A program made the translations under genes and the position numbers. Shown here one piece after another: positions 1-64,000 of a DNA stretch of 64,000 bases. The notes beneath the pieces are model-generated. The model saw only the letters and a list, made by a program, of their open reading frames with translations. It had not been told where the DNA came from and did not search any database. How positions within the stretch are numbered: position 1 is the first letter of the stretch; each line of letters starts with the position of its first letter. The DNA is from Escherichia phage KIT01. The stretch lies in sequence record AP019521.1, one strand, 5' to 3'.

Positions 1-1496
1 AAAAACTAATAACCTTTGACGAATTACTTACAGGTATTAAAGGCGACGCTGGGGAAAATGGTGATATCGGTCCTCAAGGTCCTATTGGTTTACCTGGCCC
101 GCAAGGTATCCAAGGTGAAGTTGGGCCTAAAGGTCCTAAAGGCGATATCGGTCTTCAGGGTATAGCAGGGCCTGCTGGTCCTCAAGGTCCACAAGGTGAA
201 CGAGGAATACAGGGCTTAACAGGACCACAAGGCCAAATAGGTATTGCAGGGCCACAAGGCGTCAAAGGTGATACCGGTCCTCAAGGTCCTGTCGGCCCAC
301 AAGGTCCAGCAGGTGTACAAGGCGTACAAGGCGTCAAAGGTGATACAGGTCCAGCAGGCCCTGCAGGTTTAACTTGGAAAGGAACTTGGGACTCAGCTAC
401 GGAGTATTCAATAAATGAAGCCGTAGGATATGGAGGTTCTTTGTATTTTGCTACAGAAACCGTGCCTGTCGGCGAAATCCCATCTTTAGCCTCCGACTAT
501 TGGGAAGTTTTGGCTACCGAAGGTCCAGAAGGTCCTCAAGGACCACAAGGCATTCAGGGACCTATGGGTCCTCAGGGTATTCAAGGTCCTTTGGGTCCTG
601 TAGGCCCGCAAGGTATCCAAGGACCAAGAGGCTTACAAGGACCTGAAGGCGAAATAGGACCTCGTGGTTTGCAGGGGTTAAAAGGTGAAACAGGTGCTCA
701 AGGACCGCAGGGCATTCAAGGGCTTAAAGGCGAGCCAGGGGCCCAGGGACCTGATGGTATTGGTTTAACTGGGCCTCAAGGACCAATTGGCCTTACAGGT
801 CCAGCGGGCCCTCAGGGTATAAGAGGAGCCATAGGACCTAAAGGTGATACAGGTTTAACTGGTGCCCAAGGCGAGCAAGGTGCCCCAGGTGTTAAAGGTG
901 ATACCGGTCCTCAAGGATTACAAGGGGTTAAGGGAGATAAAGGGGATAAAGGAGATACTGGTGCCCAAGGATTACAAGGGGTTAAAGGAGATAAAGGAGA
1001 CAAAGGAGATACCGCGCCTCATAATAAAGTATACTATTTAGGACAAACCCCATGGTTCCACAACTCGTATGCTAAACATCAACTTCCAGGAACCAATGAT
1101 TGGCGGATTACTGTAACAGGTACAACCAACTTTGAATCCTATTCATCAGGTAACGTTAGAATAGGATTTTTTAATAATACTTCTGCATCCAGATCATGCA
1201 CGTTTACATTGATTTCTTATGATGCTAACGGCTCACAGAAAAATACAAAATACAATACTGTGCATAATGTTATGGTTCAAAGTTCTTATTATAAATTCTG
1301 GGGTGATAATGCCGATTCATTTATTATAGGCGGCACTTCTAATATATGTGAAGGGTTTTTTACTGATAATGCCACCAATAAAACCTATCATATAAAATTT
1401 ATAGGATTGGTCAAAGCCACAGCTACGGTACCAGGCAAATATGTTCTTGAAGTTGAAGAGATTATTTCTGGTGGCGAACCTGTAAAATATTATTAA
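1..1496 (+). CDS. Collagen-like (Gly-X-Y repeat) protein with non-collagenous C-terminal domain; 5' end lies outside window
   Basis: Frame is open from base 3 to stop at 1494-1496. Two blocks of Gly-X-Y triplets (about 42-370 and 520-1010) flank a short non-collagen linker; a C-terminal non-repetitive domain of about 160 aa follows. The ORF-track start at 441 is a TTG inside the open frame. Confidence 0.8.
912..1012 (+). repeat. Near-identical in-frame tandem duplication (two 47-nt copies, 54-nt period) inside the collagen-like gene
   Basis: Copies at 912-958 and 966-1012 encode the duplicated peptide [16 protein letters not shown]. Confidence 0.7.
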
Positions 1497-1506
1497 TGGA
1501 GGTTGA

Positions 1507-2370
1507 ATGGAACCGGTACAAGCTATATTAGAGCCTGGCGTAATAGATGTAGAATATGGTAATACTTATTCAGCAACAGTAACTCTAACTCCTATAGAAA
1601 ATATCCCAGATGGTTCCGTGATAAGATATGATTGGGTTGTTAATAACAAGTTTGTTGGTACGGGTGAAGCTACTCGTACCACCCAACCATCTCAGACCGG
1701 AAATTATGTGTTATCATGTAGAGTATTCATTACCCCGCCTAATGAAAATACTGTAATGATAACAACTAATAAATCATATGGGTATGTATATAAAAATTCT
1801 GATACAAGTCCAGTAGATGCAGAAATATTATACGATAATAAAATATACCAAATAGGGAGCAAAGTTAGATTATTAGCTACGGCTAATAACCCCGATACTA
1901 ACTATGTTAAAGGTATTATATGGAAGGATGCTGACGGGAATATAATAGGTATAGGGCGGGAATATATCCATACAATGCAATCTGAATATGATATAGTTCG
2001 TGCTAAAGTCACAATGGATTCGCCTACTAGAGATGAATTCAGTAAGAACTTTACCATACATTTATATGCTATAAATGTTCAAGAAGGAACTTGTATAAGA
2101 TACATTCATCCTTTAGACCATCGGGATGCTGGATTTATCTGGTGCGGATGGTGGGTTATGGATGAAGTTCAACGAGCAGTAAAACTTGGATTGGATTGGA
2201 AAAATCCTGAAGGAACTGAGTTAAATTATAAATGTGATTTAGAAACACTGTCATTATTGCTCAAAACATATCCTGAAGCTGAAGTTCAGGAATCAAGGCA
2301 CGGGCATATAATAACCAGACCGCAAATTGAGTCCGGTGAAATATATGAAAAGCCATATGAAGTAAAATAA
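1507..2370 (+). CDS. Hoc-like protein: Ig-like N-terminal region plus Hoc-type capsid-binding C-terminal domain
   Basis: 287 aa; RBS GGAGG 8 nt upstream. C-terminus HPLDHRDAGFIWCGWWVMDEVQ...DWK...YPEAEVQESRHGHII matches the Hoc C-terminal motif of the adjacent hoc gene. Confidence 0.75.
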   Translation: MEPVQAILEPGVIDVEYGNTYSATVTLTPIENIPDGSVIRYDWVVNNKFVGTGEATRTTQPSQTGNYVLSCRVFITPPNENTVMITTNKSYGYVYKNSDTSPVDAEILYDNKIYQIGSKVRLLATANNPDTNYVKGIIWKDADGNIIGIGREYIHTMQSEYDIVRAKVTMDSPTRDEFSKNFTIHLYAINVQEGTCIRYIHPLDHRDAGFIWCGWWVMDEVQRAVKLGLDWKNPEGTELNYKCDLETLSLLLKTYPEAEVQESRHGHIITRPQIESGEIYEKPYEVK

Positions 2371-2374
2371 AAAA

Positions 2375-2394
2375 GGGACCTTACGGTCCCTTTT
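2375..2394. terminator. Bidirectional rho-independent terminator between convergent Hoc-like and hoc genes
   Basis: Hairpin GGGACC-TTAC-GGTCCC flanked by an A-run upstream and T-run downstream. Confidence 0.65.
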
Positions 2395-2396
2395 AT

Positions 2397-3527
2397 TTAT
2401 GGATAGAAATAAATTATTCCTGCCTCCAATGAGGTTTTGTGTACGATATATCCATTACGAGATTCTTGTACATCAACCTCTGGATAGTCGGTAATCATTT
2501 TTTGAAGTGTATATCGGTGCAAATAATACGGGCTATCCGGGTCATCGGTTTTCCAGTCTTTGCCTTCAAGAGTCATTTTCTGGATTTCATCCATAACCCA
2601 CCATCCACACCAGATATAAGCTGAATTGCGAACTGGCAATGGATGTACATAAGGTAATTCACCATCTGGAACTGGTGCGACTTTAGCCGTGACTGTCACA
2701 TTACCGGTTTTGGTAACGGTCGCAGGGTTATAATCAGTCGCCGAAACCACAACAGAAACTTCAATAACCTGTGAACCTTCAGTGTTTGTATCGATTGCTA
2801 GAGTATCTGTGGTACCAGCAATACCAATGCCATCTTTCTTCCAAGAATAAGCAAAAGTGGCACCACTAGGCGCACCTGCTACGGTAGCTTTAAAAGAAGC
2901 CGGAGTTCCTTCAGGTACATTAATAGAGGCTGGCGTTAAATTAACAGAAACCCCAGACATTGTTTTCTTAACAAAAGAAACCGTTATGCCTTTAGCAGCA
3001 GTTGCTGAACCGTATTCCGGAGAGGTAACAGTAACTTCACAATTCAAGGTATAATTTGCTTCGGCTGCTTCAGTTAGTGTAATAGTTTTAGAGGTTTGGC
3101 CTGAAATTACGGTGGTATTTCGTTTCCAAACATAATTAATTGTTGCATCAGCAGGAGCACCGGTTACATTAGCCGTAACAACTTGGGATTGGCCGACTTC
3201 TTTAGAAACGGAAGTAGGGTCCAAAGCCAAAGAGATATCCATAGTTTTATTAGATACGGTAACTTCAAAGGTGTCTTCGGCTGTCTCAAGAGGGCCCGCA
3301 TCGCCAGGGTCAGAAGTTACTACTACTTTTATAACTTTCTTACCCGCAGGAGCAGCACCCGTATATCTCAAAACATTAGTGGTTTCTGGGTTAGCAGCTC
3401 CATCAACGGTCCATACATATGCAATGGTTCCCCCTGTTACAACTGGGTCGGTTGCGGTAGCAGTGTAATTAGCGCTTTCGCCTATTTTCATAGACGCTGC
3501 GCCGGCTATACTTACAGTAAAGGCCAT
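2397..3527 (-). CDS. hoc: Hoc, highly immunogenic outer capsid decoration protein
   Basis: 376 aa; near-collinear match to remembered T4 Hoc including C-terminal YVHPLP...AYIWCGWWVMDEIQKMT...YPEVDVQESRNGYI. Confidence 0.93.
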   Translation of the reverse strand: MAFTVSIAGAASMKIGESANYTATATDPVVTGGTIAYVWTVDGAANPETTNVLRYTGAAPAGKKVIKVVVTSDPGDAGPLETAEDTFEVTVSNKTMDISLALDPTSVSKEVGQSQVVTANVTGAPADATINYVWKRNTTVISGQTSKTITLTEAAEANYTLNCEVTVTSPEYGSATAAKGITVSFVKKTMSGVSVNLTPASINVPEGTPASFKATVAGAPSGATFAYSWKKDGIGIAGTTDTLAIDTNTEGSQVIEVSVVVSATDYNPATVTKTGNVTVTAKVAPVPDGELPYVHPLPVRNSAYIWCGWWVMDEIQKMTLEGKDWKTDDPDSPYYLHRYTLQKMITDYPEVDVQESRNGYIVHKTSLEAGIIYFYP

Positions 3528-3536
3528 AGTTTACCC

Positions 3537-4214
3537 TTATTTTAAAGTGACAAAAGATGAATTACGCGTTTCACGTACTAATACTGAGCCATTACGATTG
3601 ATGTAATAAATCAGACTGAATAATGTTTGGTGGGCTGAAGGATGTTGGAAATCTTTAGGACGTTCTTTCCAATCAGGGGTTTCAGAAATCCATTGATAAA
3701 TCCACCAAGGAACAGTACAGTAACCTGGGTTTTTACCAATAAGCAAAAGATTGGGACTAAAGTTTTCAGGGAGTTCAAATTTAGGTTTTTCTGATTCTTT
3801 AACCAAGGTTATAGCTTGATTGAATTTCTCTTCGACAAACGGGACATCCTCTTCAATAATCTCTACCTTAGGAAGTTCGGCTACCTCAACGACTTCAACA
3901 ACTGCCTCAGGAGCATCGAACAACAGGGTGGCTTCTTCTTTAGCCGGTTCAGCACCATCAACAAATTCGTTAGCACCATTGAGTTCGTCGGCAGCATCAA
4001 TCAAATCAGAAATAGACAAACCTTCGGTTTCCGGAAGTGGTTCGTCAGCCAAGGCTTTAAGACCTTCAGTGATATTGATAATCAAATTATCAACCGAACG
4101 GGTTTTCTTAAGTTTTAAACCGAACTGTTCACCGTATTCGATTAACTTAGCTTTAGCTTCTTTTTTATCTTCGAGTGCACGAAGCTCTTCAATATATTGA
4201 TGGTCCATAATCAT
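3537..4214 (-). CDS. inh: Inh-like protein (inhibitor of prohead protease), acidic
   Basis: 225 aa; position directly upstream of hoc on the same strand as in T4, and similar size; identity inferred from synteny. Confidence 0.55.
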   Translation of the reverse strand: MIMDHQYIEELRALEDKKEAKAKLIEYGEQFGLKLKKTRSVDNLIINITEGLKALADEPLPETEGLSISDLIDAADELNGANEFVDGAEPAKEEATLLFDAPEAVVEVVEVAELPKVEIIEEDVPFVEEKFNQAITLVKESEKPKFELPENFSPNLLLIGKNPGYCTVPWWIYQWISETPDWKERPKDFQHPSAHQTLFSLIYYINRNGSVLVRETRNSSFVTLK

Positions 4215-4228
4215 TCTCTTTTCTAGTG

Positions 4229-4236
4229 TATAAATA
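4229..4236 (+). promoter_or_regulatory. T4-type late promoter (TATAAATA) for uvsW
   Basis: Exact TATAAATA 29 nt upstream of the uvsW ATG. Confidence 0.6.
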
Positions 4237-4242
4237 TAACTA

Positions 4243-4250
4243 TATTTATA
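4243..4250 (-). promoter_or_regulatory. T4-type late promoter (TATAAATA on minus strand) for inh-hoc
   Basis: Reverse complement of 4243-4250 is TATAAATA, 29 nt upstream of the inh start; divergent with the uvsW promoter. Confidence 0.55.
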
Positions 4251-4264
4251 ACTGAGAATTACTT

Positions 4265-5761
4265 ATGCAAATTCAAGTACATTTTGATAATTTTAGTCAT
4301 GTTCGTGTTGAATGCGATGAATCTACATTCTACGAACTCAGAGACTATTTTAGCTTTGAAGCTGATGGATATAAATTCAACCCTAAATTTCGTTATGGGC
4401 AATGGGATGGACGTATTCGTCTTCTAGATTATAACCGTAAACTGCCTTATGGACTCGTCCCTCAAATTAAAAAGTTCGCTGAACAATTTGAATACTCTCT
4501 GTGGATTGACCCACGTATTCTTGAACAGGAAGATATTTCTCGTGAAGATTTTGACTCATGGGTGGCTTCTCAAGAAATTTATTCAGGGTCTACCAAGATT
4601 GAGCCGCATTGGTATCAGAATGAAGCCGTATACAACGGCCTGACAAAACGTCGCGCAATTCTGAATTTACCTACATCCGCAGGTAAATCATTAATCCAGG
4701 CACTCCTGAGTCGATATTACGTTGAGAACTATGAAGGTAAAATCCTCATCTTAGTTCCTACTACTGCACTTGTCGACCAGATGATTAATGACTTCATCGA
4801 TTATCGTTTGTTCCCTAAAGCCGCAATGCTTGGTATTCGTTCAGGTACCGCTCGTGATTCTGATGCAATGATTTACGTTTCGACTTATCAAACTGCTATT
4901 AAGCAACCTAAAGAATGGTTTGCTCAGTTTGGTATGTTTATGAACGACGAATGCCACTTGGCTACAGGTAAATCTATTTCTACCATCATCGAAGGCCTAA
5001 CCAACTGTATGTTTAAATTCGGTTTGTCTGGTTCTTTAAAAGATGGTAAAGCTAATTTAATGCAATATATGGGTTTGTTTGGTGATGTGTTTAAGCCAGT
5101 ATCCACCTCCCAGTTAATGGAAGAAGGACAGGTTACAGACCTTAAAATCAACAGTATTTTCCTTCGATACCCGGACGAATTCACCGTTAAAATGAAAGGT
5201 AAAGATTACCAATCAGAAATTAAAGTCATTACTAAGGCTACTCGTCGTAATAAATGGGTTGCTAATTTAGCTGTTAAACTCGCTAAGAAAGAAGAGAACG
5301 TATTCCTGATGTTTAAAAACATTGAACACGGTAAAACTCTTTTTGAAATGGTTAAAGAGCAACATAAAGAAGTTTATTACGTATCAGGTGAAGTTAATAC
5401 CGAAACGCGTAATGCTCTGAAAGTAATGGCGGAAAATGGTAAGGGTATTATTGTTGTGGCAAGTTATGGTGTGTTCTCTACTGGTATTTCCGTTAAGAAC
5501 CTTCACCACGTTGTATTTGCCCATCCAGTAAAATCTAAAATCATTGTACTCCAGACAATTGGTCGTGTACTCCGTAAACATGCCTCTAAATCAACAGCAC
5601 AGGTGTGGGATATCATCGACGACATGGGTGTTAAGCCTAAATCAGCTACGGCTAAAAAGAAATATGTTCATTTGAACTACGCCCTCAAACACGCTTTAGA
5701 ACGTATTCAACGTTATGCTGATGAGAAATTTAATTACGTAATGAAACAGGTGGATTTATGA
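4265..5761 (+). CDS. uvsW: UvsW DNA/RNA helicase
   Basis: 498 aa; strong match to T4 UvsW (HVRVECDESTFYELRDYFSFEADGY..., Walker A LNLPTSAGKS, DECH box). Confidence 0.95.
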   Translation: MQIQVHFDNFSHVRVECDESTFYELRDYFSFEADGYKFNPKFRYGQWDGRIRLLDYNRKLPYGLVPQIKKFAEQFEYSLWIDPRILEQEDISREDFDSWVASQEIYSGSTKIEPHWYQNEAVYNGLTKRRAILNLPTSAGKSLIQALLSRYYVENYEGKILILVPTTALVDQMINDFIDYRLFPKAAMLGIRSGTARDSDAMIYVSTYQTAIKQPKEWFAQFGMFMNDECHLATGKSISTIIEGLTNCMFKFGLSGSLKDGKANLMQYMGLFGDVFKPVSTSQLMEEGQVTDLKINSIFLRYPDEFTVKMKGKDYQSEIKVITKATRRNKWVANLAVKLAKKEENVFLMFKNIEHGKTLFEMVKEQHKEVYYVSGEVNTETRNALKVMAENGKGIIVVASYGVFSTGISVKNLHHVVFAHPVKSKIIVLQTIGRVLRKHASKSTAQVWDIIDDMGVKPKSATAKKKYVHLNYALKHALERIQRYADEKFNYVMKQVDL

Positions 5762-5985
5762 AAACCTTTAAAGAAGTTATTCAGGAAGCATCTATTGAAA
5801 GCTTCATGGCTAAAATTGGTTCTTGTCAGACTATGGATGGTCTGAAGGAATTGGAAAAGTATTACAAAACTCGTAGTAAGGAAGCCGAACTTCGTGATTC
5901 GGACGATATTAGCGTGCGTGATGCATTGGCTGGTAAGAGAGCTGAATTGGAGTCGATGGACGACGAGGAAGAGGAAGATTTCTAA
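5758..5985 (+). CDS. uvsW.1: UvsW.1 small acidic protein
   Basis: 75 aa ORF overlapping the uvsW stop (ATGA), as in T4. Confidence 0.8.
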   Translation: MKTFKEVIQEASIESFMAKIGSCQTMDGLKELEKYYKTRSKEAELRDSDDISVRDALAGKRAELESMDDEEEEDF

Positions 5986-6015
5986 ACAAAAAAGGCCCAA
6001 CCTTTCGGAAGGGCC
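5984..6015 (-). terminator. Rho-independent terminator for the minus-strand uvsY operon
   Basis: Hairpin GGCCC...GGGCC (5994-6015); the T-run follows on the minus strand only. Confidence 0.55.
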
Positions 6016-6044
6016 AATAACCATAAATGGCTATACACACTAGA

Positions 6045-6212
6045 CTAAAGTAGTAATTGGGTTTCGTTCAGCTGTTCTTCAGTGTTTTCCGTAACTGGCA
6101 AGCTTTGAACGTAATTATAGCATGAGCCCGGATGAACCGGACCTTTTTCTGTTTCAACAACCAATGCAGCATCGATTGGAGTTTTACAGACAACGCAAAT
6201 CTTATCTGACAT
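6045..6212 (-). CDS. uvsY.-2: UvsY.-2-like small Cys-containing protein
   Basis: 55-aa ORF (MSDKICVVCKTPIDAAL...) not in ORF track; RBS AGGAGA 7 nt upstream; position matches T4. Confidence 0.6.
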   Translation of the reverse strand: MSDKICVVCKTPIDAALVVETEKGPVHPGSCYNYVQSLPVTENTEEQLNETQLLL

Positions 6213-6240
6213 GATTGTCTCCTTAGTTTAACTTACATAC

Positions 6241-6339
6241 CTATTTATTACTTGCTAAAGCAGCATTAATGAATTCTTGGAGAAGTTTCATCTTATCGGC
6301 ATCTACTTTAATGGGTTTGGTATTTTTAGTACGTCTCAT
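6241..6339 (-). CDS. uvsY.-1: UvsY.-1-like small protein
   Basis: 32-aa ORF (MRRTKNTKPIKVDADKMKLLQEF...) with start overlapping the uvsY stop (ATGA). Confidence 0.45.
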   Translation of the reverse strand: MRRTKNTKPIKVDADKMKLLQEFINAALASNK

Positions 6340-6767
6340 TTTTCACCTGCTTCAAATTTCCTGAGCTCCAACATATTCTTTAACGAGAACCCTCTAGCTT
6401 TGACTGCATCAAGTGCTGAACTACAAAAGTCCTGTAATAAAGCCCAATACTGAATTGATGTATCGATTTTAATTACACTAGAATCCGCAGCCATAACGGT
6501 CTTTAATTCAGACTTCTCATATTGGTCCATACAAACCTCATCACCAGGCTCTCCACGTCCCGTGTAGAAATCTAATCGCTTCTTAAGTGAGGTCTTTTTC
6601 TGGATTTCTAATCTCATTATTTCTTTCTTGCAATTCGTATACAGCCTTAGCCATTTGCTGTGCAGCAAAACGTTGTTCTGTACTTCATATTGTAAACGAG
6701 TTCCATCAATCTTTAAATCCTCGTCTAATGCATCTTGAAACGACTCCAACTTGTACTCAATTTCCAT
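6336..6767 (-). CDS. uvsY: UvsY recombination mediator
   Basis: 143 aa; matches T4 UvsY (LQYE..NNV.L.SKWL..., YEKSE.KTV..AD..V.K.DTS.QYW). Confidence 0.9.
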   Translation of the reverse strand: MEIEYKLESFQDALDEDLKIDGTRLQYEVQNNVLLHSKWLRLYTNCKKEIMRLEIQKKTSLKKRLDFYTGRGEPGDEVCMDQYEKSELKTVMAADSSVIKIDTSIQYWALLQDFCSSALDAVKARGFSLKNMLELRKFEAGEK

Positions 6768-7383
6768 TGTATTTCCTCATAAAAGTAATAACCATACCAT
6801 CATACCACACTTCCGGATATTTGTGTTCTATTGCTATAGTTCTAAACCTTCTAGCTTTAGGCATTCCAGATTCTACCCATAATGAATACAGTTCATCCTC
6901 TTTATCCCAAGGTATATTTTTACTTCGTCTGTTTGGCCTTGGTACATCTTTAGCCCAATGGACCTGATGCTTGAATTTTTCCTTCATTGTTTTAGATTGC
7001 CGTTCTCTACCTATCTTAGTAGAAGGATTTTTCTTTCCTAACATAGGATGAACTTCCATTAATTGCCCGCCGACACCGCCTTTAGCTATATTAACACAAT
7101 TACTAAATTTAATTTTGGCTTCGCCAACTAAGAGTTCTTCAAACTCAGCATTCAATTCTAGGGTAGGTTGAACGGACAGAATATGTTTTACAAATCTAGT
7201 ATTTGGGTTTTTCTTGGCAGATTTTATAAAAATACCAGACCCTAAATAACTATTATTTAGAGAAGTGCTGGTGTGCTTACCAAAATAGACCCAGTAATTA
7301 TTATCTGTAAATATTTCTGTCATATAACAATAATGTATTTTATCTCTCATCGCATGTTTCCTGTGTAATAACCATAGGACCAT
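6757..7383 (-). CDS. GIY-YIG-like putative homing endonuclease (Seg-like), basic C-terminus
   Basis: N-terminal IHY...(14 aa)...VYFG resembles a GIY-YIG motif; Lys/Arg-rich C-terminal half; sits between uvsY and gene 25, which are adjacent in T4. Likely true start is the internal ATG at about 7350 (MRDKIHY...). Confidence 0.5.
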   Translation of the reverse strand: MVLWLLHRKHAMRDKIHYCYMTEIFTDNNYWVYFGKHTSTSLNNSYLGSGIFIKSAKKNPNTRFVKHILSVQPTLELNAEFEELLVGEAKIKFSNCVNIAKGGVGGQLMEVHPMLGKKNPSTKIGRERQSKTMKEKFKHQVHWAKDVPRPNRRSKNIPWDKEDELYSLWVESGMPKARRFRTIAIEHKYPEVWYDGMVITFMRKYNGN

Positions 7384-7408
7384 TATACACTATTCATTTG
7401 AACAGCAA

Positions 7409-7798
7409 TTAACCACTCTGTGAGAGCTGGATTCTAATTTGCTCTAATGTATCAGGGTCATCAACTATACTAAACTGAACCGTTACTATAATCGAGTTAT
7501 CATCGTACACGGGTGTCACACCTACAGCTAGAGCAGAAATTCTAGGTTCGAAGTTCCGCACGGCGGAAACTATATTACGCTTAATGGTATCCGTGATTAA
7601 TGGGGTGATATTCTCAAACAATTGGTTACTGATGTCACAACCAAATTCCGGCATAAAAGGGCGTGAACCTTTGCGAGTAGTAATAATGCCTAACAAACTA
7701 TTTTTTACTGCACGAGCACCTGTAGCTTTAGCGACGTCTCTATTCCAAGACGTCCTCATTTCAGGGTCTAAATCTGAATACATTTTATTGATATTCAT
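7409..7798 (-). CDS. 25: gp25 baseplate wedge protein
   Basis: 129 aa; matches T4 gp25 (NINK.YSD.DPEM...NSLLGIITTRKGSRPF.PEFGCD). Confidence 0.95.
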   Translation of the reverse strand: MNINKMYSDLDPEMRTSWNRDVAKATGARAVKNSLLGIITTRKGSRPFMPEFGCDISNQLFENITPLITDTIKRNIVSAVRNFEPRISALAVGVTPVYDDNSIIVTVQFSIVDDPDTLEQIRIQLSQSG

Positions 7799-8421
7799 TA
7801 CATCACCTTAAAGAACTCTTTAAGTCCCTCAATAACGTGGACGGTATGTTCACCACATTCACAAGAAATAGGTATGGCCAAAATAGGCTTAGGGGTAACT
7901 AGTGCATCATAAACTTCTTTTATATCTTTTTCTGTTATCACAGAATAAAGGTCATCAAGTTCCGCATCGCTTAAATCGGAAAGAAGAAGCTTTTCGCCTG
8001 CAGAAGTTAAAATATAATCGATACACCCTGCGACCATCATAGCTCTATTTTTATCTTCAAAGAGTTTAGGGTATCTGAAAACAATTTTAAAGTTGCCAAA
8101 GTCTTTAATAACATCCGGCTCTTTGCCCAATGTTGCGCGAGTTAGTGTCATAGGGACAACCTGTGAGCGACCACAACTACAACTCCACTCACGTTCTATA
8201 TTCACTTCAGCTAATGAATGGGCCCACAGGTTTATCACCAGGAGCTCAGATTCTTGCTTGTTTAAATCACGAGCATCTGTACAATTCGAAATGAGTTCAT
8301 TGATAAAGGACTCTATTCTGCCTTCTAATTTAGCTTGGAGCAAGTCCTTATACTCTCTGAGGGTAAATGCTCTGCATTTTATGGTTTTGTTTTTAATTTT
8401 TACGTCAAAAGTATAATTCAT
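7798..8421 (-). CDS. 26: gp26 baseplate hub protein
   Basis: 207 aa; synteny and size as T4 gp26; overlaps gene 25 start. Confidence 0.85.
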   Translation of the reverse strand: MNYTFDVKIKNKTIKCRAFTLREYKDLLQAKLEGRIESFINELISNCTDARDLNKQESELLVINLWAHSLAEVNIEREWSCSCGRSQVVPMTLTRATLGKEPDVIKDFGNFKIVFRYPKLFEDKNRAMMVAGCIDYILTSAGEKLLLSDLSDAELDDLYSVITEKDIKEVYDALVTPKPILAIPISCECGEHTVHVIEGLKEFFKVM

Positions 8422-8439
8422 TGTCTTCTCCTTTAAGCT

Positions 8440-8447
8440 TATTTATA
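8440..8447 (-). promoter_or_regulatory. Late promoter (TATAAATA, minus strand) for genes 26-25
   Basis: Part of the palindromic TATTTATAAATA between divergent genes 26 and 51. Confidence 0.6.
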
Positions 8448-8451
8448 AATA
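8444..8451 (+). promoter_or_regulatory. Late promoter (TATAAATA) for gene 51 operon
   Basis: Exact TATAAATA 20 nt upstream of the ATG at 8472. Confidence 0.6.
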
Positions 8452-8471
8452 CATCAATAAGAGGACACCCT

Positions 8472-9224
8472 ATGGCTAATATAGTACGTTGTGAAATGCC
8501 TGATGGAATCCACCGATTTAAACCTTTTACAGTAGCTGATTATCGTGATTTTATTTTGATTCGAAATGACATGAATAATAAATCGCCTGAAGAGCAAAAA
8601 CAAATTTTAGATGAGTTACTGGAAGAATACTTCGGTGAATATCCTATGTCATGGCGCCCGTATATGTTCATTGAACTTTACACGTCATCACTCGGCAAGA
8701 CCAAAATTCCTATCCGATACACTTGTAGTAAGTGTGAAAAGGATAGACAAGTTTTATTCAATTTGAAACAGACCAAGTTAGATAATCCCACAATTGAAGT
8801 GGCCGGCTTGAAGCTAACATTCAAATTTCCGGAAATAGAATATCAAGACAAATCCGAATTGATTCTGAACACCCTCCAAACCGTGGAAGATGAAAACGGA
8901 AAATATAATTGGTCGGACCTTTCTGAAGAGGACCAATTAGCCGTAATAGATGCTATAGACTTATCCACTTTAGAGGATATAGTCAAACAAACTAGCCCTA
9001 TTAATTTTGAACTAAAATATGGATGCTGTAATCGTAGAACAATTACGTATACCGATATTTTAGAGGTGTTTAAGCTTATAGTCAACCCGGATGAGATATT
9101 TTTATTTTACCAAATAAACCATTTATTGGTAAAGAACAATTATTCATTAGAAAGCATTATGCAGATGATTCCAATCGAACGCGGTATTGCTTTGTCTTTG
9201 GTTGAAAAGGACCTTAAGAAATGA
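8472..9224 (+). CDS. 51: gp51 baseplate hub assembly protein
   Basis: Start ATG at 8472 ([12 protein letters not shown]...) downstream of the late promoter; synteny with T4 gene 51. Confidence 0.85.
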
Positions 9225-10390
9225 GTTCAAAAACTATGCAACGTGAAGGCTTTCCTAATATTAGTATACGCCTTTACGAAGATTATGACGCCTGGTTAGA
9301 GCATCGTTTTGTTGAACTAGGCGCGACATTTACTACTCTAACAATGCGAGATGGACTTTACGGTAGTAATGAAGGATTGCTCCAGTTTTATGATGCAAAG
9401 AACCTTCATACTAAAATGGACGGCGAACAGATTATCCAAATTTCTGTTAAAAACGCTAACTCTGAGCGTACCCAGTCAAGAATTTATGGAAGCAAACACT
9501 TTGCTGTAGGAGTGGATTCGAAGGGCGACAATATCATAACAATACAACTCGCCCCAATCCACTTTTTAGAGAATCTTAAATTTAGTCGTATGTTCTTCCC
9601 TAGTGTTCAAGAAACATTAACTGAAATGATTGGTGTTATTTATCAAGACCGTCCACTTCTTGCTCCTCCTTTGAACGGGATAAACGTTTACGTTCCTAAT
9701 GTTCCTTGGTGTGATTCAATGGACCGATATATGGAATTTGTACGTGAAGTAGGTATGGCTGTTGAATCTGATAAATTTGTATTTGTCTGGGAAGATATAG
9801 ATGGTATTTCTATCATGGACTACGAATTTATGGTTAATCAAGAACCAATTAATTTTGTGGTAGGTGAGCCTCGTTTAATAGGCCAATACGTCCAAGATAT
9901 GGACACACCTATCGCATTTGATTTTGAATGGTTAACTAAAGCCAACCAGCATTCCAGAAAGCCATATGAAAACGCTACTGTATACGCCCACTCTTTCTTA
10001 GACAAAAACGCCACACGAATTACTTTTGGCGATGGGCAAAACAGTATATTGGTTTCTCGCTCTGGTGGATATTCCGATTATACCTACCGAAACGGATTTG
10101 AAGAAGCTGATAGATTAGTTACTATGGCCCAGTATGATGGATACGCCCATTGTAAGGTATACGGTAACTTTGAACTAACTCCAGGCGATAAGATTAATTT
10201 CTATGACCCTAAAAACCAATTCCAATACGATTTTTATGTAGACGAAGTTATTCATGAAGTGAGTAACAATACATCAATTACAAACCTTTATATGTTTACT
10301 AATGGTAAGCCTATTAAGATTGAAGAACCACCGAAGGTTAAAAATGAACTTAAAACTGATACTCCCGATCAAGAAAATAACGCTGGGTGA
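9221..10390 (+). CDS. 27: gp27 baseplate hub subunit
   Basis: 389 aa; strong match to T4 gp27 (TTLTMRD.LYG.NEG.LQFYD.KN.HTKMDG..IIQISV). Confidence 0.95.
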
Positions 10391-10871
10391 CAAAGAGATT
10401 TCCATTCCTAAATTGGGTCTTAAACACCAGAAATTGGTTAAAGATGAAAAGGACCCTTACAAGGCCCTCCATATGACAATGGATTCCATTTGTAAAGGAT
10501 TAACTGCAGCAGAAACAGATTTTGCTGCTTTGCACCTTTTAGAATTCAATGGAAGATTAAAAAGTAAAGTAACCAAAGACGGGTTCACATATAATTTAAA
10601 CGACCTTTATATTTGCCAGCGGCTTGAATTCCAATTCCAAGGTAAAACGTTTAAATTTAAATCACATGAACCATTTCAAACATTTGGGCCTGTTGATAGT
10701 GTATTACAATCCCTTTACCTTGGTGATGATGTACCAGATTTTCTGGATATGCCTGCCTTTGTTGCTACATGGGCCGACGATATAACTTCTACTGTAGCTA
10801 TCCCTGGCCCTAATGGTCCTATCAAAGGATTGCTTAAAATCATGGATATCTTAAATGAAGAACGAATCTAA
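10344..10871 (+). CDS. 28: gp28 baseplate hub distal subunit
   Basis: Start at internal ATG 10344 ([28 protein letters not shown]), overlapping gp27 end as in T4. Confidence 0.85.
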
Positions 10872-12591
10872 TCAGAATAGTTTTCGTCGCAATAAACTGA
10901 TTGAAGAAATGGCCCCTCAGCGTCGTGCTGAGGCGCTAGCCCAAACTCAGAACGACGAATTAGGAAATATATCAGATGTTTTATCTGATTCCCAGGCGGC
11001 GTCTGAATTGCTCTCTGAAGTGGTTGAGACAAAGTCCAATCAGATTATTAGTTCTGTGGACCGAGTAGATAAAAGCGTCCAAGATGTTGTTGCCGGAACC
11101 GAATTAACGGCCGAAGCTATATCAGAACAAACCCAACAATCTAAAGCTCTTTCGGATGCATTAAACGAAAAGATTAATAAGCTTTCTAATATGTTGGAGG
11201 CTAAATTTTCTGGTATTTCTATTCCGCCGGAAGGGAGTTCGTTAAAGGTTATTGAAGACTCTATTCCGGAAGAACCTAAGGCTGAAACTCCTAAAGTTCC
11301 TGCTGTTATTGAAGATATTCTTCCGCCTGAAGATAATAAACCTGACGCTGAATTTATGCCTGAACCTCCTAAAAATTCAGATGAAGGTAAAGAAGGTGAT
11401 AAGACTTCTCTTTCTGATAAAATTGAAGCCCTTACTAAAATAACTGAAAAGGGATTTAAAGCTTCTATAGGCGTCGCTGATAGAATTTCAGGCATGCTTT
11501 TTAAGTATACTATTACCGCTGCTGCTGAAGCTGCTAAACTCGCCGCAGGTTTAGTCCTTTTAATATTTGGTATAGATGCCATTCGTGTATACTTCCAATA
11601 TTTCATGGACCAATTTGAGTCAGGGTGGAAAGAATTTAACGATAAGTTTAAAGAGTGGGGACCATTACTTGAAGGGCTAATGACATGGGCCAAGAATGCC
11701 GAAGCCATGTTTAGTGAAGGGAACTGGTTAGGTCTGGCTGAAGCTATTATTCGCGGTATGGTTAATCTTACTAAAAATATGGCACAACTTTTAATGCTTG
11801 GTATTTCTAAGTTGATTTCTGCTATTTTAAGCAAAATACCTGGTATGGGTGAGTTGGCCGAAAACGTAGAGGCTTCCGCCTTAATGTCGTATCAACAAAA
11901 TACCGGAGCCACTTTAGATGACGAAGACCAAACTAAAGTAGCCAAATACCATGATAGACGTTCTGCTGAGGCTTTAGAAACTGCCGAGAAAATGAATAAG
12001 AAGTATAAGGATAAACCCGAGCTTATAAACCAGGCAGAGAAATACGGTAATCTTACTAAAGAACAAGCCGACCAATTACGCGCAGGTGGAATTGACACAA
12101 GCTTCCGTGACCTCCCTGAAGAAGAACGTTTAGAGTATTTCAAGAAACGTGATAAGGCCCAAGCTGATATTATTCGTTTGACTCAAACTGCTGATAATAT
12201 AATGAAGCCTGATTCTAAAGATATCGAAAATGCTAAAGCATTTAAAGCTGATATCGAGAAACAATTAGCCGACCCTATTATGGCTAAAGGCGGAGCACCG
12301 AAGGACCTTAATATCCAACAATTACTTGATAAGATGAATAAATCTTTAGAGAAATTTAATGAAGCTGAAAAGCCTAAACCTGCTTCTGTAGCGGAATCTC
12401 CTGAAAATACCCAGGTTAAAAAGGTTGATGAGCAAATGAGAGCAAAGGAAAATGCTAAATATAGTCAGCAAGCTCCAACTCAAATAAATCAGCAAACGAA
12501 TATCAAGAAAACGAGTAAGACTAGTTATAATTTACCTCCACAGTCCTCTACTCCGGCTCCTGGTATGCGTCAAGCTACTAAAGTTAATTAG
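10855..12591 (+). CDS. 29: gp29 baseplate hub / tail length determinator
   Basis: 578 aa; synteny; low-complexity charged repeats typical of gp29. Confidence 0.9.
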   Translation: MKNESNQNSFRRNKLIEEMAPQRRAEALAQTQNDELGNISDVLSDSQAASELLSEVVETKSNQIISSVDRVDKSVQDVVAGTELTAEAISEQTQQSKALSDALNEKINKLSNMLEAKFSGISIPPEGSSLKVIEDSIPEEPKAETPKVPAVIEDILPPEDNKPDAEFMPEPPKNSDEGKEGDKTSLSDKIEALTKITEKGFKASIGVADRISGMLFKYTITAAAEAAKLAAGLVLLIFGIDAIRVYFQYFMDQFESGWKEFNDKFKEWGPLLEGLMTWAKNAEAMFSEGNWLGLAEAIIRGMVNLTKNMAQLLMLGISKLISAILSKIPGMGELAENVEASALMSYQQNTGATLDDEDQTKVAKYHDRRSAEALETAEKMNKKYKDKPELINQAEKYGNLTKEQADQLRAGGIDTSFRDLPEEERLEYFKKRDKAQADIIRLTQTADNIMKPDSKDIENAKAFKADIEKQLADPIMAKGGAPKDLNIQQLLDKMNKSLEKFNEAEKPKPASVAESPENTQVKKVDEQMRAKENAKYSQQAPTQINQQTNIKKTSKTSYNLPPQSSTPAPGMRQATKVN

Positions 12592-12599
12592 GATTAATA

Positions 12600-13688
12600 A
12601 TGAAAGTAAAAGAACTTGACTTTGATGTAGCCTCCTTGTTTAAAGGAGGTTCAAAGACCTCCGCAGGTCAATCTAAAACACAAGCAATAAAAACCACGGT
12701 AACCGCTCAGTACCCAGCTGAGCGTGCTTCAGGTAATGATACCTCAACCGATATGGTATTAAACGACCTCTATAAAAATGGATTGCTTTTTACTGCATAT
12801 AATTTTAGTTCTCGTGTATCTCCGGATTTGCGTAACGACCGTTCGAGTCAAATGACTAAAAAGTTCTCAAGTGCAGCCAGCAAATTAACAGGCAATAGTG
12901 GAACATATAGTGCTGTTAAAAACTTATTTGGTGGAAATACTAAGGGCGTTAAATTTGATACCCAAGCCTTAGCCAATATTCTTTTACCTCGTTCTAAATC
13001 TGATGTGGATTCCGTGTCACATAAATTTAACGATGTAGGCGAATCATTGATTACTAAAGGTGGTGGTACTGCTACAGGTATTTTGAGTAACGTTGCAAGT
13101 ACTGCGGTATTTGGTGCATTGGAATCTGTGACTAATGGTGTAATGGCTGATTCAGGTGAGCAGATATACACCACCGCTCGTAGTATGTACGCAGGGCCGG
13201 ATAACCGTACTAAGGTATTTACCTGGGAAATGACTCCACGAAACGCCCAAGACCTTATCCAGATTATTAAAATATATGAAATCTTTAATTACTATTCTTA
13301 TGGCGAAACAGGCAATTCAGCCTTCGCAGGTGAATTAAAAGATAAGATTGATACTTGGTACCGTTCTACATTTAAAAAAGAAGCTATTGACAAGTTTGAT
13401 GGTAAGCTATTAGGGGAAAGTATTACAAGCTTCCTTTCTAATGTTATTGTGGTAAGTAACCCGACCATTTGGTATATCCGAAACTTTGGCGATAGCAGTT
13501 CATATGATGGTCGTGAAGATATTTTTGGTCCATGCCAAATCCAGAGTATACGATTTGATAAAACCCCTGATGGCCATTTTAACGGATTAGCTATTGCTCC
13601 TAACTTACCATCTACATTTAGTTTAGAAGTTACTTTCCGTGAAATTATTACTCTTAACCGTGGCTCACTTTATACGGAAGGATTCTAA
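12600..13688 (+). CDS. 48: gp48 baseplate tail tube cap
   Basis: 362 aa; synteny and size match T4 gp48. Confidence 0.9.
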   Translation: MKVKELDFDVASLFKGGSKTSAGQSKTQAIKTTVTAQYPAERASGNDTSTDMVLNDLYKNGLLFTAYNFSSRVSPDLRNDRSSQMTKKFSSAASKLTGNSGTYSAVKNLFGGNTKGVKFDTQALANILLPRSKSDVDSVSHKFNDVGESLITKGGGTATGILSNVASTAVFGALESVTNGVMADSGEQIYTTARSMYAGPDNRTKVFTWEMTPRNAQDLIQIIKIYEIFNYYSYGETGNSAFAGELKDKIDTWYRSTFKKEAIDKFDGKLLGESITSFLSNVIVVSNPTIWYIRNFGDSSSYDGREDIFGPCQIQSIRFDKTPDGHFNGLAIAPNLPSTFSLEVTFREIITLNRGSLYTEGF

Positions 13689-14641
13689 TGTATACTTTAC
13701 AAGAATTTCAGAACCAGGCAATTAATATTGACCTACAGAGGAATAACCTGTTTAGTGTAGTATTTGCTACGGTTCCTTCTTCTAAATCCCAGGCGCTCCT
13801 CGACCAGTTCGGTGGAGCTTTATTTAACAATATCCCATTGAATACCGATTTGTTTGGTATTACACAAGGAGAGTTGACCCAAGGTGTTACGACATTAGTG
13901 ACAGCGGGCACTCAGAAGTTGATTCGTAAGTCAGGCATAAGTAAATATCTGATTGGAGCTATGTCATCCAGGGTTGTGCAGAGCTTACTAGGAGAGTTTG
14001 AAGTAGGTACATATCTGATGGATTTTTTCAATATGGCCTATCCTACGGCAGGTCTTTTAGTCCACGCCGTTAAAATCCCGGATAATACTTTGAACTATGA
14101 AATGGATTTGAACCACAACTCGCCTAACATCAAAATTACCGGAAGAGAATATTCTCCATTGGTATTAAGCTTCCGTATGGATTCTGAAGCTGCTAACTAC
14201 CGTGCTTTTAATGATTGGGTCAATAGTGTCCAAGACCCTATTACACAATTAAGAGCATTGCCTGAGGATGTTGAAGCCGACATTCAAGTCAACCTTCATT
14301 CTCGTAATGGATTACCCCATACAGTAGTAATGCTTAATGGTTGTGTTCCTGTTGGTGTTTCGTCACCAGAATTATCTTATGACGGTGATAACCAAATTGC
14401 TTCGTTTGATGTTACATTTGCTTATAGAAGTGTACAGACGGGTGCAGTTGGCAAACAAGCTGCTTATGAATGGTTGGAAGATAAAGTCCTTAAAGGCGTG
14501 GCAGGGATAAGTGAGAGCAATTCGCTGAGTTCTTCAGTAGCTAAATTAAGCCGACTTTCAGGAGCTTCTAGTGGATTAACAGGATTAGTTAATACATTTG
14601 GTGGGCGTGCTATTAATAATGGAATATCGAGGTTGTTATAA
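13688..14641 (+). CDS. 54: gp54 baseplate tail tube initiator
   Basis: 317 aa; synteny and size match T4 gp54. Confidence 0.9.
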   Translation: MYTLQEFQNQAINIDLQRNNLFSVVFATVPSSKSQALLDQFGGALFNNIPLNTDLFGITQGELTQGVTTLVTAGTQKLIRKSGISKYLIGAMSSRVVQSLLGEFEVGTYLMDFFNMAYPTAGLLVHAVKIPDNTLNYEMDLNHNSPNIKITGREYSPLVLSFRMDSEAANYRAFNDWVNSVQDPITQLRALPEDVEADIQVNLHSRNGLPHTVVMLNGCVPVGVSSPELSYDGDNQIASFDVTFAYRSVQTGAVGKQAAYEWLEDKVLKGVAGISESNSLSSSVAKLSRLSGASSGLTGLVNTFGGRAINNGISRLL

Positions 14642-14648
14642 CAAAAAA

Positions 14649-14670
14649 GGAGAGCATATGCTCTCCTTTA
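14649..14670. terminator. Bidirectional terminator between gene 54 and convergent minus-strand genes
   Basis: Perfect palindrome GGAGAGCATATGCTCTCC with A-run upstream and T-rich downstream. Confidence 0.6.
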
Positions 14671-14675
14671 GGGGT

Positions 14676-14966
14676 TTATTTACGGAACGAAATGAAACCT
14701 GCTGTGGTCATTAGTGGTTGCTTTTTAACAAAGACCGTGATAGAAATAGGAGCTTCAGATTCAAGCTGACCGGTTACTACACCATTAAAGATATTTTCAG
14801 TTTGTTCTGGATGAGAAAAATTCTCAACAGGTCGGATATCAAACTGTTTGTCTTCACCGAAAACTCGACGTAATTCATTACCTACTGCACTGTCAAACTC
14901 TTCGGAAGCAGGGATAACGTTTTCAACCACCAGTTCTTGACCATTAAAACGGAATGCAGATTTCAT
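14676..14966 (-). CDS. Hypothetical protein downstream of the alt cluster
   Basis: 96-aa ORF following the alt paralogs on the same strand. Confidence 0.5.
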   Translation of the reverse strand: MKSAFRFNGQELVVENVIPASEEFDSAVGNELRRVFGEDKQFDIRPVENFSHPEQTENIFNGVVTGQLESEAPISITVFVKKQPLMTTAGFISFRK

Positions 14967-15023
14967 AATGTTCTCCTCATGTTTGTGTAAGGTAATAGTA
15001 CCACATCCTTGTGGTGTTGTAAA

Positions 15024-17147
15024 CTACATTTTGAATTTATTTGATAAAGAAGAGATATCCAAAGACGCGGCAAGGATTTCCATAGCTTCGTTGCTTTCAG
15101 AAACGGATTCATTAACCAAGAATTGACTGAATCCATCCATCAGGCGAACTTCACCAGTTTCCATCAAATGGTCACCATCGTAAACAGATTCGCTGAGCTC
15201 TGAAGGAGGCGTTACGGTAGCTTCCATAAGGTATTTGTGAGATACTCTATCATTCATGGCAAAAGCCGCTACTTTATCAACCTTCAACAATAATCCACGC
15301 GGAAGGATAATTTCTGCTTCTTCGGCATATTCTGTAAGGTCACCAGGAGCGATAACTTTAACTGCTTCAGCACCTCGAATAACCATACCAATTTCAGCAA
15401 TTCTATCCGCAGGACCTTCAGGTGCAATTGGATTACCGAACTCGTCTTCTTCCCATTCTACCTCTTCGTCATCGACTTCACCCACATCAGATGAACTACC
15501 ACTAGCCAATTTAAACAACTCATCAGCAGAGGATAAAGAACCTTCACCACCAACAAAAACGGCTTGGTTGTCGAGGGCCATATAATTTTTACCAAATTCA
15601 CCAAAGATGTTAGGCTTTAATGAGGCTGACACAAAGTTCTTAAAGTAAAATGTTTTGTTATCGATATTATGGCGCAGAATTTTGTATGGCAAATCCTGAC
15701 CACGATACAAAATAGTACCCTTAGGAAGTTTAATACCCTTAGTAAATGCTGAGTCTAAATCCTTAATCAATTTAATAGCCGTTGTATTGTTTTCGGATTC
15801 AGGTTTACCTAAAAGGAATAAGTTCATAGGAGCATATTCAGCCGCGCAATATTCAATAATAGCATTGCTTTCGTCTTTGGTTAGGTCCTTAGGTTTAATG
15901 AGCTCGCCTGAATAAGCATATGCATCACTAATAGAATCGTTAACCAGTTTATAAACGGCTTCCATAGCGAAAGCAATTCGAGATGCTTTCTCTGAAGGGG
16001 AACCCTTAAAACGGGTACTCAGGTTATTAACAATTTTCTTAATAATATCCAGACTATTGGTTGTATTGATTTGCGAAAGGCCACTTAAAAGTCTATCGAC
16101 TTCTGTATTAAAAAATGCCATATTATTAGAGTAAATTTCAAACCCTTGTTTATCTCTATTAGCATAATTTAGTTTAAATTTACTATCAGTCATTAAAGCG
16201 TGTGTGAGAGCAATAGTGTATCTAAAGTTGGCAAGGTCCTCGCTCTTAGATTTAAACTGAGAAGCCTGGCGCATTTTAGTAATAGCACCTTTTTTAAAGT
16301 TCTGACTAATCTGTTCAATACCTTCGTTCTCAGGGCCTTCAGCCGTGTGAACCGGTACAGAAGCTTCAAACTCGTTATAAACCTGCAATTCTTTAGGGGA
16401 CAAAGTTTCAGGCTCAGCAGTAGAATACTGCGCGGCCGCTGCCATACGACGCGAAATCTTAGTACGAGTAATAACAGCCTTATCAGTACGTTTCTCTTCA
16501 ACTTGTGCAATAGATGCCGCTACGGCTTCGACCTTACTTACGGCCTGGCCAGTTTTCTTAGAAACATACACTTCGCCAACTTTAGACTCAACTTTAGTAT
16601 AAAGATCGGCATTAATTTCAGGCATACCCTTGATATCTTCAATATTAGCACCACGACGTACTAAAAGAACGTAGGTATGTTTTCCGCTGAATTGGAACAT
16701 GTCGTCAACAACTTTAAACTTACCACCGGTACGAGCCATAGCCAAACGAGCTAATACGCGCTGGACGGTAGGACCTTTACCTTTCATTTTCTTAGTAGGG
16801 AAACGGAACAAAACCGCGTCCATTTTAAGTTTGTTTACTTGTTCGTATATGGTATCGAAAATGGTGTTCAGTGTACCGAGTGGATCGGTACCCAAACCAC
16901 CCTTGAGTTCTGCCGGAGCGCCTTTAGCAGATAAACTCATTAAGATAACATGGACGTACTTATCACCATTTTTAACCATCTTAATAGCGTCGCCTTCAGA
17001 CGCATAAGATACCATACGTGCTACTAAATTGTCATTACCAGGAGCATGTACCGCAAAAATCTGCGGTACGCCTGAGCCAGGTTTAAGATTTGTTACTGGG
17101 TAATTTTTTTTATCGCTTTTATCAAAAACTTCGTTTAAATTTTCCAT
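15024..17147 (-). CDS. alt: Alt-like mono-ADP-ribosyltransferase, paralog 1 (acidic insert, SAS variant of the STS motif)
   Basis: 707 aa; N-terminal about 230 aa and C-terminal region match T4 Alt; has YRGQ, FVSASLKP and EIILPRG. Confidence 0.85.
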   Translation of the reverse strand: MENLNEVFDKSDKKNYPVTNLKPGSGVPQIFAVHAPGNDNLVARMVSYASEGDAIKMVKNGDKYVHVILMSLSAKGAPAELKGGLGTDPLGTLNTIFDTIYEQVNKLKMDAVLFRFPTKKMKGKGPTVQRVLARLAMARTGGKFKVVDDMFQFSGKHTYVLLVRRGANIEDIKGMPEINADLYTKVESKVGEVYVSKKTGQAVSKVEAVAASIAQVEEKRTDKAVITRTKISRRMAAAAQYSTAEPETLSPKELQVYNEFEASVPVHTAEGPENEGIEQISQNFKKGAITKMRQASQFKSKSEDLANFRYTIALTHALMTDSKFKLNYANRDKQGFEIYSNNMAFFNTEVDRLLSGLSQINTTNSLDIIKKIVNNLSTRFKGSPSEKASRIAFAMEAVYKLVNDSISDAYAYSGELIKPKDLTKDESNAIIEYCAAEYAPMNLFLLGKPESENNTTAIKLIKDLDSAFTKGIKLPKGTILYRGQDLPYKILRHNIDNKTFYFKNFVSASLKPNIFGEFGKNYMALDNQAVFVGGEGSLSSADELFKLASGSSSDVGEVDDEEVEWEEDEFGNPIAPEGPADRIAEIGMVIRGAEAVKVIAPGDLTEYAEEAEIILPRGLLLKVDKVAAFAMNDRVSHKYLMEATVTPPSELSESVYDGDHLMETGEVRLMDGFSQFLVNESVSESNEAMEILAASLDISSLSNKFKM

Positions 17148-17150
17148 TAT

Positions 17151-19196
17151 TTACCCTTGGGTGAATTTTTCTGGGGTTTCGTCAAAATTAATACATGAAG
17201 CTAAAATAGGCATTATATCCACCTTGGTCGATTTGACGAATGAATCAAAAGACACAGGGTTGTCGGTCTCTGTTTCTACGCCTTGGTAAACAACCAATTC
17301 GCCGGTTTCCATCAATGCATCACCATCATAGATAACCGCATTTTCTGCTAGTTGGTCTGTGGTCTGGATGTCAGCTTCCAATAATTTGGTGTTGTAGTTT
17401 CCTTTATATGAGGCATCTGTAATTTTAGTAATCTTAACAGTAGTTCCACGTGGAAGAATAACCTCTTGTTCTGTTGGAGAACCTGACAATTCACCGGGCA
17501 CAATTACGTTAATAGAGTCTGCACCGGAAATTTTCCAACCGATGTTCATCATTGTATTTTCGGAACTCGTCAGCATACTTGGAAGAACAATTTCATTATC
17601 GCCTTGGAAAGATGTCCCAGCACGATAGTCCTGATGAACTGCGGCCATTGCGACGTTTGATACCCAGCCGCCAAAGATAATCGGCTTAAGGGACGTTGAT
17701 ACATAGTTCCTGAAATAAAACAATTTTGAGTGTTTGATTTTATCAAAAGTGTTAACATTTAAATATTGACCACGCCAAAGTGTAATATCAGGTGGCAATT
17801 TATGGCCAATTTCAAATGCCGCATCCATATCATTAATTACTTCAATTACACGATAACTATCAATAAATTCTGCATCCTCTTCATAATAATTACCCAACAA
17901 ATAATTATTAACATCGGTATAATATTGGCCGCAATAAGAAGAAATAGCCTCACGCTGCTCATACTCAAATCGATTATCGCTATAACTGGCTGTAAAATGC
18001 ATAACACTTTCTGACGCTTCATTAGCAAAGTCGCTAACAGCAGCACTTATACGTTGAGCATACTCTTGTTCCCAAAGCTCTGCCGCATATTCTGCCGCAT
18101 CCATATTAGGAGGAGCCTCATTCATTTTTCTTTCGATAAATGCAGCTTTGCGAAGGTTAAGAACCTCTGCACATGATTCGGCAAAAATCTGCATCTGCTT
18201 CATACTGCCGACAGGAGCACGTTTAAGTTCACGATGCATACGGTTAAAAATTGGGTCGGAGTCTTCGACTCGAATTTCTTCTTTCCAAACACCGTTTGCT
18301 CGCATAGCCATATCTGCCGCGCGCATACGCTCCATAGTATTCGTTTCAGAAGGTTGAATAAAAATTTCTAGTTCTTCATAATCATCGATAAGTTCTGCTG
18401 TTGCTGGGGCGCTAAATTTTGATGCCTCTGCATCAATCTCATCCCAACCTTCCGGAACTTCATCTCGAGGAGAATACTGGGCTGCGGCTACAGCACGCCT
18501 AGAAATCTTGGTAGTAGTAATAACAGCCTTATCCGTACGTTTTTCTTCGACTGCAGCTATACTAGCAGATAGTGCTTCTATTTTGGTTACTGATTGGCCT
18601 GTTTTCTTGGATACATAAACCTCACCAACTTTAGACTCAACCTTAGTGTAAAGGTCTGCATCAATTTCAGGCATACCTTTTATGTCCTCAATATTAGCTT
18701 GTTTACGAACCAGTAAAACGTATGTATGTTTGCCTGTAAATTGATACAAATCATCGACAACTTTAAACTTGCCGCCAGTACGAGCCATCGCCAAACGTGC
18801 CAATACACGTTGAACAGTAGGACCTTTACCTTTCATTTTCTTGGTAGGGAACCGGAAAAGAACTGCATCCATACGAAGAGCTTTAACTTGTTCGTATACA
18901 GTATCAAAAATGGTATTCAGCGTACCAAGTGGGTCAGAACCTAACCCGCCTTTCAACTCGGCTGGGGTACCCTTAGCAGACAAACTCATCAAAATAACAT
19001 GAACATATTTATCGCCCGGCTTAACCATTTTAATAGCGTCTCCTTGAGACGCATAAGATACCATACGAGCAACCAGGTTATCGTTACCTGGTGCTTGGAT
19101 AGAGAAAATCTGTGGAATACCGGAACCCGGTTTAAGATTTACTACTGGATAGTTTTTAGCGGAATCACTATCAAAAACCTCGTTTAAATTTTCCAT
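17151..19196 (-). CDS. alt: Alt-like mono-ADP-ribosyltransferase, paralog 2
   Basis: 681 aa; conserved N-terminus (MENLNEVFD...PQIFS...), WRGQ, YVSTSLKP and EVILPRG motifs; divergent central region. Confidence 0.85.
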   Translation of the reverse strand: MENLNEVFDSDSAKNYPVVNLKPGSGIPQIFSIQAPGNDNLVARMVSYASQGDAIKMVKPGDKYVHVILMSLSAKGTPAELKGGLGSDPLGTLNTIFDTVYEQVKALRMDAVLFRFPTKKMKGKGPTVQRVLARLAMARTGGKFKVVDDLYQFTGKHTYVLLVRKQANIEDIKGMPEIDADLYTKVESKVGEVYVSKKTGQSVTKIEALSASIAAVEEKRTDKAVITTTKISRRAVAAAQYSPRDEVPEGWDEIDAEASKFSAPATAELIDDYEELEIFIQPSETNTMERMRAADMAMRANGVWKEEIRVEDSDPIFNRMHRELKRAPVGSMKQMQIFAESCAEVLNLRKAAFIERKMNEAPPNMDAAEYAAELWEQEYAQRISAAVSDFANEASESVMHFTASYSDNRFEYEQREAISSYCGQYYTDVNNYLLGNYYEEDAEFIDSYRVIEVINDMDAAFEIGHKLPPDITLWRGQYLNVNTFDKIKHSKLFYFRNYVSTSLKPIIFGGWVSNVAMAAVHQDYRAGTSFQGDNEIVLPSMLTSSENTMMNIGWKISGADSINVIVPGELSGSPTEQEVILPRGTTVKITKITDASYKGNYNTKLLEADIQTTDQLAENAVIYDGDALMETGELVVYQGVETETDNPVSFDSFVKSTKVDIMPILASCINFDETPEKFTQG

Positions 19197-19199
19197 TAT

Positions 19200-21287
19200 T
19201 TACCCTTGGATGAATTTTTCTGGGATGTCATAGAGGTCTATGCATGAAGCCAAAAGAGACAGTACATCAAACCGTGTAGATTTAACAAATGAATCAAAAG
19301 ATACGGGGCTTTCGGAAGTATCGAAATCATCTTGATATACGACCAACTCACCGGTTTCCATTAGTACGTCACCATCATATACCACAGATTCTTGAAGCTC
19401 ATCTGATGTCATAACTTCAGCTTGAATAAATTTATTGTTAGACCCAGCCCCAGAACCAGTATTGGCTGATGCATCCACGATTTTATCTATTTTTACAAGT
19501 AGCCCGCGTGGTAAAATTATTTCCTTTTCGTTGGCATGCATGCTTAATTGGCCAGGATAAATCACGTTAACCTTATGAGCGCCACTAATAGCCCAGCCAA
19601 CATCAACCCGGATTTGATCCGGTGCATACATATGTGTACGCACTTGACTATCAGAGATGGTAACGCCTTCGTCATTATTATCAACGTTTAATTCTTTTCG
19701 AACATCATCGGAAGCAAGACCAATAGCCGCATTCTCTTTAAAGCCACCAAAAATGATTGGAGCCAATGAGGTTGAAACATAGTTTCTAAAATAGAATACC
19801 TTATTTTTAACTAATGCTTCGTAGATAGGCGCGCGCAAAGATTGGGCTCTATAAACCATTATTCCTTCAGGTAAACGGTCACCATTTTTAAAGGCCGAAT
19901 CCATTCCATCAATAGCACGTTTAACTTCGCTTTCGTCCAAAACTTCATAAAAGCCTGGTTTATAACGGCCAAGAAGGACATTGTTGATATCAACATAAGC
20001 TGAAGAGGCGTATTCTCTGATAGCTCGTTTTTCTGCAAGTGTATATTGTTTAGGGTCTCGAGATGTTGTTATATTAAGAATTTCTCTAGTTGATTCTATA
20101 GCGTATGTATACATTATCTTAGACAAGAATGAAGACTTACGTTGTTTCCATACTCTTTCACTGTTTTCATTCAATATCTCTTTTTCCAAATGGAAATTGT
20201 CTTTTCTATAATCTTCAAACCAATCACTTTTAATAGATTCTGCGATTTCATTAGCAGCTTCAACAAAGGCAGCTAAAGCTTTAACTGACGTGGTTTTTTC
20301 ATTTTTAATTTTTTTGACAAATTTTTCTAAAGAAGAGTTAATTTTATCACCGTAAGAAACTTCATCCGCAAATTTAAATGAATCATCCATAGTATTATAA
20401 ATTTTAAAATCAATAGCCGTAGCCAGCTTATCCTTAGCTGTTTCGGATGATAATGATAATTCAACTTCGGCTGCTTGTGGAATTAATTCCGCCGTAGCAG
20501 GTGCACTGAACTCATTGGCAGTTTGTTCATATTTCTGAAACAATTCACCTTCATTACGGTCTGCTTCTAATGACTGACTTGCTGCAATAGCACGACGGGA
20601 AATCTTAGTTTTGGTTATAACCATTTTATCAGTGCGACGTTCTTCAACTTTAGCAATACTGCCGGCAATAGCAGTTTCTTTAGTAACCTGCATGCCTTCT
20701 TTTTTAGAAATATAAACTTCACCGACATCAGAATCTACCTTAGTATATAATTCAGCATTAATTTCTGGTATACCCTTAATATCTTCAATGTTAGCTTGTT
20801 TACGAACTACCAGAATATAAGTATGTTTGCCGGTGAATTCATACATGGCTGGAACTACTTTAAATCGTCCACCAGTTTTCTGTGCTACTAAACGTTGAAT
20901 AATACGTTGAACGATAGGACCTTGTCCTTTCATTTTCTTGGTAGGGAACCGGAACATCACGGCATCCATACGAAGAGCTTTAACTTGTTCGTAGACAACA
21001 CTAAAGATAGTATTAATTGCATCGATAGGAGTAGGGCCAAGGCCACCCTTAAGTTCTGCTGGAGTACCTTTAGCTGATAAACTCATCAGAATAACGTGGG
21101 CATATTTATCACCTAATTTAACTTGTTTGATCGCGTCTCCTTGAGACGCATAAGATACCATACGAGCAACTAATTGGGACTCTGCATCGCCAATCTTCCA
21201 AATCTGGGGTACTTTAAGTTTAGGGTTCAAGTTTACTGTAGGCAGTGTGCCTTCGGACTCAAACACTTCATTTAATTGTTCGGTCAT
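19200..21287 (-). CDS. alt: Alt-like mono-ADP-ribosyltransferase, paralog 3 (closest to T4 Alt)
   Basis: 695 aa; YRAQSL, RNYVSTSLAP, NEKEIILPRGLLVKIDKI and C-terminal LMETGELV all match T4 Alt. Confidence 0.88.
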   Translation of the reverse strand: MTEQLNEVFESEGTLPTVNLNPKLKVPQIWKIGDAESQLVARMVSYASQGDAIKQVKLGDKYAHVILMSLSAKGTPAELKGGLGPTPIDAINTIFSVVYEQVKALRMDAVMFRFPTKKMKGQGPIVQRIIQRLVAQKTGGRFKVVPAMYEFTGKHTYILVVRKQANIEDIKGIPEINAELYTKVDSDVGEVYISKKEGMQVTKETAIAGSIAKVEERRTDKMVITKTKISRRAIAASQSLEADRNEGELFQKYEQTANEFSAPATAELIPQAAEVELSLSSETAKDKLATAIDFKIYNTMDDSFKFADEVSYGDKINSSLEKFVKKIKNEKTTSVKALAAFVEAANEIAESIKSDWFEDYRKDNFHLEKEILNENSERVWKQRKSSFLSKIMYTYAIESTREILNITTSRDPKQYTLAEKRAIREYASSAYVDINNVLLGRYKPGFYEVLDESEVKRAIDGMDSAFKNGDRLPEGIMVYRAQSLRAPIYEALVKNKVFYFRNYVSTSLAPIIFGGFKENAAIGLASDDVRKELNVDNNDEGVTISDSQVRTHMYAPDQIRVDVGWAISGAHKVNVIYPGQLSMHANEKEIILPRGLLVKIDKIVDASANTGSGAGSNNKFIQAEVMTSDELQESVVYDGDVLMETGELVVYQDDFDTSESPVSFDSFVKSTRFDVLSLLASCIDLYDIPEKFIQG

Positions 21288-21337
21288 AATAATTCCTCTT
21301 TAATAACCTTATTTATGCCAGAAAAGGCCCGAAGGCC

Positions 21338-21508
21338 TTAAAGTGGTAGCAACGTACGGTATACTTCGAATGTCGGGCCTTTTTCGTAGCCATCAAATGT
21401 GTCTTTAAAATCGGCAAAAGCTATTTCGTCCTCAAAATCAAGGATGATTTGAGAGACTGCCGTGGTATTTGTATTTGATACAACAACTGTTTCTAAATAA
21501 ACTTTCAT
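21338..21508 (-). CDS. Small hypothetical protein between ligase and alt
   Basis: 56-aa ORF from ATG at 21508, immediately after the ligase stop. Confidence 0.4.
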   Translation of the reverse strand: MKVYLETVVVSNTNTTAVSQIILDFEDEIAFADFKDTFDGYEKGPTFEVYRTLLPL

Positions 21509-21509
21509 A

Positions 21510-23033
21510 TTATAACCCAGTTTGAGACCAATCGCCAAATACATCTTCAAATGTATCAGCTTCTGTTTTATCGAAACGCCAACCTTTAATGATTGGAAGG
21601 AAAATACCTACAGTATCGGTACGTCCTTTAGAATGAACCCAACCATTACATTCACAGTCGGCAATACGGCCAATCAATTTACCTTCACGAGCTTGTTTCA
21701 TAAGAAGTTCACGGTCTAAATCAGGACGGTCTTCCAATGGAATCAATACCTTTTTACCTGATTTATCTTTCTTATGGGTGGTATCTTTAAAGCCTGAACC
21801 ACAGTCACTTGTAATTCTACGACAACGTGATACCAATTCAACACCACCAAGTTTGTTAGGGTCTTTCGAGTGTTCATAGTAACCTACTACTTCTAAAGCG
21901 ATATCGATTACTTCTTTGAACTTGATAAGATTCTTAGAACGGCGGTTTTCCCAGTAGGAGTCCATGTTCTTAAGGATAATACCTTCCAGACCTTGGTCGA
22001 CATATTTCTTATAAACGACTTTAGCTTCTTCAAGATTATTAACCCACCGGTTTTCGATAGCTTCAACACGCGTTGTACCGTGCAATACGACATTATGAGC
22101 AACCATAAGTTCTAAGGCTGTAAAGCGTACATCGTACTTATCGCCTTTAATTTTACCTTCGGAATACACGACATCCAGTGGAACATAATCCCATGCCTGT
22201 AATACCATACCGGCAGCTTCAGTAGCGGAAATAGTTCCTTGGAGAGCTTTATTAGCCAGGCCATTTGACGTAGAACGATCGGCGACAGTTTGGAATTCCT
22301 TAGCCTTACTTAATTCAGGAAGTTCCTCATCAAACATACTAAACAAATCATTAGATGCTTTAGGTTCTACTTTAGGAGTATGGTAAACTAATTCGCCATC
22401 AATCATAACACCATTAGGATGGCGTTGTCGAGCTTCTTCGGTCATGGCCATTAATTCAGCAGCTAAAAGATGAAGCCCTTGGTATTCATTACCACCACGA
22501 GTAAGGAATGTCACACCATCGTTACGAACTTCAGCAAAACAACGGGCGCCATCAGCTTTTAATTGAGCAAACGCTGGCCATTTAATATTTTTCTTAATCA
22601 AATCTTCATCATAAGAGCTAGCTAACATTTGAGGTTGTTCAGGGATTAAACCTTTCCAAACCTTGTTAGCAATGGAAATCGATGCACCGCATTCAAGGTC
22701 GCGCATCATTACACGACGTAATACCTCGGCATCTTGAGCCTTAGCATCGGCAATGATTTGAGCCAGTTCTTCAATAGCTGCATTACCGGTAACCTTACGA
22801 GTGGCTAATGTGAATTCAGCGAAATCAAGAAGGTCTTCAAGAGTAATCATACCAAAGGATTGAGACGTAAATCCAGGTTCAGGCCACTTTTTAATACCGT
22901 AGTTCAGACGACGAGTATAAGCCATACGATATACGCGTTTCAGAAGCTCATTATCCTTTTCACGAGCAATAATAGCTTCTTTAGCTTTAGTAGAATCAAT
23001 AGAAGCAATTTCGTTTAAAATATCTAAAATCAT
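21510..23033 (-). CDS. 30: ATP-dependent DNA ligase (gp30)
   Basis: 507 aa; strong match to T4 DNA ligase (MIL.ILNEIASI.STK.K.AI...; adenylation motif KADGARCFAEVR). Confidence 0.95.
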   Translation of the reverse strand: MILDILNEIASIDSTKAKEAIIAREKDNELLKRVYRMAYTRRLNYGIKKWPEPGFTSQSFGMITLEDLLDFAEFTLATRKVTGNAAIEELAQIIADAKAQDAEVLRRVMMRDLECGASISIANKVWKGLIPEQPQMLASSYDEDLIKKNIKWPAFAQLKADGARCFAEVRNDGVTFLTRGGNEYQGLHLLAAELMAMTEEARQRHPNGVMIDGELVYHTPKVEPKASNDLFSMFDEELPELSKAKEFQTVADRSTSNGLANKALQGTISATEAAGMVLQAWDYVPLDVVYSEGKIKGDKYDVRFTALELMVAHNVVLHGTTRVEAIENRWVNNLEEAKVVYKKYVDQGLEGIILKNMDSYWENRRSKNLIKFKEVIDIALEVVGYYEHSKDPNKLGGVELVSRCRRITSDCGSGFKDTTHKKDKSGKKVLIPLEDRPDLDRELLMKQAREGKLIGRIADCECNGWVHSKGRTDTVGIFLPIIKGWRFDKTEADTFEDVFGDWSQTGL

Positions 23034-23293
23034 TTTACCGTCCTTACAGTTTGTGTACTTCTATTATAAGCTACTTCATCTAAAAGCTCATTTAAAGTTT
23101 TGTGATACGATATAATACGCTTATCTTTAATATCGTATTCAGTAACATACATAAATCCGCGCCGAACACATTGGATAAAGATATCTTCATCTTTGGCTTG
23201 GAAATACACAGGGTTCAATCGAAGGAATTGTCTAACGTTTCCATAATCGTGGGATTTAGGCGTTCCATCAGTAATAGTATGAACTACAAACAT
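23030..23293 (-). CDS. Hypothetical early protein (30.x region)
   Basis: ORF with ATG at 23293 preceded by GAGGT; the longer track ORF begins at 23326. Confidence 0.5.
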   Translation of the reverse strand: MFVVHTITDGTPKSHDYGNVRQFLRLNPVYFQAKDEDIFIQCVRRGFMYVTEYDIKDKRIISYHKTLNELLDEVAYNRSTQTVRTVK

Positions 23294-23294
23294 A

Positions 23295-23933
23295 TTAACC
23301 TCGAGCAATCCATTCAACTGCGGCATTATTACGAAGGGATTCGATTGCTGCTATATCGTCCCACGAATTAACCTTTACGGCTAAATTAGGTTTAAAGTCA
23401 CGTTCACCACGAGCCAACCAATAAACTTGGATATCCATGAGAACATTAGATGCAGCATCACAGTGGTGAGCTAAATCATCAACATAAAACTTAATACGTT
23501 TGCCGTATGTATTTTTAGCTCTTATGAAAAGGTCTTCTTTTGATTCTGAATGACCACACATCAGAATCTCCTTGAATGCGCCAGGGAACAATGCATTCAA
23601 ATTGAATTGTCTATTCAGCAGAGCATCAATTGAGTCGCCTAGCGCAGTCACGGCTACAAAATCAAAGTCTTTTTTGAGCCTGTTGATGTGTTTTAATGCG
23701 TCCATGTAAGGAGACAGATAACGAATAAAATCCGACTGATTATATTTCTCGATTAAACGAGCGCCTAATTCGTTGTCACAATTAAACAGCTCGCCTGGAG
23801 ATAAGAAACGTTCGTCCTGAATCATATTCAGAATATGTTCTAAAGGCAAATTATATTTCTGTGCGAAATAAGGCAAGCCGGACTGCCAACTTAAACATAC
23901 TCCATCGATATCTGTTAAGATAACTGGTTTCAT
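23295..23933 (-). CDS. HAD-superfamily hydrolase-like protein
   Basis: 212 aa; N-terminal ILTDIDGV (DxDG nucleophile motif) and C-terminal Asp-rich motif. Confidence 0.55.
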   Translation of the reverse strand: MKPVILTDIDGVCLSWQSGLPYFAQKYNLPLEHILNMIQDERFLSPGELFNCDNELGARLIEKYNQSDFIRYLSPYMDALKHINRLKKDFDFVAVTALGDSIDALLNRQFNLNALFPGAFKEILMCGHSESKEDLFIRAKNTYGKRIKFYVDDLAHHCDAASNVLMDIQVYWLARGERDFKPNLAVKVNSWDDIAAIESLRNNAAVEWIARG

Positions 23934-24397
23934 AATAAATCTCTCAATTTGTTTAGGATGTCGATAAACTCTTTTTCAGTTAGTATTGTATCACATTCTG
24001 TAAGGTGGCTTGCCATAGAATGCTTTAAAACCCTACCTTTTGTGGATTGTAATGCATCGCGAAATCCTGGGTTTTGGATCGCTGCTTCAAAATAAGCATT
24101 TTCGTACAACTCTTTCCATGCTGTAGAGTATCTTGAAATGGGAGTTCCAAGCCAGAACAGCGTCCCACGGTCCTGAGCTCTAGCATAAGTTCGTCCAGCT
24201 TTTTGTGCGTCCAGGCCTGACATTCTGAATATACGTTTTTGTTGTTCATGATTTTTCACCTTACATCCTTGGAGGAATCCTTCGAGTCCACCAAATTGGA
24301 TACCGTCCATAACGAAAGGCCATTTGGCAAAGTTACTTAATGCGCATGATGGCCATGGAAAATTGCTTCTGATTTCTAACTCAGACATCTTTGACAC
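23930..24397 (-). CDS. Conserved hypothetical early protein (30.3-like position)
   Basis: 155-aa ORF in the ligase-downstream early block. Confidence 0.5.
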   Translation of the reverse strand: MSKMSELEIRSNFPWPSCALSNFAKWPFVMDGIQFGGLEGFLQGCKVKNHEQQKRIFRMSGLDAQKAGRTYARAQDRGTLFWLGTPISRYSTAWKELYENAYFEAAIQNPGFRDALQSTKGRVLKHSMASHLTECDTILTEKEFIDILNKLRDLL

Positions 24398-24593
24398 TTA
24401 TAATTTCGACATCAGCCCAATGTCCGTACCCAGGCAGACGGTCTTCAATAGATAATCCGCCATCAGATTTCAGCATTTTAATTGTTTTAGTATATGGTTC
24501 ATCTTGCGGATGCACAGGAGATAAATCAGTTACACGATAAGTCACTTCGACCATTTCCGTACCTAATAATTTCTGAATCAATTTCTTAAACAT
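24381..24593 (-). CDS. Hypothetical small protein
   Basis: 70-aa ORF, co-oriented and tightly packed. Confidence 0.4.
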   Translation of the reverse strand: MFKKLIQKLLGTEMVEVTYRVTDLSPVHPQDEPYTKTIKMLKSDGGLSIEDRLPGYGHWADVEIISVKDV

Positions 24594-24594
24594 A

Positions 24595-24789
24595 TTATCC
24601 TCGCTTTAAACATTTGATTACAGACAGTTCGCCGCCCATGCGAACGTCTTCAGTTCCATCGACCCATAGGACGGTGTAGGCTTCTTTAATAGTAACATTA
24701 CCTAATTTAAAAGCAGGTAGAACCTTGGAAATCATTCCAGGAATACCTACACCTTTTAGCTGAACAGTTTGTGATAAGAATAGTTGCAT
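24595..24789 (-). CDS. Hypothetical small protein
   Basis: 64-aa ORF. Confidence 0.4.
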   Translation of the reverse strand: MQLFLSQTVQLKGVGIPGMISKVLPAFKLGNVTIKEAYTVLWVDGTEDVRMGGELSVIKCLKRG

Positions 24790-25076
24790 TAGAACCTCAT
24801 CTGAAAGCCGTGCGATTTAACATTACCACCATAGATGTCAGACGTATTGACTTCACGTGCAGCACTTGGGTCGATATTGATATCATGGTTGAGCTTAGTG
24901 ATTGCCAGGGTATCACGACCATTAACAGTACGGAATTCCACCGGGCATACAACATCGGCATAAGCCTTAATAGATTCACGAGTAGGTTGTTTGTCGGCAG
25001 GAACATCTTTACCTGCTTTAGAGAAAACAACTTCACAGAAATTTTTACGAGTATCAAAATAAGTGGTCATAAACAT
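24789..25076 (-). CDS. Hypothetical protein
   Basis: ATG at 25076 (MFMTTYFD...) downstream of the hairpin at 25093-25108. Confidence 0.5.
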   Translation of the reverse strand: MFMTTYFDTRKNFCEVVFSKAGKDVPADKQPTRESIKAYADVVCPVEFRTVNGRDTLAITKLNHDINIDPSAAREVNTSDIYGGNVKSHGFQMRF

Positions 25077-25117
25077 AATATTTTCCTCAAAGGAGGCCGA
25101 AGCCTCCATTTTTAAGA

Positions 25118-25483
25118 TTAGATATCGAATTCGTTCAGAACTACATCAAAGATTGCTTCCAGGTGTTCAGGTTTAGCTCGGTTGCTCAGGATGTGACGAA
25201 TCCAGGTTTTAACCAGAAGCTTACGATTAACGCCGTTCCAGCAAGGATGGGTACCTAAATCACGTTGACGGAAATCGTCATCTAAAGCGATTTTAAAAGT
25301 AGAACCTTCCATTGTGATTGAAACCGTAATACCATTTTCAAAGCGCATATAAACGTAGTTAGGAGTCATGCACTGTTCGATTTCGCACACGGTGCCGTTG
25401 TTGTGTTTCCACAGGCAAATAACTTCAGAAGAACCAGCGATACCGTTAGAAACATATTTACGTTCGAAGTTGATGTAGTTCAT
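25118..25483 (-). CDS. Hypothetical early protein
   Basis: 121-aa ORF with its own early promoter and leader. Confidence 0.55.
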   Translation of the reverse strand: MNYINFERKYVSNGIAGSSEVICLWKHNNGTVCEIEQCMTPNYVYMRFENGITVSITMEGSTFKIALDDDFRQRDLGTHPCWNGVNRKLLVKTWIRHILSNRAKPEHLEAIFDVVLNEFDI

Positions 25484-25520
25484 TTTATTCTCCAGTTTGT
25501 TTTCGTATTATTTGGTACAG

Positions 25521-25556
25521 GTCTATAATAACACAACCTGTACCAAAGTAAAACAT
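25521..25556 (-). promoter_or_regulatory. T4-type early promoter
   Basis: Minus strand reads GTTTTAC-N16-TTATTATAG, embedded in an inverted repeat GGTACAGG/CCTGTACC. Confidence 0.5.
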
Positions 25557-25889
25557 TTATTTCACAACATTCCAATTTTTCATATCAAGTTTACCAACTT
25601 TTTTCATCTGAGCAATCAGACGTTCAGCGCGTGTACGGGCATTAACGTAATAGAATTCACCAATTTTGTTTTCTTCAATACGGCCAGTAATTACAGTTTT
25701 CAGTTCATAAATCCAACCTGTAAAGAAGTTGTGAAGCTCGATGGTAAATGTGAAATCAGTACCCATACCTTCAGTTGTTTCAACTTCGATGATATCACCT
25801 TCAACTGCAGTCAGGACCCACATGGTTTCTTGATATCCGCCGTTGAAACATTTAGCTTTAACAGATGCATTCAGATTTACAGTTTTCAT
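25557..25889 (-). CDS. Hypothetical early protein
   Basis: 110-aa ORF; shares an identical 39-nt initiation region with the downstream gene. Confidence 0.55.
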   Translation of the reverse strand: MKTVNLNASVKAKCFNGGYQETMWVLTAVEGDIIEVETTEGMGTDFTFTIELHNFFTGWIYELKTVITGRIEENKIGEFYYVNARTRAERLIAQMKKVGKLDMKNWNVVK

Positions 25890-25924
25890 TTTATTCTCCA
25901 GTTTGTTTTCGTATTATTTGGTAC

Positions 25925-25960
25925 ATGTCTATAGTATCACGCCTACCGGAGATGTACACC
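25925..25960 (-). promoter_or_regulatory. T4-type early promoter
   Basis: Minus strand reads GTGTACA-N16-TACTATAGAC. Confidence 0.5.
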
Positions 25961-25980
25961 TTTTTTTAAAGATTTAGAAA

Positions 25981-26005
25981 CAAAAATGGGACTCCGAAGA
26001 GTCCC
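25981..26005 (-). terminator. Rho-independent terminator (minus strand)
   Basis: Hairpin GGGACTC-TTCG-GAGTCCC followed by ATTTTTG on the minus strand. Confidence 0.6.
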
Positions 26006-26010
26006 ATAAC

Positions 26011-26172
26011 TTATGCCTGAGGCTTACCAAAGCAAGCAGCATCTGCACGCAATACTGCACGAGCACGAGCTTGAAGCTTATCAACTACCTGATTGATACG
26101 CTTGTTGGACGCACGCTTGTAACCAGCGCGTTTAGAGGTACCGTCAACTACTTTAACTTCTTTCTTAGCCAT
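26011..26172 (-). CDS. Small basic protein (53 aa)
   Basis: ORF MAKKEVKVVDGTSKRAGYKRASNKRINQ... not in ORF track; terminator immediately downstream. Confidence 0.45.
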   Translation of the reverse strand: MAKKEVKVVDGTSKRAGYKRASNKRINQVVDKLQARARAVLRADAACFGKPQA

Positions 26173-26440
26173 TTTTAAATCTCTTAAATTAGAATGCAGG
26201 ACTTATTGGCATTGCCTGCGCAAGCCCTCAAGGGGAACATAGGTTTCGGATATTTAACGACAGGATAACCATAAACCTCGTCATCATACCGACCACGACT
26301 TAGACAGATAACCTTTTTCTGACGCGTGATAGTACAAAATACATTCAAGAGGTACACCGTAAAATTGTCGGGGCGGTACTTCTAAAACATATCGATTCGT
26401 AAATCGATAATCAGACAATTCGACGGCTCCTCGATTTAAC

Positions 26441-26689
26441 TTACTTCAGGGTAATAATAAAATGACGTACTGCTTTACGAGCTGCTGAAGCCAAAGGCTT
26501 AGCAAATTTCAGTTCATCTTTAGCTTCCAGTTCAGCAGCCAGAGTAGCCTGAGCAGGATTCAGATGTTTGAAATAACGCAGGATTTCCAGTGCTTCGGCT
26601 TCAACATCAATAGATGCGCCATAGTTTTCGTGACCGTTGTTCCAAGCGTTGCGTTGCAGTTCAAGAGCGTGATTCAGTTGTTTGTTCAT
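26441..26689 (-). CDS. rIII: rIII lysis inhibition accessory protein
   Basis: 82 aa, same length as T4 rIII; sits downstream of gene 31 as in T4. Confidence 0.75.
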   Translation of the reverse strand: MNKQLNHALELQRNAWNNGHENYGASIDVEAEALEILRYFKHLNPAQATLAAELEAKDELKFAKPLASAARKAVRHFIITLK

Positions 26690-26827
26690 TTTAGTTTCTC
26701 AATTCGAGATAAAGATTGGTGGACACGTTCTTCTGAATTTCACTTCCTTTCGGCAAGTCTCTCAGTTGTAGTCCACCGCTTAGGATTCTCCGGTTAACTA
26801 ACTAGTCCGGCAGCCAATCCATATTAT

Positions 26828-26835
26828 TATTTATA
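26828..26835 (-). promoter_or_regulatory. Late promoter (TATAAATA, minus strand) upstream of rIII
   Basis: Exact TATAAATA on the minus strand immediately after the gene 31 stop; a 130-nt leader with the GTGGAC...GTCCAC inverted repeat follows. Confidence 0.45.
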
Positions 26836-27159
26836 TCACTTATAAAGGCAAGGAATTGCTTTATAATGACAGGTAACGAATTTTTGTTTAATTTCTTTAG
26901 GTTGTTTAATACCCAATGCAACCAACGGATGAGGCACGTTAGCAATCTTACCAACAGGAAGTGGAGTCAAATCACCTACTTCACAAAAATCTTCAGGGAC
27001 ATCAGGTCCTACAGAATAAATTTCACAAAGTTCAGGGATTTCACCTTGATGAAGTTTGCCAATAACGATACCAGATGCAGTGGTTTCTTCATCGCCAGCT
27101 TGTTTTGGTTCGGAAACGAGAATAACATATTCTCCGACCGCTTTAATAGGAAGTTCCAT
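26836..27159 (-). CDS. 31: gp31 co-chaperonin (GroES analogue)
   Basis: 107 aa; strong match to T4 gp31 ([18 protein letters not shown]...[23 protein letters not shown]). Confidence 0.93.
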
Positions 27160-27217
27160 ATTTAATCCATATTGTTTTGTTGATAGATTAATAATAACAC
27201 GCTATTCTTAAAGCATA

Positions 27218-27517
27218 TTACAGGACAAGCAGAGTTTCGGTCTGAAGGCCGTTAATAGAAATCAGCTTATCGAAACGGAATGAGCGCCAATCATTAACCT
27301 TGGTATCAAATACTCTGATGTAATTAACAGGTTCTTTATTGGCTTCTGGTCCAGGGGCCTGGACTTCTTTATACGGAAGCAGGTCTAAGTCACGTGTACA
27401 AGTCATACGACGGGCACTACCATCGGCCTTTTCAAACAGGACTTCGTGAGTACCCACAGACAAAATAGTCTTGACTTTTTCACGGAGACGAATTGTTTCT
27501 TGTTCAGTTAAAATCAT
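27218..27517 (-). CDS. Hypothetical protein (31.1 position)
   Basis: 99-aa ORF. Confidence 0.55.
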   Translation of the reverse strand: MILTEQETIRLREKVKTILSVGTHEVLFEKADGSARRMTCTRDLDLLPYKEVQAPGPEANKEPVNYIRVFDTKVNDWRSFRFDKLISINGLQTETLLVL

Positions 27518-27519
27518 AA

Positions 27520-27753
27520 TTATTCCAGAATAGTTTTGATAGTGGTTGCATTACGCTCTTTTAGAGCTCTTAATAGGCTATGGCAATTATCAAGAATAGG
27601 CACCGTTTTATATTTCATTTCGGCGCGAACCCACTCGGATTTATAGTACGTTTTCCAACGAGAGAAAAAGTACTTTTTATATTCTACTGAATAGGCTATC
27701 AGGTTTTCACCTTTTGAGTTAAGACCTGAAAATTTAACTAGACGAAATTTCAT
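27520..27753 (-). CDS. Hypothetical protein (31.2 position)
   Basis: 77-aa ORF. Confidence 0.5.
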   Translation of the reverse strand: MKFRLVKFSGLNSKGENLIAYSVEYKKYFFSRWKTYYKSEWVRAEMKYKTVPILDNCHSLLRALKERNATTIKTILE

Positions 27754-28298
27754 TATTCACCACAATAGTTTTGAATTGATTCCCAGTTCAGAGAACGGAG
27801 CCCTGTACGATTATACTGGATAACCTCAATGCCTGATTCACGGAGGATATCGTCCCACCCTTCAGGATTTCGGTCATAGAGCTCAGCATAAACCAATGTT
27901 TTAATTCCGGACTGCGCAATAGACTTAGCACAATCAGCGCACGGAGATAACGTCACGTACATCGTAGCGCCATCAATAGAACTTCCGGTACGAGCTGCAA
28001 ACAAAATAGCATTCAGTTCAGCATGGATTTCATTTTTAGATGACCATGCAGCGTGAGCCATACGGTGTTCTTTAAGAAGAACAGATTTATGCGACATCCG
28101 CGCTGGGTCATACACAACACGGGTCCAGTCTTGTTCCACAGCGTGGTCACAACAGTTAACACCACCGGATGGTGAGCCGTTATAGCCTGTAGAGATAATG
28201 CGGCCATTCTTTTCAATAACCGCGCCTACTTTCCATGAACAACATTTTGATTCCTGAGAAATCAGATAGGCAATCTGAAGATATGTGCTTGCTTTCAT
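27753..28298 (-). CDS. cd: dCMP deaminase
   Basis: 181 aa; zinc-binding deaminase motifs HAELNA and PCADCA; synteny with T4 cd. Confidence 0.9.
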   Translation of the reverse strand: MKASTYLQIAYLISQESKCCSWKVGAVIEKNGRIISTGYNGSPSGGVNCCDHAVEQDWTRVVYDPARMSHKSVLLKEHRMAHAAWSSKNEIHAELNAILFAARTGSSIDGATMYVTLSPCADCAKSIAQSGIKTLVYAELYDRNPEGWDDILRESGIEVIQYNRTGLRSLNWESIQNYCGE

Positions 28299-28528
28299 TC
28301 TATGAACACTCGCTGCGCTTCGACCAGACCATCAGAACCAAGTTTCAACTGGGTAATCTGGCCGCCATTTTTAGGATTAACGATAACCAATACCGCACGT
28401 GGTGATTCCTGAATTACTCGCAGAGTTGCATCAGGAAAACGTACAGAAACCTTATTAATCAGGGCCTGAGCAAATTCTTTAACTTTAACTTGGAACTGCT
28501 CTACAGTAATAGGTTGTTCGCTCAGCAT
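28295..28528 (-). CDS. Hypothetical protein (cd.1 position)
   Basis: 77-aa ORF. Confidence 0.5.
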   Translation of the reverse strand: MLSEQPITVEQFQVKVKEFAQALINKVSVRFPDATLRVIQESPRAVLVIVNPKNGGQITQLKLGSDGLVEAQRVFIE

Positions 28529-29082
28529 TAGATAGTCTCCAACTTAAGTTGTTTGGTAGTGGTAGCTTGGGTAACGTCGCCTTTAACAATATAACACACT
28601 TGTTGGAACGAACTGGTCAAAAGCTCTTCGGCTTGACGATCTGCTTGTTCCTTTGTGTTATGGCGAGAATGAACTTCAATTTTACCATTTTTAACAATAA
28701 GCACTTTCCAATCGGCTGTAGCTTTTACTGGCTTAGGTTCCGGCTTTACAGCAATACTCGTAGTAGCCAGTGGACGTACTACTTCAATAAAGTATTCGAA
28801 TTCATGGGCAAAGGCGCCTACTGAATTAAAAAGAACACTAGTTGCATCATCGGGATTACCTGTGATTTTGCTCAGGTCAACAAACATCAACTCATCGTAT
28901 ACACGAATTCGGCTTACACGTGGCTTCCCGTTATGGTAATCAATTTCAACTTCAAACGGGTTCATACCTACATACTTGGCAAAAGCTGTATTGAGGCCAT
29001 AAGCACCGTTATTAGTGAATTTGTTTTTAGTGTATTCACCAACGAACTTATAAAACTTACGCTCTTCAAAGAACTGGCTCAT
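28528..29082 (-). CDS. Hypothetical early protein
   Basis: ATG at 29082 (MSQFFEERKFY...) with RBS GAGGAAA; early promoter upstream. Confidence 0.55.
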   Translation of the reverse strand: MSQFFEERKFYKFVGEYTKNKFTNNGAYGLNTAFAKYVGMNPFEVEIDYHNGKPRVSRIRVYDELMFVDLSKITGNPDDATSVLFNSVGAFAHEFEYFIEVVRPLATTSIAVKPEPKPVKATADWKVLIVKNGKIEVHSRHNTKEQADRQAEELLTSSFQQVCYIVKGDVTQATTTKQLKLETI

Positions 29083-29106
29083 TTCGATTTCCTCATTTGT
29101 TTCGGT

Positions 29107-29144
29107 AGGACTACTATACCACAGTCCTACCATAGTGTAAACAC
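29107..29144 (-). promoter_or_regulatory. T4-type early promoter
   Basis: Minus strand reads GTTTACA-N17-TATAGTAGTC, inside the inverted repeat GGTAGGACT/AGTCCTACC. Confidence 0.55.
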
Positions 29145-29423
29145 TTAAATTGCTTCAACAACTACCGTTTGTTTCTGGAAGTCCATTTTGCATGAAATAG
29201 CCAAAATGTGGTTATCAATTTTAAATGGAACAATTGCAAATGCTGCACCAGGCGTGAGTTGAACAGTGATTGCATCAACTGCATCAGGGAACATGATTTC
29301 CAGAATAGCAGACAAACGACCATGCACCTTTAGTTCAGTCGACACGTCGACGGGTTCGTATAGGTAATCAGATACAATCTGACTAAAAATGGTTTTAACA
29401 ATTTCAGAATAAGTAGGGAACAT
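29145..29423 (-). CDS. Hypothetical protein
   Basis: 92-aa ORF. Confidence 0.5.
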   Translation of the reverse strand: MFPTYSEIVKTIFSQIVSDYLYEPVDVSTELKVHGRLSAILEIMFPDAVDAITVQLTPGAAFAIVPFKIDNHILAISCKMDFQKQTVVVEAI

Positions 29424-29430
29424 AATTACC

Positions 29431-29638
29431 TCAGTGTACTGTATGGACCTTCACGTTAACAATAAACCGGTCAACGACTTCAGTCAGAGGAACAAACTCA
29501 ACATAGTACTCGCCTTTGTAACGTTCATTAAGGTCATTACGAAGGGCTGCTAGTGAGTTAATGAGGGTAGGAGACATATTCTGGCCTACCAGTTTCTGAA
29601 GCTCTTTATAAGCTTCTTCTTCAACTTCGTGGTGTTTG

Positions 29639-29646
<8 letters not shown>
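29431..29646 (-). CDS. Hypothetical protein
   Basis: ATG at 29646 preceded by GGAAG; the longer track ORF begins at 29715. Confidence 0.45.
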
Positions 29647-31033
<1,387 letters not shown>

Positions 31034-31037
<4 letters not shown>

Positions 31038-31552
31038 ACGCCAAGTTCCTTATAAAGTTCTTCACGGCAAGTTTTAAGGGTTTTACCTGATTCGTAAGCA
31101 ACACTTTCAGGAACATCACCAAGGGTTACTGCGGATTGCATTTGGCCATGGCGTTTAGCCGCATATTCAAAACTTTTCACCAGTTCACGAATACGTTCTT
31201 TTTCATTGTACTCTTCAATGAATTCAGGGTATTCCCAAACAGGTCGCATCATACGATACCAATGCTGAATAGTAATATAATTACTTCCATCCAGATTAAT
31301 AATTTGCGAAGGCTTAATAGACCCTGGAGCATAAAAAGTTACCTGTCTTACTACATCAATACCGTCCACCATAGCCCAAGCAAAATCAAAAGTTGCCTTC
31401 TTTTCAATTGGTGTACTTGCACAGGACCCTAGTTTTAGGAGCTTTTGTAATGCAGGTGATTTAACACCTGAAATGTATTCAGGCTTAGCCACAAAACTGT
31501 TATCACGTAAAGTCATAGTCATTTCCTCAAATTTTATAATCCGTAGGAGCAT
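31034..31552 (-). CDS. Hypothetical protein
   Basis: 172-aa ORF. Confidence 0.5.
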
Positions 31553-31683
31553 TATACTCTGCTCCCAAGAGTTTGTAAACTACTTTCCAAAAAGACCATG
31601 CATACACATACTGAACACAATCCCAAAACAAAAGAATGCAGCGCCAAATCTAACGGCATCCCAACCGCAAACACATGTCTCAA

Positions 31684-31974
31684 TCATTTGCACTTCCCCT
31701 CTTTTAGTCCGGAACGATAATAACATAACATAGATTTCTGGTCTTGTACATATCTTTTTACGTCATTCAACCAAATACGATGTTCTTGGGAATCTTCAAA
31801 AGGCATTCCAACCCAAGCTTTACCGTCGATTACCTTAACCTGCCACTTAACATTATGTTCGGCAATAGGTTGCGGCCATGAAGGATGCAGTTGTTGCTTA
31901 GGCACTACAGGGATATCCTGGGAACATCCAACTAACAAGCCAATAGATAATACTAATGCAGCTGATTTAATCAT
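31684..31974 (-). CDS. Putative o-spanin (outer-membrane lipoprotein, Rz1-like)
   Basis: 96 aa; signal peptide with lipobox LLVGC; directly follows the i-spanin candidate with overlapping start/stop. Confidence 0.55.
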   Translation of the reverse strand: MIKSAALVLSIGLLVGCSQDIPVVPKQQLHPSWPQPIAEHNVKWQVKVIDGKAWVGMPFEDSQEHRIWLNDVKRYVQDQKSMLCYYRSGLKEGKCK

Positions 31975-32324
31975 TCTGTAATGCTCCTGAAGTCTTCTGT
32001 AAAGGAATCGAAGGACTTGTTGATTTGTTTTTCGACCAGTCCTGGCTTACTTGCCACCACGTGCGCCTTCTTCGAATCTTTACGGAGCTTTTCATTTTCT
32101 ACCTTAATTTTATCCATTCGGGCATTCATTTCAGTAGTACGGAATTCAATATCAGAATATTGACCACGAAGGTCCTCTACAGCTTCAGCGTTCTGTTTGG
32201 CCGTTTGCTGGGTAGTTTTCAGTTCTTCAGTAAGGGTATCAATACGGCTTGATTGGTACGAAATAAAACCGTAAGCACCTACTGCAATGGCTCCAGCTAA
32301 AAGGTAAATACTTAATTTAGACAT
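31971..32324 (-). CDS. Putative i-spanin (Rz-like)
   Basis: 117 aa; N-terminal transmembrane segment followed by charged coiled-coil-like sequence. Confidence 0.55.
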   Translation of the reverse strand: MSKLSIYLLAGAIAVGAYGFISYQSSRIDTLTEELKTTQQTAKQNAEAVEDLRGQYSDIEFRTTEMNARMDKIKVENEKLRKDSKKAHVVASKPGLVEKQINKSFDSFTEDFRSITE

Positions 32325-32812
32325 TTGGTAATAATCTCGATGATGTCATCACGTGACAGGGAATTAATAAGAACCGTTTTAGGGTTTTCACACTGAATTT
32401 TATACGTTTCAAACATAAAACACAATTCTTCAGCGGTATGGTAAGGACTTGAAATGCCAAGGCGATTAAACTTGTCGCTTAATGGGTCACAAATCAAATA
32501 GAAAGTGATGCCTGAGATTTTGACATTAGGTTGACTAATATTAATGAACACCTCGGCATCATACTTGGAAAGGTTGTTTTGGAGAAACTCAACCATAGAG
32601 TTGACAGCTTCAGGCATGGCTTCACGCTTTTCTTCTGCGTAACGGGTAGAGTATTCTTTTTGCTTGATTTTCTTTTTAGCATTTTTAGCTAAAGTAACAC
32701 GAAGATCGGTCAGGTAACCTACTGCACGAGAACCTTTAAAAACTTGGATACCGTCAGTAGAATCACCAAAAGCCTTAACAACCATTTCGTTAGTAATCAT
32801 TTGCATATTCAT
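32312..32812 (-). CDS. Alc-like protein candidate (position of T4 alc)
   Basis: 166 aa, in the T4 alc position between rnlA and the spanin pair; assignment by synteny and size only. Confidence 0.4.
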   Translation of the reverse strand: MNMQMITNEMVVKAFGDSTDGIQVFKGSRAVGYLTDLRVTLAKNAKKKIKQKEYSTRYAEEKREAMPEAVNSMVEFLQNNLSKYDAEVFINISQPNVKISGITFYLICDPLSDKFNRLGISSPYHTAEELCFMFETYKIQCENPKTVLINSLSRDDIIEIITKCLN

Positions 32813-32838
32813 TTTGTTTTTCTCCTCATTAGTTGGTA

Positions 32839-32875
32839 AGTCTATACTAACACATCATGAGGAGATGTAAACTAC
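32839..32875 (-). promoter_or_regulatory. T4-type early promoter
   Basis: Minus strand reads GTTTACA-N16-TAGTATAGAC with flanking inverted repeat TCTCCTCAT/ATGAGGAGA. Confidence 0.5.
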
Positions 32876-34020
32876 TCTAACACAATTTCTTTCAAATATT
32901 TTTCAGGGATTTGAGCCTTATGATTTTTCAAGAACACAGAGTTAATCTGGTCCATGACCGTATCATAATTAATGCCACCTACGTACGCCTGCATAAGAAT
33001 AGAGAACAGCCCTGGGAAGTCCTTAAGGATTAATTGACCTGTAACGGCGTAGTCCTTACGGTCACGTCCCTTGAGTTGGGAGTACGCTGCTTCTAACAAA
33101 GCCAATGATTGTTCTAAGTAATCTAAATGGATACGTTCAAAGGCATCGATTTTCTCGATAGCAAACGAATCTGTACTGAACAGGCCACGAAGGTCGTCAG
33201 TTCCGCCAGCCACTACAACTTCAAACAAACGTTCGTTATTGTTAATGGAATCTTTGGTATGGTGCAGTGCACTGTACCAAGCGGTTTTGAGTTTAAAGAA
33301 CGTACCATCTTTCAGTACAAAGATGAAACCTTCAACACCCTCTTGTTTACGGATGTTTTCTACGAAATCACCTTCAGTGAGGTCATAGCTTTCAACCAAA
33401 TGCTTACGCAGCGCGCCGTCCTTAAACAATTCTGCATACGGAATATATTCACCCGTTTCATTATTACGAACGTTCAACAGGATAAGATTTGTTTCTTGGT
33501 AAGCCAGCACGATACGGTTGGTAGGTGCAACATATTCAAGGTTACAGGTGTACCCGGCTTTGGTGATTTCTTCCAGACGGGCAGCAAAAGCCTCGTTCTC
33601 AGGGAGACGAAGGAAACGTAAAGAATCATGCACCATTGATGAATGGATAGAGCCTTTAGATTTAACAGAAAGATACTGACGGTCCATGAATGTAGAAATC
33701 AGAGAACCATCTTCCTTAGCCATTACGAGGTCAATATTTTCCGGCGACAAATCTAGACCGATGGTCAGAGGGTTTTCGTCAAGGTTAAAGAACTTTTGCA
33801 TAGGACGAGCAGCAATACGCACTGGACCGTTCTCGTCCATTTCAAACATAATGCCTCGGCACTCTAGTGCGCCGTCTTCCAACCAATCACTGTACGATGC
33901 ATAGTTATAACTAAAGATGCGATAGTTGACTCCTAGCGCACTCTGAAAGTCTTTAAAGAAGAACTTAGATTTAGTCGAGTTTTTAACCAGGGCCATCAAG
34001 TTATCATATAATTCAATCAT
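32872..34020 (-). CDS. rnlA: RNA ligase 1
   Basis: 382 aa; strong match to T4 Rnl1 (RIFSYNYASYSDWL...ALECRGIMFE, KEDGSL). Confidence 0.9.
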   Translation of the reverse strand: MIELYDNLMALVKNSTKSKFFFKDFQSALGVNYRIFSYNYASYSDWLEDGALECRGIMFEMDENGPVRIAARPMQKFFNLDENPLTIGLDLSPENIDLVMAKEDGSLISTFMDRQYLSVKSKGSIHSSMVHDSLRFLRLPENEAFAARLEEITKAGYTCNLEYVAPTNRIVLAYQETNLILLNVRNNETGEYIPYAELFKDGALRKHLVESYDLTEGDFVENIRKQEGVEGFIFVLKDGTFFKLKTAWYSALHHTKDSINNNERLFEVVVAGGTDDLRGLFSTDSFAIEKIDAFERIHLDYLEQSLALLEAAYSQLKGRDRKDYAVTGQLILKDFPGLFSILMQAYVGGINYDTVMDQINSVFLKNHKAQIPEKYLKEIVLE

Positions 34021-34430
34021 TGCTTTATCCTATGTTGGGTATTCCAAGGTGGATTAAATTTCTTTATGAACATTGGCTCTTCAAGAGACATGGTCTCAAC
34101 TGACATAGTTCCAAGTTCGTTAGTCATCGACAGATTAAAGCACTGCCGTGCATAGAACTCTACCTTTTTACCTGCCATTAATGCTTCATGAATCAGAATG
34201 GACTTAGTCGAATCTGACGTTTGGTCCTTACGATTAATAGCGGTTCGGTAGTAGTTGATGCGCTTACGAAGATTTTTAGTCTTCCCGACGTAGACTAATA
34301 TATCATCAACCGCTATAGCATATATGACATTTTGTTTATTTGGTACTGTGAGTGGAGCTATGGTGGCGTCATCTTGGAGTTCTAGGGTGACGTACTTGAT
34401 AAAGCTAAATTCGTCTGCGATTTCTTTCAT
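34017..34430 (-). CDS. denA: Endonuclease II (GIY-YIG family)
   Basis: ATG at 34430 (MKEIADEFSFIKY...); strong match to T4 DenA (VIYAIA..D.LVY.GKTKNLRKRINYYR). Confidence 0.85.
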   Translation of the reverse strand: MKEIADEFSFIKYVTLELQDDATIAPLTVPNKQNVIYAIAVDDILVYVGKTKNLRKRINYYRTAINRKDQTSDSTKSILIHEALMAGKKVEFYARQCFNLSMTNELGTMSVETMSLEEPMFIKKFNPPWNTQHRIKQ

Positions 34431-34457
34431 AGCAATAAGGGGCCGAAGCCCCATTCC

Positions 34458-35666
34458 TTAAAAATATTTCTTGTACGATGCCATTACTTTTTCATCAACA
34501 TCGTTATCAATTTGTGCTACAAGGTAAGAACTGATTTCCACTTCCTGAGGAGCAGCCTGTACAGCATCAGAGTTCAGGTATTCTCGAATCCAAGGATACG
34601 GATGGCGAGTAGGGGCATCAGTAATAGGACATGGTAAGCCACATTGCTTCATACGAGAAACTGTCAGGTAATCGACAAAAGCACCCATGTTCTGAGTATT
34701 TAATCCAGGGCAAGTACCATCTTTGAACAGGTGAGTGGCCCATTCTTTTTCTTGACGGTTAACTTCCATGAAAATATCAACTGCTTCTTGTTCGCACTCT
34801 TGAGCAATTTTAACCCATTCATCACCATCAGTACCAAGTTGAAGTTGACGAATAATGTACTGAGTACCTTTAAGGTGAAGCTGTTCATCACGTGCAATGA
34901 ACTTCATAATCTTAGCATTACCTTCCATGATTTCCATGTTTTTATGGAAGTTAAAGGTACATGCGAAAGATACGTAAAAACGAATAGCTTCCAGCGCGTT
35001 GATTACATGCAGACAGAGGTAAAGAGAACGCATTAGTTCACGTTTCCAATACATCTCATGCTCTATGGCATCTTCAATATCATCTTCGTCTGCGTTAATT
35101 TCTTTTTGGTACTCAATATCAGCTTTAGCATTCTGCCAATATCTAGTTTTCTCAATAACGTCGTCGTAATAACGACCAATAGATTCAGCACGTTTCATAA
35201 TAGCGTCATCTAACAGAATTTCATCAAATACCTTTGATGGGTCTGTATAGAGGTTACGCATGATATGGGTATATGAACGAGAGTGAATAGTCTCACTAAA
35301 GGTCCATGTAGCCACCCATGTATCAAGGCTAGGGTCTGAAATCAAGGCTTGAAGTGCAGCAGAAGGAGCACGTCCTTGAATACTGTCCAGAAGTGATTGA
35401 TACTTCAAGTTATTGGTAAAAATATTTTGTTGGAATTGCGGAAGCTTATTAAATTGAGCAGCATCCATCATCAAGTTGACTTCTTCTGGGCGCCAGAAAA
35501 AACTCAACTGCTTCTCACAAAGCTCTTCGAACACTTTATGACGTTGGATATCATAACGAGCAATACCCAATCCTGAACCAAAGAACATCGGTTCGACTAA
35601 AACATCAACTGGGGTGGTATTAAAAACTGTAGACATGTTATTCTCATTTGTTAGTGACTCGTCCAT
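34458..35666 (-). CDS. nrdB: Ribonucleotide reductase beta subunit, uninterrupted
   Basis: 402 aa continuous ORF with di-iron motifs; no intron-like interruption. Confidence 0.93.
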   Translation of the reverse strand: MDESLTNENNMSTVFNTTPVDVLVEPMFFGSGLGIARYDIQRHKVFEELCEKQLSFFWRPEEVNLMMDAAQFNKLPQFQQNIFTNNLKYQSLLDSIQGRAPSAALQALISDPSLDTWVATWTFSETIHSRSYTHIMRNLYTDPSKVFDEILLDDAIMKRAESIGRYYDDVIEKTRYWQNAKADIEYQKEINADEDDIEDAIEHEMYWKRELMRSLYLCLHVINALEAIRFYVSFACTFNFHKNMEIMEGNAKIMKFIARDEQLHLKGTQYIIRQLQLGTDGDEWVKIAQECEQEAVDIFMEVNRQEKEWATHLFKDGTCPGLNTQNMGAFVDYLTVSRMKQCGLPCPITDAPTRHPYPWIREYLNSDAVQAAPQEVEISSYLVAQIDNDVDEKVMASYKKYF

Positions 35667-35689
35667 GAGTCAATTATAATCAGATTTTA

Positions 35690-37945
35690 TTAAAGCTTAC
35701 AAGCTGCACAATCGTCGGCTTTAGGAGTTTCGATTTCATAGTCATCAGTACCGGAGCCGTCACGGGTGTTATGATAGTAAAGGTTCTTACCACCGTAGTA
35801 CCAGAAATATAGCAGGTCATCAAGCATTACTGACATCGGAACTTTTCCTTTTGGAAAAATCTGTGGGTCATAATATGTATTAGCTGATGCCGATTGACAC
35901 ACCCATTTCAACGCTATTGCCACTTGGGTAAGATAAGGTTTATTACCTTTCTTAGCAAGGGTCCAAGCATAATCATACAGACCTTGGTTATGTTCTACAT
36001 TAGGAACTACCTGACGGAAGTTACCTTCTTTAGATTCTTTAATACTTACCGGACCACGTGGAGGTTCGATACCGTTTGTAGAGTTGGAAACCTGGCTGCT
36101 TGATTCACACGGCATAAGTGCTGATAATGTGCTATTACGGATGCCATGTTTAGCCAAGTCTTCCCGCAACGACGTCCAGTCACAAACGTAGTTTGGAGCT
36201 GCGATTTGGTCAATCTTTTTATTGTACCAGTCGATAGGTAATTCGCCTCGAGACCATTTAGTGTCTGAATAATACTCGCAAGGTCCTTTTTCTTCGGCCA
36301 GCTTGATGGATGCTCGGATAAGTCCATATTGTAATCTCTCAAACAGTTCATGAGTTAAATCATTAGCATCTTCATAAGAAGCAAAGTTGCTTGCCAACCA
36401 AGCGGCGTAGTTAGTAACACCGACACCCAGGTTACGACGTTTCTTGGCCTTCAGAGCTTCAGGAACAGGATAATCTTGGTAGTCCAACAGGTTATCAAGT
36501 GCACGTACTTGTACTTCAGCCAGCTCGTTGATTTTGTCTTGGTCCTGCCAATCGAAGTTATCCAATACGAATGCAGACAACGTACACAAACCGATTTCAG
36601 CGTCCGGGCTATTCACATCAGTAGTTGGGATAGCAATTTCACAACACAAGTTGCTCTGGCGAATAGGAGCTTTCTCACGAATAAATGGTGTGAAGTTGTT
36701 AGTGTTATCAACGAACTGAGGATAAATTCGTGCAGTGCCTGAACGTTCAGTCATGAACAATTCAAAAAGGTCACGTGCCTTAATACGTTTCTTACGAATA
36801 CTAGGGTCTTTTTCTGCGGCTTCATACAATTCACGGAAACGGTCTTGGTCTTCGAAATAAGAATAATAAAGCTCACCACTCATTTCATGAGGACTAAACA
36901 GGGTAATATAATCATTTTTACCGAAACGTTCCATCATCAGGTCGTTCAACTGGATTCCGTAGTCCATATGACGAATACGGTTCTCATCGACACCTTTGTT
37001 GTTTTTCAGAACGAGCAGATTTTCAACTTCCAAATGCCAAATAGGATAATAAGCAGTAGCAGCGCCGCCACGGATTCCACCTTGTGAACATGATTTAACA
37101 GCAGTCTGGAAATGTTTCCAGAATGGAATAACACCGGTATGCTTGACTTCGCCCATGCCAATACGAGAACCTTCAGCACGAATCATACCAACGTTGATAC
37201 CAATACCTGCACGTTTAGAAATGTATTCAATTATTGAGTTAGCAGTTTTGTTAATAGATTTCAGCGAGTCGCCTGCTTCAATAACCACACAAGAACTAAA
37301 TTGACGGGTTGGTGTACGTGCTCCAGCCATAATAGGAGTAGGCAACGAAACCTGACGAGTACTTACAGCATCATAAAAACGAATAATATGGGCTAAACGA
37401 TTACCCGGTTCGTCTTGATGTAAGGCCATACCAATACACATTATAGCGAACTGAGGGGTTTCGTAGATTTTACCGGTTGTTTTATCTTTAACCAGATATT
37501 TCTCTTTAAGCTGCATCGCACCAGCATAAGTCAATTCGAAATCACGTTCATGCTTGATATGAGATTCTAAGAAAGTAATTTCTTCTGCAGAATATCGAGA
37601 CAGCAATTCAGGGTCATATTTACCTTCGTTAACACAATAGGAAATATGGTCGATAAAGCTACGTGGTTCGAACTGCCCATAAACTTCTTTACGCAGTGCA
37701 AACATCAATTCTTTTGCAGCAACATATTGGTAATCAGGCTCTTCAACCGAGATAAGGTTGGCTGCTACCTTAACAGTCAGATTTTGGATATCTTTGGTAG
37801 TCATACCGTCACGAAGATGGGATTTGATTTCTTCGTATAATTCATAGGGATCGATTTGGGTTCCTTCACAGCCCCAAGTCAGAACTTTAATAATTTTTTG
37901 TGCGTCAAAATCTTGGGATACACCACTACTTTTTTGTACTTGCAT
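35690..37945 (-). CDS. nrdA: Ribonucleotide reductase alpha subunit
   Basis: 751 aa; ATP-cone N-terminus, active-site NLCCEI motif, C-terminal CxxC. Confidence 0.95.
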   Translation of the reverse strand: MQVQKSSGVSQDFDAQKIIKVLTWGCEGTQIDPYELYEEIKSHLRDGMTTKDIQNLTVKVAANLISVEEPDYQYVAAKELMFALRKEVYGQFEPRSFIDHISYCVNEGKYDPELLSRYSAEEITFLESHIKHERDFELTYAGAMQLKEKYLVKDKTTGKIYETPQFAIMCIGMALHQDEPGNRLAHIIRFYDAVSTRQVSLPTPIMAGARTPTRQFSSCVVIEAGDSLKSINKTANSIIEYISKRAGIGINVGMIRAEGSRIGMGEVKHTGVIPFWKHFQTAVKSCSQGGIRGGAATAYYPIWHLEVENLLVLKNNKGVDENRIRHMDYGIQLNDLMMERFGKNDYITLFSPHEMSGELYYSYFEDQDRFRELYEAAEKDPSIRKKRIKARDLFELFMTERSGTARIYPQFVDNTNNFTPFIREKAPIRQSNLCCEIAIPTTDVNSPDAEIGLCTLSAFVLDNFDWQDQDKINELAEVQVRALDNLLDYQDYPVPEALKAKKRRNLGVGVTNYAAWLASNFASYEDANDLTHELFERLQYGLIRASIKLAEEKGPCEYYSDTKWSRGELPIDWYNKKIDQIAAPNYVCDWTSLREDLAKHGIRNSTLSALMPCESSSQVSNSTNGIEPPRGPVSIKESKEGNFRQVVPNVEHNQGLYDYAWTLAKKGNKPYLTQVAIALKWVCQSASANTYYDPQIFPKGKVPMSVMLDDLLYFWYYGGKNLYYHNTRDGSGTDDYEIETPKADDCAACKL

Positions 37946-38011
37946 AATTTCCTCAATATGTTAGGTTCTATAATTATTCTATCATAGAACCTGTTAAGCA
38001 TGGACTGATAT

Positions 38012-38305
38012 TTATAGGTCTTCTAATGAGAACGTGTCTTTGAAAAGTTTGTTAACAACCAGGGCTATCACATCCCCATGACAGTCCTTAGGTTTACAGG
38101 TACACGCTATACGCATACCTCTAAGGGTTTCAAGATGTTCTCTTTTAATTTCGCCCGATTTTATTTTAGCAATAAAGTATTCTTTAAAGTTCTTGATGTT
38201 TTCCTCGCGGGTTCCATCTTTAAATGGATTACCCCACATAGTCCCACGTTGGATATTGACATCAAAATCTTCTTTATACTTGTTAACAACTCTGCAGACT
38301 CTCAT
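38012..38305 (-). CDS. Hypothetical protein with WGNPF motif and CxC...C-H cluster
   Basis: 97-aa ORF between td and nrdA; contains MWGNPF and CTCKPKDCH. Confidence 0.5.
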   Translation of the reverse strand: MRVCRVVNKYKEDFDVNIQRGTMWGNPFKDGTREENIKNFKEYFIAKIKSGEIKREHLETLRGMRIACTCKPKDCHGDVIALVVNKLFKDTFSLEDL

Positions 38306-38366
38306 TATAGCACCAAATTAAGCCCGACCATAATAACCAAAAACAGAGTACAGATTATTTGAATTT

Positions 38367-39229
38367 TCATACAGCCATTTTAGCCTTAATAGTAGGGTGT
38401 GATTCGTAACCTTTAAGAACGAAATCTTCAGGATACATCATTCCGGTAACCCAAGCCAACTGTTGTTCTGTTGTCCACTCATGGAAATCTTTATGCCAAT
38501 ACCGTATTTCCAGTTCACAAAGCTCTTTAGGTTCGCGACGCAATACTTCTTGGCATTGTTCAACGTGGTTAGAATAGATGTGCGTATTGCCGCCTGAGAA
38601 CACTAAATCGCCAGGAATAAGATTACACATCTTAGCTACAATATGCACAAGAGCGGCGTAAGAGGCGATATTAAATGGCAATCCTAAGAACACGTCAACA
38701 GAACGCTGATACCACTGGAGGTCAAGATGACCGTTACGAACGTTGAACTGGTAAAAACAGTGGCATGGTGGAAGAGCCATCTGGTTAATTTCAGCCGGGT
38801 TCCATGCTGATACGATTTGACGACGGTCATTAGGCATTTTCTTAATGCGTTCAACAATTTCTACAACCTGGTCGATACCACCAAAATCTCGCCATTGTTT
38901 CCCGTACACAGGACCCAGTTCGCCATCAGAATATCCCAAATCAACTGCTTGATTTTCATAATTCTCGTCCCAAATAGTTTTGCCTTCAGTGCGTGAACCG
39001 TGAGTACGATGACGCAGGTCATTAACGTTGGTTGAACCTGAAAGGAACCAAAGGAGCTCAGCAATACAGGCTTTCCATGCTAATTTTTTAGTTGTTACCG
39101 CCGGGAAGCCTTTAGTTAAATCAAAACGTAATTTAGTACCGAACAGTGCAATTGTACCGGTGCCGGTACGGTCGTCAGTTTCGTAGCCGTTTTCCAGGAT
39201 ATCTTTAATTAAAAATTGGTATTGTTTCA

Positions 39230-39242
<13 letters not shown>
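38367..39242 (-). CDS. td: Thymidylate synthase, uninterrupted
   Basis: 291 aa continuous ORF; active-site ALPPCH; strong match to T4 Td exons with no intervening sequence. Confidence 0.95.
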
Positions 39243-40274
<1,032 letters not shown>

Positions 40275-40293
40275 TTTATTCTCCTTAGTTGAC

Positions 40294-40329
40294 CAGGCTA
40301 TAGTATCACTACCATAGCCTGGTGTAAAC
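40294..40329 (-). promoter_or_regulatory. T4-type early promoter
   Basis: Minus strand reads GTTTACA-N17-TACTATAGCC with inverted repeat CCAGGCTAT/ATAGCCTGG. Confidence 0.55.
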
Positions 40330-40557
40330 TTATTTTTGAATTAAGCCCATATAAAATTTAGCGTCTTCCGGGTGCATACCGTCACAATACTCGTAAGCCA
40401 TAAAGCGGGTAAGGTCTTCAAGAGGACCTTGGACTTCAATTTGCATACTACAGAATTGAGTATCTTTAATATGGGTCATAACTAAAGAAGGATAACGATT
40501 ACGGATAACTTCGTAAGTGTATTCAAAATCAACGATATCAATATTAACCTTAGCCAT
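40330..40557 (-). CDS. Hypothetical protein
   Basis: ATG at 40557 (MAKVNIDIV...) preceded by GAGGAAAAT; an in-frame upstream ATG exists at 40575. Confidence 0.5.
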
Positions 40558-40584
40558 TTTATTTTCCTCACTCATTAGTTGATA

Positions 40585-40618
40585 GGTCTATAGTATCATG
40601 TTTAAAGCAGATGTAAAC
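40585..40618 (-). promoter_or_regulatory. T4-type early promoter (40-nt exact copy of the motA promoter)
   Basis: Minus strand reads GTTTACATCTGCTTTAAACATGATACTATAGACCTATC; 40581-40620 is identical to 58048-58087. Confidence 0.6.
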
Positions 40619-40620
40619 AC

Positions 40621-40881
40621 TTATTTTTGAATTTTATCAAGCCACTTACCAAGTTTAATCATTTCTTTGGTAGCTTTTTCCATACTTCTGAATTTAACCA
40701 GTAAAGGTTGGGCATCAACACCCATAACTAAGGTGGTTACAAGACTATGTTCACCTACAAGCCATAATGAATACGTTTGGATATCGAGCCCATAATTTCT
40801 GTCTTTATGAACTCGTACACCCATCACTTCAAATTTCTCACTGGCTTTTTCTACTGCATCCAGGAAATCATCTTTAGTCAT
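40621..40881 (-). CDS. Hypothetical protein
   Basis: ORF from ATG at 40881 (MTKDDFLDAVEKA...). Confidence 0.45.
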   Translation of the reverse strand: MTKDDFLDAVEKASEKFEVMGVRVHKDRNYGLDIQTYSLWLVGEHSLVTTLVMGVDAQPLLVKFRSMEKATKEMIKLGKWLDKIQK

Positions 40882-40882
40882 A

Positions 40883-41272
40883 TTAGGCCTTAAAAGTTTT
40901 TTGCAAAAGTTCAATGATTTGGTCAACGTTCTGTTCGGTAACAATGCAATGGATTTGAGTTACGCCGGTCTTAGCAATAGGCTCATCGATTTCTTTATCT
41001 TCCGCAACATATTCACGGAAGCAATAGAACTCGTCTTCATGCAACTCAAAATAATTTGGCGCCAACCCGTCTGCACTAAAAATCTCGCCATTAGCGCATT
41101 CGATTTCAGTCACAAATTTGTCGCCATCCACAGTCAACATATCCTTTACTTCAAACCAACCACCGTTGTCTTGGATAAGGTCGACCATGTTTTTATTATT
41201 TTCATATTCGTCCATTTCAATAAAGTCTTTAATGCATTCAGGACGAAGTTCATAAGTTTTACCGATTTCCAT
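40883..41272 (-). CDS. Hypothetical acidic protein
   Basis: 129-aa ORF with early promoter upstream. Confidence 0.5.
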   Translation of the reverse strand: MEIGKTYELRPECIKDFIEMDEYENNKNMVDLIQDNGGWFEVKDMLTVDGDKFVTEIECANGEIFSADGLAPNYFELHEDEFYCFREYVAEDKEIDEPIAKTGVTQIHCIVTEQNVDQIIELLQKTFKA

Positions 41273-41294
41273 TTTATTTCCTCATGTAGTTGAT

Positions 41295-41329
41295 AGGTCT
41301 ATAGTATCACGTTTAAAGGCATTGTAAAC
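41295..41329 (-). promoter_or_regulatory. T4-type early promoter
   Basis: Minus strand reads GTTTACA-N17-TACTATAGACCTATCAACTA. Confidence 0.55.
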
Positions 41330-41381
41330 CGTTAAATGCCAAAAAGGGAAGACCGAAGTCTTCCCATTATAAATCAATAAC

Positions 41382-42287
41382 TTATAGACCAGCTAACAGG
41401 TCATCCAGACCATCGTCATCAGAAGGACTTACTGACGGCTCAGGAGTAGTGGAACGAGTAGGTGTAGACGGTTTGGAATCATATGCATCAAGGTCTGCAC
41501 TGAATGCGTCCAGGTCATCACCAATCTTATCAGCGGCTGCAGAAGCTTTAGCGGCAGCACCACCAAGAGCAGCTGTACCAACAACTTTCTTAAACTTGGC
41601 TTCGTTAGTTTCGAATGATTTGAAATCGAGCAGTTTAGAAAGGTCGTGCATTTCTTCCATCAATTTAGCTTGGTAAGCTTCATCATTGATGTTAGGAATT
41701 TCAGACTGACCCATGAATTTAGAATCGTCGTAGTTTTTGAAGTCGCCAACTTTCTTAGATTTCAGTACGAAGTTCGCACCATCAAACGGACATGTTACGT
41801 CAACCGGCACTTCACCAATATCGGTATCAACTTCAACCATCTGGTTGATTTTATCCATAATTTTCTGACCGAAACGGAATTTAAACACTTTACCTTCGTT
41901 AGCAGGCACTGCACTATCCTTAATAACAAGGATGTTAGCCCAGAAGGAAGTTTTACGTTTCATCAGTTTGTATTCGGCATTATTAGTATTAAAAGTATCG
42001 TTCTGGTTCATGTATTTACATACAGGACACGAATCGAAATCACCGTGAGTAGACGTACAGTTTTCAATATACCATTGGCCATTTTTCTTGAAGCCGTGGT
42101 TAACGAGCTTAATGAATGGAGATGGATTTTCTTCGTTTTTCGAAGGTAGGAAACGAATTACCGCAGTACCAACACCGTTGTCATCTTTCAATTTCCATTC
42201 AGCTTTATCATCGGAAGAGAAAGAAGAACCACCTTTCATTGCAGACAGTTGAGCAGCCAGTTGGGAAGGGTCTTTACGTTTAAACAT
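41382..42287 (-). CDS. 32: gp32 single-stranded DNA-binding protein
   Basis: 301 aa; strong match to T4 gp32 (MFKRK...VIRFLPSKN...HGFKKNG.WYIE.C.STHGD.DSCPVC; acidic C-tail). Confidence 0.95.
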
Positions 42288-42378
42288 ATTATTTACCTTA
42301 GCAGATTTAGCAGTTGTATTTTATTGACAGTTTTTTTAACAGATTGAGTTAGTATATTAACACAGTTGATTTGAAGCA

Positions 42379-43032
42379 TTAAAACTTACAAGATTTGATA
42401 GTTTCAATGAACAATTTACGAGCTTCTAAATTATCGATTATAAGAATTTTCTTATAAGCATTTAATTTAGTCGAATACTTAGACCACACTAAATCGTTGG
42501 TCTGTTCATCATGTTTATTTATTATGTCCATAAATGAATCAAGCAAAATAAACGTTTCGAATGAAATAACATTCGATTGAAGGAGCTTAAAAATATAGCT
42601 CGAGTTAACTTTTTTATTATAATCAAAAATTTCAGAAAGCGATTGAACTTCCACTTTCTTACTAAAATAATAAATGTTTTTGGTATCATCCTCAAAAACT
42701 TGTTTTATTCTTTTAAGTCTACCGATATATTCTCGGTAAAAGACTAAGGCGTCAGCATCACTGATGTCGCCAATCCATGCATCTTGGTTAGCCACCAAGT
42801 TACTCATGAAGATAAGAGCAAGCTCTTTCAAAGTGTATTTATCACTCAATTTCTCAAAGAAATATTTGTCGCGACGTTTTTGATAAGCCGTATCAGAGAT
42901 TCGCATGACCCAGTTATATTTGATAACGTCGTATTTGGCATTGAAGTGATGTTTGAGCATTAAGTATAGTGAATATACGCTCTTACCATTCACCATACGG
43001 TTATTGTTTGGTGGCATGCGAATCTTAATCAT
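42379..43032 (-). CDS. 59: gp59 helicase loader
   Basis: 217 aa; strong match to T4 gp59 (KYDVIKYNW.MR.SD.AYQKRRDKYFF.KLS.KY.LKELALIF.SNLVANQDAWIGDISDADALVFYREYIGRLK). Confidence 0.92.
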   Translation of the reverse strand: MIKIRMPPNNNRMVNGKSVYSLYLMLKHHFNAKYDVIKYNWVMRISDTAYQKRRDKYFFEKLSDKYTLKELALIFMSNLVANQDAWIGDISDADALVFYREYIGRLKRIKQVFEDDTKNIYYFSKKVEVQSLSEIFDYNKKVNSSYIFKLLQSNVISFETFILLDSFMDIINKHDEQTNDLVWSKYSTKLNAYKKILIIDNLEARKLFIETIKSCKF

Positions 43033-43331
43033 AACAAGAAATCCAGGGTATTAGTCTTTTGCGTTCGGGCCATTGAAGGTCGAAGCAAGTTATCATCAAT
43101 GGCTTCGTTCATAATTTTATCAATAATTCCTGCAGGCAAATAACGAGCAAAGTTACCTTCAGGGATACTGTTCTCTTCCAACCATGCGGTAGCCGCTTCG
43201 AGGTAGCTACAACCTTCAGCCTCAACAAAGGCCTCAATATCAAGGCCATTCTGTTGTTTGTTTACCAATACATGGACAGGTTCGGAAGCGGTATTAACCG
43301 CTCCATCAAAATCATTCAAAGATTGTGTCAT
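43029..43331 (-). CDS. 33: gp33 late transcription accessory protein
   Basis: 100-aa ORF in the gene 33 position between dsbA and 59. Confidence 0.7.
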   Translation of the reverse strand: MTQSLNDFDGAVNTASEPVHVLVNKQQNGLDIEAFVEAEGCSYLEAATAWLEENSIPEGNFARYLPAGIIDKIMNEAIDDNLLRPSMARTQKTNTLDFLL

Positions 43332-43584
43332 ACAGTTCTACCACTTCAGTTTTTTCGTCTTCGAAACGTTCACGAGTGCCTTTATGGTACAGGGAGAACA
43401 GTTGGTTAAACATTTTACCGTCTACACCGAGTTCAGTCTTAGCACGGTCTTTGATATCTTTAATTTCGTCGCCATAAGCTTCCATTTTTAATTTAGTATC
43501 GGAAGCAGACTTAATCAATTGGGCCAATGTGTTACCATGTTCTTCTTGGTTGAATTCAATTTTCTCTTTAGCCATTATATTCAC
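43312..43584 (-). CDS. dsbA: DsbA double-stranded DNA-binding protein
   Basis: 90-aa ORF in the T4 dsbA position between rnh and 33. Confidence 0.7.
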   Translation of the reverse strand: MNIMAKEKIEFNQEEHGNTLAQLIKSASDTKLKMEAYGDEIKDIKDRAKTELGVDGKMFNQLFSLYHKGTRERFEDEKTEVVELYDTIFE

Positions 43585-43585
43585 C

Positions 43586-44533
43586 TTAATAAAAATCAGC
43601 TACTGTAGCAGTTAGTTTAGACAAACCAGATTTAACGAAATAAGGATAGACTTTAGATTTCGAAGGTTTGTTATATGTATTATATCTTTCAGTAATTAAA
43701 GCAACAATATCATCTGGAATAAAGTCCATATCAATTAAGATTTGGTTTTCACAGAAACGTTCATATTGTTCTTCAGTAAGAAGTGTTTTAATTATATCAT
43801 GGTCATAATAATTAAGAGCAATCGCTTCAAGTTCCTTGGCACGAGTGCTAGGAGTACGTTCGCCTTCAACCATTGTCAACCAGTAATCACCACGAACTTT
43901 AATACTCGCAACGTTATCCTTGCGGTCACCTTTAATAACCTTAGTCACGCAATCAAGCAATGCATCGCCGGATTTTGTTTTGACGAATTTTTTCTGCATT
44001 GGGGACCATTGTTTTACCCCAGGGAATTTATGGAGTTGGGTAAAGTCACCATCAGAAGAACCAATCATAACGGGATGACCTAAAGCTGTAAGGATACGAG
44101 TCAATACAGCAATATGGTCATCAGCCTCGATTGTATCGATATTCATAACAATATAAGGCATATTATGTTCCAATTCATCGACAATAACATGCATTGCTGT
44201 AAATAGGCCTTCCCAATCAAATGGTGATTCGTCACGTGCCTTAGCACGGTTTTTCTTATAATAAGAAGAATAACGACGGCGCCAATATCCTGATTTGGAA
44301 TTATCGACACAAATAATTAATTGGTTGTAACCTTGTTTTTTAAAGTCTTTAATGTTTTTCTTAATTGAATTCAACACGAGGTGTCGAAGCATTGCTGTAG
44401 TTACTTTAGGAAATCCGGCATTCTCGCCAAACTCTTGGAAAGCCGCAGCCATAATGATTTGGCTGAAATCTAGGAGTAAAAACCCATCTTTTTGTTGGTC
44501 TTCTTCAGGAAGTAAAAAATCTAAATCGTTCAT
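43586..44533 (-). CDS. rnh: RNase H (5'-3' exonuclease / flap endonuclease)
   Basis: Match to T4 RNase H (LDFSQI..., CVDN.KSGYWRR, EADDHIAVL, SSDGDFTQLHK, KGD.KDNVAS.KVR). Likely start is ATG at 44533 just after a 10-bp hairpin; an in-frame upstream ATG lies at 44566. Confidence 0.9.
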   Translation of the reverse strand: MNDLDFLLPEEDQQKDGFLLLDFSQIIMAAAFQEFGENAGFPKVTTAMLRHLVLNSIKKNIKDFKKQGYNQLIICVDNSKSGYWRRRYSSYYKKNRAKARDESPFDWEGLFTAMHVIVDELEHNMPYIVMNIDTIEADDHIAVLTRILTALGHPVMIGSSDGDFTQLHKFPGVKQWSPMQKKFVKTKSGDALLDCVTKVIKGDRKDNVASIKVRGDYWLTMVEGERTPSTRAKELEAIALNYYDHDIIKTLLTEEQYERFCENQILIDMDFIPDDIVALITERYNTYNKPSKSKVYPYFVKSGLSKLTATVADFY

Positions 44534-44562
44534 ATGAACCTCTGTCCAATTAGTGTAGAGGT

Positions 44563-44594
44563 TCATTATATCATGACCCTAGAAGAAGTAAACA
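44563..44594 (-). promoter_or_regulatory. Early promoter for rnh
   Basis: Minus strand reads GTTTAC-N17-TATAAT. Confidence 0.5.
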
Positions 44595-44600
44595 CTTTGC

Positions 44601-44608
44601 TATAAATA
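44601..44608 (+). promoter_or_regulatory. Late promoter (TATAAATA) for gene 34
   Basis: Exact TATAAATA 32 nt upstream of the gene 34 ATG. Confidence 0.6.
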
Positions 44609-44640
44609 GTTCTATACCCTGAAAACGAAAAGGAAATAAA

Positions 44641-47600
44641 ATGGCCGATATTTTAAAACCTGCCTTCCGTGCTACATCCGGACTCGATGCTGCAGGCGAG
44701 AAAGTTATCAATGTTGCCAAAGCCGATTACAATGTATTAGACGACGGCGTCAACGTTGAATTCTTTATAGATGAGAACACCATCCAGGCGTACGACGAGA
44801 CGCGCGGATATAAGAAAGGGTTTGCCGTAATCCATGACCAACGTATCTGGGTTGCTCAACGTGATATCGATGCTCCGGCAGGAGCCTTTGTACCAGGTTA
44901 TTGGACTGCTACCCGTACTGACCCTAAATGGATTACTGTAGCGTCTCCTACACGCCAACTGGCTTCTGGTGAATATATTGCGGTGGATTCTGCTGCTAGC
45001 TTTACTACATTTACCCTGCCTCCTAACCCTACAGATGGCGATACCGTTGTAATTAAAGATATCGGTGGACGTGTTGGTTATAATGAAATAAAGGTCCAAT
45101 CTAGTTCTGCTCCTGGCGGCGGTAACCAGAAAATTGTTCGTTTTGGTAATCAGTTTACTGAGACCTTAATTACGAAGCCTTTTTCTTATAACATGCTTAT
45201 CTTTGCTAACCGTCTTTGGCATTTCTGGGAATCGGGTAACGAAGAACGTGGTATCCGTGTAGAACCTAACACCGCTCAGTTCCAAGCTCAAGCCGGTGAT
45301 AACATTCTCCGTCGTTATACTTCAGGTGCAGTAATTAAGTTTACTCTTCCTAAGTATGCGAACCAAGGCGATATTATTAAAACCGCTGATATCGATGGTT
45401 TAGGAAGTAAATTCCACTTAATCGTTGAAACATTCGATGCGTCATCTTCATTAGGTAAGCTAGGTCAGCATAGCATGGAATTCCGTACCTCCGGTGACGG
45501 ATTCTTTGTTTATAACTCTACCGAAAAATTATGGTATGTTTGGGACGGCGACCTTAAAACCCGTTTACGTGTAATTCGCGATGATGTTGAACTCTTGGCT
45601 AATGAAAGTATTATTGTTTTTGGTCCTAATAATACAACGCCACAGACGATTAATATCACATTACCTACAGGCGTAGCCCAAGGTGATGTCGTTAAGATTG
45701 CTCTGAACTATCTCCGTAAAGCTCAGACGGTAAATATTAAGGCTGCTGTAGGAGATAAAATAGCTTCTTCGGTTCAATTGCTCCAGTTCCCTAAACGTTC
45801 TGAATATCCGCCGGATACTGAATGGGTATTGAATGATGTATTGACCTTCAATGGTAACTTAAGTTATACTCCGGTTATTGAACTGAGTTATATCGAAGAC
45901 ATCACTACAGGTGGCAAATATTGGGTTGTTGCTCAAAACGTTCCTACTGTAGAACGTGTGGATTCTAAAGATGATTTAACCCGTGCTCGTCTTGGTGTTA
46001 TTGCTCTGGCGTCACAGACCCAAGCAAACGTCGACCATGAAAATAATCCTGAAAAAGAACTTGCAATTACTCCTCAGACTTTAGCTAATCGTGTAGCGAC
46101 TGAATCTCGTCGTGGTATTGCTCGTATTGCTACTACTGCTCAGGTGAACCAGGATACAACCTTCGCATTCCAGGACGATTTGATTATTTCTCCTAAGAAA
46201 TTAAACGAACGTACTGCAACCGAAACTCGTCGTGGTGTTGCTGAAATTGCTACGCAAGTTGAAACCAATGCTGGTATAGATGACACTACAATCATCACTC
46301 CTAAGAAGCTACAAGCGCGCCAGGGTTCGGAAAGTCTTTCAGGTATTGTAACATATACCTCTACTGTAGGAACCACTCCTGCGACTGCTAGGGACACCGT
46401 AGGTACTAACGTTTATAATAAGAACGTAGGCAATTTGGTTATTTCTCCTAAAGCTCTTGACCAGTATAAAGCTACCCAAGTTCAACAGGGTACGGTATAT
46501 CTTTCTAACCAATCTGAAGTTAACGCAGGCCAATCGGCAAGTGGATTTGCCAACAGTGCTGTTTCTCCTGAAACATTACATGCTCGTGTGGCTCTTGATA
46601 CTCGTACAGGGTTAATTGAAATTGCTACGCAAACAGAGACTGATACTGGAACAGATTATACTCGTGCGGTAACGCCTAAGACGTTAAATGATAGGAAAGC
46701 TACGGAAGGATTGACTGGTATTGCTAGAATTGCAACACAGGTAGAATTTGATGCAGGTGTATTAGATAATGTTATTTCAACTCCGTTGAAAATTAAAACA
46801 AGATTTAATGATACTGCTAGAACTTCTGTCTCAGCAGCCAGCGGTTTGGTTGAATCAGGAACCTTATGGAACCATTATACACTAGATATTAGAGAAGCAA
46901 ATGAGACACAACGTGGCACTGCTCGCCTGGCAACCCAGACCGAAGTCAACGTTGGTACTGATGACAAAACTATCATCACTCCTTTGAAATTACATTCTAA
47001 AAAATCTACTGAAAGTTCTGAAGGTATTATTCGTGTTGCAACGAATACCGAAACAACCGCAGGAACTTCTAAAGTTCTGGCTGTAAGCCCTTCTGGTTTA
47101 AAATATGTAGTACAGACCGAAACCACTTGGGAAGCTACTGCACTTCGTCGTGGATTTGTTAAATTAACTGAAGCTGCTTTAACTTACTCAGGAAATAAAG
47201 TTACTGGTTCTGGTGTTAAATTTAACTCAGGTACAGGCCTTTATGAGAATGACGATACTGTTCTGAATGCAGCTAACTACCCTAAAACAGGTTATGCTGT
47301 TTCATCTTACGAGATGAATAAAACTTTACAGAACTTTTTACCTATAAATGCTACGGCTGTGAACTCCGAGAAATTGGATGGCCTAGATTCACTCCAGTTC
47401 ATTCGTAGAGACGTCGACCAAACGGTTAATGGTTCTTTAACCCTGACCAAACAATTGAACCTGGCAGCACCTCTAGTGTCTTCTAGTACTGCTACATTTA
47501 CGGATGTTACGGCTACAAATTCTACCTTTGGTACAGTGAACGTTGTTAATGGAACCAATAAATGGAAAATAACAGCTCCATCTACCGGAACTACATTAAC

Positions 47601-48660
47601 CATTGGTGATACGACTACTAACGTATTGACTATGAACACCGCTACAGGTAATGTGGCTGCTCTGAATAACCTTAGTGCTGGAAATGATGTCCAGGCCAAA
47701 AATAACTTTGTCCTGAATGGAAGAACCATCGCAACCACCACCGGTGAAGCTTCTGGTGCTACATTGTCTTTAGGCGATAATTCTCAGAATTTGGTTCTTA
47801 AAACATTAGATGCAGGAAATATCGTAGCTAATGGTGGTGGTGCTTATAAAGTTCTGACCGAGAAAAACGCTGTAGAAATTGTAGACCGAAACTTTGTTAA
47901 CCAGGCCGGCGACACAATGACAGGTGTTCTCCGTGTTAATGCTCCGGTACGTGCATTTGGTACTAAGCCTACATTAGCATCCCAGGCTCCTACTGCAGAA
48001 ACAGTTGGCTTCTGGTCTGTTGATATCAATGACGAGGCTACTTATAGTAAGTTCCCTGGTTATTGGACAATGGTTACCAAGCGCCAGATTAATATTGATA
48101 CGGTCCAGACTAAACCTGCTGGGATGTCTTATAAAGATTGGAACAACTCTGGGTGGTTAACTGAAAGCGGTACAAATGGAAGAGATGAAAACAACGACCC
48201 TATAAAAGGCCCGGATAACCAACCGATTCAGGTTGTACCTATTCGTTATCGTAAACCGGATGGAACTTTAGGTGACCCAGTTAGTACACCAGAGGCTCCT
48301 ATACGTGGTACTTGGTTTGATTATTCTGTTCGTGATAAGGAAGTTAAATATCCTGGTACGTTAACTCAGTTTGGTAATACATTGGATTCATGTTATCAGG
48401 ATTGGGTGTGCTATCCTACAGGATTGAATGGTGGTACTATTCGTTATACACGTACCTGGCAGAAAAATAAAAACGCATGGACTACGTTCTCTATGGTCTA
48501 TACCGCAGATAACCCTCCTTCTGCTGAAGAGGTTGGTGCATTGCCTGCTGATAACGCTACAATGGGTAACATTACAATCCTTGATTGGTTACGTATTGGT
48601 AACGTTCGTATTATTCCTGACCCGGTCACTAAATCTGTTAAGTTTGAGTGGATTGAATAA
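44641..48660 (+). CDS. 34: gp34 long tail fibre proximal subunit
   Basis: 1339 aa; long collinear match to T4 gp34 (LQFPKRSEYPP, RRGIARIATTAQVNQ, C-terminal GNVRIIPDPV.K.VKFEWIE). Confidence 0.95.
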   Translation: MADILKPAFRATSGLDAAGEKVINVAKADYNVLDDGVNVEFFIDENTIQAYDETRGYKKGFAVIHDQRIWVAQRDIDAPAGAFVPGYWTATRTDPKWITVASPTRQLASGEYIAVDSAASFTTFTLPPNPTDGDTVVIKDIGGRVGYNEIKVQSSSAPGGGNQKIVRFGNQFTETLITKPFSYNMLIFANRLWHFWESGNEERGIRVEPNTAQFQAQAGDNILRRYTSGAVIKFTLPKYANQGDIIKTADIDGLGSKFHLIVETFDASSSLGKLGQHSMEFRTSGDGFFVYNSTEKLWYVWDGDLKTRLRVIRDDVELLANESIIVFGPNNTTPQTINITLPTGVAQGDVVKIALNYLRKAQTVNIKAAVGDKIASSVQLLQFPKRSEYPPDTEWVLNDVLTFNGNLSYTPVIELSYIEDITTGGKYWVVAQNVPTVERVDSKDDLTRARLGVIALASQTQANVDHENNPEKELAITPQTLANRVATESRRGIARIATTAQVNQDTTFAFQDDLIISPKKLNERTATETRRGVAEIATQVETNAGIDDTTIITPKKLQARQGSESLSGIVTYTSTVGTTPATARDTVGTNVYNKNVGNLVISPKALDQYKATQVQQGTVYLSNQSEVNAGQSASGFANSAVSPETLHARVALDTRTGLIEIATQTETDTGTDYTRAVTPKTLNDRKATEGLTGIARIATQVEFDAGVLDNVISTPLKIKTRFNDTARTSVSAASGLVESGTLWNHYTLDIREANETQRGTARLATQTEVNVGTDDKTIITPLKLHSKKSTESSEGIIRVATNTETTAGTSKVLAVSPSGLKYVVQTETTWEATALRRGFVKLTEAALTYSGNKVTGSGVKFNSGTGLYENDDTVLNAANYPKTGYAVSSYEMNKTLQNFLPINATAVNSEKLDGLDSLQFIRRDVDQTVNGSLTLTKQLNLAAPLVSSSTATFTDVTATNSTFGTVNVVNGTNKWKITAPSTGTTLTIGDTTTNVLTMNTATGNVAALNNLSAGNDVQAKNNFVLNGRTIATTTGEASGATLSLGDNSQNLVLKTLDAGNIVANGGGAYKVLTEKNAVEIVDRNFVNQAGDTMTGVLRVNAPVRAFGTKPTLASQAPTAETVGFWSVDINDEATYSKFPGYWTMVTKRQINIDTVQTKPAGMSYKDWNNSGWLTESGTNGRDENNDPIKGPDNQPIQVVPIRYRKPDGTLGDPVSTPEAPIRGTWFDYSVRDKEVKYPGTLTQFGNTLDSCYQDWVCYPTGLNGGTIRYTRTWQKNKNAWTTFSMVYTADNPPSAEEVGALPADNATMGNITILDWLRIGNVRIIPDPVTKSVKFEWIE

Positions 48661-48668
48661 GAGGTATT

Positions 48669-49790
48669 ATGGAAAGATTTATGGCAGAATTTGGACAAGG
48701 ATATGTCCAGGTTCCTACATTATCTGAAAACAATGCTGTAAGGTATAAACTTAGTATAGCGGGTAGTTGTACTAAGTCTACCACAAAAGCATATGTTAAA
48801 TTTCAAGATGGGAACTTCGGTTCCCAGAATTTTCAAAATGGATTAAACCTTATAGAAATCGATGTTAGTGCTGAACCCAAAATAGTGGCTAACAAAACTT
48901 ATAGTTTTACAAAAGATTTTGATGTTATTTCTGAAGCTTTTATAACGTATATAAATTCTATACCAGCCAATAGAATAGTTTGTTTAGTATCTTCTGGTAG
49001 ATTAAATGCTTCACAAAAACTTATTGATTGGTTCCATGCAGCAGGAAGTACCGCATTCCCGACTAAATGGTTAATAGACCGGTTTGAGCCATCTTATTCT
49101 GCATTTTATGTTTCAGGAAGGAATGCTATAGTAATGGAACATGTGCTTTATAATGATGGGGTATTGATCGAAGATGTTTCTACTCCATTAGAAGTGGTAT
49201 TTGATGATATCAGCGACGTCGGTGGTACAGGATATCCTGTCAGAATTGTTGAAGATGAAAACACTTATCTAAGCAATGATGGAGATGAAATTAAGAGATT
49301 TCCTACCGAATCTCCTACCACCCCATTAACAGATTATAATATGAAACCAGGTGAATTCTTTTACCTTAAGTTTCAATTAATGTGCGACCAAGCTTTAAAA
49401 GACGTCGGGACCTCTCAGATGTCTGTTAGATTTTTTAATGCCTCAGGTGCTTTAACCGGGACAGTTAATATGGACGTTCCTTCCAACGTTCCTGCTGGTG
49501 CATGGATGACATTTGAACGAGTAGTAATGGTTCCTGAAGGTACTACAGACTTCACCCTTTATGCCAGAAAAACAGCTTCGGCCGGACAAGGTGGAGTTCG
49601 AAATGTTATGTTCGGTGAGATATCTGAATCAGAACCTCAGCCAAAACCTGCTGAATTTGGTGTTAACGGTATTCGTATGAACTTTGGTACAGAAACTAAA
49701 AATATGGGTACTACCATAGCCCAGCTATATGATAAAACAGGTACTAAACCTGGTCAGGTTTGGGTCGCTGAATTTAGAGAAAAATATTAA
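48669..49790 (+). CDS. 35: gp35 long tail fibre hinge protein
   Basis: 373 aa; matches T4 gp35 (MEKFMAEFGQGYVQ.P.LSE.N.VRYK.SIAGSC; QAGQGG.RN; KPAEFGVNGIR). Confidence 0.9.
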   Translation: MERFMAEFGQGYVQVPTLSENNAVRYKLSIAGSCTKSTTKAYVKFQDGNFGSQNFQNGLNLIEIDVSAEPKIVANKTYSFTKDFDVISEAFITYINSIPANRIVCLVSSGRLNASQKLIDWFHAAGSTAFPTKWLIDRFEPSYSAFYVSGRNAIVMEHVLYNDGVLIEDVSTPLEVVFDDISDVGGTGYPVRIVEDENTYLSNDGDEIKRFPTESPTTPLTDYNMKPGEFFYLKFQLMCDQALKDVGTSQMSVRFFNASGALTGTVNMDVPSNVPAGAWMTFERVVMVPEGTTDFTLYARKTASAGQGGVRNVMFGEISESEPQPKPAEFGVNGIRMNFGTETKNMGTTIAQLYDKTGTKPGQVWVAEFREKY

Positions 49791-49817
49791 GGAACCTTCG
49801 GGTTCCTTTTTCGTTTT
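49791..49817 (+). terminator. Rho-independent terminator after gene 35
   Basis: Hairpin GGAACC-TTCG-GGTTCC followed by TTTTTCGTTTTT. Confidence 0.65.
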
Positions 49818-49864
49818 TACGACCATAAATATATAAAAGGCTATAACTCCCAAAGGAAACTCAA

Positions 49865-50512
49865 ATGGCAGATTTAAAATTAGGTTCTACAGCAGGAGGT
49901 TCGGTATTATGGCACCAAGGTAATTTTCCCTTAACGCCTGTATCAAATGACCTTCTTTACAAAACATATAAAGTTTACACCGAATATAATAAACCACAAG
50001 CCACTGATAACGACTTTGTTTCAAAAGCAAATGGTGGTAATTATAAGAATAACGTGTATTTTGAAAAAGGCCTGACCTTTAATGATACTAATGGATATGG
50101 TATTAAATTAGGAGCAAGAACTGGCGGAGCACCGTTCACGGCTTCTTTCCGTATTAAAGGCGCTTTTGGATATGAAACGGAAGACGGTACTCCGTTCATG
50201 ATATTCAACCCAAGTACAGTAGTAGGTGCTAAACGCCTTACAGTAATGGGTGATTCATTATTCCGTCAAGTTTATGACGAATCAGGTCGTGTATTCAGTC
50301 CAGGCAACACCCCTACTAAAGCTCAAGTAGGATTATCGTTAGTAGATAACGCAAAACAGGTCCAAATAAATAATACTAACATGCAAACAATGACCGGAGT
50401 ACTTGCTGCTCCTAACTTTATTTCGCTGAATCCGGCCTCTGACGCAGGACACGTTCCTCGTTTTGACCAGATTGTTATTAAAGATTCTATCCAAGATTTT
50501 GGTTATTATTAA
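49865..50512 (+). CDS. 36: gp36 long tail fibre distal connector
   Basis: 215 aa; matches T4 gp36 (MADLK.GST.GGSV.WHQGNFPL...; C-terminal HVPRFDQIVIKDS.QDFGYY). Confidence 0.9.
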   Translation: MADLKLGSTAGGSVLWHQGNFPLTPVSNDLLYKTYKVYTEYNKPQATDNDFVSKANGGNYKNNVYFEKGLTFNDTNGYGIKLGARTGGAPFTASFRIKGAFGYETEDGTPFMIFNPSTVVGAKRLTVMGDSLFRQVYDESGRVFSPGNTPTKAQVGLSLVDNAKQVQINNTNMQTMTGVLAAPNFISLNPASDAGHVPRFDQIVIKDSIQDFGYY

Positions 50513-50520
50513 GAGGCATT

Positions 50521-53500
50521 ATGGCTACTTTAAAGCAAATCCAATTTAAAAGAAGTAAAGTAGCCGGTGTACGTCCAGCACCGGCCCAGTTGGCTGAAGG
50601 CGAACTGGCTATTAACTTAAAGGACCGTTTACTTTTTACTAAAGACGACTCTGGCGCTATCATCGACCTTGGCTTTGCTAAGGGTGGAAATATCGATGGT
50701 AATGTTATTCATAAAGGCAATTACAACCAAACCGGCGATTATACACTTAATGGTGTATTTACTCAAATTGGTGATTTCAATCTCAATGGTATTGCTCGTG
50801 TAACTCGTGACATCATTGCGGCAGGGCAGATAATGACCCACGGCGGTGAACTTATTTCTAAGAGCGCCTCAACTTCTCACCTTCGTTTCTTTGATGGTGA
50901 TGATCGTGAACGTGGTATTATCTTTTCTCCAAATAATGCGGGTCTTACCAATCAAGTAGTTAATATTCGCGTCCAAGATTACGCTGCAGGAAGTGAAAGC
51001 ACCTACGCGTTTTCAGGCAATGGTGTATTTTCTTCACCAGAAGTTTTTGGGTGGAAATCTGTATCAACTCCGGTAATTTATACCAATAAAGTTATTACCA
51101 ACGGTAAAGTTGCAGGAGATTATGATATCTATTCATTGGCCGATAATACCCCATTGGCAGAAAGTGAAACAGCTATTAACCATCTCCGTGTTATGCGAAA
51201 TGCAGTTAGTTCGAGCATTTTCCATGAAGTTAAAGATAATGACGGGATAACCTGGTATGCTGGAGATGGATTAGACGCTTATCTTTGGTCGTTTACCTGG
51301 TCTGGCGGATTGAAAGCCGGTCATTCTATTTCTGTAGGCACCCCAGGCAACTCTAAAGGATATTCTGAATTAGGGACGGCTTCAATTGCTCTTGGCGATA
51401 ATGATACCGGGTTAAAATGGCATCAGGATGGATATTATTTCAGCGTTAATAACGGCACAAAAACTTTCATCTATGGACCTGCAGAAACCACCAGTCTTAG
51501 AAAAATGGTTATGGGTTATTCTGTAACCGGCACAGATTTGACTACCCCGCCAACAGAAAACTATGCATTGGCTACTGTTGTTACTTATCATGATAATAAC
51601 GCGTATGGCGACGGTCAAACTCTTTTAGGTTATTATCAAGGTGGAAATTATCATCACTATTTCCGTGGTAAGGGCACGACAAACGTTAATACTCACGGCG
51701 GTTTGTTAGTTACTCCTGGTAATATTGATGTTGTTGGTGGTTCGGTTAATATTGATGGCCGAAATAACAACTCAGTTTTGCTTTTTAAAGGTTATACCAC
51801 TGGTCAGAGCTCTGTTGATAATATGTCTATTGCTGTATGGGGTAACACCTTTAATACAGTAGGTGGCACCCGTAAAAACGTGATGGAAATTTCTGATGCA
51901 ACTAGTTGGATGCATTATATTCAACGAACAACTGAAGGTAAAGTCGAATCGGTTCTAAACGGCACCCAGATTGTTAATGAAAACTTGACAGTAGTAAAAA
52001 ATGCTACATTTGACGGTACAATCAGCTCAGCCGGTGAAATCGCGACAAATGCTGTCAATGCCCTTAGAATTTGGAATGACGATTACGGCGCCATTTTCCG
52101 ACGCTCAGAAAACAGTCTTCATATTATTCCTACCGAGTTTGGACAAGGTAAAACTGGAAATATCGGATCCCTTCGCCCGTTCCGTATGGACCTGGATACA
52201 GGTAAAGTAAGTATTCCTAATATGGATAATACTAATTTGGATATGAACCCAAATGGTTCTATTAAGTTCACAGGCCATGGTAATGGCACCGAGCTGTATA
52301 TTAATCAGTACGGGCAAGCGGCACCTATTTATCAAGAAATTGATAATGATTCCGCTTCTGCTTATATCCCAATTATAAAACAGAAATACTTAAATGGCGG
52401 TATAATGTGGTCTATTGGAACCGAACTTAATTCTGGTGATTTTGTAATCCATAGAATTAATGCCGCCGGTGATGAAAACCAAATTATTAAATTTGATAGT
52501 AACTGCATTCCGCATTTCCCGGATAACGTTGTGGTTGGCGGTGGCGAAGCTGCTATTGCTAGAAATGGTAATATTTTCTCGGATATTTGGAAAACGTTTA
52601 CTTCAGCTGGCGATGTAACTAATATTCGCGATGCTATTGCCTCCCGTGTGGCTAAAGAAGGCGACACGATGACAGGCCGTTTAACTCTGAATGCAAACTC
52701 GGATGCTATTGTTATTAACAGTGCTGCAACCGAATCTGGTTATTTGAAAGGACAAAAAGCGGGCGTTAATAACTGGTATGTTGGTAATGGCGGCGCTGAT
52801 AACGCCCTATCGTTTTATAGTTTCCAAACTAATTCGGGCGTTAATATTCATAATAGCGGAGAAATTGGTTTAGCTCCTCAAGGGTCGGATACTTTTTATT
52901 TTAATAAGGACCGACTTTATATAAAGGGTACACAATGGACAGCTCATCAATCTGGTGCATGGGGTGACCAATGGACCACAGAAGCTCCGGTGTTTGTAGA
53001 TTTTGGTAATGTTGGTAATGATAGTTATTATCCTATTATCAAAGGAAAATCTGGTATTACTAACGAAGGATACATATCGGGTGTAGATTTTGGTATGCGA
53101 CGCATTACTAATACCTGGGCTCAAGGTATTATTCGTGTAGGTAACCAGGAAAATGGTCAAGACCCACAAGCTATCTATGAATTCCACCACAATGGAGTTC
53201 TGTATGTTCCTAATATGGTTAAAACTGGAGCAAGATTATCAGCCGGTGGTGGTGACCCCGCATGGGGTGGGCCGTGCCTTGTTATTGGTGATAATGATAC
53301 TGGTTTAGTCCATGGCGGTGATGGTCGTATTAACATGTTTGCCAATGGGGCCCATATTGCTTCTTGGTCTAGCTCTTACCATATCCATGAAGGTCTTTGG
53401 GATACCCATGGGGCTTTGTGGACTGAAACAGGAAAAGCTATTATTTCTTTTGGCCATTTAGTCCAACAAAGCGACGCCTATTCAACATTTGTTCGCGATG

Positions 53501-53847
53501 TTTATGTTCGTTCTGATATTCGTGTTAAAAAAGACCTTGTTAAATTTGAAAATGCTTCTCAGAAGCTTTCTAAAATTAACGGTTACACTTATATGCAGAA
53601 ACGTGGCCTAGATGAAGAAGGTAACCAGAAATGGGAACCCAACGCTGGTTTAATTGCTCAAGAAGTTCAAGCTATTTTACCTGAATTGGTTGAAGGTGAC
53701 CCTGATGGTGAAGCTTTACTTCGTTTGAACTATAACGGTGTAATTGGTTTAAATACAGCTGCAATCAATGAGCACACTGCAGAAATAGCAGAATTGAAAT
53801 CAGAGATTGAAGAACTTAAAGCATTAATTAAATCATTGTTAAAATAA
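50521..53847 (+). CDS. 37: gp37 long tail fibre distal subunit with C-terminal intramolecular-chaperone-like domain
   Basis: 1108 aa; N-terminus matches T4 gp37; C-terminus [15 protein letters not shown]...[14 protein letters not shown]...ELK resembles autoproteolytic chaperone domains of phage fibres. Confidence 0.9.
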
Positions 53848-53852
53848 TAAGA

Positions 53853-53866
53853 GGGGCTTCGGCCCC
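53853..53866 (+). other. Intercistronic tetraloop hairpin between genes 37 and 38
   Basis: GGGGC-TTCG-GCCCC overlapping the gp38 RBS region. Confidence 0.4.
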
Positions 53867-53878
53867 TTGGAGGTTTAT

Positions 53879-54676
53879 ATGGCAGTAACAGGACCGTGGG
53901 TAGGATCGTCTGCAGTAGTTAACACAGGACAAAACTGGATGGGCGGCGCCGCTCAACGATTGAGAATGGGTATTCCGTTTTGGATGAGTAATATGAACGG
54001 TCGGTCTGTTGAAGTAATTCATACCATAACGGCAAACCATAACTTTAATGGTCAATGGTTCCGCGACCGCTGTTTTGAAGCAGGCAGCGCACCTATTGTG
54101 TTTAATATCACAGGCGATATAGTATCTTACGACCGTAATGTTCCATTGTTCTTTATGAATGCCGACACACCTAATGAATATGTCAATTTGACTATTCATG
54201 GAGGCGTGCATATGTGGGGCCGAGGCGGCCACGGTGGGTGGACCCATTCAGGTGGCGACGGTAACGGTCAATGGGGCGGTGATTGTATAGTCAACCATAT
54301 AGGTCATAGACTTCGTATTTGGAACTATGGGGTTATCTGTGGTGGTGGCGGTGGCGGTGGTGGCATTGCGTATCGTCCTCACTCAGGTGCTAACTGGCAA
54401 GATATCGGTGGTGGTGGTGGACGTCCATTTGGTCCTGGTGGCGGTGGTGGATACTCCGGTGGTGGTGCTTCTTATGAAAGCCCTGGCGGTGGATACGATT
54501 ATGGTAACGCCCACTCGGGTCGGGGTGGTGATGCTGGTGCCGCAGGCCAGAACGCATGGAATGATGGTGGTAAAGTTCTTAAAGTTGGGGCTGGGGGCGG
54601 TTCTGGGGCTGCTGTTGCCGTTTCTGCTCCTGCATGGGGCGCGACCGGTACGATTTACGGCCCTTGGCTTAGTTAA
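53879..54676 (+). CDS. 38: gp38 receptor-recognising adhesin (T2-type, glycine-rich)
   Basis: ATG at 53879 after RBS GGAGG; conserved N-terminus, poly-Gly tracts (GGGGGGGG, GGGGG) separating variable segments, as in T2/K3-type gp38. Confidence 0.85.
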
Positions 54677-54681
54677 GAATT

Positions 54682-54689
54682 TATAAATA
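54682..54689 (+). promoter_or_regulatory. Late promoter (TATAAATA) for holin t
   Basis: Exact TATAAATA 18 nt upstream of the t start. Confidence 0.55.
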
Positions 54690-54707
54690 TCTTTAAAGGA
54701 GAAAAGT

Positions 54708-55361
54708 ATGGAACCAAAAGTAGGAATATCATTATCAGACCTACTTTTTGGACTTCTTGATAGAATTTTTAAAGATACTTCTTCCGGGAAAGTTGTTTTT
54801 TCCCGGGTCCTAGTCGTAATATTATTGTTCTTTATGGCATTGGTTTGGTATAAAGGCGAGTATATTCTAAACTTTTATAAAGAGACTACTTATGCCTCTT
54901 ATACTGAAATGATTAGACAAGACCAGGACAATAGATTTAAAATTGCGGCTATCGAGCAGCTCCGAATAGTGCATTCTTCTTCAGGTGCAGACTTCACAGC
55001 AATATATTCTTTTAGACCAACCAACATGAATTATTTTGTGGATATGGTGGCTTACGAGGGTAAATTACCGGAAACGGTAGACGCAAAAAACACGGGAGGG
55101 TTTCCAATTGACAAAACGTCAGTAGAATATATGGCGGGAGTTAACGGGAACTATTTTGAATCAAGTACCGAAACTGTATTCCTTCCTACAAAGAAGAAAA
55201 CACAATTCACGTATATGTTTTCATGCCCGTTTTTTAATTTGGATAACGTCTACGCCGGCTCGATATCGTTGTACTGGTATGATATCAAACCGGATTTAGG
55301 ATTTCCTAGACTTTCGTCTATGTGCGGTCAGGCTGGGAGGACATTAGGTCGAACACGTTAG
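54708..55361 (+). CDS. t: Holin T
   Basis: 217 aa; strong match to T4 T holin (DLLFG.LDR.FKD...GKV..SRV.VVILLF.MA.VWY; C-terminal YMFSCPFFNLDN.YAG). Confidence 0.92.
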   Translation: MEPKVGISLSDLLFGLLDRIFKDTSSGKVVFSRVLVVILLFFMALVWYKGEYILNFYKETTYASYTEMIRQDQDNRFKIAAIEQLRIVHSSSGADFTAIYSFRPTNMNYFVDMVAYEGKLPETVDAKNTGGFPIDKTSVEYMAGVNGNYFESSTETVFLPTKKKTQFTYMFSCPFFNLDNVYAGSISLYWYDIKPDLGFPRLSSMCGQAGRTLGRTR

Positions 55362-55633
55362 AAATTGGAGGTATACATCATTAAGTAACGGTGTATATCT
55401 TCATAGCCTTCATTAAATTGCTCAATAAGAGTGTCACGTTCATCTTCAGTTAATGACTTAAATAATTTGTTATAAGACAAACCATTAAGTTCCTTTCCAT
55501 GTTCATTACGAATACCCAACTCATTCAAAAAGGCAATAAACTCATCACGGCGTTGCATGATGTCTTCACAATCCGTTTTAATCAAAATGGAAACAATAGT
55601 AGCAATTTCGGAAACGATTTCAATTTTAGTCAT
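55358..55633 (-). CDS. asiA: AsiA anti-sigma-70 factor
   Basis: 91 aa; matches T4 AsiA (SILIK...FIAFLNE.G...LI..FNEG.E...RYL.MYT). Confidence 0.9.
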   Translation of the reverse strand: MTKIEIVSEIATIVSILIKTDCEDIMQRRDEFIAFLNELGIRNEHGKELNGLSYNKLFKSLTEDERDTLIEQFNEGYEDIHRYLMMYTSNF

Positions 55634-55668
55634 AATATTCTCTTCAATTCAGTACGTCATTATCTGAT

Positions 55669-55703
55669 AAGGCTATACTAACATATCCTTACGGATTGTA
55701 AAC
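55669..55703 (-). promoter_or_regulatory. Early promoter for asiA
   Basis: Minus strand reads GTTTACA-N16-TAGTATAGCC. Confidence 0.55.
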
Positions 55704-55847
55704 ATGTTTTTCGTTCTTTTTAACATATTCCTGATACATCTCTTCTATTGGTTCCTGGAACTTAAAATCAGCTCCCAGGAATTCCTCAAAGCACTCCTGC
55801 TCACGTGTACGCATGCCTGTTACAGTATTCTCTAAGTTATGACTCAT
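55689..55847 (-). CDS. Small acidic hypothetical protein (52 aa)
   Basis: ORF MSHNLENTVTGMRTREQECFEEFLG... not in track; its 3' end overlaps the asiA promoter. Confidence 0.3.
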   Translation of the reverse strand: MSHNLENTVTGMRTREQECFEEFLGADFKFQEPIEEMYQEYVKKNEKHVYNP

Positions 55848-55936
55848 AGCCTTTACCCTTATGTTTCTGTTTGCGATTAGACTCTTTAAGATTTTTCTTC
55901 TTGTCCTTATGGACAGAAGCCTTATTGAAATCGTGC

Positions 55937-56218
55937 TTAGCTACCAGATTGTTCACGTAATTTCCTTAATTGATATTCAAGAGAGCTGATAATTTCTTTA
56001 TTAGTTGCAATATACATATCACGTAGGAACGGCTTCAACCCTTCCATATTCCCGTGGATTGTCTTAGAACTAATATTCTTTATATATTCATGGTCCAAGG
56101 CATCCCAAGCCGGCTGGTTGACATAAGTTCCCCAATTATCTTCCACCATAACATTAAGTCGTTTAACATGATTAATATGGGCTTCGATTGCATCAATTTG
56201 GAGTTGTTTAAGATTCAT
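55937..56218 (-). CDS. Hypothetical early protein (arn-region position)
   Basis: 93-aa ORF between asiA and motA. Confidence 0.45.
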   Translation of the reverse strand: MNLKQLQIDAIEAHINHVKRLNVMVEDNWGTYVNQPAWDALDHEYIKNISSKTIHGNMEGLKPFLRDMYIATNKEIISSLEYQLRKLREQSGS

Positions 56219-56706
56219 TAGTAAAGGTCCTCAGAGTAAAGTTCTTTTTCACTACCACCACGTTCAATACGAACTTGATTAGCATAAGTCGCAATAATCA
56301 TTGCTTCTTCGCGAGTCCAATAGTTTGAATATTGGTCAATAAATCCTTGGTCATCACCACAAACATGGTCTGATACAAGTTTATCACTTACCTGGTCAAG
56401 AACTTCAGCCATATCTTTAGAATAATGACGAGCGCCAGGAATAACCAAAGTCCCACCATCTTTTAACTTAAAGCGGTTGGCTGCACACACAATCCTGCGC
56501 TGATATTTTTCATTGTTGTTCCAATAGGCAATCTGCCAACAGATTTCAGGAACCTCTTCTAAAACATCCTCTTCTGTATATTCGGTGTAATCGCCATAAG
56601 CCCGTAATTTGGCTGCTAGACTTTCAGGCGTCTCACGAGAAAGAGCTTTATCTAATAAAGCCATACGGTCTTTAAAGGATAATGCTTTACCTTTTAATGG
56701 ATTCAT
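56218..56706 (-). CDS. Hypothetical early protein
   Basis: 162-aa ORF. Confidence 0.5.
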
Positions 56707-57050
56707 TTGAAAATCACCTTATGGCCGTTATCTTTAGCAAATTCTTGAATTTTGGTGGCAGTTTCAATTAAATCACCTTTATAATAGGACGATAATTTAA
56801 TATCAACTGTTTGGCCTTCGCCATGCGAAGTTATATTTACCTTTTCAATAAAAATAATCTCAAGAAATCGTAATAACTGCATACCAAATTCAAGATAAAC
56901 GTTATCAATCTGGAGATTGAGTTGGTAAATTTTCTTAATACCACTTACCAAAGCTACGCGCTCATCCCAATCATTACGTTGCTCTTCAATCAATTTAAGG
57001 GAATGACATTCGCCGTCCCAGTTAAGTTCCATCGGAATCATTTGAACCAT
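56703..57050 (-). CDS. Hypothetical early protein
   Basis: 115-aa ORF. Confidence 0.5.
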
Positions 57051-57367
57051 CCTTTAATACGCTGCCATAAAGATTTCTGTTGAGCTTTATTAACACCAAT
57101 TGAGCGAATAACCGGTTGTGATTCTTGGTATTCTTTGTAGTCCGCTTTATAGACTTCATAAGCGGCCGGAACAAAGGTGCTGATTGCTGCCATAAAGTTC
57201 TTACGAATTCCCATAGAAGCTTCAGAACCGCCACGGATGATTAAGTATTTACCTGCTTTAATCTTCACAATAGTGCCGAGATAAGCACCGTGATACCAAA
57301 TGTCCCAACCTTCTTGAGTAGGTTCTGCACAACGACGAAGTTCATTAACAATATTCAGCTTGTTCAT
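57038..57367 (-). CDS. Hypothetical early protein
   Basis: 109-aa ORF immediately downstream of motA. Confidence 0.5.
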   Translation of the reverse strand: MNKLNIVNELRRCAEPTQEGWDIWYHGAYLGTIVKIKAGKYLIIRGGSEASMGIRKNFMAAISTFVPAAYEVYKADYKEYQESQPVIRSIGVNKAQQKSLWQRIKGWFK

Positions 57368-57385
57368 AATAATTTCCTCAGTCAG

Positions 57386-58018
57386 TTAAATTGCGTTGGT
57401 TACAGTTTTGATAACTTCAGATGATACGTTTTGGAAGTCGATATAAGTATTCTTACCACCAGTCTTAATCTTAACATCAAGATTCAAGGAAGTAAACACT
57501 TGTTTTTCTTTATCAGTCATATTATAACCGAAAATACGCATCATTCCATCACGACGGACTTCGATTTGACGAATACCATTGGTACGTTTAGCGAATCGAA
57601 CTTCAAGGTTGCTACGGTTTTCAGCAATTTCACGAATCTCGATACGGTCTTCTAATAAAGCTTTAACTTCATCAGCCAGTGTTACCATTTCAGGAGTAAC
57701 ACCACGTGAGCTACGCGTTTTACGTTTTTCCAACATCTCTGGAGCATTTTCAGAAGCGAACAAGTCAGCAGCTTTTTGAACTAGGTCCATTGCTTCACCT
57801 GTAGCCACTAATCCGTCACCAGATTTTTCGATGAACCCTTTCTTAATCAATACACCGATGTTAGAGTTAACCACCGCAGCACTAAATTGCTCACTCAGGG
57901 CTTCACGGACTTCGCCTGAAGTGATGAAGTTATGCTTGATGATATGTACTAAGATCGAAGCAGTTTTTTCATTCAGGGCGTCTTCAGAAGCTTTGATGAT
58001 ATAAGTAATTTTAGACAT
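57386..58018 (-). CDS. motA: MotA middle-transcription activator
   Basis: 210 aa; matches T4 MotA (MSK.TYIIKAS.D.LNEKTA.IL..I...FIT..EVRE...NSNIGVLIKKG..EKSGDGL). Confidence 0.9.
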   Translation of the reverse strand: MSKITYIIKASEDALNEKTASILVHIIKHNFITSGEVREALSEQFSAAVVNSNIGVLIKKGFIEKSGDGLVATGEAMDLVQKAADLFASENAPEMLEKRKTRSSRGVTPEMVTLADEVKALLEDRIEIREIAENRSNLEVRFAKRTNGIRQIEVRRDGMMRIFGYNMTDKEKQVFTSLNLDVKIKTGGKNTYIDFQNVSSEVIKTVTNAI

Positions 58019-58050
58019 TTTGTATCTCCGTTTCAGTTCATTTATTTGAT

Positions 58051-58085
58051 AGGTCTATAGTATCATGTTTAAAGCAGATGTAAAC
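58051..58085 (-). promoter_or_regulatory. Early promoter for motA
   Basis: Minus strand reads GTTTACATCTGCTTTAAACATGATACTATAGACC; 40-nt exact duplicate of 40581-40620. Confidence 0.6.
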
Positions 58086-58227
58086 ACTTTTTGCACTAAA
58101 CCCAAAAAAAGGAACCCGAAGGTTCCTTACTTTTTAAAGTGGGCTGCTATTAAACCTATAGCCAAGCCTGTCGCCAGGCCTAGGATAACAGCAAAGATAC
58201 AGAGTAATAAGAACTCGACTCCAAGGC

Positions 58228-59556
58228 TCATAGAGCCTCCAAATCTTTAACATACTCAGTTACCACATCAGTGGTTTTCCAGTATTGGTGCTCTTCTTTC
58301 TTAGCTTTAGCTTCTAAGGCCAGTTTCTTGGCTTCATCAGAAGTGATATGGAAAATGTTCATGGCCACCAGTTTATCGGCATATCCGCCATAGACTTTAT
58401 TACCGGCCAATTCTTCGGTTAAAACCTTACGAGTCTTACCTTGGATAACCACTGCACCGTCAATAACATCTTTGATGAATGTGGCTTTAGCCAACGCCAG
58501 TTTGAAAGCTTCTTCAGTTTCGATGATTTTACCATCAATACGTTTCTGTACAAATGTCTTACGGACCTCAACGAAATCACGAATCAGTTCAACTGCATCT
58601 TCGTAAACCTTAAGTTTACCTTTCTCATTAATGACAGTCAGGTTTTGTGAACGACGTTCGATTAACCCGAAGTCCTTCATGAGTTTTTCGTGTTTCTTAT
58701 CTTCATCAGTAGGCAATTCATATTCTTTACGAATCTTAACCTTGAAGCCGAAACCGTTCTCATCACAATCGTCATCGTATGTGATATACCCTTTATCTTC
58801 CAGAGGGTCTAATACCTTAGCCACATATGTTTCACGGTCGTATTTGTATGGGATTTCCGTGATATGCATTTGGGTTCGAGATGCGAACTTATAGGTTCCA
58901 CGAATCTCATAACTACCAGGTTCAATCTCAACAACATCGCCGCGGAATTCAGGATAAGCCACTTTAGGCTTGGTTACACGTTTTTCCTGAAGAACTTGCA
59001 ATACAGCTTTCTTAACAGAATCAAAACTATGAGGAAGAATATTAGTTGCATAACCAGTTGCAATACCGGAAACGCCATTAAGAAGAACAGTAGGAATAAT
59101 AGGCAGATAAAAAGCCGGTGGCTTATGTTCGACATCCGCATGAACCGGAGCATATTCTGTGTCCTTATAAACTTTTGCAAAGTTACTTCCAATACGTGCA
59201 AAGATATAACGAGAGGCTGCAGCCTTTTGAACCAATCGAGAACCAAAGTTACCCTGACCATCTAACAGTGGATAGTTGTTGTTCCATGTGTTGGCCATCA
59301 AAGCACCAGCTTCCTGAGCAGAACCTTCACCATGGTGGTATCCAAGGTCGGCTACGCCGCCAGAGATAGAAGCGAGTTTGTGGAATTTTTCTTTATTACC
59401 ACGAGCCATATCAAGACAACGAGCCACTACAAAACGTTGTACAGGTTTAAAGCCATCAATCATATTTGGAATGGCCCGGTTTTCGACAGTATACATTGCA
59501 TAAGCCAATGCTTCGTTGTCGATAATACTTTTTAAACCACGAGATGTTAATTCCAT
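58228..59556 (-). CDS. 52: gp52 DNA topoisomerase II medium subunit
   Basis: 442 aa; topoisomerase II A-subunit N-terminal motifs (active-site Tyr region) and synteny after motA. Confidence 0.9.
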   Translation of the reverse strand: MELTSRGLKSIIDNEALAYAMYTVENRAIPNMIDGFKPVQRFVVARCLDMARGNKEKFHKLASISGGVADLGYHHGEGSAQEAGALMANTWNNNYPLLDGQGNFGSRLVQKAAASRYIFARIGSNFAKVYKDTEYAPVHADVEHKPPAFYLPIIPTVLLNGVSGIATGYATNILPHSFDSVKKAVLQVLQEKRVTKPKVAYPEFRGDVVEIEPGSYEIRGTYKFASRTQMHITEIPYKYDRETYVAKVLDPLEDKGYITYDDDCDENGFGFKVKIRKEYELPTDEDKKHEKLMKDFGLIERRSQNLTVINEKGKLKVYEDAVELIRDFVEVRKTFVQKRIDGKIIETEEAFKLALAKATFIKDVIDGAVVIQGKTRKVLTEELAGNKVYGGYADKLVAMNIFHITSDEAKKLALEAKAKKEEHQYWKTTDVVTEYVKDLEAL

Positions 59557-59560
59557 AATT

Positions 59561-59701
59561 TTACCATACTAGTGAATGAATAGCCATAATAACATCGGAA
59601 ATAAAAAGCACAACTTGGATAAGTCCGAACATTACTCCATAATACAGCGCTACTAATAAAGCAGCAAGGGCTACCGAGTAGCCCAAGATTTTATTAATCA
59701 T
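59561..59701 (-). CDS. Small hydrophobic membrane protein
   Basis: 47-aa ORF from ATG at 59701 (MINKILGYSVALAALLVALYYGVMFGL...). Confidence 0.4.
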   Translation of the reverse strand: MINKILGYSVALAALLVALYYGVMFGLIQVVLFISDVIMAIHSLVW

Positions 59702-59855
59702 TTTTAATCGTCTTAAGTAAACCGACAAAAGTAGAAAGAACCCAACCAATAAGCAGAAAACTTAAGAATATCGGGCCAGGGGTCCACACACCTAAAAAGA
59801 AGCAAACTGAACAGACTATAGCCGTAATAAGTTCAATAAAAACTACGATAATCAT
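59694..59855 (-). CDS. Small hydrophobic membrane protein
   Basis: 53-aa ORF (MIIVVFIELITAIVCSVCFFLGVW...) overlapping the next start (ATGATTAA); not in track. Confidence 0.4.
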   Translation of the reverse strand: MIIVVFIELITAIVCSVCFFLGVWTPGPIFLSFLLIGWVLSTFVGLLKTIKND

Positions 59856-59942
59856 ATTTTCCTCATTAGCGTCCGAAGACGCCTTTAGTTTTAAGATTGT
59901 TACGATAGAACTGCATCACATGTTCGTTATGGAAATTACTCA

Positions 59943-60392
59943 TTAGTAAGCCTGCAGGATGAATTTAAAGTTATCAGCCAACATACGGTTCATTTCTTCC
60001 AGTGTCTGGAGGTCGGAACTATGATTGCGAGTGAAAGCCATTGCAATTTGACCCTTACCAAAACCTGTGGTCAAAGGTTTCATCTTAGAAGCCGGCACAT
60101 AAAGAACTTCATACACAACGCCGTTCACTGCCATAGTGCGAGCTGATTGAGAACGTTTCTTACGAATATTAGCCACGATACCATCGAGACCTTGAGCAGA
60201 ACGTTGATTACCAACATAAAAACGAGCAGCTACGACACGGGAATCAGCACCACCTTTAACAAAGAAGTAGAAGCCTGGTTGAGCAGAGATTTCTTTAGAA
60301 GGTTTACCATTTTGGTATTCACCATTCTTAACATAAGCAACAGTAGTAGCACCAGCAGACAGAACGTTACGGCGAGTCATATAAGTATTCAT
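59943..60392 (-). CDS. ndd: Ndd nucleoid disruption protein
   Basis: 149 aa; strong match to T4 Ndd ([12 protein letters not shown]...[25 protein letters not shown]...[20 protein letters not shown]). Confidence 0.9.
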
Positions 60393-60439
60393 ATCAATTT
60401 CCTCAGTAGATTAATGTTTTGTTATCCAGTCAACGAGAA

Positions 60440-60470
60440 CCATTATAACATGATTCTCGAGGTTGTAAAC
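60440..60470 (-). promoter_or_regulatory. Early promoter for ndd
   Basis: Minus strand reads GTTTACA-N16-TATAAT. Confidence 0.55.
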
Positions 60471-60814
60471 TATTTTTGTAGCTGTTCTAAAATAAATCCG
60501 CTCGTATAAAAGGAAGCATTATAAACCTTGTTCAGAGGGTTCAAAGCACGTCCGTAAGTATCACGTAGTTCTTTGATAACGTTTTCATAACACACGTAGT
60601 AAGCACTATGATAACCAGGGTCCATGCTCATACGGAATTTGATGAACCGATAAAAGCCTGTTTCTGGGTCTTGAACGAAAACGAAATCAGCACTCATCAT
60701 AATTTTTGAATCTACGCCAGGAATCATACTTTGATTGAATGCTGCCGTTGCCTCCTGAAGGCTGAGTTGTTTAAAGAACATAACTTTAGAGTTACCAAAA
60801 AATACTTTAGACAT
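60470..60814 (-). CDS. Hypothetical early protein
   Basis: ATG at 60814 (MSKVFFGNSKV...); the track start at 60838 is TTG. Confidence 0.5.
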   Translation of the reverse strand: MSKVFFGNSKVMFFKQLSLQEATAAFNQSMIPGVDSKIMMSADFVFVQDPETGFYRFIKFRMSMDPGYHSAYYVCYENVIKELRDTYGRALNPLNKVYNASFYTSGFILEQLQK

Positions 60815-60824
60815 GATATTTTCC

Positions 60825-61037
60825 TTATTCAGCGTCAACAGAAATGGCCATCAATTCTTCAACGGTAAGGCACTGTACACTTGGCCCTACACAAAAACGC
60901 TTAGTTGAATCATAAAGGTCCGTAGCATTAACAGGTTGTAATTCGGTCCCAACTTGTAAAGGAGAAATGCGAATCAATTGTTGGCCGTTATGTAATACAA
61001 AGCTCTCACCAACTGCGACATCTTTAAAAAGTTTCAT
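60825..61037 (-). CDS. Hypothetical early protein
   Basis: ORF with probable ATG at 61037 (MKLFKDVAVGE...). Confidence 0.45.
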   Translation of the reverse strand: MKLFKDVAVGESFVLHNGQQLIRISPLQVGTELQPVNATDLYDSTKRFCVGPSVQCLTVEELMAISVDAE

Positions 61038-61047
61038 AATATTTTCC

Positions 61048-61164
61048 TCAGAAGTTAAAGAATACACGTACATGGTCAATCATAAAAACGATTGGGAAAA
61101 TGCTCAATACCAAAAATAACACAAACATGTTCCAAATTGCTTTAAGTAAGTTTTTCATAATCAT
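61048..61164 (-). CDS. Small hydrophobic protein (38 aa)
   Basis: ORF MIMKNLLKAIWNMFVLFLVLSIFPIVFMIDH... directly downstream of an early promoter; not in track. Confidence 0.35.
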   Translation of the reverse strand: MIMKNLLKAIWNMFVLFLVLSIFPIVFMIDHVRVFFNF

Positions 61165-61178
61165 CTCCATTAGTTGAT

Positions 61179-61213
61179 AGGTCTATAGTATCATGATTAA
61201 TGGAGATGTATAC
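61179..61213 (-). promoter_or_regulatory. T4-type early promoter with 11-bp flanking inverted repeat
   Basis: Minus strand reads GTATACA-N16-TACTATAGACC; inverted repeat CATCTCCATTA/TAATGGAGATG brackets it. Confidence 0.5.
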
Positions 61214-61303
61214 TGATTTATGCCAATTTCCACAACAATAAACTAAAACATACGCAAATCACTGGGATACAGGCCATCCAAATAAGGCACCACGTTTTGC
61301 TAC

Positions 61304-61570
61304 TCAAAACACCACCTCTTTTATCTCAATCAATCCCCTGTACAATGCAGTGCGGAGGTCATAAAGAATATCTATGCCGTCGACATTATCCAGTTTACCG
61401 TCGATAAGTTTTTGTAAATCTTCCTTTGATGCGATTAAGGGACGGAGAAATTTACATTCAGAAAGAGATAACTCTGTAGTAACATCATCACCTTCACCTG
61501 ACGCGTCATACATAGCGGCAACAACCATACCCGTAACTTTGTGTTTAGCGTAATATAATTTGATATCCAT
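61304..61570 (-). CDS. Hypothetical early protein
   Basis: 88-aa ORF with RBS GAGGAG. Confidence 0.5.
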   Translation of the reverse strand: MDIKLYYAKHKVTGMVVAAMYDASGEGDDVTTELSLSECKFLRPLIASKEDLQKLIDGKLDNVDGIDILYDLRTALYRGLIEIKEVVF

Positions 61571-61591
61571 TTTGTTCTCCTCATTAGTTGA

Positions 61592-61628
61592 TAGGAAGAT
61601 AGTAACACCATCCGTGGCGTTATAAATT
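61592..61628 (-). promoter_or_regulatory. Early promoter variant
   Basis: Same leader (CCTATCAACTAATGAGGAG) and -10-like TTACTATCTTCC as the 61879-61915 promoter, but the -35 is degenerate. Confidence 0.35.
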
Positions 61629-61854
61629 AAGCAACGGAATGTTTTGGATGCTGTTTAGCCCAACCTACTAAAAATTCCCAATACTTTTCGATAGAACCGT
61701 AAAGATTAATTACCGTAGGAGTGGTAACTTCAGTCCAATCTTTTTGAACATTACCTGTTTTAATATTGGTAAGCTTGTGAAACACTTTACCGTTCTCAAA
61801 TTTATATTCTTCGATTTTACGATTGATTGCTTTAACAGAAGTAATAGAAGTCAT
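61627..61854 (-). CDS. Hypothetical early protein
   Basis: ORF from ATG at 61854 (MTSITSVKAINRK...). Confidence 0.5.
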   Translation of the reverse strand: MTSITSVKAINRKIEEYKFENGKVFHKLTNIKTGNVQKDWTEVTTPTVINLYGSIEKYWEFLVGWAKQHPKHSVA

Positions 61855-61878
61855 AATATTTTCCTCTCGTGTAGTTGA

Positions 61879-61915
61879 TAGGAAGATAGTAACACCATCC
61901 ATGGCGTATGTAAAC
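61879..61915 (-). promoter_or_regulatory. T4-type early promoter
   Basis: Minus strand reads GTTTACA-N17-TTACTATCTTCC. Confidence 0.5.
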
Positions 61916-61924
61916 ACTTTTTAA

Positions 61925-62482
61925 TTATAAGGCGAGATACCAGCCGTTGTAATTGCTCTTACGGACTAGCTTTGTGATGGCTTCTCTGTCACCAGAGAAC
62001 TTAGGAGTGAACAGGACGTCGCCTGCCTCATTTACTGAAGTGTCGAATATAATTATACAGTCTGCAACTTTATGATTCAAGAGCGGTCCTAGGTTTATCC
62101 CTGTTCCATAAGGGAAGTCACCGGAGTATCCTGTAGTGCAGGAAATCCACTTAGAATCCGACTGATGGGTCTTGACCTCTACGCGTAGTCCACAGTACAT
62201 AGGATGAGCTAAAACATCCCATGCATAGGTATAAGGGTCGTCATGGTCTTCCAGACCACTGTTAACGTATCCTTTCAACCAATCAGCAACCATGTATTCA
62301 GCATACGTTGCAATGACACACCGAGTCAATACTTCTTTCTTATCTTGGGACGGGTCTTGGCTTAAGGAATACAATACAGTATCCTTAATCTTAACCTTCA
62401 TTTCGCCTGTTAAATCAGTTGTCTTCAGGGTAAATGTCGGCATCGCTGCCAATCGGAGTAGTCCCGGGTTCGTCTTCACCAT
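61925..62482 (-). CDS. denB: DenB-like endonuclease IV candidate
   Basis: 185 aa, the length of T4 endonuclease IV, in the position between ndd and rIIB; assignment by synteny and size. Confidence 0.55.
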   Translation of the reverse strand: MVKTNPGLLRLAAMPTFTLKTTDLTGEMKVKIKDTVLYSLSQDPSQDKKEVLTRCVIATYAEYMVADWLKGYVNSGLEDHDDPYTYAWDVLAHPMYCGLRVEVKTHQSDSKWISCTTGYSGDFPYGTGINLGPLLNHKVADCIIIFDTSVNEAGDVLFTPKFSGDREAITKLVRKSNYNGWYLAL

Positions 62483-62714
62483 AAATGCCTCGAATATGAA
62501 GTTCGCCGTAATAAATTCGGTCGTCGGGTTCTAAAGTATCAGAATCCGCTAAAGGAAATTCACCTTCGACCACCTCATCACATTCCAGAAAAGCGTAATG
62601 AACATCACCAGGGTGTTTAACGAGCTTAGCACAATAAACAGTACCTGCTTTATGGAATCCACGCAAATTGGAAATCTTGATATCGCGTTCACCGACATTC
62701 AGGTAATTAATCAT
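62415..62714 (-). CDS. Hypothetical protein
   Basis: ORF from ATG at 62714 (MINYLNVGERD...). Confidence 0.45.
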   Translation of the reverse strand: MINYLNVGERDIKISNLRGFHKAGTVYCAKLVKHPGDVHYAFLECDEVVEGEFPLADSDTLEPDDRIYYGELHIRGIYGEDEPGTTPIGSDADIYPEDN

Positions 62715-62715
62715 T

Positions 62716-62913
62716 TTACCCACCGAAATAAGAAATACGAACCTCTAAACAATGAGCATAAGCGCCCATCGCATCCAGTTGGGCAATAAGTAACCCTTGT
62801 TGACGGATATCAAGAGTTTCAAAAACACCGCCTTTAATAAAGGTTTCTAGTGCGTTAATTTTAAGAACCAACTGGTCGTATTCTTCAACTACACGTGCCT
62901 GGTAACCTAACAT
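62716..62913 (-). CDS. Hypothetical small protein
   Basis: 65-aa ORF downstream of rIIB, preceded by the hairpin at 62926-62941. Confidence 0.45.
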   Translation of the reverse strand: MLGYQARVVEEYDQLVLKINALETFIKGGVFETLDIRQQGLLIAQLDAMGAYAHCLEVRISYFGG

Positions 62914-62951
62914 AATTCCTCATTAGGAGGCCGAAGCCTCCGTTTATTGAT

Positions 62952-63986
62952 TTAGTATTTGTATTCGTTTGCGAACTGTTCAGTGACGTCTTCCAGAACT
63001 TCATAATAACATACACGCATTTTAGCATCACCGTAATCGACCGGAATACTAACAACATCACGTGGGTTAACTTTACATGAAACTACTTTACAGCTTGAGT
63101 TACCAAAATGACCAATATAGCTACGAGAGCAAACGTGCAGACCACTTGAACAAGTTACTTCGTCGTCATCATTCACACGTGAACGAGGCATTTTAACAGG
63201 TTTGCCTGGCGAGTTATCAAACGTACCGGTACGGCAGTCGGTGTAATCAGAGTTAACAACTTTCCATGTGATAAAATGACCGTCTTCAGTGATTTTGATA
63301 TCGTTTGCAACCAGGAAGTCGAACAGACGTTGTACAGCTTTTTCACTTGGGTTTTCTAACAGGTTCTCAAGGAACGGCAGGTAGAATTCGAAGTCTTCAC
63401 CGTTTTCCATTGAAGTGATAATACGGTCAATCAACCCTGAACGCAATTCAATGCCTTGGTAAACTAGACGTCCACCTTCAATACGAACGTTGCCTTTAAC
63501 AAAGGCCTTAACGGCTTCTTTAATAGAAATCAGTTTAATCGCGTCATCGAAACGAGATTCTTTAAGAGCCTGTACGATGGCATCAAAATGTTTGTTCTTA
63601 TTAGTGGTGTTCCATACTGTACGACCTTCAGTGATGGATACGAATTTAGAACTCGCGTTCCAAATAATTTCAGGGCGAGAGCCGCCAATAGTAACTTCAA
63701 CGGGAACTACACGAGGCTCGTTAGGAACTGTTACTTTGATATTTCCGGTAATAACCACTTCTGTTGGGGCATTAAGAGGTACAGTAGGCGCTTTTTTAAG
63801 CGATTCGGCTAATTCTTTAGCCACTTGAGAACGTTTAGCTTCTTCAGCATTTTTCAGGACTTTACGAATGGTATCAACCGAAACACCATACCAGTCAGCT
63901 AGTTCTTGCTGAGTATAATTACCAGATTTATAGAGGGAAACTACTTTCTCTTGTTCAGATTTAGCCAGGCACTTAATATTGTACAT
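62952..63986 (-). CDS. rIIB: rIIB membrane-associated protein
   Basis: 344 aa; strong match to T4 rIIB (MYNIKCL.K.EQ...LY.SGNYTQQELADW.GVSVDTIR.VLKNAEEAKR; FEFY.PFLENLLENPS.KAV.RLFDFLVANDI). Confidence 0.93.
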   Translation of the reverse strand: MYNIKCLAKSEQEKVVSLYKSGNYTQQELADWYGVSVDTIRKVLKNAEEAKRSQVAKELAESLKKAPTVPLNAPTEVVITGNIKVTVPNEPRVVPVEVTIGGSRPEIIWNASSKFVSITEGRTVWNTTNKNKHFDAIVQALKESRFDDAIKLISIKEAVKAFVKGNVRIEGGRLVYQGIELRSGLIDRIITSMENGEDFEFYLPFLENLLENPSEKAVQRLFDFLVANDIKITEDGHFITWKVVNSDYTDCRTGTFDNSPGKPVKMPRSRVNDDDEVTCSSGLHVCSRSYIGHFGNSSCKVVSCKVNPRDVVSIPVDYGDAKMRVCYYEVLEDVTEQFANEYKY

Positions 63987-64000
63987 AATATTTCCTTAGA

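Follow-up and report, generated by a model that had tools for sequence, protein, structure and literature searches.

The gene that enters the left edge of the DNA analysed here, a 64,000-nt stretch of Escherichia phage KIT01 (AP019521.1; hereafter the window), probably encodes a collagen-like adhesin fibre anchored to the capsid and not to the tail, a placement that we favour with modest confidence from comparative evidence. Its reading frame (frame 3, plus strand) runs open from nt 3 to a TAA stop at 1494–1496, 497 codons in all, and its 5′ end lies beyond the window edge; alignment with gp244 of phage VR26 places ~23 N-terminal residues upstream of nt 1. The frame is intact, with perfect glycine periodicity over the 497 codons and a GC3 similar to that of neighbouring genes. 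It matches Pfam Collagen (PF01391) with an E-value of 2.7e-43 (146 bits against a cut-off of 27.2) and contains 92 Gly-X-Y triplets in three runs of 38, 27 and 27. Residues 1–10 form the end of a non-collagen N-terminus and are followed by 38 triplets (11–124), a 49-aa module (125–173), 27 triplets (174–254), a two-residue Gly-Ile break (255–256), a further 27 triplets (257–337) and a non-collagen C-terminal part (338–497). A preliminary description of this DNA had reported a long open reading frame running in from the edge and a C-terminal domain of about 160 aa without collagen character, and both are as it said, the domain being 160 aa long. It had also described two uninterrupted Gly-X-Y blocks split by a linker; the two blocks and the linker stand, but the second block is interrupted. 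That break is the sole correction to the earlier anatomy. A 54-nt tandem repeat (2.4 copies) occupies nt 893–1021, toward the end of the second block. The stalk as a whole would measure roughly 80 nm, and from their sequence the chains are expected to wind into a homotrimeric triple helix.

Table 1. Features at the left edge of the window (nt; a dot means that no strand is assigned)
Feature	Position	Strand	Basis
End of probable type-A anchor, last 10 residues	3..32	+	Same residues as VR26 gp244 24–33
Collagen block 1, 38 Gly-X-Y triplets, ~33 nm	33..374	+	Triplet count, Pfam
49-aa inter-collagen module, CBM5/12-like (chitin-binding type)	375..521	+	Profile of 12 homologous modules
Collagen block 2, 27 + 27 triplets, ~46 nm	522..1013	+	Gly-Ile break at nt 765–770
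160-aa all-beta C-terminal head (predicted) and stop codon	1014..1496	+	AF2, homology searches
Spacer with Shine-Dalgarno GGAGG (10 nt, TGGAGGTTGA)	1497..1506	+	Sequence
Hoc2, 287 aa, two Ig-like domains and Hoc capsid-binding domain	1507..2370	+	phmmer, PHROG
Hairpin terminator, A-runs and T-runs either side, between convergent Hoc2 and hoc	2371..2394	.	Sequence
Canonical hoc, 376 aa, converges on the fibre-Hoc2 pair	2397..3527	-	PHROG

The segment between the collagen blocks had been taken for a mere spacer, but its family profile marks it as a CBM5/12-like module, predicted to bind carbohydrate. The profile, built from 12 homologous modules, matches the chitin-binding domain of chitinase A1 (1ED7) over the whole domain with an E-value of 7.4e-5, and many CBM5/12 domains of chitinases and deacetylases as well. 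Single modules compared with Pfam CBM_5_12 score under the 26.2-bit cut-off, that of the window at 14.8 bits (E 0.029) and that of JS10 at 23.2 bits (E 7e-5); apart from CBM_5_12, the module scores as nothing else.

The C-terminal head is nearly an orphan domain and may therefore offer a new binding specificity. AF2 models it with ~10 strands (pLDDT 77, pTM 0.76). An exhaustive HMMER search of 1.84 billion representative proteins returned two true relatives; four further matches were repeat proteins and were dismissed as spurious. No relatives emerged from a word-indexed protein search, from tblastn against 50,697 phage records at E ≤ 10 or from degenerate-pattern scans of viral and metagenome contigs. 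The head alone matches no Pfam, PHROG or NCBIfam family, and its sequence profiles match no PDB chain. Foldseek against the PDB gave nothing at E ≤ 0.001, with a best TM-score of 0.40; a BclA- or C1q-like head had been suggested, but no TNF, C1q or BclA chain is among the best 50 PDB matches, none of which exceeds that score. In a structure search of BFVD, by contrast with these searches of the PDB, the fold resembles the heads of other collagen-like phage proteins, that of JS10 included. Profile and structure analysis of the residues after the last triplet, which the preliminary description had called for, gives a predicted all-beta fold resembling that of other phage collagen heads and no profile family or PDB match.

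Relatives of the window head are borne by P0002, a metagenomic T1-like sequence, and by the T1-like phage Sd1, whose head is related to it by hhalign with an E-value of 3e-5. The head is unrelated by sequence to the heads of VR26, JS10, VR7 and CGG4-1. The VR26 fibre is 75% identical to the window protein over window residues 1–303, and between nt 926 and 1497 the two share no nucleotide similarity. Another head, type 1, shows 53–58% identity among three coliphages, one each from the T4-like, rV5-like and T1-like groups, and hhalign finds no relationship between it and head type 2 (probability 0.7%). The mosaic extends to the locus as a whole: the window backbone is that of a Dhakavirus, ~95% identical to UGJNEcP3, a phage without the cassette, and the fibre-Hoc2 cassette is of Gaprivervirus type. 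Judging from these alignments, the window head was acquired as a module swapped in through recombination.

Downstream of the fibre gene lies Hoc2, which its sequence identifies as a true relative of Hoc in the form of a shortened paralogue. It aligns with residues 121–376 of T4 Hoc (phmmer E 2.5e-24), keeps the motifs IWCGWWVMDE...VQESRNG, matches PHROG 1149 (E 1e-54) and PHROG 21694, and is 93% identical to the Hoc2 of VR25 and VR26. No database record holds exactly this Hoc2 protein, and a 40-nt pattern from the locus had no exact match among viral contigs. Because the 10-nt spacer leaves no room for a promoter, the two genes are presumably co-transcribed. The preliminary description had correctly placed a Hoc-family gene 10 nt downstream and the fibre gene on the strand opposite to hoc. 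Its location of the fibre gene in the rnlB/24.2/24.3 neighbourhood cannot be seen in the window, which starts inside the gene; relatives do place the pair between 24.3 and hoc, as we find in VR26, VR7, JS10, Kosakonia 305, CGG4-1 and dhaeg. No exact T4 late promoter (TATAAATA) occurs within 200 nt upstream of the fibre gene in four relatives, and one-mismatch sites are found there in VR26 and Kosakonia 305 only. Sigma-70-like sites within the window occur at chance level.

The pairing of fibre and Hoc2 extends well beyond this phage. We compared 12 Straboviridae loci with an anchor-bearing fibre gene, namely the window and 11 public genomes: VR26, VR7, JS10, dhaeg, Kosakonia 305, CGG4-1, Erwinia Cronus, Pseudomonas PspYZU05, Aeromonas GomatiRiver_11, Aeromonas 65 and IME08. 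A short Hoc-like gene accompanies the fibre gene in every one of them and follows it on the same strand in 11 (the window and 10 of the 11 genomes), the exception being IME08, which is rearranged. The gap between the genes is -4 to +29 nt in nine loci and 116–127 nt in VR7 and PspYZU05, the latter a degenerate version that retains only a 49-aa anchor ORF. The pair is intact in Aeromonas 65 even though it lies apart from hoc-1, and it is conserved in at least eight Straboviridae lineages; JS98 and UGJNEcP3, which do not carry the fibre gene, have a single hoc each. Duplication of gp24 was tried as a correlate of the cassette and rejected: JS98 carries gp24 in two copies but lacks the fibre, and GomatiRiver_11 has the fibre with a single gp24. 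Members of the family are already deposited in databases, so the family is not new; it is uncharacterised. They include VR26 gp244 and VR7 ORF196w (Gaprivervirus), JS10 gp176, IME08 gp169 and dhaeg_81 (Dhakavirus), Kosakonia 305 gp246, CGG4-1 gp212, Erwinia Cronus gp244 and Aeromonas 65 ST65p147. RefSeq product names call these homologues tail fiber (JS10 gp176, 'tail fiber-like protein'). We found no experimental basis for the label, and no functional study of the collagen genes of VR7, JS10 or Kosakonia in the literature.

The ten anchor residues that fall within the window, identical to those of VR26, point to type A, and we expect an ATG followed by the remainder of the type-A anchor (..GEKEGVFYGYSLYDLNKE) upstream of the window. 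Type-A anchors pair with Hoc2 clade I (window, VR26, VR7, Kosakonia 305) and type-B anchors with clade II (JS10, IME08, CGG4-1, Gomati), while the heads encoded between anchor and Hoc2 shuffle freely. The match of anchor type to Hoc2 clade could be simple linkage, in that a double crossover replacing the head keeps both flanks. Within clade II, conservation in Hoc2 is higher in the distal Ig domain than in the middle one.

Type-A anchors also have relatives outside the T4-like phages. By hhalign they match the N-terminus of phiTE pTE217 with a probability of 96% and an E-value of 3.4e-9 over 34 pre-collagen residues, the real score being 37 against 7.9 ± 1.8 in a column-shuffle control. The homology was detected only by profile-profile comparison after pTE217 homologues had been collected (one HMM covering both anchor types, A and B, gave a non-significant E-value of 0.94 with pTE217), and it would reach the window protein only through identity to VR26. 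Protein pTE217 has the fifth-highest abundance in virion mass spectrometry and is the putative hexamer-centred 'Pagoda' decoration protein of phiTE, an assignment made from that abundance for a protein without a model (PMC11972413). It shares its genomic slot with the collagen genes of A5-4 and contig L007, and some of its homologues have Gly-X-Y repeats straight after the anchor. Anchors resembling type A are also present in rV5-like phages, which lack Hoc, and this disfavours Hoc2 as an obligatory adaptor. A conserved upstream neighbour in the Vequintavirinae, phiTE_216, was considered as a Hoc2 analogue and showed no similarity.

A second comparison points toward the capsid. The T1-like relatives e4/1c gp11, Sd1 gp45 and P0002 have the CBM module and head types in common with the T4-like fibres, and each begins with two N-terminal DUF1737 domains. 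Cryo-EM has identified DUF1737 as the hexon-centre binding domain of phi24B gp84 (bioRxiv 10.64898/2026.04.10.717836). These T1-like genes lie between a cement/decoration gene and the major capsid gene. The domain is present only in the T1-like relatives and absent from the window protein and its T4-like homologues. The tail-attachment domain PfN (PF08400) gave no match at E ≤ 0.1 in the full-length homologues of VR26, JS10, Kosakonia 305, CGG4-1 and P0001, and Phage_fiber_2 (PF03406) and PfC (PF06820) were not found in full-length homologues either.

Taken with the position of the fibre gene, distant from tail-fibre genes 34–37 of the window, these observations suggest how the protein may work. 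An anchor of ~35 aa, mostly encoded upstream of the window, would fix the trimer to the capsid at gp23 hexamers, either directly, as proposed for the phiTE Pagoda, or through Hoc2 with its C-terminal Hoc capsid-binding domain. Triple-helical segments of ~33 and ~46 nm would then carry a knob of CBM5/12 type and end in a trimeric beta-sandwich head; knob and head alike may have ligands, carbohydrate or other, on surfaces of the host or of its habitat. Such reversible, multivalent adhesion could keep virions near susceptible cells, as has been proposed for Hoc, T5 pb10, phi29 gp8.5 and SPP1 gp12. The head would be an exchangeable cassette, traded through recombination in collagen repeats among T4-like, rV5-like and T1-like phages. 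Collagen-like trimers at hexamer centres have a precedent in SPP1 gp12 (PMC7602432), and CB7_10, a collagen-domain protein of a Vequintavirinae phage, has been detected in virions by mass spectrometry (PMC7344957). We found no proteomic, electron microscopic or genetic placement of any T4-like member on the capsid in the literature. The trimeric capsid-surface fibre or decoration proposed earlier from gene placement thus gains several comparative lines (the operon with a Hoc paralogue, the pTE217-like anchor, the DUF1737 relatives and the lack of tail-attachment domains), and its location we continue to infer. Further points count against it: Hoc already sits at hexamer centres, so that a trimer must fit either a monomeric Hoc2 or a six-fold hexamer, and a collagen shaft with an inserted module is also typical of lateral tail fibres such as EPclB and phi24B gp61. 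A broader proposal, which we regard as possible but tentative, is that the two genes form a conserved and mobile module in which Hoc2 serves as a dedicated capsid adaptor or co-receptor site for the fibre, and that stalk-head cassettes are mounted on the capsids of three unrelated phage groups through interchangeable anchors: type-A/B with Hoc2 in T4-like phages, Pagoda-type in rV5-like phages and tandem DUF1737 in T1-like phages. Under that proposal, a trimer with two DUF1737 domains per chain would recreate the hexameric ring of phi24B.

The tail offers the obvious competing location, where the protein would be an accessory lateral fibre on the baseplate or tail and an extra receptor-binding protein. 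The RefSeq product names of all homologues read tail fiber, PHROG 5073 ('tail fiber protein') matches with an E-value of 2e-106 along with many other 'tail' PHROGs, EPclB side tail fibres and phi24B gp61 are built in the order collagen, inserted module, collagen, head, and receptor-binding proteins typically vary in their distal head. However, the PHROG matches run along the Gly-X-Y repeats, with none to the head alone, and PfN, Phage_fiber_2 and PfC are absent. The gene is never found in a tail-fibre cluster and always lies beside a Hoc paralogue, its T1-like and rV5-like relatives are encoded inside the head module, and its N-terminal anchors are related to capsid-decoration anchors; we therefore consider a tail fibre unlikely. 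Within the capsid, the trimer might instead dock by its short N-terminal tail on the pentameric gp24 vertex. The adenovirus fibre on its penton base and PRD1 P5 on P31 both have a short N-terminal anchor followed by a trimeric shaft, a design that the short anchor and immediate shaft of our protein resemble. The gene lies shortly downstream of the gp24 genes, directly after them in Erwinia Cronus, and many carriers have two gp24 paralogues. Such a penton fibre is nonetheless quite improbable: duplicated gp24 and the cassette do not go together, as JS98 and GomatiRiver_11 show; the phiTE protein with the homologous anchor is present in numbers far beyond what 11 vertices could take, and its assignment is to hexamers; and it would leave unexplained why the fibre is so strictly paired with the hexamer-binding Hoc2.

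The idea of a whisker at the neck or collar, with a function like that of fibritin, draws on the Vequintavirinae, in which homologous genes lie directly upstream of a head-tail adaptor gene and an adjacent large protein, A54_224, joins collagen repeats with a Fibritin_C domain. We judge it very improbable, as the abundance of pTE217 exceeds that of a neck component, the T4-like genomes have the fibre gene away from the neck genes, and the phiTE paper, whose text never uses the word 'whisker', describes neither a collar nor whiskers. Hardly any weight, finally, falls on a protein outside the virion, for example one secreted or displayed at the surface of the infected cell, or the product of a decaying gene. 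No exact late promoter was seen upstream in four relatives, and degenerate versions exist in PspYZU05 and, rearranged, in IME08; yet the 497-codon frame is intact, with its glycine periodicity and neighbour-like GC3, the pair persists across Straboviridae lineages, and related proteins have been detected in virions.

If the fibre does sit on the capsid, it would join Hoc and Soc as a third class of protein on the outside of T4-like capsids, an adhesin that is long, flexible and trimeric, has an exchangeable tip and comes with a Hoc paralogue of its own. 'Second hoc' genes would gain a function, and a systematic misannotation as 'tail fiber protein' would be corrected over the three phage groups examined. 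The fibre would also be a natural scaffold for ligand display ~80 nm off the capsid, and would matter for the way in which therapeutic coliphages adhere to mucus or to cell surfaces ahead of adsorption through the tail. Were the broader proposal of interchangeable anchors true as well, phage adhesion would have a widespread, overlooked layer in head fibres whose lectin-like tips can be exchanged. Were the protein a tail fibre instead, we would be dealing with an ordinary extra receptor-binding protein.

Among known systems, BclA and the C1q/TNF proteins resemble the window protein in having a collagen stalk that ends in an all-beta, presumably trimeric globular head, a likeness for which no structural match was found. 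The collagen-like side tail fibres of lambdoid and Stx phages (EPclA/B, Stf-related fibres and phi24B gp61) have trimeric collagen shafts and a globular C-terminus, the EPclB shaft being interrupted by a small globular repeat, but EPcl side tail fibres are defined by PfN, the Pf2 repeat and PfC, none of which was detected here, and their genes lie in tail modules. SPP1 gp12, which we liken to it by description, is a collagen-like trimer bound reversibly at capsid hexamer centres and thought to mediate adhesion; it is short and has neither a CBM module nor a globular head. The pTE217 'Pagoda' group (for example Salmonella phage SSBI34, Vequintavirinae) shares a homologous anchor, a place in the head module and, in some members, Gly-X-Y repeats, whereas its proteins are 98–200 aa long, have no CBM module, end in other C-terminal domains and occur in phages without Hoc. 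The T1-like Drexlerviridae proteins (e4/1c gp11, Sd1 gp45 and P0002) have collagen blocks, CBM module and head families in common with the T4-like proteins, and differ in their doubled DUF1737 anchor and in having no Hoc partner; phi24B gp84 carries an esterase on DUF1737 in place of a fibre. The homologues of VR26/JS10 type share the entire arrangement of anchor, collagen, CBM5/12-like module, collagen and head, together with the Hoc-like partner and the locus, and the window protein is set apart from those of VR26, JS10, VR7 and CGG4-1 by the unrelated sequence of its head.

The fibre gene, a collagen-like ORF at the left edge of the window, has no start codon within the window. Its translation, together with a match to T4 Hoc, bears out what the preliminary description saw here: Gly-X-Y blocks, a linker, a C-terminus of about 160 residues and a Hoc-family gene 10 nt on. 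Both collagen blocks had been called uninterrupted, which holds for block 1 and not for block 2, where a one-residue deletion leaves a break. The product matches Pfam Collagen (E 2.7e-43), and at the textbook rise of 0.286 nm per residue its 276 triplet residues span about 79 nm. Hoc2, the Hoc paralogue downstream, aligns with T4 Hoc residues 121-376 (E 2.5e-24), capsid-binding domain motifs included, and is a Hoc without the first Ig domain. GC3 is alike in stalk, head and Hoc2, at about 0.25.

Features of the window (plus-strand numbering) and of related loci (L numbers are the genome loci examined)
Feature	Position	Strand	Basis
Fibre ORF, frame 3, 497 codons	nt 3 (first complete codon) to TAA 1494-1496	+	
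Non-collagen N-terminal residues	10 aa	+	translated ORF
Collagen block 1, 38 Gly-X-Y triplets	aa 11-124	+	
Non-collagen module, 49 residues	aa 125-173	+	
Collagen block 2, first part, 27 triplets	aa 174-254	+	
Gly-Ile break	between aa 254 and 257	+	
Collagen block 2, second part, 27 triplets	aa 257-337	+	
Non-collagen C-terminus, 160 residues	nt 1014-1493	+	
Tandem repeat of a 54-nt unit (2.4 copies, 84% match)	nt 893-1021		
Spacer from fibre stop to Hoc2, TGGAGGTTGA, with Shine-Dalgarno sequence	10 nt	+	
Hoc2, 287 aa	1507-2370	+	aligns to T4 Hoc
Hairpin terminator	2371-2394		
hoc, convergent with the pair	2397-3527	-	
VR26 collagen gene, 72% identity	nt 1-925		blastn
No match	nt 926-1497		blastn
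VR26, 84.5% identity	nt 1498-2652		blastn
IME08, 94% identity	nt 2363-4300		blastn
Three tandem ORFs, 707, 681 and 695 aa	15024-21287	-	
e4/1c gp11	L010 4650-6167		
Sd1 gp45	L011 4533-6008		
P0002	L008 2950-4008		
Mini-collagen pTE217 homologue	L007 999-1238		
A54_224	L009 2235-6026		
phiTE_215	L012 4386-7685		
PspYZU05 remnant and Hoc-like gene	L016 4001-4665		
Cronus Hoc2	L015 5016-5516		
IME08 cassette	L001 4236-4436, 7020-7136		
Kosakonia phage 305 locus	L004 4989-6919		
Motif TTTTTAACTTGTAAACAGGAG, VR26	L002 5850-5931		
Motif TTTTTAACTTGTAAACAGGAG, JS10	L006 about 5000-5026		
Motif TTTTTAACTTGTAAACAGGAG, IME08	L001 about 7030-7050		

The module between the collagen blocks is kept in all relatives. 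Its profile matches the chitin-binding domain of Bacillus chitinase A1 (1ED7) over the whole domain (E 7.4e-5), followed by many CBM5/12 modules; Pfam's own CBM model stays under threshold. The head domain, the 160-residue C-terminus, was modelled from three sequences (pLDDT 77, pTM 0.76); the model has about ten beta strands. Against the PDB this model found nothing convincing (best TM-score 0.40; MATH/TRAF, MD-1 and transglutaminase barrels), and the BclA- or C1q-like head envisaged earlier is not supported, as no C1q, TNF or BclA chain is among its best 50 PDB matches. Predicted viral structures yielded the C-termini of phage collagen-like proteins (probability 1.0, TM 0.5-0.66), including JS10 gp176 and a 354-aa 'tail fiber protein' of Aeromonas phage 65.2, equal in length to the phage 65 fibre-gene product; this shared fold makes the heads one fold family, though their sequences have diverged strongly. 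Between VR26 (T4-like), A5-4 (rV5-like) and e4/1c (T1-like), identity in head type 1 is 53-58%, and such exchange among unrelated coliphages suggests that the ligand of the head belongs to a shared host or habitat.

From position 2363 on, the window is Dhakavirus, with identities of 94% to IME08 across hoc-inh and of about 95% to UGJNEcP3 across the 20 kb that follow. The collagen gene and Hoc2 are both absent from UGJNEcP3 and JS98. The window's pair is of Gaprivervirus type, and protein identity to VR26 is 75% over residues 1-303 (gp244) and 93% for Hoc2. Because the nucleotide match to VR26 stops after 925 and resumes at 1498, the head domain has been replaced; one breakpoint falls within the collagen repeats and the other precisely at the stop codon. 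The 54-nt repeat, at the stalk-head junction, lies near the left breakpoint (about nt 925). Elsewhere in the window, the three tandem ORFs correspond to three Alt-like ADP-ribosyltransferase genes of the closest relative, UGJNEcP3; two such genes are annotated in JS98, JS10 and IME08.

We took in every Straboviridae locus reached via collagen, Hoc2 or anchor searches, the anchor being the short pre-collagen N-terminus of the fibre, and recorded the gap from the end of the fibre gene to the start of the short same-strand Hoc-like gene. This gap is 10 nt in the window, 9 nt in each of VR26, CGG4-1 and dhaeg, 11 nt in JS10, 29 nt in Kosakonia 305, 1 nt in Erwinia Cronus, -4 nt in both Aeromonas GomatiRiver_11 and Aeromonas 65, 127 nt in VR7 and 116 nt in Pseudomonas PspYZU05, where a 49-aa anchor-only ORF remains beside a 132-aa Hoc-like protein. 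The Cronus pair is placed elsewhere, directly behind the gp24 genes, and its Hoc2, of 166 aa, has just one Ig domain besides the capsid-binding domain; the phage 65 pair is intact though tk and another gene part it from hoc-1. The pair is kept in at least eight lineages (hosts Escherichia, Salmonella, Kosakonia, Erwinia, Pseudomonas and Aeromonas) within a region among the most plastic of T4-type genomes, which argues for a functional, not merely positional, link.

The IME08 cassette is rearranged, its fibre gene relocated behind gp24b. The annotated start of that collagen gene has no intact anchor upstream, where a type-B anchor-like frame ends in a stop, and Hoc2 is preceded by a 24-codon type-B anchor ORF remnant (MPDNPLYGHDGRG...); this may reflect decay of the copy, or else an error of sequencing or annotation. 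Kosakonia phage 305 lacks the canonical hoc between Hoc2 and inh, Hoc2 being the sole Hoc-like gene at the locus. The motif TTTTTAACTTGTAAACAGGAG, conserved just upstream of the cassette's first ORF in VR26, JS10 and IME08, could be a promoter or translation signal; in VR26 it is followed by a 20-codon mini-ORF (MPDILERKDLLYNRHYLNKY) and then the fibre gene.

Type-A anchors are short (..G.KEGVFYGYSLYDL... and 11 further residues) and type-B anchors longer (..FGHDGRG.F.G..L......F..IL.....LGIT.EML.P), and the two are related (hhalign E 2e-5). Hoc2 forms two clades that agree with anchor type 4:4, across phage taxonomy. Between anchor and Hoc2 the heads shuffle: head type 1 is common to VR26 (A) and JS10 (B), and the window (type A) and IME08 (type B) carry others. 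The agreement fits an anchor-Hoc2 interaction; linkage alone can produce it too, since both flanks survive a double crossover that swaps the head. Mean pairwise identity within clade II Hoc2 is 0.42-0.54 for the distal Ig versus 0.33-0.37 for the middle Ig.

Among 1.84 billion representative proteins, the only true relatives of the window's head domain are P0001 and P0002. P0001 lies on a Vequintavirinae-like contig, where its gene is one of several consecutive genes with anchors, just upstream of a phiTE-type head-tail adaptor; in phage A5-4 the collagen gene A54_226 has the same position, between major capsid protein and adaptor, and phiTE_217 fills that slot in phiTE. Its product, pTE217, is putatively the hexamer-centred 'Pagoda' decoration protein of a phiTE cryo-EM study, an assignment based on its rank as the fifth most abundant protein of the virion (PMC11972413). 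The pTE217 N-terminus scores pairwise against type-A anchors with z-scores of 5-9 relative to shuffles. Profile-profile comparison gives a probability of 96-97% (E 3e-10), the 34 pre-collagen residues only give E 3.4e-9 (score 37 versus 7.9 +/- 1.8, maximum 14.4, in 60 column shuffles), and omitting the bridging sequence gives E 1e-6. Some collected pTE217 homologues have Gly-X-Y straight after the anchor, as in Salmonella phage SSBI34.

Homologues of this kind (P0010-P0012, e.g. SSBI34) are 79-115-aa mini-collagens of Vequintavirinae-like phages, with an anchor, about 10-20 triplets and a small domain, recalling SPP1 gp12; they may help to model the Pagoda density. Vequintavirinae also carry a protein of 1,100-1,263 aa (A54_224, phiTE_215), encoded in the interval from the major capsid protein gene to the adaptor gene; the A5-4 version has both collagen repeats and a Fibritin_C (foldon) domain.

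The T1-like Drexlerviridae proteins e4/1c gp11 and Sd1 gp45, together with P0002, have the collagen-CBM-collagen-head body of the T4-like fibres, and hhalign relates the Sd1 head to that of the window (E 3e-5). All three start with a pair of DUF1737 domains that reach or exceed the Pfam cut-off. The genes for these proteins, annotated as tail fibres, sit between the cement/decoration gene and the major capsid gene. PfN, Phage_fiber_2 and PfC, which define lambdoid side tail fibres (PMC3368898), occur in none of the full-length homologues. Homology to pTE217, the DUF1737 relatives and this lack of side-tail-fibre domains support a capsid-directed role for the anchors.

A capsid-mounted fibre, as the preliminary description had proposed, is the best-supported reading of the operon and anchor comparisons, and we hold it to be somewhat favoured, while we infer the capsid site of the T4-like members. 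True lateral tail fibres are similar in layout, some phages with related anchors have no Hoc, the site is one for which Hoc competes, the Pagoda assignment is only putative, and the relatives have no exact late promoter upstream of the fibre gene; all of these weigh against a capsid location. Support for a fibre at the vertices fell, since the genomes with duplicated gp24 are not consistently those with the cassette.

Homologues have been in GenBank for years, as a 'tail fiber-like protein' in JS10, as 'collagen triple helix repeat' for VR7 ORF196w, and in Aeromonas phage 65 as 'similar to collagen-like proteins' adjoining 'hoc-2, second copy of the hoc gene'; RefSeq and PHROGs name homologues tail fibre proteins. 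PHROG matches of the fibre protein pass through the Gly-X-Y repeats, and the head domain by itself has no match among PHROG, Pfam or NCBIfam models. Literature searches found no studies on any homologue, and the family, though deposited, is uncharacterised and is probably mis-annotated. Three things are new here: the fibre gene is strictly paired with a Hoc paralogue, capsid-type anchors of three interchangeable kinds occur across phage families, and the window's head domain is nearly an orphan.

Anatomy, operon, homologies and mosaicism are observed, and we infer late expression, trimerisation, a place in the virion, a role for Hoc2 and ligand binding. The capsid-mounted fibre would be a trimer whose N-terminal anchor fixes it to gp23 hexamers, directly or via Hoc2, and whose CBM-type knob and variable head would serve reversible adhesion. 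With two DUF1737 domains on each chain, a trimer would have six; this would fit a six-fold site, neatly resolving the mismatch between 3-fold and 6-fold symmetry, and match the ring of phi24B, whose gp84 hexamer binds capsid hexon centres via DUF1737 in cryo-EM (bioRxiv 10.64898/2026.04.10.717836). A collagen-domain protein was detected by MS in virions of the Vequintavirinae phage CB7 (PMC7344957), and SPP1 gp12, a collagen-like trimer at hexamer centres, provides a precedent (PMC7602432).

What the first reader, a model, noticed from the sequence alone, without database searches (positions are those of the whole stretch)
1507..3527. Second Hoc-family gene convergent with canonical hoc
The 287-aa ORF at 1507-2370 has an Ig-like beta-rich N-terminal region and a C-terminus (HPLDHRDAGFIWCGWWVMDEVQ...DWK...YPEAEVQESRHGHII) that is clearly homologous to the capsid-binding module of the adjacent Hoc (YVHPLPVRNSAYIWCGWWVMDEIQ...). 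Two proteins with the same capsid anchor would be expected to compete for hexamer-centre sites or form a mixed display. The paralog is shorter than Hoc.
Basis: seen in the sequence. Interest (0 to 1): 0.68.

Follow-up and report, generated by a model that had tools for sequence, protein, structure and literature searches.

The report
Second Hoc head-decoration gene, fibre-linked
This T4-like phage really does carry a second, shorter copy of the Hoc head-decoration protein with an intact capsid anchor, but such second Hoc genes are already annotated in related phages; the less expected point is that they almost always sit directly behind a collagen-like fibre gene.

Summary
Window 1507-2370 (+) encodes a 287-aa Hoc-family protein ("hoc2"), convergent with the canonical 376-aa hoc (2397-3527, -). 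A hairpin that looks like a two-way terminator fills the 26-nt gap.

hoc2 has two Ig-like domains and a folded C-terminal domain. That domain superposes on the solved T4 Hoc capsid-binding domain (TM 0.82, 46% identity). It keeps 13 of 16 published gp23-contact or structural residues; the ESRNG loop reads ESRHG. The gene is under strong purifying selection (dN/dS 0.07).

It is not a local duplicate. Its anchor belongs to a different clade from T4-type Hoc, one that serves as the only Hoc in Serratia phage CHI14. The docking loop on gp23 is nearly invariant across the phages compared. Binding at hexamer centres, and so mixed or competitive display with hoc1, is the likeliest mechanism. It is inferred, not shown.

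The arrangement is already annotated in VR7, VR25/26, JS10, IME08, CGG4-1 and Aeromonas phage 65. Fokine et al. 2023 note two-Hoc phages. It is therefore a new member of a known kind.

In 20 T4-like phages besides the window, in at least eight named genera plus unassigned ones, a second Hoc gene follows a fibre gene that is collagen-like in all but one. The fibre's N-terminal type tracks the hoc2 type. A functional fibre-plus-anchor module is possible but unproven.

The parts
1..1496 (+). Collagen-like fibre gene. Its 5' end is cut off by the window edge. It reads ...[11 protein letters not shown], then Gly-X-Y repeats, a central non-collagen insert (LTWKGTWD...[11 protein letters not shown]), more repeats, and a 161-aa globular C-terminal domain.
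   Evidence: Translation of 3-1496 is open throughout. Pfam Collagen matches at E = 2e-26. It resembles VR25/VR26 gp196. The globular end (1011-1493) has no tblastn match in 50,697 phage records.
1498..1502 (+). Shine-Dalgarno sequence GGAGG for hoc2. It lies 4 nt before the ATG and starts 1 nt after the fibre gene's TAA stop (1494-1496).
   Evidence: Read directly from the sequence. Similarly tight or overlapping junctions occur in JS10, CGG4-1, Aeromonas phage 65, FBB1 and Phynn.
1507..2370 (+). hoc2, a second Hoc-family head-decoration gene of 287 aa and pI 5.0.
   Evidence: It is 93% identical to VR25 gp197. dN/dS against VR25 is 0.069 at dS 0.47.
1507..1794 (+). hoc2 Ig-like domain 1 (aa 1-96).
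   Evidence: AF2 model with block pLDDT 91-95, all beta. Foldseek matches tandem Ig/FnIII proteins at E around 1e-6.
1804..2076 (+). hoc2 Ig-like domain 2 (aa about 100-190).
   Evidence: AF2 model with pLDDT 80-92, all beta. It aligns with the second and third Ig domains of hoc1.
2098..2355 (+). hoc2 C-terminal capsid-binding domain (aa 198-283), of type B (RYIHPLDHR...LNYKCDL...VQESRHG).
   Evidence: Foldseek top PDB hit is 8t1x_X, the T4 Hoc C-domain bound to a gp23* capsomer: TM 0.82, rmsd 2.3 A, 46% identity. It keeps 13 of 16 T4 contact or structural residues (residue list from PMC10385173).
2371..2394 (.). Palindromic GC-rich hairpin AAAAGGGACC-TTAC-GGTCCCTTTT, flanked by A and T runs. 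It fills the gap between the two stop codons and looks like a bidirectional intrinsic terminator.
   Evidence: The terminator scan reports 10 pairs, 5 of them G-C; sequence read. DNA similarity to IME08 and CLB_P2 begins at 2363.
2397..3527 (-). hoc1, the canonical hoc gene: 376 aa, three Ig-like domains plus a type-A (T4-type) C-domain, pI 4.7.
   Evidence: PHROG 1149 matches at E = 1e-108. It is 94% identical to IME08 Hoc and 53% to T4 Hoc. It keeps 15 of 16 T4 contact residues.
3537..4214 (-). inh, the minor head protein that inhibits the prohead protease. It lies upstream of hoc1 on the same strand. Its C-terminal roughly 65 aa weakly resemble the Hoc C-domain.
   Evidence: PHROG 1051 matches at E = 4e-89. 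The resemblance to Hoc is covered.
4243..4250 (-). TATAAATA, the T4 late-promoter consensus, 29 nt upstream of inh. It is the likely late promoter for inh and hoc1.
   Evidence: Exact match. That TATAAATA is the late-promoter consensus comes from my own knowledge of T4.

Best explanation
hoc2 is a functional second Hoc-type decoration protein. Its C-terminal domain docks, as T4 Hoc does, on the centre of gp23* hexamers of the expanded capsid. It projects a short fibre of two Ig-like domains. Each hexamer offers a single docking site, and the canonical Hoc of the same phage uses the same kind of anchor. Virions are therefore expected to carry a mixture of long (three-Ig) and short (two-Ig) fibres, in a ratio set by expression level and affinity. 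The gene is not a local duplicate. It is the second gene of a mobile two-gene accessory cassette (collagen-like fibre gene, then hoc2) inserted between gene 24.3 and the 3' end of hoc. Shown here: homology, fold, retention of contact residues, purifying selection, cassette structure and distribution. Inferred: capsid binding, sharing of sites with hoc1, and late expression.
For: Hoc family membership is supported.

The AF2 model (pLDDT 88.6) has a C-domain that superposes on the T4 Hoc C-domain solved on the capsomer (8t1x_X: TM 0.82, rmsd 2.3 A, 46% identity).

Fokine et al. 2023 (PMC10385173) list the residues that contact gp23* or hold the binding loop. hoc2 keeps Y293, H295, H299, R300, W306, W309, W310, D313, Q354, E355, S356, R357 and G359. 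It changes Y304F, N358H and Y360H.

The ESRHG variant also occurs in the Hoc of Serratia phage X20 (P0007), which showed a single Hoc match in the C-domain search. The same type-B anchor clade supplies the only annotated Hoc of Serratia phage CHI14, at the canonical locus next to inh. Its closest relatives by tblastn also include single-match Hocs of Acinetobacter, Proteus and Morganella phages.

Kosakonia phage 305 carries the fibre + hoc2 cassette and has no canonical hoc.

The gp23 docking loop (T4 residues 328-350, including D336, P337 and R344) is identical in five of the six phages compared, which carry A-type only, B-type only, or both. CHI14 alone differs, by I340T.

dN/dS is 0.069 at dS 0.47 against VR25. 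The ORF is intact, has a GGAGG ribosome-binding site and is followed by a terminator-like hairpin. Its pI of 5.0 is acidic like other Hocs.
Against: No experiment or proteomic dataset shows any second Hoc in virions; literature searches found none.

N358, which hydrogen-bonds gp23 R344 in T4, is His in hoc2, so affinity could differ.

Gene 23 of this phage lies outside the window, so its docking loop is inferred from relatives.

The cassette's promoter lies outside the window. No exact late-promoter consensus sits directly upstream of the cassette in VR25, VR7, JS10 or IME08, so expression timing is unknown.
Confidence: 0.62

Rival explanations
1. hoc2 works together with the collagen-like fibre encoded just upstream. 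Its C-domain anchors on the capsid and its N-terminal domains hold or recruit the fibre's N-terminal motif, giving collagen-like head fibres. Alternatively, the pair is co-displayed as one adhesion unit.
For: A fibre gene followed by hoc2, on the same strand and abutting or overlapping, occurs in the window and in 20 other T4-like phages: VR5/7/25/26, ESCO10, Kosakonia 305, JS10, Esco_phi_B-01, CLB_P2, dhaeg, dhabil, Ec2-ASingh, CGG4-1, ABTNLsp5, Aeromonas phages 65, 65.2, AS4, GomatiRiver_11 and AhFM11, Erwinia FBB1 and Pantoea Phynn.

The fibre's N-terminal type tracks the hoc2 type. [24 protein letters not shown] goes with VR-type hoc2, and GHDGRG... plus about 45 further aa goes with JS10-type hoc2. 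This held in every pair whose fibre N-terminus I could read or match.

The distal globular domain next to hoc2 shuffles independently: the VR25 and JS10 distal domains are alike, and the window's has no match in the phage collection.

JS10-type hoc2 is conserved over its full length at 30-50% across two subfamilies.

IME08 and PspYZU05 keep a remnant of the fibre N-terminus next to hoc2.

There is a precedent: the collagen-like trimer gp12 of SPP1 binds hexamer centres (PMC7602432).
Against: The same N-terminal motif heads collagen-like 'tail fiber' proteins of Vequintavirinae such as CR3 gp011. These sit among tail genes with no Hoc gene nearby. The motif may therefore dock on something other than Hoc.

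Only two module lineages exist, so the co-variation could simply be shared descent.

A trimeric fibre on a monomeric Hoc raises a stoichiometry problem. No interaction was modelled or tested.
Confidence: 0.22
2. hoc2 is expressed but is functionally redundant or outcompeted on the capsid. On this view it is a spare allele carried along with a mobile cassette, useful only after recombination into another phage or when hoc1 is lost.
For: hoc1 and hoc2 assort independently. VR25 and VR7 share a 98% identical hoc1 but only a 41% identical hoc2. The window shares hoc2 with VR25 (93%) and hoc1 with IME08 (94%). The closest relatives lack the cassette altogether. Kosakonia 305 has only the hoc2 type.
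Against: dN/dS of 0.07 at dS of 0.47 shows sustained selection on the protein in genomes that also carry hoc1. The contact residues are retained.
Confidence: 0.12
3. The similarity is a decaying duplicate or a short shared linker, so there is no functional second Hoc.
For: None found.
Against: The ORF is intact with a ribosome-binding site. dN/dS is 0.07. The C-domain is folded and matches 8t1x at TM 0.82. Profile E-values run from 1e-44 to 1e-54.
Confidence: 0.02

Closest known systems
T4 Hoc, the highly immunogenic outer capsid protein (PDB 5vf3, 8t1x; Fokine et al. 2023, PMC10385173)
   Same: [quoted passage not shown] 13 of 16 contact or structural residues are kept. Both are acidic.
   Different: hoc2 has two Ig-like domains, not three. 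Its loop reads ESRHG, not ESRNG, and it also carries Y304F and Y360H. Its anchor falls in a different clade (type B). It is encoded on the opposite strand, behind a collagen-like fibre gene, and in addition to a canonical hoc.
VR25 gp197 and VR26 'Hoc-like head decoration' (Gaprivervirus), and VR7 gp197
   Same: VR25/VR26 proteins are 93% identical to hoc2 over the full length. The gene order is the same: collagen-like gene, hoc2, convergent hoc, inh, uvsW. The GenBank notes already say 'similar to bacteriophage T4 Hoc'.
   Different: The window's backbone is a Dhakavirus, 93-95% identical in DNA to UGJNEcP3 and JS98. Its hoc1 is IME08-like, and only 44% identical to VR25 hoc1. The fibre's distal domain differs and has no match in the phage collection.
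Other phages with more than one Hoc: Serratia phage Muldoon and Enterobacter phage PG7 (noted by Fokine 2023), JS10, IME08, Salmonella CGG4-1 (three Hocs), and Aeromonas phage 65 hoc-2 ('second copy of the hoc gene')
   Same: Each has more than one gene carrying the Hoc capsid anchor in one genome. In JS10, CGG4-1 and Aeromonas phage 65 the extra Hoc follows a collagen-like or fibre gene.
   Different: JS10/IME08-type hoc2 shares only the C-domain with the window's hoc2 (43% identity). The two Muldoon genes lie in tandem on the same strand. According to Fokine et al. 2023, PG7 fuses the anchor to a lipase-like domain.
SPP1 gp12, a collagen-like trimer that binds reversibly at hexamer centres (cited in PMC7602432)
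   Same: It is a precedent for a collagen-like protein acting as a capsid decoration at the hexamer centre. This bears on the fibre gene linked to hoc2.
   Different: I tested no sequence relationship. SPP1 gp12 binds by itself, and no Hoc-like partner is described for it.

Membership tests
Hoc family (T4-type head outer capsid decoration protein) | Significant sequence-profile match to Hoc proteins | tested here: met
   PHROG 1149 matches at E = 1e-54. phmmer against PDB T4 Hoc gives E = 2.5e-24. BLASTP against the adjacent Hoc gives E = 7e-29.
Hoc family (T4-type head outer capsid decoration protein) | C-terminal non-Ig capsid-binding domain with the fold solved on the gp23* capsomer | tested here: met
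   The AF2 model's C-domain has pLDDT 84-91. The Foldseek top hit is 8t1x_X: TM 0.82, rmsd 2.3 A, 93 columns, 46% identity.
Hoc family (T4-type head outer capsid decoration protein) | Conserved capsid-contact residues (Y293, H295, R300, W309, W310, D313-R357 pair, E355-G359 loop; PMC10385173) | tested here: met
   13 of 16 residues are identical to T4. All the residues the paper calls 'highly' or 'well' conserved are kept. The changes are Y304F, N358H and Y360H.
Hoc family (T4-type head outer capsid decoration protein) | N-terminal string of Ig-like domains | tested here: met
   The AF2 model shows two beta-sandwich domains. Foldseek matches two-domain Ig/FnIII proteins at E around 1e-6.
Hoc family (T4-type head outer capsid decoration protein) | Acidic protein (pI about 4-5) | tested here: met
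   pI is 5.00 for hoc2 and 4.72 for hoc1. The criterion comes from PMC10385173.
Hoc family (T4-type head outer capsid decoration protein) | Binds as one copy at the centre of gp23* hexamers of expanded capsids; present in virions | not testable with these tools
   This needs virion mass spectrometry, in vitro binding or cryo-EM. The indirect support is that the gp23 docking loop is nearly invariant in relatives.
Fibre + Hoc2 two-gene cassette of T4-like phages (a grouping proposed here, not a published family) | A Hoc-like gene immediately downstream of, and on the same strand as, a fibre gene with the N-terminal motif G-x-x-G-x-F/Y-x-G-x-x-L...I-P/T-F | tested here: met
   The window's fibre gene ends 10 nt before hoc2. 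Its visible N-terminal end, [11 protein letters not shown], matches the VR25 motif. The same pairing occurs in 20 other phages.
Fibre + Hoc2 two-gene cassette of T4-like phages (a grouping proposed here, not a published family) | Physical or functional interaction between the fibre and Hoc2 | not tested
   There is only co-variation of types. Against it, the same motif occurs on Vequintavirinae fibre proteins with no Hoc nearby.

The most novel reading that the evidence does not exclude
The second Hoc is not just an extra decoration. It is the capsid-anchoring partner of the collagen-like fibre encoded directly upstream. Together they would form a mobile two-gene 'head fibre' module that moves between T4-like genera and gives the capsid long collagen-like adhesin fibres with exchangeable distal domains.
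Probability: 0.22. Interest if true: 0.65.

Novelty: new member of a known kind. Interest (0 to 1): 0.32.

Why it matters
Hoc is the main platform for T4 capsid display and is proposed to mediate adherence to mucus and cell surfaces. No study in the literature I searched examines a phage that naturally makes two Hoc proteins with one docking site per hexamer. Such a phage is a natural experiment in mixed or competitive capsid display, so occupancy ratios, affinity tuning by the N358H change, and functional division between long and short fibres could all be measured directly. The recurrent linkage to a collagen-like fibre gene may point to a capsid-borne fibre system in T4-like phages that has not been described. 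As a sequence feature, though, the second hoc is already annotated in several genomes, so on its own it is not surprising to a specialist.

Tried and rejected
1. Local tandem duplication is rejected. The C-domain tree puts hoc2 with the type-B anchors of other genera, not with hoc1. hoc1 and hoc2 also have discordant nearest relatives.

2. Pseudogene or linker is rejected.

3. The search for a promoter was inconclusive. The window begins inside the fibre gene. In relatives there is no exact TATAAATA directly upstream of the cassette, only AATAAATA or CATAAATA at -29 or -40 in VR25/VR7 and Kosakonia 305, and nothing in JS10 or IME08. A TATAAATA on the + strand just beyond rnlB in VR25, VR7 and Kosakonia 305 could drive a long leader, but I did not test this.

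4. Literature on virion proteomics of any second Hoc yielded nothing. The VR7 genome paper is not held. The VR26, Yersinia and Petrov 2010 papers do not mention Hoc.

5. Any link between hoc2 and the doubled gene 24 is rejected. JS98 has two gene-24 copies and no hoc2, and UGJNEcP3 has one copy.

6. Inh as a third carrier of the Hoc anchor remains only suggestive. It is not counted as a finding.

7. tblastn with the fibre's distal domain found no match, so that domain could not be classified.
Full report
**What is there.** The left end of the window is the hoc region of a T4-like phage. A collagen-like gene runs off the left edge and ends at 1496 (+). It is followed by a 287-aa ORF at 1507-2370 (+), a 376-aa ORF at 2397-3527 (-), inh at 3537-4214 (-) and uvsW at 4265-5761 (+). 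Over 4300-24000 the window is 93-95% identical in DNA to the Dhakaviruses UGJNEcP3 and JS98. I call the 376-aa gene hoc1 and the 287-aa gene hoc2.

**Checking the observation.**
- The two proteins align over the whole length of hoc2 (BLASTP E = 7e-29, 28% identity).
- Both match the PHROG family 'Hoc-like head decoration' (hoc2 E = 1e-54, hoc1 E = 1e-108).
- hoc2 matches the solved T4 Hoc sequence at E = 2.5e-24.
- A profile of the Hoc C-domain, searched against all ORFs of the window, finds hoc1, hoc2 and, marginally, Inh, and nothing else.

**Anatomy of hoc2.** An AlphaFold2 model built on 28 Hoc homologues has mean pLDDT 88.6. It shows two beta-sandwich domains (residues 1-96 and about 100-190), then a compact domain (198-283) with the order strand, helix, helix, strand, strand. 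[quoted passage not shown] The next matches are two-domain Ig/FnIII proteins at E around 1e-6.

**Contact residues.** Fokine et al. 2023 (PMC10385173) list the T4 Hoc residues that contact gp23* or hold the binding loop. Of the 16 I tracked, hoc2 keeps 13: Y293, H295, H299, R300, W306, W309, W310, D313, Q354, E355, S356, R357 and G359. It changes Y304F, N358H and Y360H. hoc1 keeps 15 of 16. Both proteins are acidic (pI 5.0 and 4.7), as the paper describes for Hoc homologues.

**Is the gene alive?**
- Against VR25 gp197 (93% amino-acid and 90% nucleotide identity), dN is 0.033 and dS is 0.47, so dN/dS is 0.069. That is strong purifying selection.
- hoc2 has a GGAGG ribosome-binding site 4 nt before its ATG. 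It starts 10 nt after the fibre gene's stop, which suggests co-transcription.
- The 26-nt gap between the two convergent stop codons is almost wholly taken up by a palindromic hairpin, AAAAGGGACC-TTAC-GGTCCCTTTT. With an A run on one side and a T run on the other, it has the form of a two-way terminator.
- A T4 late-promoter consensus, TATAAATA, lies 29 nt upstream of inh on the minus strand. The cassette's own promoter lies outside the window.

**Origin.**
- A tree of C-domains separates a T4-type clade (PYVHPLP.R...YYLHRYTL), which contains hoc1, from a second clade (RYIHPLDHR...LKYKCDL), which contains hoc2.
- That second clade supplies the only annotated Hoc of Serratia phage CHI14, at the canonical locus next to inh.
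- By tblastn, the nearest relatives of the hoc2 C-domain outside the VR group are Hocs of Serratia, Erwinia, Acinetobacter, Proteus, Morganella and Providencia phages. Each of these showed a single match per genome.
- JS10- and IME08-type second Hocs form a third, more divergent type.
- hoc1 and hoc2 have discordant relatives. The window shares hoc2 with VR25 (93%) but hoc1 with IME08 (94%, against 44% to VR25). VR25 and VR7 share a 98% identical hoc1 but only a 41% identical hoc2.
- The closest relatives of the window, JS98 and UGJNEcP3, have a single 282-aa hoc and no cassette.
- Kosakonia phage 305 has the cassette and no canonical hoc.

hoc2 is therefore an accessory gene that moves between phages, not a local duplicate.

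**Mechanism.** T4 carries 155 Hoc copies, each attached to the centre of a gp23* hexamer and touching all six subunits. The gp23 segment that Hoc contacts (T4 residues 328-350, including D336, P337 and R344) is identical in T4, JS98, UGJNEcP3, VR25 and Kosakonia 305. CHI14 alone differs, by I340T. These six phages carry the A-type anchor only, the B-type only, or both. Two anchors of the same fold, with nearly the same contact residues, facing a nearly invariant docking surface should bind the same site. Mixed or competitive occupancy is thus the most likely outcome, with the N358H change a candidate affinity modifier. The ESRHG variant also occurs in the Hoc of Serratia phage X20 (P0007), which showed a single Hoc match, so His at that position is compatible with being a phage's sole Hoc. 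All of this is inference. I found no proteomic, binding or structural data on any second Hoc.

**Comparison with what is known.** The arrangement is already in the databases:
- IME08 has two genes named hoc.
- JS10 has two 'Hoc-like head decoration' genes.
- Salmonella phage CGG4-1 has three.
- Aeromonas phage 65 has hoc-2, annotated 'second copy of the hoc gene'.
- Fokine et al. 2023 point out that Muldoon and PG7 encode two Hoc-like proteins, and suggest the anchor is used to functionalise the capsid with other ligands.
- A search with the C-domain alone found 1,478 places in 1,297 phage records, so extra copies are not rare.

The finding is a new member of a known kind.

**The fibre linkage.** This is the less expected result. 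In 20 T4-like phages besides the window, a second Hoc gene lies directly downstream of a fibre gene, on the same strand, and abutting or overlapping it where I could read the junction. The fibre gene is collagen-like in all but one. The phages are VR5, VR7, VR25, VR26, ESCO10, Kosakonia 305, JS10, Esco_phi_B-01, CLB_P2, dhaeg, dhabil, Ec2-ASingh, CGG4-1, ABTNLsp5, Aeromonas phages 65, 65.2, AS4, GomatiRiver_11 and AhFM11, Erwinia FBB1 and Pantoea Phynn.

The fibres share an N-terminal motif in two forms:
- [24 protein letters not shown], followed at once by collagen. This form is always paired with VR-type hoc2.
- GHDGRG..F.G..L....IPF..IL plus about 45 further residues. This form is always paired with JS10-type hoc2.

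The distal globular domain, which lies next to hoc2 in the DNA, shuffles independently. The VR25 and JS10 distal domains are alike, and the window's has no match in 50,697 phage records. IME08 and Pseudomonas phage PspYZU05 keep only a stub of the fibre N-terminus next to their hoc2.

This pattern would fit a physical partnership between the fibre's N-terminus and hoc2. SPP1 gp12 is a precedent for a collagen-like trimer at hexamer centres. But the same N-terminal motif heads collagen-like 'tail fiber' proteins of Vequintavirinae such as CR3 gp011, which sit among tail genes with no Hoc gene nearby. There are also only two module lineages, so shared descent could explain the co-variation. I put this reading at about 0.2.

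**Side observation on Inh.** The last 65 or so residues of Inh align with the Hoc C-domain at the WW, DWK and (Q/R)E(S/T)RN motifs.
- Support is weak but comes from several directions: reciprocal PHROG cross-hits (E = 7e-5 and 0.0098), BLASTP E = 0.003 and a profile search E = 0.016.
- The AF2 model of that segment has moderate confidence (pLDDT 73-82) and the same order of secondary-structure elements.
- The best PDB match of the Inh model is 8t1x_X, but only at E = 0.28 and TM 0.52.
- Profile-profile comparison is not significant (E = 0.05-0.13).

I record it as a lead, not a result.

**Verdict.** The gene is real, intact and selected. It is a genuine Hoc-family member with a complete capsid anchor. 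It is ordinary as a sequence feature because it is already annotated elsewhere. It has modest interest as a natural two-ligand, one-site display system, and a somewhat more interesting but unproven link to a collagen-like fibre gene.

Noticed in passing
window 3540-3737 (-), the C-terminal roughly 65 aa of Inh: The Inh C-terminus (PGYCTVPWWIYQWISETPDWK...VLVRETRNSSFV) aligns with the Hoc capsid-binding domain at the WW, DWK and ESRN-like motifs. Evidence: PHROG cross-hits (E = 7e-5 and 0.0098), BLASTP E = 0.003, HMM E = 0.016, and an AF2 segment with the same strand-helix-helix-strand-strand order whose top PDB hit is 8t1x_X (E = 0.28, TM 0.52). hhalign is not significant. Inh may be a third, diverged carrier of the Hoc anchor.
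   Followed up: partly
window 1011-1493 (+): The 161-aa globular C-terminal domain of the collagen-like fibre protein has no tblastn match (E <= 1e-3) in 50,697 phage records. The rest of the protein resembles VR25/VR26 gp196.
   Followed up: partly
window 1-2370 (+); loci L001, L004, L005, L008, L013, L014, L015, L018, L019: A fibre gene followed directly by a second hoc gene recurs in 20 other T4-like phages, in at least eight named genera plus unassigned ones. The fibre is collagen-like in all but Pantoea Phynn. The fibre's N-terminal motif type co-varies with the hoc2 type, while the distal domain shuffles independently.
   Followed up: partly
L016:4992-6362 (Cronobacter phage CR3 gp011) and other Vequintavirinae: The same N-terminal motif (GEQNGVYFGYALYDLVNEKLIPFDQI) and collagen repeats occur on 'tail fiber' proteins of rV5-like phages, which have no Hoc gene nearby. 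The distal domain of CR3 gp011 looks, by eye, like that of the IME08 'tail fiber-like protein'.
   Followed up: partly
L002:5055-5129 (IME08) and L017:4501-4650 (PspYZU05): Short ORFs just upstream of hoc2 (MPDNPLYGHDGRG... and MADVIFGHDGRG...) look like stubs of the fibre gene's N-terminus left after deletion of the collagen and distal parts.
   Followed up: partly
L001:4296-4335, L005:3465-3504, L002:5021-5060 and L008 just upstream of 4652: A conserved stretch...TTTTAACTTGTAAACAGGAG..., marks the left boundary of the cassette in VR25, VR7, IME08 and JS10. In JS10 it precedes the fibre gene's ATG; in VR25 and VR7 it starts a 20-codon ORF. The equivalent region lies outside the window.
   Followed up: no
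window 4229-4236 (+) and 4243-4250 (-): Back-to-back TATAAATA late-promoter consensus sequences lie in the 50-nt gap between inh and uvsW, one facing each gene.
   Followed up: no
window 2363-2396: DNA similarity to Dhakaviruses that carry a different hoc2 allele (IME08, CLB_P2, dhaeg) begins at 2363, at the last codons of hoc2 and the terminator hairpin. This suggests the hairpin is a recombination junction for swapping cassettes.
   Followed up: no
window 6757-7383 (-): A 208-aa ORF lies between uvsY and gene 25. Its N-terminal region (IHYCYMTEI...YFGKH...YLGSG) looks to me like a GIY-YIG seg-type homing endonuclease. I saw this only in the ORF translation and did not check it against any library.
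   Followed up: no

What the first reader, a model, noticed from the sequence alone, without database searches (positions are those of the whole stretch)
6757..7383. Putative GIY-YIG homing endonuclease inserted between uvsY and gene 25
uvsY and gene 25 are adjacent in T4 as far as I recall. Here a 200-aa basic ORF with a GIY-YIG-like N-terminal motif (IHY...VYFG) and a Lys/Arg-rich C-terminal half sits between them, and no seg-like gene is seen between inh and uvsW. It looks like a freestanding mobile endonuclease that could drive marker exclusion of flanking recombination and baseplate genes.
Basis: partly seen in the sequence, partly recalled or inferred. Interest (0 to 1): 0.45.

Follow-up and report, generated by a model that had tools for sequence, protein, structure and literature searches.

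The report
SegE-like homing endonuclease gene at uvsY
A selfish, mobile DNA-cutting enzyme gene of a well-known phage type (GIY-YIG, SegE-like) has been inserted just inside the start of the recombination gene uvsY of a T4-like (Dhakavirus) phage. It is real and neatly built, but it is an ordinary example of a known kind.

Summary
A 208-codon ORF lies at 6757-7383 on the minus strand, between gene 25 (7409-7798) and uvsY (6336-6767). Its real start is almost certainly the ATG at 7350, giving 197 aa.

All 588 related phage records lack it, through a clean 577-bp gap at 6766-7342. Six orthologous lineages (42-99% identity) from at least three genera all hold it at this same site.

No Pfam, NCBIfam or PDB sequence search names it directly. 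Several indirect lines place it in the family:
- It is homologous to T4 SegE (BLASTP 2e-13; hhalign 97%).
- Of its 64 aligned relatives, 19 hit GIY-YIG and 18 hit SegE_GIY-YIG.
- Y9, Y22-x-G24, E71 and N87 align with I-TevI Y6, Y17-x-G19, E75 and N90.

The gene is inserted in frame after about codon 3 of uvsY. It takes over uvsY's MotA-type middle promoter, ribosome-binding site and ATG, and supplies uvsY with a new site and start inside its own last codons.

The verdict is a freestanding Seg-type homing endonuclease gene, a new member of a known kind. Cleavage, target site and mobility are untested.

The parts
6757..7350 (-). Coding sequence of the SegE-like GIY-YIG endonuclease (197 aa, start ATG at 7350-7348, stop TGA at 6759-6757)
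   Evidence: ORF listing. P0001 at 99% identity is called at 197 aa. Ortholog alignment A1. SegE homology. Purifying selection.
7351..7383 (-). Eleven-codon 5' extension produced by calling from the first ATG. It is probably untranslated leader, because its ATG overlaps the -10 box.
   Evidence: Sequence read directly. This stretch is identical to the uvsY leader of the ORF-less phage LHE83.
7060..7350 (-). N-terminal GIY-YIG catalytic domain (about aa 1-97), with strands at 5-14, 19-28 and 52-61 and helices at 40-46 and 64-81. Key residues are Y9, Y22, G24, Y35-x-G37-S38-G39, E71 and N87.
6961..7053 (-). Basic linker with one long helix (aa 112-128). It lies where relatives carry NUMOD3 repeats.
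   Evidence: AF2 secondary structure. NUMOD3 is found in 32 of 65 relatives. The profile alignment shows the relatives' repeats collapsed to one unit here.
6769..6915 (-). C-terminal three-helix DNA-binding module (aa 146-194, helices 148-160, 166-175 and 184-194). It is Myb/homeodomain-like and has no Pfam family.
7382..7409 (-). MotA-box plus -10 middle-type promoter (ATTGCTGTTCA-N11-TATAAT), homologous to the T4 uvsY middle promoter that is part of oriF. It now drives the endonuclease gene followed by uvsY.
   Evidence: Regex scan. Conserved TGCT..TATAAT block in ORF-less and ORF-containing phages, including T4. T4 record annotation of oriF. Description of oriF in PMC3016281.
7357..7362 (-). 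Ribosome-binding site AGGAAA. It was originally uvsY's and is now used by the endonuclease gene.
   Evidence: Identical leader plus ATGAG in LHE83, IME281, JS98, Bp7, dhaeg, AnYang and NC-G, where it precedes uvsY.
6772..6778 (-). Replacement ribosome-binding site GAGGAAA for uvsY. It is encoded inside the endonuclease's conserved F-M-R-K codons.
   Evidence: Conserved in the window, L003, L004, L008, VPA32 and GRNsp7.
6757..6767 (-). 11-nt overlap between the endonuclease stop and the new uvsY start
   Evidence: ORF coordinates. The same 11-nt overlap is seen in L008, VPA32, GRNsp7 and L017.
6336..6767 (-). uvsY (143 aa). Its first three codons (M-S-K) are replaced by a new ATG.
   Evidence: Pfam UvsY 4e-53. 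N-terminal comparison with ORF-less Dhakaviruses.
6732..6765 (-). Patch of 10 third-position differences from LHE83 directly next to the insert (9 are synonymous changes in shared uvsY codons 2-12; the 10th, at 6765, lies in the new start codon). Three (uvsY nt 6, 12, 15) are unique to the ORF-containing allele. Those at nt 24-36 match the Bp7/AnYang type. From nt 39 on the sequence is LHE83-type.
   Evidence: Mismatch map. Seven-phage comparison.
6766..7342 (.). The 577-bp segment absent from ORF-less relatives (insert boundaries are ambiguous by a few bases)
   Evidence: Pairwise alignments with LHE83.

Best explanation
This is a freestanding Seg-type (SegE-like) GIY-YIG homing endonuclease gene carried by a Dhakavirus (JS98-like T4 relative).

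Shown:
- It is a 577-bp insertion placed in frame after about codon 3 of uvsY.
- It has no expression signals of its own. It uses uvsY's conserved MotA-type middle promoter, ribosome-binding site and ATG.
- Its last codons (F-M-R-K) encode a new GAGGAAA ribosome-binding site and an ATG, so uvsY is translated from an 11-nt overlapping start.
- The protein has an N-terminal GIY-YIG nuclease domain, a basic helical linker, and a C-terminal Myb-like three-helix DNA-binding module.

Inferred:
- In a mixed infection with an ORF-less relative, the C-terminal part binds a site in or near the 25-uvsY junction of the ORF-less genome.
- The GIY-YIG domain then makes a double-strand break.
- The phage's own UvsX/UvsY recombination repairs the break from the ORF-containing genome. 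This copies in the endonuclease gene and co-converts short flanking tracts, which is localized marker exclusion of the uvsY and gene 25 alleles.
- The carrier genome is protected because the insertion splits, and partly recodes, the otherwise invariant uvsY start region.
For: Insertion polymorphism:
- 588 related phage records match the flanks, and none covers the ORF.
- There is a clean 577-bp gap against LHE83.

Site specificity:
- Every ortholog found sits directly 5' of uvsY, and gp25 is seen upstream wherever the contig reaches that far. These are P0001 99%, P0002 74%, P0003 65%, VPA32 57%, GRNsp7 55% and P0005 42%.
- They come from Dhakavirus, Karamvirus, Tequatrovirus and unclassified contigs.

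Family:
- T4 SegE BLASTP gives E 2e-13 over 172 aa; hhalign gives 97.3%.
- An exhaustive HMMER search gives 3787 relatives.
- Of the 65 aligned sequences (the ORF itself plus 64 relatives), 19 hit Pfam GIY-YIG, 18 hit SegE_GIY-YIG and 32 hit NUMOD3.
- The invariant columns are G24, Y35, G37, G39, E71, N87 and G91.
- hhalign to the verified I-TevI catalytic domain pairs Y9/Y6, Y22-G24/Y17-G19, E71/E75 and N87/N90.

Fold:
- The AF2 model has pLDDT 88.5.
- The BFVD search gives 79 hits with E<=1e-3, dominated by phage seg-like endonucleases.

Selection: pN is 0.17-0.36 against pS 0.66-0.82.

Start takeover:
- The ORF's leader plus ATGAG is identical to uvsY's in seven ORF-less Dhakaviruses.
- The L004 ortholog begins M-S-K like Dhakavirus UvsY. 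The GRNsp7 ortholog begins ATGAAATTAG like T4 uvsY's ATGAGATTAG.

Mosaic patch next to the insert.

Seg biology is taken from PMC2988022: intronless homing, middle promoters and co-conversion.
Against: - No direct hit to Pfam GIY-YIG or SegE_GIY-YIG, to NCBIfam, or to PDB sequences for this protein.
- The canonical catalytic Arg (I-TevI R27) has no alignable counterpart, because that helix is deleted in this subfamily. T4 SegE, listed as active in PMC2988022, shows the same deletion.
- The ortholog identities mirror those of gp25, gp26 and UvsY. There is therefore no sign of recent transfer between genera. The pattern also fits an old resident that is often lost.
- Most of the synonymous patch is ordinary Dhakavirus polymorphism, and only three changes are unique.
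- No relative was found in IMG/VR or in JGI metagenome contigs, so there is no sign that it is spreading widely.
- Nuclease activity, target site and preferential inheritance were not and cannot be tested here.
Confidence: 0.85

Rival explanations
1. It is an old, vertically inherited resident of the uvsY locus that has been repeatedly lost, not a currently mobile element. On this view it is retained for a host-level function. Examples would be controlling uvsY translation through the overlapping start, cutting competitors' DNA for exclusion without copying itself, or another DNA-binding role.
For: - Ortholog identities (75/65/56/54%) follow the same order as gp25 (87/81/67/66%), gp26 and UvsY.
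- The 11-nt stop/start overlap and the embedded ribosome-binding site are conserved in five or more lineages.
- Purifying selection is strong.
- The gene is rare in public data.
Against: - Relatives 97% identical in the flanks lack it cleanly and have an intact M-S-K uvsY start. Regenerating that start by deletion would need a base-perfect event.
- The ORF's first codons match the local uvsY start in two different genera. That is what recombination in flanking homology would give.
- Characterised relatives (SegE and other Seg proteins) are homing enzymes.
- Congruent trees are also expected if homing works only between close relatives.
Confidence: 0.1
2. It is a decaying or catalytically dead endonuclease remnant: a pseudo-enzyme kept only because uvsY's ribosome-binding site and start are embedded in its 3' end.
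For: - No alignable catalytic Arg.
- No direct Pfam GIY-YIG hit.
- PMC2988022 notes that embedded signals for essential downstream genes favour retention of seg genes.
Against: - The ORF is full length and intact in all six lineages.
- The catalytic Glu, Asn and both Tyr are invariant or nearly so.
- Selection acts along the whole protein, not just the 3' end.
- T4 SegE lacks the same Arg helix and is listed as active.
Confidence: 0.05

Closest known systems
T4 SegE (freestanding GIY-YIG homing endonuclease between inh and uvsW; targets uvsW of relatives)
   Same: - Homologous over the catalytic domain and part of the linker: 29% identity over 172 aa, E 2e-13, hhalign 97.3%.
- Same variant motif set: Y-x-G-K-H-S/T ... 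N-D/N-x-Y-L-G-S-G ... E ... N ... G-G-x-G-G.
- Same size (about 200 aa).
- Freestanding, in the same recombination and baseplate gene neighbourhood.
- Middle-promoter context is typical of seg genes.
   Different: - Different insertion site: inside the start of uvsY rather than between inh and uvsW. This window has no seg gene at the SegE site.
- The C-terminal DNA-binding part is not alignable with SegE's.
- It has no promoter, ribosome-binding site or start codon of its own.
- Its target is unknown.
I-TevI (intron-encoded GIY-YIG homing endonuclease of the T4 td intron; PDB 1LN0/1MK0)
   Same: - The GIY Tyr, YIG Tyr-x-Gly, catalytic Glu and Asn all align.
- Two-part design, with a nuclease domain and a DNA-binding domain joined by a linker.
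   Different: - Not intron-encoded.
- The helix carrying I-TevI R27 is absent.
- No zinc finger, and a different C-terminal DNA-binding module.
- The sequence relationship is detectable only by profile (hhalign 78%, E 1.8e-5).
Orthologs already in GenBank: Klebsiella phage vB_KpnM_VPA32 orf204 ('intron-associated endonuclease'), Enterobacter phage vB_Ent31 ('endonuclease'), Salmonella phage GRNsp7 ('hypothetical protein')
   Same: - Same position between gp25 and uvsY, and for VPA32 and GRNsp7, whose loci were read, the same 11-nt overlap with uvsY.
- 55-57% identity over about 90% of the length.
   Different: - They are in other genera (Karamvirus, Tequatrovirus).
- None has been studied experimentally, as far as the literature searches show.
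- No Dhakavirus in the phage collection carries the gene.
IME281/IME08/IME341/FB 'putative endonuclease' (229 aa), downstream of uvsY in some Dhakaviruses
   Same: - Distant homolog (31% identity, E 1e-18 to 4e-22) with the same domain order. It is the top BFVD structural match.
- It also overlaps uvsY by 11 nt.
   Different: - It sits on the other (3') side of uvsY, where it replaces the small uvsY.-1-like ORF.
- It is absent from this window, which nevertheless carries the IME281-type uvsY 3' end.

Membership tests
GIY-YIG nuclease superfamily | Core fold: three-stranded antiparallel sheet flanked by helices (beta-beta-alpha-beta-alpha) | tested here: met
   [not shown]
GIY-YIG nuclease superfamily | First motif tyrosine ('GIY') | tested here: met
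   Y9 (sequence H-Y-C-Y-M) aligns with I-TevI Y6. It is conserved in at least 90% of the 65 aligned sequences.
GIY-YIG nuclease superfamily | Second motif Tyr-x-Gly ('YIG') | tested here: met
   Y22-F-G24 aligns with I-TevI Y17-V-G19. G24 is invariant and Y22 is conserved in at least 90% of sequences.
GIY-YIG nuclease superfamily | Conserved catalytic Arg (I-TevI R27) | tested here: inconclusive
   hhalign places a 9-residue gap where I-TevI has the R27 helix, so no Arg is alignable. T4 SegE has the same gap and the same Y-L-G-S-G motif and is listed as an active enzyme. K25/H26 or K43/K46 might substitute, but this is inference only.
GIY-YIG nuclease superfamily | Metal-binding Glu (I-TevI E75) and conserved Asn (I-TevI N90) | tested here: met
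   E71 and N87 are invariant in the 65 sequences and align with E75 and N90.
GIY-YIG nuclease superfamily | Match to Pfam PF01541 or PF19835 at the curated threshold | tested here: not met
   Pfam gives no GIY-YIG hit for this protein even at E<=1. Membership rests on transitive evidence, with 19/65 aligned sequences hitting PF01541 and 18/65 hitting PF19835 at E<=0.01, and on profile and fold comparisons.
Seg-type freestanding homing endonucleases of T4-like phages | Homology to a biochemically characterised Seg protein | tested here: met
   T4 SegE: BLASTP E 2e-13; hhalign 97.3%.
Seg-type freestanding homing endonucleases of T4-like phages | Located between (or at the edge of) conserved phage genes, not inside an intron or intein | tested here: met
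   It lies between gp25 and the body of uvsY. uvsY is not split. It merely has its first three codons replaced.
Seg-type freestanding homing endonucleases of T4-like phages | Presence/absence polymorphism among close relatives at a fixed site | tested here: met
   Absent from all 588 related records. Present at the same site in six lineages.
Seg-type freestanding homing endonucleases of T4-like phages | Separate C-terminal DNA-binding region (NUMOD-type or helix-turn-helix modules) | tested here: met
   [not shown]
Seg-type freestanding homing endonucleases of T4-like phages | Site-specific double-strand cleavage of the ORF-less allele, and preferential inheritance with co-conversion in mixed infection | not testable with these tools
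   There is only indirect evidence: a short mosaic patch beside the insert.

The most novel reading that the evidence does not exclude
The endonuclease gene may have colonised a replication origin. In T4 the uvsY middle promoter plus the AT-rich stretch just downstream is oriF, where the uvsY transcript forms the R-loop that primes replication. Here the insert begins about 30 nt downstream of the start of that conserved promoter, so the gene's very AT-rich 5' end (70-72% AT) would now serve as the unwinding element and its mRNA as the primer. Breaks made by the enzyme in ORF-less rivals would then fall in or beside their origin, in the gene for the recombination mediator needed to repair them. 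Together with the scar of a second seg-like gene at the uvsY 3' end, this would make uvsY/oriF a contested hotspot where selfish nucleases shape origin and recombination-gene alleles.
Probability: 0.12. Interest if true: 0.6.

Novelty: new member of a known kind. Interest (0 to 1): 0.3.

Why it matters
It adds a further insertion site (25/uvsY) to the seven seg sites of T4 listed in PMC2988022. It also gives a clear example of how such a gene can settle without harming its host gene: it borrows uvsY's promoter, ribosome-binding site and ATG, and brings a replacement start for uvsY.

For annotation, it shows that SegE-like enzymes can escape Pfam and NCBIfam entirely and need profile or fold evidence.

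For phage biology and phage-cocktail design, it predicts localized marker exclusion around uvsY and gene 25 in mixed Dhakavirus infections. The enzyme would also be a candidate new site-specific nuclease. Its position in the oriF-equivalent region raises a testable question about origin function.

Tried and rejected
Searches that gave nothing useful:
- PDB sequence searches with the protein and with the 65-sequence profile gave only chance-level hits.
- Scans of IMG/VR and JGI metagenome contigs for further orthologs found none.
- The sigma-70 promoter and terminator scan was at the level of shuffled sequence. The relevant promoter is MotA-type and was found by reading and by regex. No late promoter (TATAAATA) lies on the minus strand between 6300 and 7900.

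An idea I tested and weakened: I first read the 10 third-position (mostly synonymous) differences beside the insert as target-site recoding. Comparison with seven ORF-less Dhakaviruses showed that most are ordinary polymorphisms shared with the Bp7/AnYang type, and only three are unique. The patch is better described as a short mosaic or co-conversion tract.

Full report
**What is there.**
The window is a T4-like phage of the genus Dhakavirus (JS98 group). Flanking DNA is 93-97% identical to LHE83, QL01, WG01, IME281, JS98 and others. On the minus strand the gene order is:
- gp26, 7798-8421
- gp25, 7409-7798 (Pfam GPW_gp25, 7e-16)
- the ORF in question, 6757-7383
- uvsY, 6336-6767 (Pfam UvsY, 4e-53)
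- a small uvsY.-1-like ORF, then uvsY.-2, 6045-6212

uvsW and uvsW.1 lie on the plus strand.

That ATG (7383-7381) is part of the -10 hexamer of the upstream promoter. The 99%-identical metagenomic protein P0001 is called at 197 aa, and all orthologs align from M12. An AGGAAA ribosome-binding site lies 6 nt before the ATG at 7350. I therefore take 6757-7350 (197 aa, pI 9.7, C-terminal half pI 10.0) as the gene.

**It is an insertion.**
Of 588 phage records that match the flanks, none covers the ORF. Against LHE83 the difference is a clean 577-bp gap at 6766-7342.

The upstream leader and the first five bases of the ORF (ATGAG) are identical to the leader and start of uvsY in seven ORF-less Dhakaviruses. 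Those phages all begin uvsY with ATGAGTAAAGAGATTGAATATAA (M-S-K-E-I-E-Y).

In the window, uvsY begins M-E-I-E-Y from a new ATG that lies 11 nt inside the end of the ORF. A GAGGAAA ribosome-binding site precedes it, encoded by the ORF's conserved F-M-R-K codons.

The 74%-identical ortholog in contig L004 still begins M-S-K, which are uvsY's own first three codons. The Tequatrovirus ortholog in GRNsp7 begins ATGAAATTAG, against T4 uvsY's ATGAGATTAG. So the element sits in frame after about codon 3 of uvsY. It has no promoter, ribosome-binding site or start codon of its own, and it supplies uvsY with replacements.

The only promoter-like element on this strand between 6300 and 7900 is a MotA-box plus -10 arrangement at 7409-7382. 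It is conserved in ORF-less and ORF-containing phages, including T4.

**It is tied to this site.**
Every ortholog I could find lies directly 5' of uvsY, with gp25 upstream wherever the contig reaches that far.

| Ortholog | Identity | Source |
|---|---|---|
| P0001 (L003) | 99% | Logan contig |
| P0002 (four contigs, L004-L007) | 74% | ENA and Logan contigs |
| P0003 (L008) | 65% | 177-kb contig |
| VPA32 orf204 | 57% | Karamvirus |
| GRNsp7 | 55% | Tequatrovirus |
| P0005 (L017) | 42% | Logan contig |

Most share the same 11-nt overlap with uvsY. In the phage collection only VPA32, Ent31 and GRNsp7 carry it. IMG/VR and JGI metagenome scans found none.

Identities among the orthologs follow the same order as gp25, gp26 and UvsY. 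There is thus no sign of recent jumps between genera. The element looks like a long-standing, sporadically present tenant of this locus. Selection is clearly purifying, with pN 0.17-0.36 against saturated pS 0.66-0.82.

**What the protein is.**
Direct scans give no nuclease call. Pfam gives only sub-threshold Bro-N, PHROGs a weak Ant match, and NCBIfam and PDB sequence searches nothing useful. Deeper tests are consistent with each other:
- BLASTP against T4 SegE, taken from the T4 record, gives E 2e-13 over 172 residues. hhalign of the ortholog alignment against SegE gives 97.3% over the N-terminal 96 columns.
- An exhaustive HMMER search finds 3787 relatives. Of the 65 aligned sequences (the ORF plus 64 relatives), 19 match Pfam GIY-YIG, 18 match SegE_GIY-YIG and 32 match NUMOD3.
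- The invariant columns are G24, Y35, G37, G39, E71, N87 and G91. Y9, Y22, S38 and G92 are conserved at 90% or more.
- hhalign against the I-TevI catalytic domain (E 1.8e-5, 78%) pairs Y9 with Y6, Y22-x-G24 with Y17-x-G19, E71 with E75 and N87 with N90. I verified the I-TevI sequence against PDB 1MK0.
- Against predicted viral structures, 79 hits have E<=1e-3, mostly seg-like or GIY-YIG homing endonucleases.

One canonical feature is missing. The helix that carries I-TevI R27 is deleted. T4 SegE has the same deletion and the same Y-L-G-S-G motif, and it is listed as an active enzyme in the review PMC2988022. I therefore treat this as a subfamily trait rather than a sign of decay.

The C-terminal half is a basic helix (aa 112-128), where relatives have NUMOD3 repeats, followed by a three-helix Myb/homeodomain-like bundle (aa 148-194).

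**How it most likely works.**
Shown: the anatomy, the insertion polymorphism, the family and fold, and the shared expression signals.

Inferred from established Seg biology (PMC2988022): the gene is transcribed with uvsY from the middle promoter. In a mixed infection the protein binds and cuts the ORF-less allele somewhere in or near the 25-uvsY region. Recombinational repair from the carrier genome then copies the gene in, together with short flanks.

The window shows a possible trace of this. Ten third-position differences from LHE83 lie in the 34 nt next to the insert, followed by identity. Comparison with seven ORF-less phages tempers this reading:
- Only three changes (uvsY nt 6, 12, 15) are unique to the ORF-containing allele.
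- Those at nt 24-36 match the Bp7/AnYang type.
- From nt 39 on the sequence is LHE83-type.

It is therefore a short mosaic patch consistent with co-conversion, not proof of target recoding. The same kind of patch is seen in GRNsp7 against T4.

**Rivals.**
- An old resident kept for a host-level role and often lost (about 0.1). This fits the congruent trees, but it would need base-perfect deletions to restore the M-S-K start.
- A dead remnant kept only for uvsY's embedded start (about 0.05). This is contradicted by conservation of the catalytic residues and by selection along the whole protein.

**Comparison and novelty.**
T4's seg genes occupy seven other sites, and none is at 25/uvsY. This window has no seg-like gene at the SegE site (inh/uvsW) or anywhere else. 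Orthologs are already deposited but are named only generically and have not been studied. This is a new member of a known kind, with a tidy start-codon takeover.

The most novel reading not excluded concerns the T4 origin oriF. The conserved promoter is the one that, in T4, forms oriF together with a downstream AT-rich unwinding element of no fixed sequence. The insert replaces that downstream stretch with even more AT-rich DNA, 70-72% against 60-68% in LHE83. Whether Dhakaviruses use this origin is unknown.

**Verdict.**
Interest is modest at 0.3.

Noticed in passing
window 6336-6410 (minus strand, last ~24 codons of uvsY); compare L001 (IME281) and L002 (LHE83): The 3' end of uvsY (...AVKARGFSLKNMLELRKFEAGEK*) is of the type found in IME281. 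IME281, IME08, IME341 and FB carry a second, 31%-identical SegE-like endonuclease gene directly downstream of uvsY. The window lacks that gene and returns to the LHE83-type small ORF (MRRTKNTKPIK...) right after the stop. Six ORF-less Dhakaviruses have a different uvsY end (AIKARGFNLKTMHEMRQFEAGK*). This looks like a co-conversion scar, or an immune allele left by a second endonuclease.
   Followed up: partly
window 7382-7409 (minus strand) and the ~150 nt downstream; T4 locus L011 position 7322: The promoter the endonuclease gene has taken over is the homolog of the T4 uvsY middle promoter, which the T4 record and PMC3016281 describe as part of replication origin oriF (promoter plus an AT-rich unwinding element). 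The insert replaces the downstream element with DNA of 70-72% AT.
   Followed up: partly
ORF aa 146-194 (window 6769-6915, minus strand); proteins P0009, P0031, P0033, P0039: The C-terminal ~50-aa module (W..yDELy.lW...g.pk..F..iA...GYP.v.Y.gMv..F.rK) has no Pfam family. It recurs in one to three tandem copies behind other SegE-like GIY-YIG domains, and as a stand-alone two-copy protein. It appears to be an unnamed DNA-binding repeat of this endonuclease class.
   Followed up: partly
window 6757-7350 versus whole window: The endonuclease gene is more AT-rich (66%) than the window as a whole (60.4%) and than its neighbours uvsY (61.8%) and gene 25 (60%), as is often seen for mobile genes.
   Followed up: no
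L013 (phage Bp7) positions 1-6; L002 (LHE83) 3022-3375: Bp7 has an annotated HNH homing endonuclease gene abutting uvsW.1, so the uvsW-uvsY neighbourhood hosts several different mobile nucleases across Dhakaviruses. In the LHE83 record gp26 is annotated as a shortened CDS (354 nt), probably an annotation or frameshift issue.
   Followed up: no

Follow-up and report, generated by a model that had tools for sequence, protein, structure and literature searches.

Why should a T4-type phage keep three consecutive full-length alt genes, and do these genes encode one enzyme three times or three different enzymes? This question is raised by the alt locus of Escherichia phage KIT01 (sequence record AP019521.1), analysed here within a window of 64,000 nucleotides, i.e., the whole stretch of DNA under consideration.

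Genomic context of the alt array

The locus (15024-21287) consists of three successive minus-strand ORFs of 707, 681 and 695 aa, whose limits, as determined by ORF calling, are exactly those claimed by an earlier sequence-only reading of this DNA. The array starts with paralog C (19200-21287, 695 aa), continues with paralog B (17151-19196, 681 aa) and ends with paralog A (15024-17147, 707 aa), all three consisting of intact ORFs. Neighbouring alt genes are separated by 3-nt gaps (stop TAA, ATA, ATG), both alt-alt junctions reading CAAGGGTAAATAATG, and each downstream gene has its ribosome-binding site within the final codons of the gene before it; the translation-initiation regions of A, B and C are near-identical, and the start-to-start spacing from A to B amounts to 2049 bp. 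The array is located between gene 30/alt.1 and alt.-3/gene 54, with the DNA ligase (gene 30) ORF (21510-23033) and the alt.1 homologue (21338-21550) on one side, and the alt.-3 homologue (14676-14966, minus strand, 96 aa; DUF5498, Pfam PF17602, E 1e-34, JS98 annotation) and the gp54 ORF (13688-14641) on the other, an order which matches that of JS98, QL01, T4 and T6.

A late-promoter-like box, CATAAATA (21310-21317, minus strand), lies 22 nt upstream of the C start codon, the Shine-Dalgarno sequence AAAGAGGAA coming after it. It matches the T4 late-promoter box TATAAATA at 7 of 8 positions, no perfect TATAAATA being found by a plain search near the alt array. The box is preceded, at the end of the alt.1 homologue, by the terminator-like hairpin AAGGCCTTCGGGCCTT (21324-21339, minus strand), which is conserved with T4, where TATAAATA lies at the equivalent place upstream of alt, after the same hairpin; a terminator upstream of alt has been reported as conserved (PMC1524935). 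At the opposite end, the intrinsic terminator-like hairpin AAAGGAGAGCATATGCTCTCCTTT with its T run (14646-14669, minus strand; 10-bp stem including 5 G-C pairs) closes the alt operon after the alt.-3 homologue, the last gene of the transcription unit. These signals suggest a single late transcription unit leading from the late-promoter-like box through C, B, A and alt.-3 to the terminator, and C, B and A would be expressed late in infection.

KIT01 is a T4-type coliphage, and its alt locus is that of a Dhakavirus resembling JS98, positions 15024-21287 being 96.7% identical to Dhakavirus UGJNEcP3/P4, in which the same three genes are annotated. The three-gene array is annotated in UGJNEcP3/P4, QL01, MX01, C6, AnYang and fDHCT2, and in at least eight public Dhakavirus genomes altogether; the three-alt arrangement, already annotated in near-identical public phages, is thus not new. 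Duplication of alt has also been published for JS98, Bp7, Ac42, ZZ1 and 44RR (PMC4177764, PMC1524935), and T6 contains two full-length tandem copies. The earlier statement that T4 carries one alt in this position was right, if incomplete, T4 also possessing alt.-1 and alt.-2, annotated as remnants of an old duplication (PMC1524935).

Domains, catalytic motifs and predicted processing sites

All three proteins match PHROG 802, "Alt-like RNA polymerase ADP-ribosyltransferase", end to end (residues 1-707 of A, 1-680 of B and 1-694 of C; E 2e-248 to 3e-257, the latter for C), and Pfam PF03496 (ADPrib_exo_Tox) matches their C-terminal part (E 3e-17 to 5e-29), in two separate pieces for A. The cluster representative of B (99% identical) and each of the 120 homologues listed have both PF26846 and PF03496 assigned to them.

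The conserved N-terminal domain (A, 16428-17129, aa 7-240, pI 9.7; equivalent regions of B, 18477-19178, and C, 20568-21266; all minus strand) corresponds to Pfam PF26846 (Tevenvirinae_ADPRT). It is basic in all three paralogs (pI 9.6-9.7) and adopts an alpha/beta fold modelled with confidence (pLDDT 85-93). A GNAT acetyltransferase fold was considered as a candidate for this domain, on the criteria of structural similarity to GNAT proteins and of the acetyl-CoA-binding motif A ([QR]-x-x-G-x-[GA]). Pairwise alignment of the N-terminal columns 1-242 yields identities of 87% (A/B), 66% (A/C) and 71% (B/C), so that the shared region previously set at about 230 aa is real and extends over about 240. 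The central domain (A, 15873-16427, aa 241-425; equivalent regions of B, 17982-18476, and C, 20043-20567; all minus strand) has no match in Pfam. It is all-helical in the model of A (pLDDT 45-73) and helical in that of B (pLDDT ~90), shares 10-25% identity between paralogs (16-25% when measured over columns 243-430) and is the least conserved part across the Alt family. The centre had rightly been singled out as the most divergent part, although it covers ~165-190 aa instead of 200-250. Divergence extends, however, into the ART domain (A, 15189-15872, aa 426-653, Pfam PF03496; equivalent regions of B, 17343-17981, and C, 19389-20042; all minus strand): the C-terminal parts of the paralogs are 35-46% identical and the ART domain itself 33-40%, and the variable unit comprises the centre plus the ART domain (~aa 240-630) rather than the centre alone. 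Conservation along the protein follows the same course family-wide as it does among the copies of this genome.

The R / S-x-S / E-x-E motifs announced for the C-terminal ART domain are kept in A, B and C, i.e., R482 (LYRGQ), S507-A-S509 (FVSASL) and E610-A-E612 (EAEIILPRG) in A, R475 (LWRGQ), S500-T-S502 (YVSTSL) and E576-Q-E578 (EQEVILPRG) in B, and R480 (VYRAQ), S505-T-S507 (YVSTSL) and E587-K-E589 (EKEIILPRG) in C; retention of the catalytic residues by a single paralog, which had been named as fatal to the proposal, was looked for, and the motifs are intact in all three. Among 65 Alt family members, the S and both E residues are invariant and the R is at least 90% conserved. In ARTs of the C3/VIP2 type, the E-x-E motif denotes the arginine-specific type, and in C3-like ARTs the region between S-x-S and E-x-E governs the choice of substrate. 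The length of the loop between these two motifs varies by up to 40 aa among A, B and C, the ART domain of A containing an acidic insertion of ~40 aa at this place. The activity of A is the least certain of the three because of its S-A-S motif, this insertion, the split Pfam match and a central model of low confidence. The AlphaFold model of B (mean pLDDT 81.6, pTM 0.72) was compared with the PDB using Foldseek, and matches Vis (4xzj, E 3.3e-7, TMt 0.65) as well as C3bot, VIP2 (1qs2), iota Ia, CDTa and Certhrax, all with probability 1.00 (E 3e-7 to 5e-5 for Vis, C3, VIP2, iota Ia and CDTa).

Cleavage of T4 Alt at ITE-6 and LTE-619 leaves a protein of 68.2 kDa (PMC5694885), and the ends of the propeptides of A, B and C were placed by alignment with these cleavage sites. 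The mature mass of T4 Alt derived from this alignment, 68.2 kDa, agrees with the published one, and record X15811 notes "6 amino acids cleaved off". The predicted N-terminal propeptides are MENLNE in A (17130-17147, cleavage after E6) and in B (19179-19196), and MTEQLNE in C (21267-21287). The predicted C-terminal propeptides follow L-S-E653 in A (15024-15188, aa 654-707 plus the stop codon), L-A-E618 in B (17151-17342) and L-Q-E633 in C (19200-19388), all on the minus strand, and the predicted mature masses reach 71.2, 68.3 and 69.9 kDa for A, B and C, respectively. An L-x-E motif thus occurs in the alignment at both homologous gp21 cleavage positions of all three paralogs. Since L/I-x-E motifs are frequent (5-12 per protein), conservation of the two sites supports cleavage without proving it. 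As far as can be judged from their sequences, A, B and C all keep the determinants of T4 Alt packaging and processing, namely both gp21 motifs and the late-promoter-like site. About 40 copies of Alt are present in each T4 head and are ejected with the DNA (PMC9958956, PMC9026906), and by analogy A, B and C would be packaged, cleaved and injected.

Ancestry of the Alt cassettes

The array had been described as a tandem triplication, but a recent local event of this kind does not agree with the data. Synonymous sites are saturated in all A/B/C pairs (pS 0.64-0.70 in the N-domain, for a dN of 0.10-0.31), and the N-domain, with a dN/dS far below 1, is the most strongly constrained part. In addition, each cassette is nearest to a different phage lineage. 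Taken together, these two observations point to an old set of Alt cassettes in a common frame.

A shares with T6 alt.-2 44% identity in the N-domain, 45% in the centre, 60% in the ART domain and 68% in the C-propeptide, vs 42, 10, 36 and 42% with T6 alt; by these values, the cassette and C-terminal tail of A correspond to T6 alt.-2. B is closest in its internal part to the alt of L005, an unclassified T4-like phage with a single alt (N-domain 40%, centre 74%, ART 73%, C-propeptide 60%); its identities to P0002-P0004 are 40-41%, 74-83% and 73-78% for the first three regions. C, with 47% (N-domain), 34% (centre), 63% (ART) and 52% (C-propeptide) identity to T6 alt, belongs on this comparison to the T4/T6-type "alt proper" lineage. 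Among Dhakavirus phages, C is the counterpart of JS98 alta (97.8% identical, 96-100% in all four regions) and A that of JS98 altb, B being absent from JS98; A and B are 97-100% identical to their QL01 copies in all four regions.

The third copy of QL01 differs from C inside sharp limits, the nucleotide identity being 81-99% over nt 1-720, 38-76% over nt 721-1890 and 96-100% over nt 1891-2088, with protein identities of 36-37% (centre), 64% (ART) and 97% (C-propeptide). Similarly, T6 alt and T4 alt are 100% identical in the N-domain, 31% in the centre, 68% in the ART domain and 93% in the C-propeptide, whereas T6 alt and the QL01 third copy share 47% in the N-domain, 94% in the ART domain and 51% in the C-propeptide. 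Ancestry changes abruptly at ~aa 240 and ~aa 630, the flanks and the internal effector part being discordant. Judged by these identities, the N-domain (~240 aa) and the C-terminal 54-63 aa follow the phage lineage and not the cassette. Mosaic ancestry is thereby clearly shown, and Alt is best described as a fixed frame, presumably for delivery, with exchangeable enzyme cassettes.

An old duplication combined with the recombinational import of cassettes between phage lineages would account for the origin of the array. Recombination between the repeated N-domains may also remove units, as in the case of JS98, where altb is a B/A chimera and the locus measures 4215 bp vs 6264 bp here, i.e., about one 2049-bp repeat unit less.

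Proposed function and related systems

We consider it reasonably probable that the locus encodes three old, intact, late-made, head-packaged and injected arginine-specific Alt paralogs, which share a frame but carry different cassettes and probably address different targets. The constant frame would consist of the N-terminal propeptide of 6-7 aa, the basic alpha/beta N-domain of ~235 aa and the C-terminal propeptide of 54-63 aa, and the variable cassette of the all-helical domain plus a C3/VIP2-type ART domain with the R-S-E signature. If A, B and C behave like T4 Alt, the frame would bring each protein into the prohead core, where the gp21 protease would trim both ends; the mature proteins would leave the head along with the DNA, and their E-x-E active sites would ADP-ribosylate arginines of host proteins at the very start of infection. 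As the cassettes share no more than 10-40% identity, A, B and C are most likely directed at host protein sets that differ, though they may overlap, and each is predicted to be active. Divergence of the cassettes is not in itself proof of different substrates; T4 Alt on its own reportedly modifies many proteins, its known targets including RNA polymerase alpha, MazF and many others.

It is rather unlikely that the three enzymes all modify RNA polymerase alpha and owe their diversity to allelic variation of the target or to an arms race with host factors blocking, reversing or sensing a given Alt variant. The family name and its sole well-studied function do concern RNA polymerase (PMC10468400), the catalytic core and arginine-type signature are alike in all three, and cassettes are swapped within one host range (94% for the ART of T6 and QL01), as expected of interchangeable alleles. 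However, RNA polymerase alpha varies very little among enterobacteria, which makes target variation an unlikely driver; moreover, the helical domain is wholly replaced, the S-x-S/E-x-E loops differ in length, and three variants kept together in one genome fit complementary roles better.

Against a single active enzyme accompanied by decayed copies, either on their way to becoming remnants or kept for a role of the N-domain in the prohead core or DNA packing, stand the intactness of all three ORFs over ~2.1 kb each, the retention of every catalytic and processing motif, the 97-100% identity of the QL01/JS98 orthologues in the central and ART regions, which indicates that these regions are being maintained, and the conserved relatives of each ART part in other genera. 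This reading appears improbable, even if it would agree with the strong constraint on the N-domain, the S-A-S and large acidic insertion of A, the decay of a second copy in T4 and the loss of unit B in JS98, and the larger amount of DNA packaged by T4 alt mutants (PMC3012670), which means that Alt takes up head volume. Dosage is commonly raised by tandem duplication, and one operon holds all copies under near-identical initiation regions, but it is very improbable that the array simply raises the amount of Alt per virion while the sequences drift neutrally: divergence is confined to a bounded cassette with relatives in other phage lineages, which argues for import, and the flanks are under strong purifying selection.

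The three paralogs, for which different host targets are the preferred reading, resemble T4 Alt (gpAlt, UniProt P12726), a head-packaged NAD:arginine mono-ADP-ribosyltransferase, in genomic position, in the succession of hairpin and late-promoter box upstream, in the four-part layout (N-domain, helical centre, ART, C-terminal tail), and in the R / S-T-S / E-x-E (S-A-S in A) and both L/I-x-E cleavage motifs. In the N-domain, A and B are each 42% identical to T4 Alt and C is 47% identical; the corresponding values are 13-24% for the centre and 38-56% for the ART domain, and T4 has one alt plus remnants in place of three copies. Gene order and spacing are identical in the other three-copy Dhakavirus phages, although the first array gene of QL01, MX01 and C6 bears a cassette different from that of C, whereas JS98 (alta/altb) has two copies, unit B being kept here. 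Other Tevenvirinae with tandem alt genes comprise T6/T2/RB14 (alt + alt.-2), Acinetobacter ZZ1 and Ac42, and Aeromonas 44RR.

The R-S-E toxins C3, VIP2, iota-toxin and Vis have the ART fold, the active-site motifs and PF03496 in common with Alt (target-normalised TM up to 0.65 for the ART domain, Foldseek probability 1.0) in spite of only ~15-18% sequence identity. They are, however, devoid of the Alt N-domain, helical centre and propeptides, and occur as secreted proteins or binary-toxin A components acting on eukaryotic proteins, in contrast to Alt, which is virion cargo. In a few metagenomic proteins, the Alt N-domain is followed by a C-terminus other than an ART. With T4 IPI-III and polymorphic-toxin-like systems, Alt shares the principle of combining a constant targeting part with varied cargo that is delivered along with the DNA, and the IP loci are likewise highly polymorphic within the T-even group (PMC3012670). 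IP targeting relies on a peptide of ~10 aa, whereas the Alt frame consists of a folded ~235-aa domain plus a ~60-aa C-terminal propeptide and, unlike in the T4 IPs, the variable cassette of Alt is internal and flanked on both sides.

Organization of the alt array, with its predicted expression and packaging

Alt, a classic phage enzyme which is injected along with the DNA and is non-essential in T4, is represented in the window by three consecutive paralogs located on the minus strand, namely A (15024-17147, 707 aa), B (17151-19196, 681 aa) and C (19200-21287, 695 aa), the limits of which are exactly those proposed by the sequence-only reading. All three match PHROG 802, the profile of the Alt family, from end to end (E 2e-248 to 3e-257) and contain the Pfam domain PF03496 in their C-terminal third; NCBIfam gave no match for any of them. 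Adjacent genes are separated by 3 nt and both junctions read CAAGGGTAAATAATG, so that the end of each upstream reading frame contains, within its final codons, the purine-rich putative ribosome-binding site for the gene that follows. It is nearly certain that A, B and C are three intact genes of the Alt family belonging to a single transcription unit.

On one side, the array is flanked by the plus-strand genes for gp29, gp48 and gp54 and by the alt.-3 homologue (14676-14966, minus strand), a 96-aa DUF5498 protein whose gene closes the alt operon. T4 Alt.-3 mutants with a C-terminal extension evade the CmdTAC defence system (PMC11618068). On the other side occur a 70-aa alt.1 homologue read from a TTG start (21338-21550, minus strand; Pfam PF24647 'Phage_blade', E 6e-23) and the DNA ligase. 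As listed, the last 41 nt of the ligase gene also belong to the alt.1 ORF, the annotated length of which varies among relatives (JS98, 171 nt; QL01, 183 nt; UGJNEcP3, 219 nt).

Upstream of C, a hairpin, AAGGCCTTCGGGCCTT, precedes CATAAATA (21310-21317), a box which matches the T4 late promoter at seven of eight positions and occupies the homologous position; in T4, the same hairpin stands before the late-promoter box TATAAATA ahead of alt. Together with a strong terminator-like hairpin after alt.-3 (14646-14669), these elements support a single late operon read in the order C, B, A, alt.-3. No perfect T4 late promoter was found near the array, and a scan for sigma-70 promoters remained at background (21 found versus 19.9 expected).

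The T4 prohead core takes in about 40 Alt molecules, which are ejected with the DNA (PMC9958956, PMC9026906). According to mass spectrometry, T4 Alt is cut by the prohead protease gp21 at ITE-6 and LTE-619, giving a mature protein of 68.2 kDa (PMC5694885), a value also obtained from our own alignment. In this alignment, L-x-E motifs occupy both T4-homologous cleavage positions in A (LNE-6 and LSE-653, predicted mature protein of 71.2 kDa), B (LNE-6 and LAE-618, 68.3 kDa predicted) and C (LNE-7 and LQE-633, 69.9 kDa predicted), and we infer that gp21 would cleave each of them at both ends. As judged from their sequences, the three proteins are likely made late, taken into the prohead by way of their common frame, trimmed at both ends and injected.

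Constant frame and exchanged cassettes

Identity among the paralogs reaches 66-87% over the first 240 aa or so, falls to 10-25% over the next 165-190 aa approximately, and amounts to 33-40% in the ADP-ribosyltransferase (ART) domain and 36-63% in the last 54-63 aa. The common N-terminal region and the divergent centre announced by the sequence-only reading are thus readily recognized, with corrected sizes of about 240 aa instead of 230 and about 165-190 aa instead of 200-250. Since 65 family members give the same conservation profile, the variable centre is a trait of the family and not a peculiarity of this genome. The AlphaFold model of B (pLDDT 81.6, pTM 0.72) consists of four parts, an alpha/beta N-domain (residues 18-200), connecting helices followed by an all-helical domain (residues 250-403), an ART domain (residues 412-617) and a poorly defined C-terminal tail. 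A fold search related the ART domain to Vis, C3, VIP2, iota Ia and CDTa, and returned toxin matches for this domain only. No solved structure of an Alt relative was found by sequence search, and the central domains have no Pfam match below E 0.05.

The catalytic R, S-x-S and E-x-E motifs occur in all of A, B and C, not in just one paralog, the motif S-A-S being found in A together with a 40-aa acidic insertion between S-x-S and E-x-E. This insertion (…VGEVDDEEVEWEEDEFGNPIAPEG…; about 40 aa, within 15390-15560, around aa 530-585 of A) is restricted to A among the paralogs, occurs also in JS98 altb, and splits the Pfam ART match in two.

The term triplication, as applied to a recent event, has to be abandoned, since the proportion of synonymous differences is saturated between all pairs of paralogs (0.64-0.70), N-domain included. 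Even the N-domains of A and B, which are 86-87% identical as proteins (dN 0.10), still have saturated synonymous sites. Both a recent triplication and gene conversion are thereby excluded as the source of the N-terminal likeness, and the substitution pattern indicates that the N-domain is kept by purifying selection, not by recent copying.

Comparisons between phages, with identities given in the order N-domain / centre / ART / C-terminal tail, differ widely from one region to another. B shares 40 / 74 / 73 / 60% with the single alt gene of L005, an unclassified T4-like phage, and 91 / 18 / 38 / 59% with one of the two Alt proteins of Bp7 (P0005). C shares 95 / 36-37 / 64 / 97% with the third copy of QL01, and A shares 44 / 45 / 60 / 68% with T6 alt.-2 and 42 / 10 / 36 / 42% with T6 alt. 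T6 alt shares 100 / 31 / 68 / 93% with T4 alt and 47 / 63 / 94 / 51% with the third copy of QL01. Between C and this QL01 copy, nucleotide identity is 81-99% up to about nt 720, only 38-76% from there to about nt 1890, and 96-100% beyond; the remaining breakpoints were confirmed by sliding nucleotide windows. The distal breakpoint, around aa 630, coincides with the predicted C-terminal gp21 site (aa 633 in C). These discordant identities and breakpoints imply that the N-domain and the C-terminal propeptide, which form the frame, track the phage lineage, whereas the helical domain and the ART domain form a cassette moving between lineages and genera.

Even the classic phages T4 (2504-4552 in L004, the T4 locus) and T6 (3504-5597 in L007, the T6 locus) have different Alt cassettes, as shown by their nearly identical frames associated with a centre at 31% and an ART domain at 68%, and what is learned from T4 Alt may not hold for T6 or T2. 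T6 alt and the third copy of the Dhakavirus QL01 (8677-10761 in L003, the QL01 locus) have ART domains with 94% protein identity and 82-94% nucleotide identity, their flanks being about 50% identical, a sequence pattern which indicates a fairly recent exchange between genera. No paper describing cassette exchange at alt was found in a limited literature search, and novelty is not claimed.

JS98, the type phage, possesses two copies, alta and altb, in a locus of 4215 bp versus 6264 bp, shorter by about one repeat unit (the start-to-start spacing from A to B is 2049 bp). The first 190 nt or so of its altb are 96-100% identical to B, the gene is A-like past about nt 450-580, and along it the 187 informative sites switch from the B to the A type across a zone where both are mixed. 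That JS98 has two copies is best accounted for by a three-copy ancestor in which the N-domain repeats of B and A recombined.

Possible functions of the array

A, B and C most probably have different substrate sets, because the helical domain and the loops lying between S-x-S and E-x-E are the parts that differ most, and because three variants are kept together. Other explanations would have all three proteins act on the same target while evading host countermeasures, or some copies be partly inactive, or the array simply provide dosage; all are less well supported than different substrate sets. A limited literature search found no study of what a second or third Alt copy does. T4 Alt is known to act on RNA polymerase alpha and MazF, along with many other substrates (PMC10468400, PMC10286901); it is therefore plausible that the extra cassettes help to disable host defence proteins.

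More tentatively, and with a rather less than even chance that all parts hold together, the alt locus of T-even-type phages could be regarded as a polymorphic effector system. The frame, for which the gp21 cleavage site marks the limit on the C-terminal side, would co-evolve with the head core of each phage, and the helical-plus-ART cassettes it carries would move horizontally among phage genera. Grouped in arrays of one to three, the cassettes would constitute a virion-delivered arsenal, each of them disabling a different host protein, abortive-infection toxins such as MazF among them, ahead of any phage gene expression; the N-domain could also deliver non-ART cargo.

The N-domain is not widely distributed, with just 72 cluster representatives, mostly of Alt-like lengths, among 1.84 billion proteins. 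It may deliver other cargo. The Alt N-domain is present (E 1e-14 to 1e-21) in four metagenomic proteins, P0173 (1142 aa), P0174 (485 aa), P0176 (347 aa) and P0177 (541 aa), whose C-terminal regions have no ART or other Pfam or PHROG match. A Foldseek search against viral models weakly links the model of residues 1-425 of A, comprising the N-domain and the helical centre, to large proteins encoded by Ackermannviridae-like and jumbo phages (E 1e-5 to 1e-2), some of them named zeta-toxin, deaminase or ParB domain proteins.

With its three divergent cassettes set in an identical frame, the array is a ready-made natural experiment, in which cassette swaps or deletions should reveal both the part setting target choice and whether extra copies neutralise host defences. 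The frame, which is delimited here from the recombination breakpoints and from the cleavage sites known in T4, could also serve to package foreign proteins into T4-type heads.

Comparison with known alt loci

The N-domain was located by tblastn at 1,749 places in 1,201 phage records. The 6.3-kb array region is 96.7% identical to the Dhakavirus Escherichia phages UGJNEcP3 and UGJNEcP4, in whose records the same three genes are annotated as Alt-like ADP-ribosyltransferases, and three copies also occur in QL01, MX01, C6, AnYang, fDHCT2 and LHE83. T6 contains two full-length tandem copies with an identical 3-nt spacing. Duplications of alt have been published for JS98, Bp7 and Ac42, together with three Alt-like genes in ZZ1 (PMC4177764), and 44RR possesses a full-length duplicate, alt.-1 and alt.-2 of T4 being remnants (PMC1524935). 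Given these annotations and publications, the three-copy arrangement is not new; the observation made by the sequence-only reading holds, and its interpretation is supported only in part. What the present analysis adds to the known loci is the picture of a frame and its cassettes, and the deletion in JS98.
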